A stretch of 18,104 nucleotides of DNA from an uncultured Spirochaetota bacterium. GTDB lineage: Bacteria; Spirochaetota; Spirochaetia; SZUA-6; Fen-1364. Below the pieces are notes generated by a model. The model was not told the origin of the DNA, did not search any database, and saw only the letters and a program-made list of their open reading frames with translations. Shown piece after piece: positions 1 through 18,104 of the stretch. Position numbers and translations under genes: made by a program. The first letter of the stretch is position 1; each line of letters begins with the position of its first letter. Location: NCBI GenBank assembly GCA_963745235.1, contig CAVUXE010000027.1, positions 1-18,104 of the forward strand. Reading direction: 5' to 3'.

Positions 1-71
1 CGAACGTATCGCTGAGCGCGGGCAGCGCCCGTGACTTCTATACCTCCGCCGATCCAGACCATCGCCCGGCT

Positions 72-3000
72 TCACTCTCTGCCCCTCTTTTCCACGCGCT
101 TGCGCTCGAACAGGTAGAACGCCGCCGGCACGACGAAGAACGTGAGCACCGCGGAGGTGAGAATTCCGCCGAACATCACGATGCCGAGCCGCTGACCGAA
201 CTCGGTTCCCTCTCCGCGGCCGAACACGAGCGGTCCCGCGATCACCAGAACCGTCAGGGTGGTCATGATGATGGGGCGGAAGCGCAGCCGCGCTGAATCG
301 GTCAGCGCCTCCTTCAGCGGCATTTTTCCGATGCGTTCGACGACAAAATCGAGATACAGGATGGCGTTCTTTGCCGACAAGCCGATCAGGAGGAGCATGC
401 CGAGCAGCCCGAAGGTATCCAGCCCGCCTCCCAGAATCACGATGAAAAGAAGGGCGCCCACGATGGCGAGCGGAACGGGCAGGAAAAGGTAAACGGGGTA
501 GCGCCACGAGTTGAATTGGGCTGCCATGACGAGATACGCAAGGCCGAGGGCCAGGAGGAATGCCGTGATGCCCGATGTCTGGACCTCTCTGGCCAGGGTG
601 GCCGAGCTGAACGCCCCTCCCCGAGCCGACGGTGACGGTGCTGTCCAGAAGACCCTTGCTGGTCATCTCGTCCGTCAGGGTATTCTGGAAGGTGAGCGCG
701 GAGGGAGCCTTCTTTGCCAGGTTGATCGAGAGTGTCGCCGTGTACAGGCGGTTGTACCGCAGGACACTGATGGGAGACTGGCGCACCACGAGGCCGCCCA
801 GCTGACCCACCTGCAGCCTCCCCCGCTCGGTGGGCGAGTAGATGGGCAGGTTGAGGAGAGACTGTCCGTCCGAGAGATAGGTCGGATCGATCTGCACCAT
901 GATAGGATAGCTCTGTCCGCCGATCTGCACGTCCCCGGAATGCGTCCCGGATGCATAGGTCTGGAGCAGGCTTGCCACCTCGCCGGGGCTGATCCCCGTG
1001 CCCTCCATCTTTGATTCACTGGGCGTGAAGTCCCTTTCGATCGTGACGTCAGAGGTGCTGGAAGTGGCGCTCGTTACATAGGCATGGTTCTTCACGAACT
1101 CGAGGATCTTTTCGCTCCTTGCCTGGAGCAGGTCCTGGTCAGGGGAGACGAGGCTCAAGGTGACAGTGGAGTTCGATCCGGGAGGACCACCCCCCGCGCT
1201 CAAGCTCAGCGTGGCTGAGGGATCATCAGTGAACAGGATTCCCCCCATGCCCTTACGATACTTGTCCATGAGGTCATAAACCCCGGCCCGGTGGGCAAGA
1301 GGAACGAGCTGGACGACCATGGTCGTGTTCTCCGGCCTGTTCACGCCGACGGTGAAAATGCCGACGCTCCCAACGATGGTCTGTACCGTCCTGACGGCCG
1401 GCTGCTGGAGGAGATACTTTTCGAGCGCCCCCGTTGTCATGTTGGTTGCCGCCAGGGTGGTTCCGTTGTGCATAGTGACGTTCACCGTGATGGATCCGTT
1501 GTCGCTCTGCGGCGCGAAGCTGAAGGTGATGCGTGGAAGGACGAGCACCACGATGAGGACAAGGGCAACCGCAGTGGCAACCAGGACAATGACGCTGCGA
1601 TCCAGGAGCCGAGTGAGGGATCTCGCGTAGCCTTCCCGGACCCATTCAAGCCCTGCTTCGGTCCAACCGTGAAGGGTGGTGGTCAGGGCCTGAAGGAAGC
1701 TCAGGAGGACACGGCCAAGATAGCGAAGGACGCCCAGGAAGAGGGGAAAGAGAAGAATCCCCGGCAGGAAGATGAAATGCTTCGTTGCGGCAAGCACAAT
1801 GACGGCGAGAATGCCGACGACTATGCCCCCGGGCCTTCGCCATGCGGTGAGCCCCCATTTCAGGGAGTCTCCCAGCATTCCGAAGCTCTTTGCCAGGTCA
1901 CGCCAATCCAAAGTCCGCTCGGATTCGGGAGTATAGGCGAGGCGCACCGTGAGGAACAGCACGGCTTCCAGCAGCGAAAAACCTACCGCGGCAGCGAGCC
2001 CAAGGGCGAACTGACGCAGGAAATCTCCAATGATGCCGCCGATGAAGCTGACCGGAATGAGCACGGAGAGCAGGGAAAGCGTGGCAGCCACGACCGCGCT
2101 GAAGATCTCGCTTGCCCCCTTCAGAACGGACTCTTTCTGGCTGAATCCCATGACCCGGTAGCGCTCGACGTTTTCCGCGACGACGATCGAATCGTCCACC
2201 ACGATGCCGATTGCAACGATCATGGCGAGCATCGATACCAGGTTCAGCGTGAAGCCGGCAAGATTGTAGAGCACCGGTGCCGCCGAGAGCGCAATGGGCA
2301 CGGCAAGAATCACGGAAAGGGCAGTGTTGAGCTTGCCCAGGAAGAGAAGCACGATCAAAGCGACGACAATGGCCGTGATGAGTATCTCGCGGTAGGTCGA
2401 GTTGAGCGACGCCTGGATGGGCGCGGTGGTGTCATTGCTGTAGGAGACCTCATATCCCGAGGGAAGCTTCGTATCATGGAGAAGATCTCTCACGTTCCTC
2501 ACAACGGCAACGGCATTCGAAGAGGAGGTCTTCTGGATGGAGACCAGGACGACCGGCCTGCCGTTCACCCTGGCGTAATTCGTGGAGACGGGGAAATCCC
2601 GAACAACGGCGATGTCGCTCACGCGCACGCCGCGGGACGGATCGATCAGCGTGTTCGCGATTTTCTGCGTATCAGCGGGAACGTTCTGCGTGGCGAACGT
2701 CAGGGCGTTGTTGTGGCTGTTGATGGTTCCGATGGGCTGGTTGATTGCCGACCCGGCGATGGCCCCGACGACCTGCTGCGGGGTGAGGTCGAACGCCTGG
2801 AGCCTGTCAGGATTCAGGAGAACCTGGAACTGCCGTGACGGTCCCCCGTCCACCTGGATATTGGCAACGCCGGAAACCCGCTCCAGCAGGGGCGTGAGAT
2901 CGTTCGTGACATATGTGCTGACATCTCCGAGGCTTGCCCCCGAGCCTGACAGGCCGAACTGGAGGACCGGGATGGAGGAAGGGTCGAACGTCTGCACGAT

Positions 3001-3423
3001 GGGCGAGTTGACGCCCTGCGGGAGCCTTCGGGTGGCGGCCGAAACAAGGGAGGCAACCTGGTTGGCATCGCTTGCCTGGTCTGTGGACTGCTCGAAAGCC
3101 AGGATCACCTGGCTGGCGCCGGTGGAGCTGGTGGAGTTGATGTCCGTGATCCCGCTCAGGGTGGAAACGGCATTCTCTATCACCTGCGTGACCTGCTGAT
3201 CGATCACGCTCGGGGAGGCTCCCGGGTACGAGGTGGTGACGACGACGTACGGGAAATTGATGGACGGGAACTGGTCCACGCCGATGTTCAGGACCGAGAT
3301 CAGCCCGAAGGCGAAAATTGCTACAAACACGCCGATTGCAAACACGTAGCGCGTCACCGAGAACTTCACCGCAGGATTGATCCTGTCGAATATCTTCGCC
3401 TGGAAATCGCGGGTGGTCTTCAT
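72..3423 (-). CDS. RND efflux permease, HAE1 (AcrB/AcrD/AcrF) family, ~1116 aa; one +1 frameshift at ~614-622, probably a sequencing error
   Basis: Manual translation from ATG 3423 (MKTTRDFQAKIFDRINPAVKFSVTRYVFAIG...) is open to ~620 and contains YPGASP, TM4 GIVVDDSIVVAENV and AATLSLLSVLIPVSF. One extra base in CCCCTCCCC (614-622) shifts it into ORF 72..527, which carries GLSAKNAIL and RLRFRPIIMTT. The proton-relay Asp-Asp/Lys/Arg/Thr positions are all present. The start overlaps the MFP stop (ATGA). Confidence 0.95.
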
Positions 3424-4704
3424 TTGCTTTCCGTGGCAGCGGCGCCGAGTGTCTTCACGATCGAGCCGTCGAGGAGGCCCGGCGGAGGGTTCAGGACGAC
3501 AACGCTTCCGGCATCCACCCCGGTCACCGCGGCGCTGCTGCCGCTCTCCGCGAGAATTGTGATTCGGCGGACAACGGCTTTTCCGCCTTCAACGACATAG
3601 ACGAAGTTCTGGTCCTCATTCGTCTGCAGGGAGCCCGTCGGAATGATGGTCCCGTGCGCAAGGGCGAGGGAGTAGCTCAGGGTACCGATTACCCCGAAGG
3701 AGAGAGGGAGCGCCGCAGGCACCGCTGCCACCATGGGAACAACTCCATTCAGGGGGACGTCAGGAGCCTGGCTCACGGCAAGGCGATGGTCAGAGCCGTT
3801 CACGGTGAACTTGACGGGCGCGCCTAACGGGCAGGCTGGCCGCATCCGCCGGGGGCACATCGAAGTCGACTTCCTGCTCCCTGCTTGCAAGGATGAAGGC
3901 GGCCGCGTTCTGGCTGACCAGCTCGCCCGGCATGACGTTCACCGCCACCAGCCGCCCTGCGTAGGGCGCCTTTATCGCCGCGTGCTGGAGGTTGAGCTGG
4001 GCCTGCTGGAGCGCGAAGTCAGCCTGATCCACGGCAAGTTTCAGCTGGGCGATGTTCTGCACATCCGCCTTCTGGTTCTGGTCCAGTGCGGTCCTGGCAG
4101 CCTCGAGGTTCGCCTGCGCCAGCTCGAGGTCGCTCTTTGCCCGATCGACATCGGTGCTCGTTGCCCCTCCGAGGGCGAAAAGCGCCTTTTTCGAGTCGTA
4201 GCTCGTCTGTGCGGCAGACAGCGCCGACTGAGCGGAGCGCACCTGGAGGTCAAGCCGCGGGTTCGCCTGCTTCGTGGTATCCTGCCCGGTGGACAGGTTG
4301 ATACGGGCGGCCTCAAGAGACGCCTGCGCCGTCTTTACAGAAAGCCTGAGCTCGCTGTCGTCAAGCTGAATGACCGTATCCCCCCTGTCCACCCAGTCCC
4401 CGGCCTTGCGAACCACCCGTGAAACGACCCCGCTCATCTGCCCGACCACCTGGCTCTGCATGACCGGCTTCACGGTCCCGGAGGTCTGATGTTCAACCAC
4501 AAGGGCGCCGGTCTGCACGGGGACCGCCTGCACGGCGATCACGGCCACTCCCGGTCCCTTGGCCTGGGGGCTCACCCCTGATGCCTGGTCCGCGGCATTC
4601 TTCCCCGGCGCGCCGCGCGGTGCGCAGCCAACAGCCATGACAAGGATCGCGAGGGCAGCCGCCTTTGCAGCTCTCCTGAAGATCTTTGAGAGCGTTCTCA
4701 TCAC
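3420..4704 (-). CDS. RND periplasmic adaptor (membrane fusion protein), probable lipoprotein, ~427 aa; one +1 frameshift at ~3826-3831
   Basis: ORF 3790..4704 has a basic N-terminus, lipobox-like MAVG-C, lipoyl half-motifs (SGVVSRVVRKAGDWVDRGD; IKAPYAGRL) and a long helical hairpin. It continues in ORF 3420..3890 (GAPVKFTV...IIPTGSLQ...FVYVVEGGKAV) after removing one base. Start is GTG 4704 or ATG 4701; the GGAG RBS overlaps the tolC stop. Confidence 0.93.
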
Positions 4705-4713
4705 AATCTTCTC

Positions 4714-6159
4714 CTAATATCCCATTGCATTGCGAAGCTGCAGGATGGCCAGCTGGGCGTCTCTTTGAGCGAGCACCAGGGCGGACTGGGCATTTGCCGA
4801 GTCGATGGAGGCGTCCAGCAGGTCCTGGTTGGTTGCCGTTCCGAACTGCGCCTCCGTCTTCCTGAGCTTGAACTTCAGGTCGAACTTTTCCGCCGTGAGC
4901 CTTGCCACCTGAAGCCTCTGCACGTTTACCTGGACCAGCTCGTATGCTTCCTCGACGTCCGTCGAAATGCTCGCTCGAAGCTGGTCCTCCTGCACGCCAT
5001 ACACCTCGGTCTGGAGCCGGTTCGCTTCCAGCTGGTGGCCGACGGCCCCCGCGTCCAGAATGGGCATCCCGACTTTCAGGCCCACGGTTCCCTGGCCCGC
5101 TGTTGTCGTGACCTGCCAGTCATGGATGAGGTCGAGCCCCGCGGTGACGCTCACCGTCGGAGTCGCCTGTCCCTGGATCATGGCGCGATCTATCGCGGCA
5201 GCCTTTCGATTGAGCTCGATCTGCTGAATCTCGGTTCTTTTCTTCAGCGCCTCTGCGACAGCCTCTTCCTCGGTGCCCACGGGGACCTGGGGATCATCCT
5301 GCTCCGCGACGGTAAACTCCCTGTCTCGCTGCCAGCCTGTGAGCTGTGCCAGCCGGATCCTCGCGATGCGAAGGTCGTTTTCAGCGCTCCGAACGTCGAT
5401 GTCCGCGCTCTGGGCATTGATCTGGGCTGTTCGCAGATCAACCGCGGTGGCCTGGGAGAGCGCCTGGAGAGCGCTGATCTGCGCCAGGAGCGCATTCTGC
5501 TGGTCCCGGATCTCCTTTTTTACCGAGAGGTTTCTCTGGGCCCCGAGCATGACGAAGTACGCCTGCGTCACGGCTGAAACGATGTTCTGCCTGCCGGACT
5601 GGGTTGAGAGCTCGCTGCCGCGAAGGGCGAGCAGGCTCTTGTCCACTGCCGCCTTGCCGGTTCCTCCCGGGTAGCCGTTCCACAAGGTCTGGCTCACGCT
5701 GACATTGACGCTGCCGGTCGGGCCAGGCGTCACGACGGGTGTGCCTGGGGAAAAGAACGACAGCAGGGGGGAAAAGTCGCTCGCCAGGGTGCTGGCAGGC
5801 TGGTAGGGCATGATGGTGACCCCGATGCTCGTCAGGGGGGCGGCGATGGTCAGCCCAGCCTGCGGGGTCTGGCTGAATCCGGAGGACAGCAGGTTGTCGC
5901 CGAGAAGCGTTTCATCCCCGAACCCGTAGCTCGCGTTCTCTCCCACGGAGCCCGACAGGGCGAACGAGTTCTGTGAGACGCTCAGGCTGTATTGCTGCCT
6001 CCCTATCTCCAGGTTCTTCGCGAGGACCTTGCTGTCAGCCCCCTGGGCGAGGGCGCCCTCAACGGCCTGCGAGAGGGTCAGGACGGCCGGCTGCTGCGCC
6101 CAGAGAGAAAACGAGGAGAGGAAATCCAGAAACAGACAGATGATCAGGAGCCTTTTCAT
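4714..6159 (-). CDS. TolC-family outer membrane efflux protein, 481 aa
   Basis: Sec signal peptide (..SLWA/QQ), LTLSQAVEGAL start motif, AVTQAYF, two helical repeats with amphipathic beta segments (PTVSVTAG...GLKVGMPILDAG) and C-terminal GTATNQDLLDA. Sits between marR and the MFP gene. Confidence 0.93.
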   Translation of the reverse strand: MKRLLIICLFLDFLSSFSLWAQQPAVLTLSQAVEGALAQGADSKVLAKNLEIGRQQYSLSVSQNSFALSGSVGENASYGFGDETLLGDNLLSSGFSQTPQAGLTIAAPLTSIGVTIMPYQPASTLASDFSPLLSFFSPGTPVVTPGPTGSVNVSVSQTLWNGYPGGTGKAAVDKSLLALRGSELSTQSGRQNIVSAVTQAYFVMLGAQRNLSVKKEIRDQQNALLAQISALQALSQATAVDLRTAQINAQSADIDVRSAENDLRIARIRLAQLTGWQRDREFTVAEQDDPQVPVGTEEEAVAEALKKRTEIQQIELNRKAAAIDRAMIQGQATPTVSVTAGLDLIHDWQVTTTAGQGTVGLKVGMPILDAGAVGHQLEANRLQTEVYGVQEDQLRASISTDVEEAYELVQVNVQRLQVARLTAEKFDLKFKLRKTEAQFGTATNQDLLDASIDSANAQSALVLAQRDAQLAILQLRNAMGY

Positions 6160-6185
6160 GATAATCCCTCGATGCTCATCCCGCT

Positions 6186-6647
6186 CTACTTCTTCTTGAG
6201 GGCATTCAGCTCTTCTTTCAGAAACTCCTTGAGCTTCCGGAACATGCGCAGCGATGCCGCGCGATCGCTTTCGGAGACGCGCTCCAGGAATCGCTGCATT
6301 GTGTCCTGCAGCCTTTTGTCGACCACGGAGAGCTTCTTCTCGCCGGCCGCAGTCAGAGCGAGCAGGACGACCCTCCTGTCGTTTTCATCGAACTTGCGCT
6401 CGACGAGCCCGAGGTGAATCAGTCTGTCGACGATTCCCGTTGCGGCAGCGGGTGTCAGGAACTGCATGGTGGCGATGTCGGACATCCTGCACATCCGGTC
6501 CTGGTCCTTGAGCATCTTCAGCGTCATGGCCTGGTGTGCGGTAATGCCCTCCGCGCTGACGATGTTCTCCAGATGGCGGGCGAAGAGCGGGCTGATCTCG
6601 CTCTGGACTTCGAAGAACTCCTGGAGACTTGCCCTGCCCTCGGTCAT
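6186..6647 (-). CDS. MarR-family transcriptional regulator, 153 aa
   Basis: GITAHQAMTL...TPAAATGIVDRLIHLGLVERKFDENDRRVVLLALTAAG is a winged HTH with the DRR motif. First gene of the efflux operon. Confidence 0.95.
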   Translation of the reverse strand: MTEGRASLQEFFEVQSEISPLFARHLENIVSAEGITAHQAMTLKMLKDQDRMCRMSDIATMQFLTPAAATGIVDRLIHLGLVERKFDENDRRVVLLALTAAGEKKLSVVDKRLQDTMQRFLERVSESDRAASLRMFRKLKEFLKEELNALKKK

Positions 6648-6680
6648 GGTTCTCCCCCGCGCAAATACTTCATACTATTA

Positions 6681-6709
6681 AAGGTACACTATATTGATTA
6701 TTCCTGCAA
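6681..6709 (-). promoter_or_regulatory. Putative sigma70 promoter of the marR-efflux operon
   Basis: Minus strand TTGCAG (6709-6704), 17 nt, TACCTT (6686-6681) in an AT-rich island upstream of the marR RBS. Other -10-like hexamers overlap, so the exact register is uncertain. Confidence 0.5.
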
Positions 6710-6768
6710 TGGAATGTTCGTGAGATTCATGATACCGGTCACGGGAAGAGTCTCTGTTCCTGTCGTCC

Positions 6769-7622
6769 TTAACTCTTCACCGAGCCGGCGGTCATTCCCG
6801 CAAGGAAGTACCTCTGGGCCACCAGGAAAATGACCAGGATGGGCAGCGACCCGAAAAGGCTCATCGCCATCATCTGGTTCCACTCGTAGGCGTGCTGCCC
6901 CATCAACAACTGGATCCCGATGGGTACGGTGCGCATCTCCGTGGACTTGGTGAGCGTGAGGGCGAACAGGAACTCGTTCCAGGCCAGAAGAAACGTATAG
7001 ACGCCGGTGGCGACAACCCCGGGGACCGAGATGGGCACCAGGACGCGCCAGAGCGCGAAGAAGTTCGAACCTCCGTCCACCTTCACCGCATCATCGAGCT
7101 CCCTTGGCAGAGTGTTGAAGTAGCCCGTCATCATCAGGATGGCATACGGCAACGTGAACACCATGTAGGTCAGGATCAGCGCAAGATAGGTGTCGTACAG
7201 TCCAAAAACGACCACGATCCCGAAATAGGGAATCATGAGAGTGATGGGAGGAACCGTCTGGGTGCTGATGATGAAAAGGTTCAGCGGCTTCTTCAGCCCG
7301 AAGGTGTGACGGCTGAAGCTGTACCCGGCCACGATGGCCACGAGCAGTGTGAGGACGTGACGGAGGTCGCCACGAGGTAGCTGTTGAGAAAGAACCTGAT
7401 TTTCTCGGGATCGCTGAAGATGGCGTTGTAGGCAACCAGAGTGAACACCTTCGGGAAGATCCTTGGCGGGTACGAGAAGATCTCCGTGTTGGACCTGATG
7501 GAGCAGACGAGCATCCAGAGCACCGGGAAGCTCGCAAACACCAGGCCGACGGCCAAGCCTGCCGAGGTGCCGGCGAGAGTGGCCCATTTGCGCGGATGAC
7601 TGCGTCGGGCGGCCTTTGCCAT
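6769..7622 (-). CDS. Carbohydrate ABC transporter permease (MalG-like), ~284 aa; one -1 frameshift at ~7357
   Basis: The N-half in ORF 7293..7622 (FPVLWMLVCSIRS...FFLNSYLVATSVT) joins the C-half in ORF 6769..8166 (VLTLLVAIVAGYSFSR...LPRELDDAVKVDGG...FLLAWNEFLFALTL) by restoring one base. EAA-loop equivalent present. Confidence 0.93.
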
Positions 7623-7625
7623 ACC

Positions 7626-8546
7626 CTAGTCTTCCGCCCGCTGGTGTCGGACGTAGAAGAACGCCACGCACATGGAAAGGATGAGAACGACGACCGCGCT
7701 TGCCGAAGCGAGGGAGAACTGCAGATTGGCGAACGCAAGCTTGTAGGTGTAGGTTCCGAGCACCTCGGTAGTGTGGAGGGGGCCGCCTCCCGTGGTCATC
7801 CAGATGAGCGGGAAGACCTGCATGGTCCAGATGAAGTCGAGCATGGCAATGCTTTTGATGATCGGCGAGAGCTTCGGGACTGTGATGTACCAGAACTTCT
7901 GGGGCTCGTTGGCCCCATCGATAGTGGAGGCCTCGTACAGCTCGTTGGGGATCCCCTGCAGGCCGGCGAGAAGGCTGACCATGTAGAAGGGATACCCGGC
8001 CCAGATGTTCACAAACGTGACCGCGTGAAGCGCGAGGTTGGGATCCGAGAACCACGCAACCTCGCTGTTCGTAATGTGCAGGACCCTCACGACATAGGTA
8101 ACGACGCCGCTGGGATCCAGGAGCACGCGCCACATGATTGCGATGATGGTGGCGGTGAACACCCATGGCATGATGTAGAAGACCCTGAGCAGGCCCCTGA
8201 CGAGCGGGTGCACCACGCGGGAGTTCAACAGCAGGGCGAACGCCAGGCCGAGAAGCAGGTGGAAGATCACGCTCATCACCGTGAAATAGAGGATGTTGCC
8301 CAGCGCTATCCAGAACGTCGGGTCAGCAAGGATGGTGATGTAGTTCTGAAGCCCCACGAACACGGGGTGCGGCCTCATTATGACGCTGTCCAAAAGGGAA
8401 TAACGGACAACGGTGATGATAGGGATGAGCATGAGCAGGGCAAGGAGGATGAGCGTCGGTGACTGATAGAGATACGGGACAAGGGCGTCCTTCGCTCTAT
8501 AGGAAAGGAACGGTTGGTACGCCTGATCTCTCTGGCTCACTGCCAT
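7626..8546 (-). CDS. Carbohydrate ABC transporter permease (MalF-like), 306 aa
   Basis: FVGLQNY motif, multiple TM segments, EAA loop LQGIPNELYEASTIDGA, and MTTGGGP. Confidence 0.95.
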   Translation of the reverse strand: MAVSQRDQAYQPFLSYRAKDALVPYLYQSPTLILLALLMLIPIITVVRYSLLDSVIMRPHPVFVGLQNYITILADPTFWIALGNILYFTVMSVIFHLLLGLAFALLLNSRVVHPLVRGLLRVFYIMPWVFTATIIAIMWRVLLDPSGVVTYVVRVLHITNSEVAWFSDPNLALHAVTFVNIWAGYPFYMVSLLAGLQGIPNELYEASTIDGANEPQKFWYITVPKLSPIIKSIAMLDFIWTMQVFPLIWMTTGGGPLHTTEVLGTYTYKLAFANLQFSLASASAVVVLILSMCVAFFYVRHQRAED

Positions 8547-8572
8547 ACCTCTCTCTTGCGTTCGTCATGGAA

Positions 8573-8601
8573 GGCTACGCAATACGGTGTATTGCGTAGC
8601 C
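8573..8601. other. Perfect 13-bp intergenic stem-loop between the binding-protein and permease genes
   Basis: GGCTACGCAATAC-GGT-GTATTGCGTAGCC. No long U tract follows on the transcribed (minus) strand. Confidence 0.85.
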
Positions 8602-8627
8602 GAAGGAACCATCTTTGACAAAACGCC

Positions 8628-9863
8628 CTAGAACGACTTTACCCATTCTGCCTGAGCTTTGGCGGTTGCCTGCTCGGCGGTCTGCTTGCCATCGAGCATG
8701 AGCTGGATCTGCTCGTCGAATTCCCTCATCAACTGCTCTGCCACGGGAAGGCCCGTGAACTCGTTGGCGAGGTATCCGGACTTGAAGATCTGGAATGCCT
8801 TGGCATAGATGGCATCCGACGTAATGTAGGCGGGCTTCGCGTTCACGTTGCCGGGGAACGCATGGGCCAGGGTGACGAGCTTCCCGTTCACCTCTGGGCT
8901 CATCAGATACGATACCAGCTTCCATGCCTCAGCTTTGTGCTTGCTCTTCTCCGCGATGCCGATGCCCCAGGCGGCGTATGGAAGGCCGCGTTTGCCGGTA
9001 TAACCATCGGGGGCCGGAAGGGCGGAAATATCGAACTTCGTGCTGGGGTTGCGCTCGCGCATCATGTTCACCATTGCGAGAGAGCTTATCATCATGCCGA
9101 CACGACCGTTGACGAACGACTCCAGCTTGTCCTGCTCCAGCATCGAGAAGGCCCCGGGCGCAACGACGCCCGCCTTGTACATGGAATCAATGTAGTTCAG
9201 CGTGCTGATCACCGCGGGGTTGGTCAGGTCAGGCTGGCCGTCCTTGAGCATGCTTTTCCCGGCAGCCCAGACCCAGGACATGACGTCGTTCTGGACACCG
9301 TTGGGAAGCTGAAGAGCGAGCGGCAGCGCCCAGCCATACTGATTCTTCGATGGATTGGTCAGCTTTTTTGCATCCTCGAAGAACTCCGTCCGGTTGGTCG
9401 GCGGATGTTTGATACCGGCGGCCTTGAACATGTCGAGGTTGTAGAAGACAGGGTAGACGAATGAGGCCACCGGGAACATGTAGCTCTTTCCATCCACTTT
9501 GATGATGGCTGCAACCTGCTTGGGATCGAAGTTGGTGGAAGCCATGAGGGGGTCGAGCGGCGTGATTGCCCCCTGCTTGGCCAGATCGTTCACCCACGCG
9601 CCGTCAAGACCCACGACGTCGCTGAGCGTGCCGGTTGCTGCGCCGGCGACAATCTGGTCATGAGTATTGGCGTACGGGCCGCTGATGAGCTTTACCTTTA
9701 TGTCGGGATTCTGAGCTTCGAACTGGTCCATCAGCGCCTGGAACGAGCCTGCTGGCATCTGCGGCTCCCACCACTGGATGAACTCGATCGTCACTGGGGC
9801 GGCAGCCGCCCCGCATGCGGAAATGACGATGAATGCGAAAAGCAATACGAGAGTTCTCTTCAT
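8628..9863 (-). CDS. Sugar ABC transporter substrate-binding protein (CUT1, family 1), 411 aa
   Basis: Start reassigned to ATG 9863 after RBS AAAGGAG. Signal peptide MKRTLVLLFAFIVISACGAAAA, then FEAQNPDIKVKL, FYNLDMFKAAGI, FVNGRVGM and EAWKLVSYL. Confidence 0.95.
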   Translation of the reverse strand: MKRTLVLLFAFIVISACGAAAAPVTIEFIQWWEPQMPAGSFQALMDQFEAQNPDIKVKLISGPYANTHDQIVAGAATGTLSDVVGLDGAWVNDLAKQGAITPLDPLMASTNFDPKQVAAIIKVDGKSYMFPVASFVYPVFYNLDMFKAAGIKHPPTNRTEFFEDAKKLTNPSKNQYGWALPLALQLPNGVQNDVMSWVWAAGKSMLKDGQPDLTNPAVISTLNYIDSMYKAGVVAPGAFSMLEQDKLESFVNGRVGMMISSLAMVNMMRERNPSTKFDISALPAPDGYTGKRGLPYAAWGIGIAEKSKHKAEAWKLVSYLMSPEVNGKLVTLAHAFPGNVNAKPAYITSDAIYAKAFQIFKSGYLANEFTGLPVAEQLMREFDEQIQLMLDGKQTAEQATAKAQAEWVKSF

Positions 9864-9926
9864 GCTCTTCTCCTTTCGGTAGTTTGGGCGATCTACCCCA
9901 TATTCCGGTAGCATCACCGATATCTG

Positions 9927-9955
9927 ATTATGAATCCACTCTGCCGTCGTGTCAA
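9927..9955 (-). promoter_or_regulatory. Sigma70 promoter for the ABC importer operon
   Basis: Minus strand TTGACA (9955-9950), 17 nt, CATAAT (9932-9927), preceded by an AT-rich UP-like tract. Confidence 0.8.
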
Positions 9956-9984
9956 GAAAAATATGAAAGTATATTAACATTTTT

Positions 9985-10010
9985 TTTGTCCATATTTATC
10001 CGATTTAGTC
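9985..10010. repeat. Three 10-bp-phased degenerate direct repeats, candidate DeoR operator
   Basis: TTTGTC (9985), TTTATC (9995) and TTAGTC (10005) lie between the two divergent -35 boxes. Confidence 0.35.
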
Positions 10011-10012
10011 GG

Positions 10013-10041
10013 TTGACTCGATATTGATCATCTGATATGCT
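10013..10041 (+). promoter_or_regulatory. Sigma70 promoter with extended -10 for the catabolic operon
   Basis: TTGACT (10013-10018), 17 nt, TATGCT (10036-10041), with TG at 10033-10034. Confidence 0.8.
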
Positions 10042-10068
10042 ACCACTCAGTCGTTTTGGCTGTGTATT

Positions 10069-10087
10069 AATGACCATTTTGGTCATT
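10069..10087. promoter_or_regulatory. Inverted repeat in the leader of the catabolic operon (operator or RNA hairpin)
   Basis: AATGACCA-TTT-TGGTCATT has perfect 8-bp arms and is followed by TGCTTTTTG. Confidence 0.5.
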
Positions 10088-10128
10088 TGCTTTTTGTCAC
10101 TCGTTCAGGGGTGTACCATGGAGCATCT

Positions 10129-11316
10129 ATGGGTGAGCGTATCGTGCTGGGGTTCAGCGGCAACACTGATTACGAAATCGAGTGGGACTCCCACGTTTTT
10201 GAGCAATTGATTGCCGAGCTCAGCGCCGCAAGCTCCGAGCTGGACACCGACATACCCATCTCCAGCACTCGAGACCTCCTGATCTCGATCCTTGGCTTCC
10301 TGAAAAACAGCGGCGGGGGAGAGCGTTTTGTTCTCTCACCGGGCATCATAGAGGATTTTGCAAGCCGCTTCCGGTACAAGATCACAATCGGCGGGACTTC
10401 CGTTCGCGCGGCCATCGCCATGAGAAAGCTGGGATATACCTCCGCGCTGCATCTGGTCACCGTCAACGACCACATACGGAGACTGATACCGCAGGACAGC
10501 CCGTGGGTCTGCAGCAACGACAAGGACAGCTTCTATCCACACCTGATCGTCCAGTTCGGCAAGGACACGTGCGTGCAGGCCGGAGACATTGCGGTCCGAA
10601 CGAAACGGGCAAACAGGATCATCTATCATAATGACGAAGATCACATCGTCATGCGGATAAACCCCGACTTCGCGTCCCTGGCCTCAGACGCCCGCGTGTT
10701 CCTCATCTCGGGGTTCAATGCGATGCAAAGCGGCGACCTGCTGGCGGAAAGGCTGGAGACGGTCCTGGACATCCTGCGCTCCGTGCCGTCCGATGCTCTG
10801 GTGTTCTTTGAGGATGCGTGTTTCCACGACCCGGCGCTCAGCGTGCAGGTCCGCAAGGCCCTGATCCACAGGATCGACATCTACAGCCTGAACGAAGACG
10901 AGCTTCAAGGGCACCTGGGCAGGAAGGTCTCCCTGCTCGATCCGCTCGACGTGCATGCCGCATTGCAGGACCTGAGCCGCGTGGTTCCCGCGCCGACGCT
11001 GGTGATTCACACGCAGTATTGGGCGCTCGCCTTCGGGTCGCACGCCGCCGGCTACGCAAAGGCCCTGAAGGGAGGAATCACGATGGCCACGACGCGGTTT
11101 CGTTTCGGAGATGGTTTCACCGCGGCCGACTATGAGGAAACGCGAGGACTTCCCCCGGAAACCATCGGGGCAGAGTTTGCCGCCAGGATCAAAGGGCTGG
11201 CAAAGGACAGGGTCTGTTGCCTCCCGTCTGTCCAGGTCAGGGAGTCCCGGGTCACCACCATTGGATTGGGAGATGCCTTTGTCGGCGGTTTCCTGCCGGC
11301 ACTGGTTGAAAGATAG
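10129..11316 (+). CDS. ADP-dependent glucokinase/phosphofructokinase family sugar kinase (ribokinase superfamily), 395 aa
   Basis: Start reassigned to ATG 10129 (GGAG at 10120-10123). Colinear family motifs: GFSGNTD, GGGERFV, IGGTS, HLIVQF, ANRIIYHND, ISGFNAM, FFEDA, SLNEDEL (NxxE), VIHT and TTIGLGDAF (catalytic Asp). Confidence 0.9.
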   Translation: MGERIVLGFSGNTDYEIEWDSHVFEQLIAELSAASSELDTDIPISSTRDLLISILGFLKNSGGGERFVLSPGIIEDFASRFRYKITIGGTSVRAAIAMRKLGYTSALHLVTVNDHIRRLIPQDSPWVCSNDKDSFYPHLIVQFGKDTCVQAGDIAVRTKRANRIIYHNDEDHIVMRINPDFASLASDARVFLISGFNAMQSGDLLAERLETVLDILRSVPSDALVFFEDACFHDPALSVQVRKALIHRIDIYSLNEDELQGHLGRKVSLLDPLDVHAALQDLSRVVPAPTLVIHTQYWALAFGSHAAGYAKALKGGITMATTRFRFGDGFTAADYEETRGLPPETIGAEFAARIKGLAKDRVCCLPSVQVRESRVTTIGLGDAFVGGFLPALVER

Positions 11317-11343
11317 AGCACTGCATTCGGAAGGAGAGCATGG

Positions 11344-12207
11344 ATGAGCATCGTCACGAACAAGCAGCTGATGGATCGCGCAAGAGAGGGCCGCTACGCG
11401 GTGGGCGCGTTCAACACGAACAACCTGGAGTACATGCAGGCAATCCTGGGAGCCGCTTCAGAGCTGCGGTCCCCGGTCATCATTGGGGCGGCCAAGAGCG
11501 AGATAGACTACATGGACGGGCACGTGTTCGTTGCCATGGTGCGCGCCATGGCTGAGAAGCTCCCCATCCCGGTGAGCATCCACCTGGACCACGGCCCCTC
11601 GTACGACGAGGCCATCCGCTGTCTTCGGTATGGATTCACATCAGTCATGTACGACGGCTCCAGCCACTCTTTGGAGGAGAATATCGCCATCACGAAGAAG
11701 GTCGTTGCGGCCGCCCATGCCTGCGGCGTGCCCGTGGAAGGGGAGATCGGAGTGATCGGCCAGGCCGCCGACGGGCCGGAAGGGCCGAAGAGCGACATGC
11801 TGGGTCTCGCGGATCCCGGCCAATGCGAGGTGTTCGTAAGGGAAACCGGCGTCGACTTCCTGGCAGCCGCCATCGGGAATGCCCACGGCATCTACACTCG
11901 CAAGCCGGAGCTGCGCTTTGACCTGCTGATGGATATTCAGAAGCGGACCGGCGTCCCGCTCGTTCTTCACGGCGGCACCGGTATCCCGGAAGAAGATATC
12001 CGCAAGGCCATCACCCTGGGAGTGGCAAAAATCAACTTCAGCACCGTCATGAGGAAAGGCTGCATCGAGACGCTCACCAAGACCTTGAACGCGAACCCCG
12101 GGGATTGGGATCTCATGAAGCTTCTCACCCCGGCCCGGCAGAAGATGGTGGAGATTGCAAAGCAGCACATGCGGATGTGCATGAGCGATGGAAAGGCCTG
12201 GACGTGA
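11344..12207 (+). CDS. Class II (metal-dependent) ketose-phosphate aldolase, FBA/TBA family type B, 287 aa
   Basis: YAVGAFN, HLDHG, GFTSVMYDGS, VEGEIG, GNAHG, LVLHGGTG and KINFST motifs; RBS AAGGAG. Confidence 0.95.
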   Translation: MSIVTNKQLMDRAREGRYAVGAFNTNNLEYMQAILGAASELRSPVIIGAAKSEIDYMDGHVFVAMVRAMAEKLPIPVSIHLDHGPSYDEAIRCLRYGFTSVMYDGSSHSLEENIAITKKVVAAAHACGVPVEGEIGVIGQAADGPEGPKSDMLGLADPGQCEVFVRETGVDFLAAAIGNAHGIYTRKPELRFDLLMDIQKRTGVPLVLHGGTGIPEEDIRKAITLGVAKINFSTVMRKGCIETLTKTLNANPGDWDLMKLLTPARQKMVEIAKQHMRMCMSDGKAWT

Positions 12208-12232
12208 ACGGCCTGATCGCGCCATCCGGCAT

Positions 12233-12261
12233 TTGACCTTGATGCCCCGGTAGGAGATTAT
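12233..12261 (+). promoter_or_regulatory. Possible internal promoter for deoR
   Basis: TTGACC (12233-12238), 17 nt, GATTAT (12256-12261), ending 8 nt before the ATG. Confidence 0.35.
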
Positions 12262-12269
12262 CGCATCAC

Positions 12270-13049
12270 ATGGCCAAGAGAGATTTTGTCGAGGAACGAC
12301 GCAACAAGATTCTCGAGTACATCAACAAGAACAATCGCGCCGATGTCGACGAGCTTGCGGCTTTCCACACCGTCACGGAAGCCACAATCCGCCGGGACCT
12401 GCTCTCCCTCGAGAAGCAAGGCCGCGTGTACCGAGCCCACGGCGGTGCGCTTCGGCGCGAGCAGCTCTCCGTGTGGCAGACAACCAGGCTGCAGGACCGG
12501 ATGGTCATGCAACTGGAAGAGAAGACACGGATCGCGCAGTTCGTGACGCAGCTGATCCATGACGGGGAAAGTCTCATGATCGACGGCGGAAGCACCACGA
12601 TGATGGTCGCACACACGCTGCGCGCAAAGAAGAACCTGCTGGTGGTCACCAATGCGCCCGCCATTGGAGAATCGATGGTCGAAGTCAATGACAACAAGGT
12701 CATCCTGACCGGAGGCGAGCTCCTGAAGGAAACCAGGGGCTTGATCGGGGCCGCCGCGGAGCTTTCCCTGAAGCAGTATCGGACAGACAAGGCCATTATC
12801 GGTGTGTCGGGAATCATCATCGACCAGGGTTGTTTCGCGGCAATTCCCCAGGAGGCTGAGATCAAGCGTCTCATGTCCTCCAACTCGGGCGAGACCATTG
12901 TCGTCTCTGACAGCTCGAAGATCGGGGCCTGCGCGTTTTGCTTCTTTTGCGACTTCACTCACGTCGACAAGCTGGTGACCGACAGGAACATCAGCAAGGC
13001 CGCGTTGGAAGCGCTGAAGCACCAGGGGGTGGAGGTTTTTGCGGTCTGA
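12270..13049 (+). CDS. DeoR/GlpR-family transcriptional regulator, 259 aa
   Basis: EERRNKIL...VTEATIRRDLLSLEKQGRVYRAHGGA HTH; sensor domain with IDGGSTT, VVTNA and DSSKIG. Confidence 0.96.
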   Translation: MAKRDFVEERRNKILEYINKNNRADVDELAAFHTVTEATIRRDLLSLEKQGRVYRAHGGALRREQLSVWQTTRLQDRMVMQLEEKTRIAQFVTQLIHDGESLMIDGGSTTMMVAHTLRAKKNLLVVTNAPAIGESMVEVNDNKVILTGGELLKETRGLIGAAAELSLKQYRTDKAIIGVSGIIIDQGCFAAIPQEAEIKRLMSSNSGETIVVSDSSKIGACAFCFFCDFTHVDKLVTDRNISKAALEALKHQGVEVFAV

Positions 13050-13058
13050 GGAGGCGCC

Positions 13059-14186
13059 ATGAGGAAAGTGAAAGTCGGTCTGATTGGCTGCGGAAATATC
13101 AGCGACATCTACCTGAAAAACGCCCGAGACGTTTTCCAGGTGCTCGACGTCGTCGCGTGCGCTGACCGGACCGAGGACAAGGCGAAGGAAAAGGCGAAAG
13201 CGTATGGGATCAAAGCGTTTCCCATCGATGAGCTCCTGGCGCTCAAGGATATAGACATAGTTCTCAATCTGACTGTTCCCTCCGCACATCTCGGCATATC
13301 AGTGAAAGCATTAGAGAACGGCAAACACGTCTATAGCGAAAAGCCGCTCGCTGCCGCGCGAGACGAAGGAAGAATCATCCTCGAGAAAGCGAAGGAAAAA
13401 GGGTTGTTCGTCGGGTGCGCTCCGGACACCTTCCTTGGGGGCGGACTCCAGACCGGCAGGAAGCTGCTGGATGACGGATGGATTGGAACCCCTTTTGGGG
13501 CCATTTCGTTCATGATTGGCGGCGGTCCCGCGCTGTCTCACCCGAACCCGGATTTCTACTACAAGAAGGGCGCTGGCCCGATGCTGGATATGGGCCCCTA
13601 TTACGTGACCGCTTTGGTGTCCCTTCTCGGTCCGGTCAAAAGGGTCACCGGAATGGCGACGACGCCGTTCCTGGAAAAGACGATTACCGGGCCGACGCGC
13701 TACGGACAGAAGATAAAAGTCGAAACCCCGACCTACGTCAGCGGCACCATGGAGTTCCGCAACGGCGTGTGCGCGAATCTCCTCACCAGCTTCGATCTTC
13801 ACTATCCGTACTGGGATTCACACCTGCCCTTCATCCAGATCTTTGGAAGCGAAGGGACCTTGTCCTTGCCTGACCCCGACACCTTTGGCGGTCCCGTCCT
13901 GGTGAGGCGTTTCGGCGGGGATTTCACGAGCGTTCCTTTGACGCACGGATTCCTGGAGAACAGCCGAGGCATCGGACTCGCCGACATGGCCGTCTCGATT
14001 CTGCGTCGAAAAAAGCCCCGCGCGAATGGCGACATGGCTTTCCATGTCCTCGATGTCATGACCGGCTTTCTCGATTCCGCCCGGAGCGGGTCGCACTACA
14101 TGGTGACAAGCACGTGCGAGAGACCGGAACCCCTGTGCCGGGTCCTGCCGAAAAACTCCACTGAGCCGGCCGAGGGAAAAGGATGA
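13059..14186 (+). CDS. Gfo/Idh/MocA-family NAD(P)-dependent oxidoreductase, 375 aa
   Basis: IGCGNIS Rossmann motif, GKHVYSEKP, CAPDTFLG and HPNPDFYY..GAGPMLDMGPYY; RBS GAGGAGG. Confidence 0.94.
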   Translation: MRKVKVGLIGCGNISDIYLKNARDVFQVLDVVACADRTEDKAKEKAKAYGIKAFPIDELLALKDIDIVLNLTVPSAHLGISVKALENGKHVYSEKPLAAARDEGRIILEKAKEKGLFVGCAPDTFLGGGLQTGRKLLDDGWIGTPFGAISFMIGGGPALSHPNPDFYYKKGAGPMLDMGPYYVTALVSLLGPVKRVTGMATTPFLEKTITGPTRYGQKIKVETPTYVSGTMEFRNGVCANLLTSFDLHYPYWDSHLPFIQIFGSEGTLSLPDPDTFGGPVLVRRFGGDFTSVPLTHGFLENSRGIGLADMAVSILRRKKPRANGDMAFHVLDVMTGFLDSARSGSHYMVTSTCERPEPLCRVLPKNSTEPAEGKG

Positions 14187-15139
14187 AACAGTCCATTCTT
14201 GTTGCCCCTCAGAAGAGCCGCATCGAGGAGCGCCCCGTTCCGCAGGTGGGCGATACGGAGGTGCTGGTCAAGGTCAAAGCGTGCGGCGTCTGTTCGTCCG
14301 AGCTGCACGGCTGGGCGGGAGACGACGGCGCATATCCGCGGGAGATCGGCCACGAAGTGGTTGGCGAGGTCGTCCAAGTAGGCAGGCGGGTAGATGCCTT
14401 CCATGCCGGAATGACGGTCACCGGCCTGTTCCAGCCGGGATTCGCCGAGCTCGCGGTGGCGCGACAGGAAGCGGTGACGCCTCTCCCGCAGGGCATGAAA
14501 GACACCCTCGCACTCGGCGAACCGCTCGCGTGCGTCCTCAGCGGTGCGCGGCGCACTCCCGTGGAGCTGGCGGACACTGTTGCACTGGTCGGACTGGGCT
14601 TCATGGGGCTGCTGATGCTGCAGGTCGTTCGGCTGAAAGGCCCGGCACGAATCATCGGCATCGACACTCGATTGGAAGCCAGAGACGCTGCCCTTCGGGC
14701 GGGAGCGGACGAAGTGCTGGCGCCGGAGGACGTTCCGGCGCCTCTCAAGCTCACCGAGTGGGGCCAGCGCGGCAAAGGTTGGGGTGTGGATGTCGCCTTT
14801 GAAACCAGCGGCACGCAGGCCGGGCTGACGCTCGCCGCTCAAATGCCCCACGAGCATGGCGTCCTGTCCATCGTCGGCTTTCACCAGCGCGGACCGCGCC
14901 AGGTTGATATGGAATTGTGGAACTGGAAAGCCTTGCAGGTGCTGAACGCGCATGAGCGGCGCGAAGGGTATCTCATGGATTGCATGCGCCGCGGACTCGA
15001 CCTGGTGGCTGCCGGCAGGATCGACATGGCTTCTCTAGTCACCCACACATTCGGTCTCCACCAGGTGGACAACGCTTTTCAGGCGCTTCAGTCGAAGCCG
15101 CCCGGATTCATCAAGGCCGCAATCGTCATTGACCATTAG
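14183..15139 (+). CDS. Zinc-binding medium-chain dehydrogenase (MDR) lacking the structural-zinc lobe, 318 aa
   Basis: CGVCSSELH, GHE and EPLAC catalytic-Zn ligands. GLGFMG with a downstream Asp (IGIDTR) suggests NAD. No four-Cys cluster. ATGA overlap with the upstream gene. Confidence 0.92.
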   Translation: MKQSILVAPQKSRIEERPVPQVGDTEVLVKVKACGVCSSELHGWAGDDGAYPREIGHEVVGEVVQVGRRVDAFHAGMTVTGLFQPGFAELAVARQEAVTPLPQGMKDTLALGEPLACVLSGARRTPVELADTVALVGLGFMGLLMLQVVRLKGPARIIGIDTRLEARDAALRAGADEVLAPEDVPAPLKLTEWGQRGKGWGVDVAFETSGTQAGLTLAAQMPHEHGVLSIVGFHQRGPRQVDMELWNWKALQVLNAHERREGYLMDCMRRGLDLVAAGRIDMASLVTHTFGLHQVDNAFQALQSKPPGFIKAAIVIDH

Positions 15140-15142
15140 GCC

Positions 15143-15172
15143 AAAAAACGGAGCGCCCTAGGCGTCCCCGTT
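15143..15172 (-). terminator. Intrinsic terminator for minus-strand transcription; the hairpin may also cap the convergent plus-strand operon
   Basis: Minus strand AACGGGG(A)CGCC-TAG-GGCGCTCCGTT running into a T6 tract, 3 nt beyond the MDR stop. Confidence 0.6.
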
Positions 15173-15177
15173 AGCTC

Positions 15178-15560
15178 CTAGTATTCTGTAAACGACTAAG
15201 TACTTAATCACGAACTGCTTTTCGGACGCGCGCGAGGATCTCCTCGGAACTCTTGGCCCACACAAAGCGCTTGCAGGATTCGTAGCACTCGATTGACTAT
15301 TTTCTGGCTGAGCGGGGTCTTCCCCGGCTTGTGGTTCGGCAGCTTAAGCAGATCAACCCCTCGCTCGTTGATGCGCCGTACGATGGTGCTGACAGAAGCC
15401 GGGTGAATGCTGTGAGTATCTCCGGGATTTCACTCGTGCGTTTTTCATCGGTCCTGTCCAACACGACCTGAGTCTTGTCGCCTGCTTGTGATCCAGTGCA
15501 TGTCCCGACAACGGCCAGGCATAGTCTCGGGACGATAAGTCGGCAGATACCGATCCTGAT
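15178..15560 (-). mobile_element. Degenerate, internally deleted IS630-family element (transposase N-terminus fused to extreme C-terminus, right end retained)
   Basis: Across three minus frames: HKQATRL / QVVLDRTDEKRTSEIPEIL / IHPASVSTIVRRINERGVDLLKLPNHKPGKTPLSQKIVNRVLRILQ (HTH region). It then jumps at ~15273 to KRFVWAKSSEEILARVRKAVRD* (stop 15204-15206) and ends in ...TTACAGAATACTAG with a TA target at 15179-15180. Confidence 0.75.
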
Positions 15561-15651
15561 AGCCGCGGTGCGTCTGATGATAGCAATCATGACGCCCGTG
15601 ACAATTGTTCAGATGCGCAGGGTGGTAAGAGAGAAGACTTCGAGCGGCGCT

Positions 15652-16323
15652 TTAGGAAGCGGTTGGTCCCCACTCGCGGATCGTCTGCACAAAGGCGCGA
15701 CTTCGCGCCTCGACTTTGTCAAACTCTCCGCGAGCAATCAATTTCCCGTCCACGAGGTTGCCGCCGATTCCAAACCCGACGACACCCGCCTGCAGGAAGT
15801 CCTTCATATTGCTAAGATCAACTCCTCCCACGGCGAGAAGGGGAACGTGCTTCAGCGGCGCCCGGATGGCCTTGATGTATTCACAACCGAGCTGGCCTGC
15901 CGGAAACAGCTTGACGAAATCTGCGCCCTCCGTCACCGCCCTGACGATCTCCGTCGGGGTGAACGCCCCGGGGATCGAGAGAGCGCCGAGCTTGCAGGTT
16001 TCGCGTATGACCTGCGGGTTCATGTCGGGGGACACGATATAGCTGGCCCCGGCCTCAATTGCCAGGGACACTTGTAGGGAAGTCAAGACTGTCCCGGCGC
16101 CGGGAATGATCTCACCAGCAAACTCGCGCGAGATCTTCCGGTGCGAATCAAGCTCCTCCTCATTGTTTCCGTTCCTGGTTTGGTCCAACGTTATCTCTAC
16201 GAGACGTATTCCGCCACGGCGCAGCGCGGCCACCGTTTCCACGACTTTTGCGCTCTCTACTCCCCTGATGATTGCAATGAGCTTTTCCGTGACAACCGCG
16301 GCCTTGATATCGTCCTTATGCAT
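15652..16323 (-). CDS. eda: KDPG/KHG (Eda-family) class I aldolase, 223 aa
   Basis: Start reassigned to ATG 16323. Motifs IAIIRG, GGIRLVEIT, GAGTV, IVSP, PGAFTPTEI, Schiff-base VKLFPA and AVGGV. Exact substrate (KDPG, KDPGal or KHG) not resolved. Confidence 0.9.
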   Translation of the reverse strand: MHKDDIKAAVVTEKLIAIIRGVESAKVVETVAALRRGGIRLVEITLDQTRNGNNEEELDSHRKISREFAGEIIPGAGTVLTSLQVSLAIEAGASYIVSPDMNPQVIRETCKLGALSIPGAFTPTEIVRAVTEGADFVKLFPAGQLGCEYIKAIRAPLKHVPLLAVGGVDLSNMKDFLQAGVVGFGIGGNLVDGKLIARGEFDKVEARSRAFVQTIREWGPTAS

Positions 16324-17419
16324 TCCTCTCTCCCCCCATCCGGGATTCCATGAACCGGCGAATTCTTGCGATCCCGTGCTCGATATTCTGTTCTGACGTC
16401 GCATATGACATCCGTATGTAGCCTTCACCGGCGCTTCCGAAGCCCGAGCCGGGAACCGTAACGACGGCGGTTTCCTTGAGCAACTCCGTAGCGAACGTTT
16501 CGGAGCTCATCCCCGACCGGGAGATGTTGACAAAGCAGTAGAATGCACCCTTCGGCCAGATACAGGAGAGATTGCCGGCCCCTCCAGTGCCCCAATGGCG
16601 GCATATTGTGCCTGCGTGTTGACGCAACCGACCACATTTTCCTGCAATTTGACCATGTTCCTTGCGATGATTTCGGGTCCGACCGCGTCGCCGACTCTCC
16701 AGCCGTCATTGCGTACGTCTTGGAGAAGCTGTCGATCATGAGCGTGCGCTCCCTCATGCCCTCGAGCGAGGAGGCACTGGCAAACGTTGCGCCGTCATAC
16801 AAGAAGTGGTGATACACTTCGTCGGAAATGACAAAGAGATCATGCTCCGCGGCCACGCGGGCGATTTCGCTCATCGTGTTCCTGTCGATGACCGAGCCTG
16901 TCGGGTTTGAAGGCGAATTAAGGACAATTACCTTAGTCCTGCTCGTAACAGCCTTGCGTATGTCATCGGGTGAAAGAACGAAGCTATTCTCCTCGCGTGC
17001 CGTCACGAAACGGGGAATCCCGCCGCACATCTGGACCTGTTGAGGATAGTTTGGCCAGTGCGGGTTGCTGATGATCACCTCATCGCCCGGGTCGATAAGA
17101 ACCATCAACCCCAGCATCAGCGCCTCCATCCCTCCTGCGGTGACGATTATTTCCCGTTCCGGGTCGGCGGTCAGCGAGATCTCATTCGCCACGCGCCGTG
17201 CTATCGCTTCCCTGAGGGGAAGCAGTCCCGCGTTCGCGGTGTAGTGGGTTTCCCCCGCTCCAGGGAACGAATCGCGGCAGCGTTGATGTTTTCCGGCGCA
17301 ACGAAATCCGGTTCGCCAACGGTAAAGCTGATCACGTCCTTCATCGTCGCGGCGATATTGAACATCTTTCTTATTGGAGACGGAGTTATCTCTCGAGCGA
17401 TGATGGAAATGTTCTTCAC
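16316..17419 (-). pseudogene. PLP-dependent class I (aspartate aminotransferase-like) aminotransferase, disrupted
   Basis: GTG 17419 after GAGGT. Motifs VGEPDF, THYTANAG, NSPSNPTG, SDEVY, SFSKTYAMTGWRVG, PKGAFY, PGSGFG and EGYIRMSYA are spread over four segments. There are -1 shifts at ~17252-17256 and ~16704, plus an out-of-frame internal deletion at ~16576. Confidence 0.85.
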
Positions 17420-17429
17420 CTTGTACCTC

Positions 17430-17507
17430 GATCTCTTCACTCGACGAGGCCACCGCCTGCGCGCTCTGCTGAATGGAGTCGACCACGCCGCTGAGCTTCT
17501 CCACCAT
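17430..17507 (-). pseudogene. 26-codon fragment resembling a methyl-accepting chemotaxis protein (start of the cytoplasmic signalling region)
   Basis: MVEKLSGVVDSIQQSAQAVASSSEEI matches the post-HAMP methylation-helix pattern. There is an in-frame stop just upstream, and the fragment abuts the aminotransferase RBS downstream. Confidence 0.6.
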
Positions 17508-17569
17508 CAGCGTCGAACGTCAAGAACAGCGCGCGTCTGGTGAGGCTGCCTCTTACAACCGGAACATTA

Positions 17570-18104
17570 GGATCCGACACAAAATAAACGCTACACATAG
17601 CATTAGGAGTCGTGTATACTCTGGGAGTGACACCCGAAGCGAGTATTCGATTCCGATTTCAGCGATTGGCCTCGACGCTTGACGAACGAGCCCTGCGCCT
17701 ATTCGCGGCAACGGAAGCGGAAGCGCTTGGGCACGGGGGTATTTCCCAGGTGTCACGCATCACCGGTTTGGCTCGCTCGACCATTCTTCGCGGACAACAA
17801 GAACTCCGCCAACGGCCGGGAGTGACCCCGGGCAGAATCCGCCGCCCCGGGGGGAGGACGGAAGAAGGTGAGCGCAGTAGATCCGACGGTGGTGCAGGAG
17901 CTGGAGCGCCTTGTTGAACCGTTGTCCCGAGGAGATCCGATGTCGCCGTTGCGCTGGACGTGCAAGAGCATTCGCACGTTGGCGGACACCCTGCAGCGCA
18001 TGGGTCACGGGGCCAGCCATCGGTGGGTTTGGGCCACCCTGCACGAGCTGAACTATAGTCTCCAAGGCAACCGCAAGATGGAGGAGGGCAACCAGCACGC
18101 CGAC
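17570..18104 (+). mobile_element. ISAzo13-family insertion sequence, left end and 5' part (runs off the window)
   Basis: Candidate left terminal repeat GGATCCGACACAAAATAAAC after TTA (17567-17569), followed by the transposase. The right end is not in the window, so the boundary is unconfirmed. Confidence 0.85.
17627..18104 (+). CDS. ISAzo13-family (Rhodopirellula-type DDE) transposase, partial; +1 frameshift in the G6 run at 17849-17854
   Basis: LDERALRLFAATEAEALGHGGISQVSRITGLARSTILRGQQEL...RIRRPGG, then after the shift GRKK...LVEPLSRGDPMSPLRWTCKSIRTLA...LHELNYSLQGNRKMEEGNQHAD. Start is GTG 17627 or 17612. Confidence 0.92.

Follow-up and report, generated by a model that had tools for sequence, protein, structure and literature searches.

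The window analysed here, a stretch of 18,104 nucleotides from an uncultured Spirochaetota bacterium, carries a cassette in which a CUT1-type ABC sugar importer is grouped with a sugar kinase of the ADP-dependent glucokinase/phosphofructokinase (GK/PFK) family and a DHAP-type aldolase, and this cassette is real and widely shared among bacteria. The preferred reading, to which we give a probability of roughly 0.55, is that a neutral ketose would be phosphorylated beside its keto group and then cleaved to DHAP and an aldehyde. The genes present, their conservation, the kinase fold and the residue patterns are described below; from them we infer the phosphorylated position, cleavage at the monophosphate stage and the class of substrate.

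Gene content and control region of the locus

Gene families were assigned with Pfam and NCBIfam profiles (Table 1), and every gene listed for the locus in the initial annotation was recovered. As that annotation had also stated, positions 6769-15139 contain neither an isomerase gene nor one for a second kinase, a glycosidase or a PTS component, as judged with Pfam; an ABC ATPase gene is likewise absent from the locus. The kinase was taken to start at the ATG at 10129, a TTG at 10087 being rejected, because its homologues measure 393-395 aa.

Table 1. Features of the locus, with positions in the window
Feature	Position	Strand	Profile match or remark
Permease 2 (MalG-like, CUT1)	6769..7622	-	BPD_transp_1 57.3 bits, C-terminal part
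Permease 1 (MalF/UgpA-like, CUT1)	7626..8546	-	Pfam BPD_transp_1 50 bits
SBP_bac_1 solute-binding lipoprotein, 411 aa from internal ATG	8628..9863	-	Pfam 143 bits
Divergent control region	9864..10128	none	Between binding-protein and kinase genes
ADP_PFK_GK sugar kinase, 395 aa	10129..11316	+	Pfam PF04587 87.8 bits
Class II (Zn) DHAP-type aldolase	11344..12207	+	PF01116 325 bits
DeoR-family repressor	12270..13049	+	HTH_DeoR and DeoRC domains (Pfam)
GFO/IDH/MocA oxidoreductase, clade-specific accessory gene	13059..14186	+	Pfam
Short Zn-dependent alcohol/polyol dehydrogenase (Zn-ADH), accessory	14183..15139	+	ADH_N and ADH_zinc_N domains

The binding protein has a lipoprotein-type signal, MKRTLVLLFAFIVISAC, with an ISAC lipobox, as read from the sequence. 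It is 55-79% identical across related loci, and its best solved relatives, at E ~1e-18 only, are sorbitol, sophoro-oligosaccharide and maltose binders. Metatranscriptome contigs over 8650-8918 and 9704-9897 of the binding-protein region provide a weak hint only. Permease 1 has an NCBIfam match to MalF/UgpA-like proteins, under the cut-offs, and is 52-74% identical to its counterparts in related loci. A 465-aa ORF at 6769-8166 was dismissed as an artefact rather than a gene; permease 2 starts instead at the ATG at 7622, 3 nt past the permease 1 stop. Its reading frame is split near 7355/7356 by a one-base frameshift, such that an intact orthologue aligns in two pieces, its residues 2-85 in frame -1 (7610-7356) and its residues 86-280 in frame -3 (7356-6772). 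A short-read contig from run X1 has one extra T behind 7355 (one contig, depth 4.5; runs X2 and X3 have no coverage there), and the frameshift is probably an assembly error. If real, it would leave this organism without a working importer, which counts against the preferred reading.

Within the control region, promoter-like sites lie on the minus strand at 9955..9927 (11/12 matches) and on the plus strand at 10013..10041 (9/12 matches), and the motif TCTGAT(A/T)ATG is present twice, at ~9924 and ~10031. When 11 intergenic regions from orthologous loci were compared, five of them distinct, one of the two variants of the motif recurred in four (TCTGATATG) and the other in two (TCTGATTAT). The other loci compared lack the perfect 8-nt palindrome that lies here at 10069-10087.

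Conservation of the cassette

A comparison of 88 related loci showed the gene association to be strongly conserved. The binding protein and both permeases are present in every one of the 24 loci that extend 4.5 kb or more to either side of the kinase gene. Where both flanks reach 1 kb or more (43 loci), the kinase gene has a PF01116 aldolase gene as its neighbour in 37 and a gene for a class-I-like protein, Y333, in four more, giving an aldolase-type gene beside the kinase in 41/43; the grouping is thus far beyond chance. Type A aldolases are 72-91% identical to that of the window and are found in loci where the DeoR gene (61-89% identity) adjoins the cassette. Type B aldolases are 37-42% identical to the window's enzyme and match NCBIfam PRK08185 over its cut-off, while marine loci have the class-I-aldolase-like protein in place of a class II enzyme; all top 50 Foldseek matches to the Y333 model are class I DHAP-type aldolase relatives (LsrF, ADH synthase, LacD, YihT). 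Three non-orthologous aldolase forms therefore share one type of kinase and importer. One protein (P0241) is a fusion of PF01116 and PF04587 domains, with 55% identity to the window's kinase. No second kinase recurs among the 88 loci, 24 of which have full coverage. Occurrence of the kinase is patchy (6 of 41 relatives; 2 of the 401 phylum genomes sampled).

The two dehydrogenases, which the initial annotation had placed at the core of the pathway as the ketose-forming step, are indeed present, and an ATGA overlap between their genes indicates that the Zn-ADH is translationally coupled to the GFO oxidoreductase. However, outside the window they occur in just four of the 88 loci (L013, L021, L031 and L087; of the two, L031 has only the GFO gene up to its contig end), and hence represent a clade-specific addition rather than part of the core. 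The Zn-ADH copies in L013, L021 and L087 are 75-77% identical to the window's enzyme, which among solved proteins comes closest to secondary-alcohol, ketose-reductase and sorbitol dehydrogenases. The solved relatives of the GFO oxidoreductase are weak (DgpA, a sugar 3-ketoreductase and inositol dehydrogenases).

A D-lyxose/D-mannose isomerase gene is found in four of the 88 loci, and some kinases, which keep all invariant residues, are fused to a cupin. Since phosphomannose isomerase (PMI) normally works on 6-phosphates, the homology of this cupin to PMI (1qwr, E 3.1e-10) suits 6-phosphorylation equally with isomerisation of a free sugar. The isomerase, the PMI-like cupin and the sorbitol-dehydrogenase-like Zn-ADH were counted as 2-ketose-forming feeders; together they point weakly to a ketose of D-fructose or D-xylulose configuration. 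It also counts against the preferred reading that a ketose-making enzyme is missing from most loci and that free ketoses, fructose apart, are rare in nature.

Active sites of the kinase and aldolase

The PF04587 match to the kinase covers only model positions 2-265 of 430, and profile comparison links the kinase to ancMT (8.8e-12) and P. furiosus GK (5.7e-11). An AF2 model (pLDDT 90.3) has ADP-PFK/GK structures as its top Foldseek matches, with TM scores of 0.77-0.82 at 15-19% identity. Profile and modelled fold place the enzyme in the ADP-dependent GK/PFK family, within a divergent bacterial clade of 395-aa kinases. It shares with the archaeal and eukaryotic members the fold, the catalytic Asp of the GXGD motif (Asp382), the Arg206 equivalent (Arg163), the NXXE motif and the sugar-binding Asp36 equivalent (Asp14), but is ~60 residues shorter, has Gly for Asn32, Asn for Gln244 and Phe or Tyr for the His of the HXE motif, and is encoded in a catabolic ABC/aldolase operon whereas they serve glycolysis. 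Also shared are Glu65, the counterpart of a Glu90 found only in GK and bifunctional enzymes, and His138, a GK-type residue at position 181, both invariant in 77/77 kinases; conversely, the ligands of the F6P phosphate, Lys179 and Arg212, are replaced by Tyr/Phe/His136 and Asp/Asn169 (roles as assigned in PMC7948494). The sugar residues of the kinase are thus of glucokinase rather than phosphofructokinase type, and the F6P ligands are lost. These sugar residues are as in glucose 6-kinases, so that a plain hexose 6-kinase is also conceivable, against the preferred reading. Arg48, Arg93, Arg117 and Arg323 are likewise invariant among the 77 kinases and could bind an anionic substrate, which counts against a neutral ketose.

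In the aldolase, with residues mapped, as in the kinase, by sequence alignment rather than on a ligand-bound structure, D82, H83, H181 and H209 are retained, and the metal and DHAP-phosphate residues are intact. Two of the three 6-phosphate ligands are lost (Ser49 to Ala50 and the DPR Arg to Met258). The third, R237 (H. pylori Arg259), is retained, which counts against cleavage of a monophosphate. The DPR arginine, which binds the 6-phosphate from the partner subunit (H. pylori Arg280), is missing from all 61 class II aldolases linked to the kinase; it is present in E. coli GatY and KbaY and absent from the monophosphate enzyme YdjI. At the Ser49 position, type A enzymes have Ala, Thr or Asp and type B enzymes His. 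In SqiA the Arg280 position is occupied by Ala, according to PMC10665668. The same genome encodes eight PF01116 paralogues, one of which (L102) has the full Ser/Arg/DPR triad of a canonical fructose-bisphosphate aldolase (FBA), indicating that the cassette aldolase is not the housekeeping FBA. Its nearest solved relatives are nevertheless FBAs (E 4e-74, against ~1e-56 for SqiA-type chains). The score against TIGR01859 (319.4, under the cut-off of 343) is close to that of true FBAs, which counts against the monophosphate reading.

Among the alternatives, the kinase may be a 6-kinase for a ketohexose or aldohexose (e.g. tagatose, psicose, fructose or mannose), with a host phosphofructokinase adding the 1-phosphate and the aldolase acting on a ketose 1,6-bisphosphate with altered stereospecificity. 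Although this is rather unlikely, Glu65 and His138 are compatible with it, as are the near-FBA score, a TIGR00167 (ketose-bisphosphate subfamily) score of 280, over the cut-off of 215.6, and the residue at position 237, which is Arg in 25/27 type A aldolases and, as in GatY and KbaY, Lys in 34/34 of type B; PMI-like fusions would moreover make ketose 6-phosphate from aldose 6-phosphate. However, the loss of the DPR arginine from all 61 linked aldolases, together with that of Ser49, argues against a bisphosphate, as do the lack of a recurring second kinase across the 24 fully covered loci, the canonical FBA already in the genome and the linked D-lyxose isomerase, whose family is annotated as using free sugars. 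Furthermore, the hosts of the cassette are very different, and the route would thus need promiscuous phosphofructokinases in them.

It is less probable still that, in the manner of E. coli YdjH/YdjI, the substrate is a keto-uronate or some other acidic ketose, which would receive its phosphate at C1 and yield DHAP and an acid aldehyde on cleavage, with a cationic type A pocket binding the carboxylate or sulfonate. The type A distal site (Lys51, Arg237, Lys/Asn/Gln238) would suit such a group, YdjI, annotated as an octuluronate-1-phosphate aldolase, similarly lacks the DPR arginine, and the four invariant kinase arginines have no assigned role. Yet type B enzymes have His50, Pro51 and Lys237 and Y333 replaces both types, while kinase and binding protein remain orthologues throughout; the F6P-phosphate positions of the kinase are Tyr and Asp, CUT1 binders of this profile bind mostly neutral sugars, and a uronate isomerase is unlinked. 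A sulfosugar is unlikely, because isomerase, sulfoquinovosidase and exporter are all unlinked. Least credible is a loose association of a general ADP-/ATP-dependent hexokinase with an extra co-regulated glycolytic or gluconeogenic FBA, without any special pathway, since, despite homologues being annotated only as ADP-dependent glucokinase/phosphofructokinase and the aldolase being 40-45% similar to Bacillus FBAs, the adjacency in 41/43 loci through three aldolase forms and a fusion, the degraded 6-phosphate site and the genome's own FBA speak against it, and the patchy kinase suits an accessory, substrate-specific module.

Candidate pathway and its relation to known systems

Under the preferred reading, the importer, energised by an ATPase encoded elsewhere, would take up unphosphorylated sugar, the kinase would phosphorylate the primary hydroxyl beside the keto group, which in a 2-ketose is at C1, and the aldolase would split the monophosphate to DHAP and a non-phosphorylated aldehyde, with DeoR sensing a sugar phosphate and repressing both divergent operons. 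In this organism and its closest relatives the optional polyol-type Zn dehydrogenase and GFO oxidoreductase may feed a polyol or aldose to the ketose, or dispose of the aldehyde; in other lineages the D-lyxose/D-mannose isomerase or PMI-like cupin may be the feeder instead. The central proposal of the initial annotation, a single phosphorylation followed by ketose-monophosphate cleavage, is supported, indirectly, by the aldolase class swap, the residue patterns and the conserved association.

The literature searched yielded no characterised bacterial member of this kinase/aldolase cassette and no published pathway matching the cluster, in keeping with the novelty first suspected. Among the closest systems is the E. 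coli ydj cluster (YdjF DeoR, YdjH kinase, YdjI class II aldolase, YdjJ/YdjL Zn dehydrogenases and transporters), which shares its logic and nearly the whole set of parts, including one kinase, two dehydrogenases and a PF01116 aldolase annotated for a ketose 1-monophosphate. However, YdjH is a PfkB rather than a PF04587 kinase, the transporters are of MFS type rather than ABC, and YdjI shares just 36% identity with the aldolase of the window; by RefSeq product names the ydj substrate is an acidic octulose. Sulfo-EMP and sulfo-EMP2 (YihS/V/T; SqiI/K/A) also couple a single kinase to a monophosphate aldolase, of class I (PF01791) or II (PF01116), a swap repeated here, but their clusters need an SQ isomerase, a PF00294/PF00365 kinase, a sulfoquinovosidase and an SLA reductase or dehydrogenase, none of which is linked here. 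L-Fucose and L-rhamnose are degraded in the reaction order proposed here (isomerase, ketose 1-kinase and ketose-1-phosphate aldolase, to DHAP and lactaldehyde), which the linked D-lyxose isomerase and PMI-like cupin fit; all three enzymes are non-homologous, with FGGY kinases and PF00596 aldolases in place of PF04587 and PF01116/class-I-like proteins. Animal fructolysis proceeds through ketohexokinase, aldolase B and triokinase, unrelated to the enzymes of the cassette, but were fructose the substrate, the cassette would run the same reaction, splitting fructose 1-phosphate to DHAP and glyceraldehyde. The cassette follows a pathway logic already known, with different parts, and on balance seems to be a self-contained catabolic unit for a neutral ketose or ketose-forming sugar.

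Gene content of the locus and its control region

The initial annotation had placed an importer, a kinase, an aldolase, a regulator and two dehydrogenases in window 6769-15139, and this inventory, with its coordinates, was borne out by the ORF list and family scans, apart from the corrections described here. Five genes are encoded on the forward strand, divergent from those of the importer, and no isomerase, second kinase, glycosidase or PTS gene was found in the cassette region by family scans. The binding protein and both permeases of the CUT1 importer are present by Pfam, permease 2 being frameshifted in the record, whereas no MalK-type ATPase was found in the locus; a genome-wide search with OB_MalK returned a best match below threshold (24.6 against a cut-off of 27).

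The 465-aa ORF at 6769-8166 is not a gene. Permease 2 begins instead at ATG 7622, three bases past the permease 1 stop codon, and an intact orthologue aligns to the region across two frames, with the switch near position 7356. A short-read contig from a public sequencing run (X1) carries one extra T behind 7355 and is otherwise identical over 6782-7482, this evidence coming from X1 alone since the two other runs (X2 and X3) lack coverage at that point. Because the aminotransferase gene downstream of the cassette is also split between frames, and another single-base difference is evident at position 6743 (X1 and X3), the permease frameshift is probably an error in the assembly consensus and less probably real pseudogenisation. 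Collectively, the permease frameshift, the aminotransferase split and the indel at 6743 suggest that the record carries scattered single-base errors. With respect to translational starts, the binding protein most likely begins at an internal ATG (9863), which yields a lipoprotein signal, and the kinase most likely begins at 10129, since its homologues are 393-395 aa in length.

Features of the window and of related loci, with their coordinates
Feature	Position	Strand	Remark
AcrB-type pump	1-3423	-	family scan; runs off window
Membrane-fusion protein	3790-4704	-	family scan
Outer-membrane factor	4714-6159	-	family scan
Two CUT1-type permeases, SBP_bac_1 binding protein		-	family scans
ADP_PFK_GK kinase	10129-11316	+	
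Class II aldolase	11344-12207	+	
DeoR regulator	12270-13049	+	
GFO/IDH/MocA oxidoreductase	13059-14186	+	
Short Zn-dependent dehydrogenase	14183-15139	+	ATGA overlap with GFO gene
Aminotransferase, downstream of cassette	16316-17507		split, two frames: ORF 16425-17507, Pfam positions 36-225; ORF 16316-16627, positions 294-361
Y333	L039:5845-6846		replaces class II aldolase beside kinase in marine loci; relatives in L025, L029, L030, L033-L036, L038-L040
Aldehyde:ferredoxin oxidoreductase	L012:12989-14878		gene after permease 2
PfkB kinase	L013:14153-15307		gene after permease 2

The intergenic region between the binding protein and kinase genes comprises 265 bp (9864-10128) with promoter-like sites in both directions. 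A motif, TCTGAT(A/T)ATG, is repeated within it (9924-9938 and 10030-10044). Comparison with 11 orthologous intergenic regions showed its two variants in 4 and 2 of them (5 distinct), making it a candidate half-site of the DeoR operator. A perfect palindrome at 10069-10087 was dropped as a putative operator, not being found in the other loci.

To the left of the sugar cassette and unrelated to it, window 1-6647 contains an RND efflux operon that looks complete, on the reverse strand, and, upstream of it, a MarR-family regulator. To the right, and on the opposite strand, is a KDPG/KHG-aldolase-like gene of the Eda family (15652-16428), followed by the aminotransferase; the aldolase-like gene is not kept beside the cassette in the related loci compared.

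Conservation and architecture of the cassette

A word search with the kinase returned 1374 relatives, the best 120 of which are at least 59% identical and approximately 394 aa in length, derive from Spirochaetia, Anaerolineae, Caldilinea and Clostridia, and carry automatic names only. Cultured carriers of orthologues include Ruminiclostridium cellobioparum, Clostridium sediminicola and Jiangella gansuensis. A full profile search yielded 234 clusters at 50% identity, with E-values up to 1e-30. Since the kinase is patchy within its own lineage, being present in 6 of 41 relatives, all of one genus, and in 2 genomes out of a phylum-wide sample of 401, the cassette fits an accessory, transferable module.

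Conservation of the gene association was assessed across 88 related loci (8 from genomes and 80 from metagenomes), using tblastn and clustering of all ORFs. Where the kinase is flanked by 4.5 kb or more on each side, the binding protein and both permeases were present without exception (24 of 24 loci); where the flanks reach 1 kb or more on each side, a PF01116 aldolase adjoins the kinase in 37 of 43. In four more of the 43 the adjoining gene encodes Y333, a 333-aa class-I-aldolase-like protein, giving an aldolase-type neighbour in 41; of the other two, L002 has its aldolase elsewhere in the operon and L093 is without any. The association presumed in the initial annotation is, on these counts, a conserved one, while genes beyond the cassette vary between loci. 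In one protein, P0241, the PF01116 domain is fused to the kinase.

Cassette architectures among the related loci
Type	Gene order	Aldolase	Regulator
A (window)	binding protein and permeases divergent from, or upstream of, kinase-aldolase-regulator	PF01116, 72-91% identical to window's	DeoR
B	regulator, binding protein, permeases, aldolase, kinase	PF01116, 37-42% identical to window's; NCBIfam PRK08185 above cut-off	RpiR
C (marine)	binding protein, permeases, Y333, kinase, regulator	Y333 instead of PF01116 aldolase	GntR

Y333 has no Pfam match and weakly resembles ADH synthase and LsrF in NCBIfam; the family has 6693 unnamed relatives and an invariant Lys217. The best Foldseek match to its AlphaFold model (pLDDT 74.3) has an E-value of 6.9e-8 and a TMq of 0.59, and all of the matches listed are class I aldolase relatives (LsrF, ADH synthase, LacD, YihT and Cgl0159). 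One kinase and one importer family are thus paired with three non-orthologous, DHAP-type aldolases.

Metagenomes of soil, peat, wetland and freshwater sediment, nine studies in all, contain DNA near-identical to the locus; small-share runs were left out of this habitat assignment. In a peat metatranscriptome (X19), contigs cover two parts of the binding-protein gene, and parts of that gene only, which, in an RNA library that may hold DNA, is a weak hint at most of transcription.

Active-site residues of the kinase and aldolase

A sequence search with the kinase against solved structures found nothing, and structural relatives were recovered by profile and fold searches alone. The kinase scores 87.8 bits against Pfam PF04587 (cut-off 27), the match being limited to model positions 2-265 of 430; in the P0241 fusion it spans positions 2-426. 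The closest structures to its model (pLDDT 90.3) are ADP-dependent PFKs and GKs (TMq 0.77-0.82, 15-19% identity). Indeed, Foldseek ranks 1-21 are all ADP-GK/PFK (TMq 0.63-0.82), with PfkB-family matches reaching only a TMq of ∼0.4, and the family profile matched ancMT (8.8e-12) and the P. furiosus GK (5.7e-11). Hence the Pfam score, the ribokinase-like large domain with lid, and the ADP-GK/PFK-like fold all place the protein in the PF04587 family. ADP-dependent kinase genes have been reported in bacteria (abstract of PMC7948494).

Residue roles were taken from excerpts of PMC7948494 (numbering of the reference kinase AncMsPFK) and mapped by profile alignments, with counts from 77 full-length kinases. 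According to those excerpts, the catalytic GXGD Asp, Arg206, Asp36, Asn32, NXXE and HXE are conserved throughout the family; Glu90 is conserved only in glucokinases and bifunctional enzymes, and position 181 is His in glucokinases; Lys179, Asn181 and Arg212 are ligands of the F6P phosphate.

Equivalents of reference ADP-dependent kinase residues in the window kinase and its relatives
Reference residue	Window kinase	State
Catalytic Asp of GXGD	Asp382	kept
Arg206	Arg163	kept
NXXE	Asn255..Glu258	kept
Asp36, sugar-binding	Asp14	kept
Glu90	Glu65	kept, 77/77
Position 181	His138	His, 77/77
Lys179, F6P phosphate ligand	136	Tyr, Phe or His
Arg212, PFK-specific	169	Asp or Asn
Asn32	10	Gly in 74/77; Ser in window
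Gln244	Asn197	changed
His of HXE	226	Phe or Tyr; Glu228 of HXE kept

None of the three positions that bind the F6P phosphate in PFKs (136, 138 and 169 here) retains its ligand, and both residues associated with glucokinases or bifunctional enzymes are present throughout the set. The kinase thus looks GK-like but departs at three conserved positions, and the residue pattern mapped in the 77 kinases indicates that it is probably active and binds a neutral sugar rather than a sugar phosphate.

The aldolase scores 325 bits against PF01116, with His83, His181, His209 and Asp82 invariant, and the zinc histidines, catalytic Asp and DHAP-phosphate loop are conserved among the linked aldolases. Its best solved relatives are Bacillus-type FBAs (7ncc, 4.4e-74), ahead of SqiA-type chains and YdjI; however, its score of 319.4 against the FBA equivalog TIGR01859 is below the cut-off (343.05), and only the subfamily model TIGR00167 passes. 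In the H. pylori FBA, the 6-phosphate ligands are given as Ser49, Arg259 and Arg280 of the partner subunit, the last being replaced by Ala in SqiA (excerpts of PMC10665668), and an alignment with the Thermus enzyme places them at the SxG loop, the DTDLR motif and the DPR motif. The window equivalents are Ala50, Arg237 and Met258, so that the 6-phosphate ligand set is incomplete, and Arg is absent from position 258 in the window aldolase and all 60 linked aldolases (0/61). Among 27 type A enzymes, including that of the window, position 258 is Met in 26 and His in L016, and position 50 is Ala in 24 and Thr or Asp in 3; in the 34 type B enzymes position 258 is Asn, Leu or Ser and position 50 is His in all 34. 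E. coli GatY and KbaY have Arg (DPR) and Thr at the respective positions, whereas YdjI, a ketose-1-monophosphate aldolase by its RefSeq name, has no Arg at 258 and Gly at 50.

The genome (G000) holds eight PF01116 paralogues, namely the cassette aldolase and L102-L108 (contigs C35, C28, C54, C37, C94, C97 and C52). Of the latter seven, only L102 and L103 keep the DPR arginine, and L102, with the full Ser/Arg/DPR triad, is likely the housekeeping FBA. Since Arg258 is absent in 61 of 61 linked aldolases and L102 keeps the full triad, the linked aldolase is a specialised paralogue with a degraded distal phosphate site, which is what a monophosphate substrate predicts. Judging from its paralogue set, the organism seems to have many specialised aldolase-based sugar modules.

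A proposed pathway and its alternatives

These observations are consistent with a pathway in which the importer would bring in a neutral sugar, the kinase would phosphorylate it once, at the primary hydroxyl next to the carbonyl, and the aldolase would cleave the product to DHAP and a free aldehyde, with DeoR (RpiR or GntR in other lineages) presumably sensing the sugar phosphate. This reading is given a probability slightly above one half (approximately 0.55). The core of import, phosphorylation and cleavage put forward in the initial annotation is favoured by the conserved association, the neutral-sugar residues of the kinase and the degraded 6-phosphate site. Its dehydrogenase step, however, does not generalise: the GFO gene occurs in only 4 of the 88 loci (L013, L021, L031 and L087), those with the kinases closest to the window's (75-77% identity), and the Zn-ADH was seen in three of these, L031 ending before the position concerned.

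Other accessory enzymes were evident at particular loci. A D-lyxose/D-mannose isomerase gene (PF07385) directly follows the kinase in L003, L037, L046 and L047, and two proteins, P0242 (Jiangella gansuensis) and P0243, join the kinase to a cupin at the C terminus. This cupin is a homologue of type I phosphomannose isomerase (1qwr, E 3.1e-10) and keeps the metal motifs, and both kinase parts keep the family-invariant residues. Such kinase-bicupin fusions are found in Actinomycetota such as J. gansuensis, the roughly 745-aa proteins P0282 and P0291 being likewise constructed. The isomerase, the cupin and the window Zn-ADH, which is sorbitol-dehydrogenase-like, would all make 2-ketoses, and it is weakly suggested, though rather unlikely, that their common product is either D-fructose, formed from mannose, mannitol or sorbitol, or D-xylulose, formed from lyxose, arabitol or xylitol. 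Both ketoses have the stereochemistry cleaved by FBA-type enzymes. In L012 and L013, two close relatives, the aldehyde:ferredoxin oxidoreductase and the PfkB kinase, respectively, may handle the aldehyde product, and the former would suit disposal of a free aldehyde.

The chief rival is a bisphosphate route using the host PFK, which is considered unlikely given the degraded distal site of the aldolase. Several observations nevertheless weigh against the monophosphate pathway: the GK-type pocket could be that of an ordinary hexose 6-kinase, the aldolase is still near FBAs and keeps one distal arginine, and a phosphomannose isomerase-like cupin is fused to the kinase. Phosphomannose isomerases normally act on 6-phosphates, and whether the cupin uses a free sugar or a sugar phosphate would decide between the two. 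A variant in which the substrate is an acidic ketose appears distinctly improbable; the retained Arg237, with neighbouring Lys51 and Lys238, leaves room for an anionic tail that these residues could hold, and the kinase residues point to a neutral sugar. A loose, non-specific association of the genes is very improbable beside the conservation recorded across loci.

In its logic the cassette follows the fucose and rhamnose pathways, the E. coli ydj cluster, IolC/IolJ and the sulfo-EMP pathways, and sulfo-EMP similarly swaps class I and class II aldolases. However, the cassette does not belong to any of these groups, because it uses another kinase family and lacks the rest of their defining genes. 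The SQ isomerase (PF02952) and SF kinase (PF00365) of Sulfo-EMP2 are missing from the window and the related loci examined, and, compared with a ydj-type cluster, the kinase is PF04587 rather than PfkB and the aldolase is 36% identical to YdjI. Sulfoquinovose, myo-inositol and KDG-type pathways were likewise rejected, other defining genes being absent in each case and IolG/IolM-like scores falling far below cut-off. The solved relatives of the binding protein, at E about 1e-18, are too remote for a ligand to be assigned from them. The cassette is, then, a conventional kind of sugar catabolic module assembled from unusual parts, and is uncharacterised.

In the literature searched, chiefly outside subscription journals, neither this cassette nor a characterised bacterial PF04587 member was found, and a family of 234 clusters could gain its function here, bacterial members being found in the same import, kinase and aldolase cassette across soil, peat, sediment and marine bacteria. 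Identification of the substrate would annotate this PF04587 branch, two uncharacterised class II aldolase subfamilies and a class-I-like family with thousands of members, and that of the donor would show whether ADP-dependent phosphorylation serves bacterial sugar catabolism. As the module illustrates, the labels 'FBA' and 'ADP-dependent glucokinase/phosphofructokinase' can mislead metabolic reconstructions from metagenomes. A more far-reaching reading, tentative and on balance doubtful, is of a widespread bacterial ketose-1-phosphate pathway primed by a new ketose 1-kinase of the ADP-kinase family, possibly converting ADP to AMP, for which aldolases were recruited three times independently; it would be the bacterial analogue of liver fructolysis, or would mirror the fucose and rhamnose routes in the D configuration. 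If true, this would for the first time assign a physiological role to PF04587 proteins of bacteria and to the large, unnamed Y333 family.
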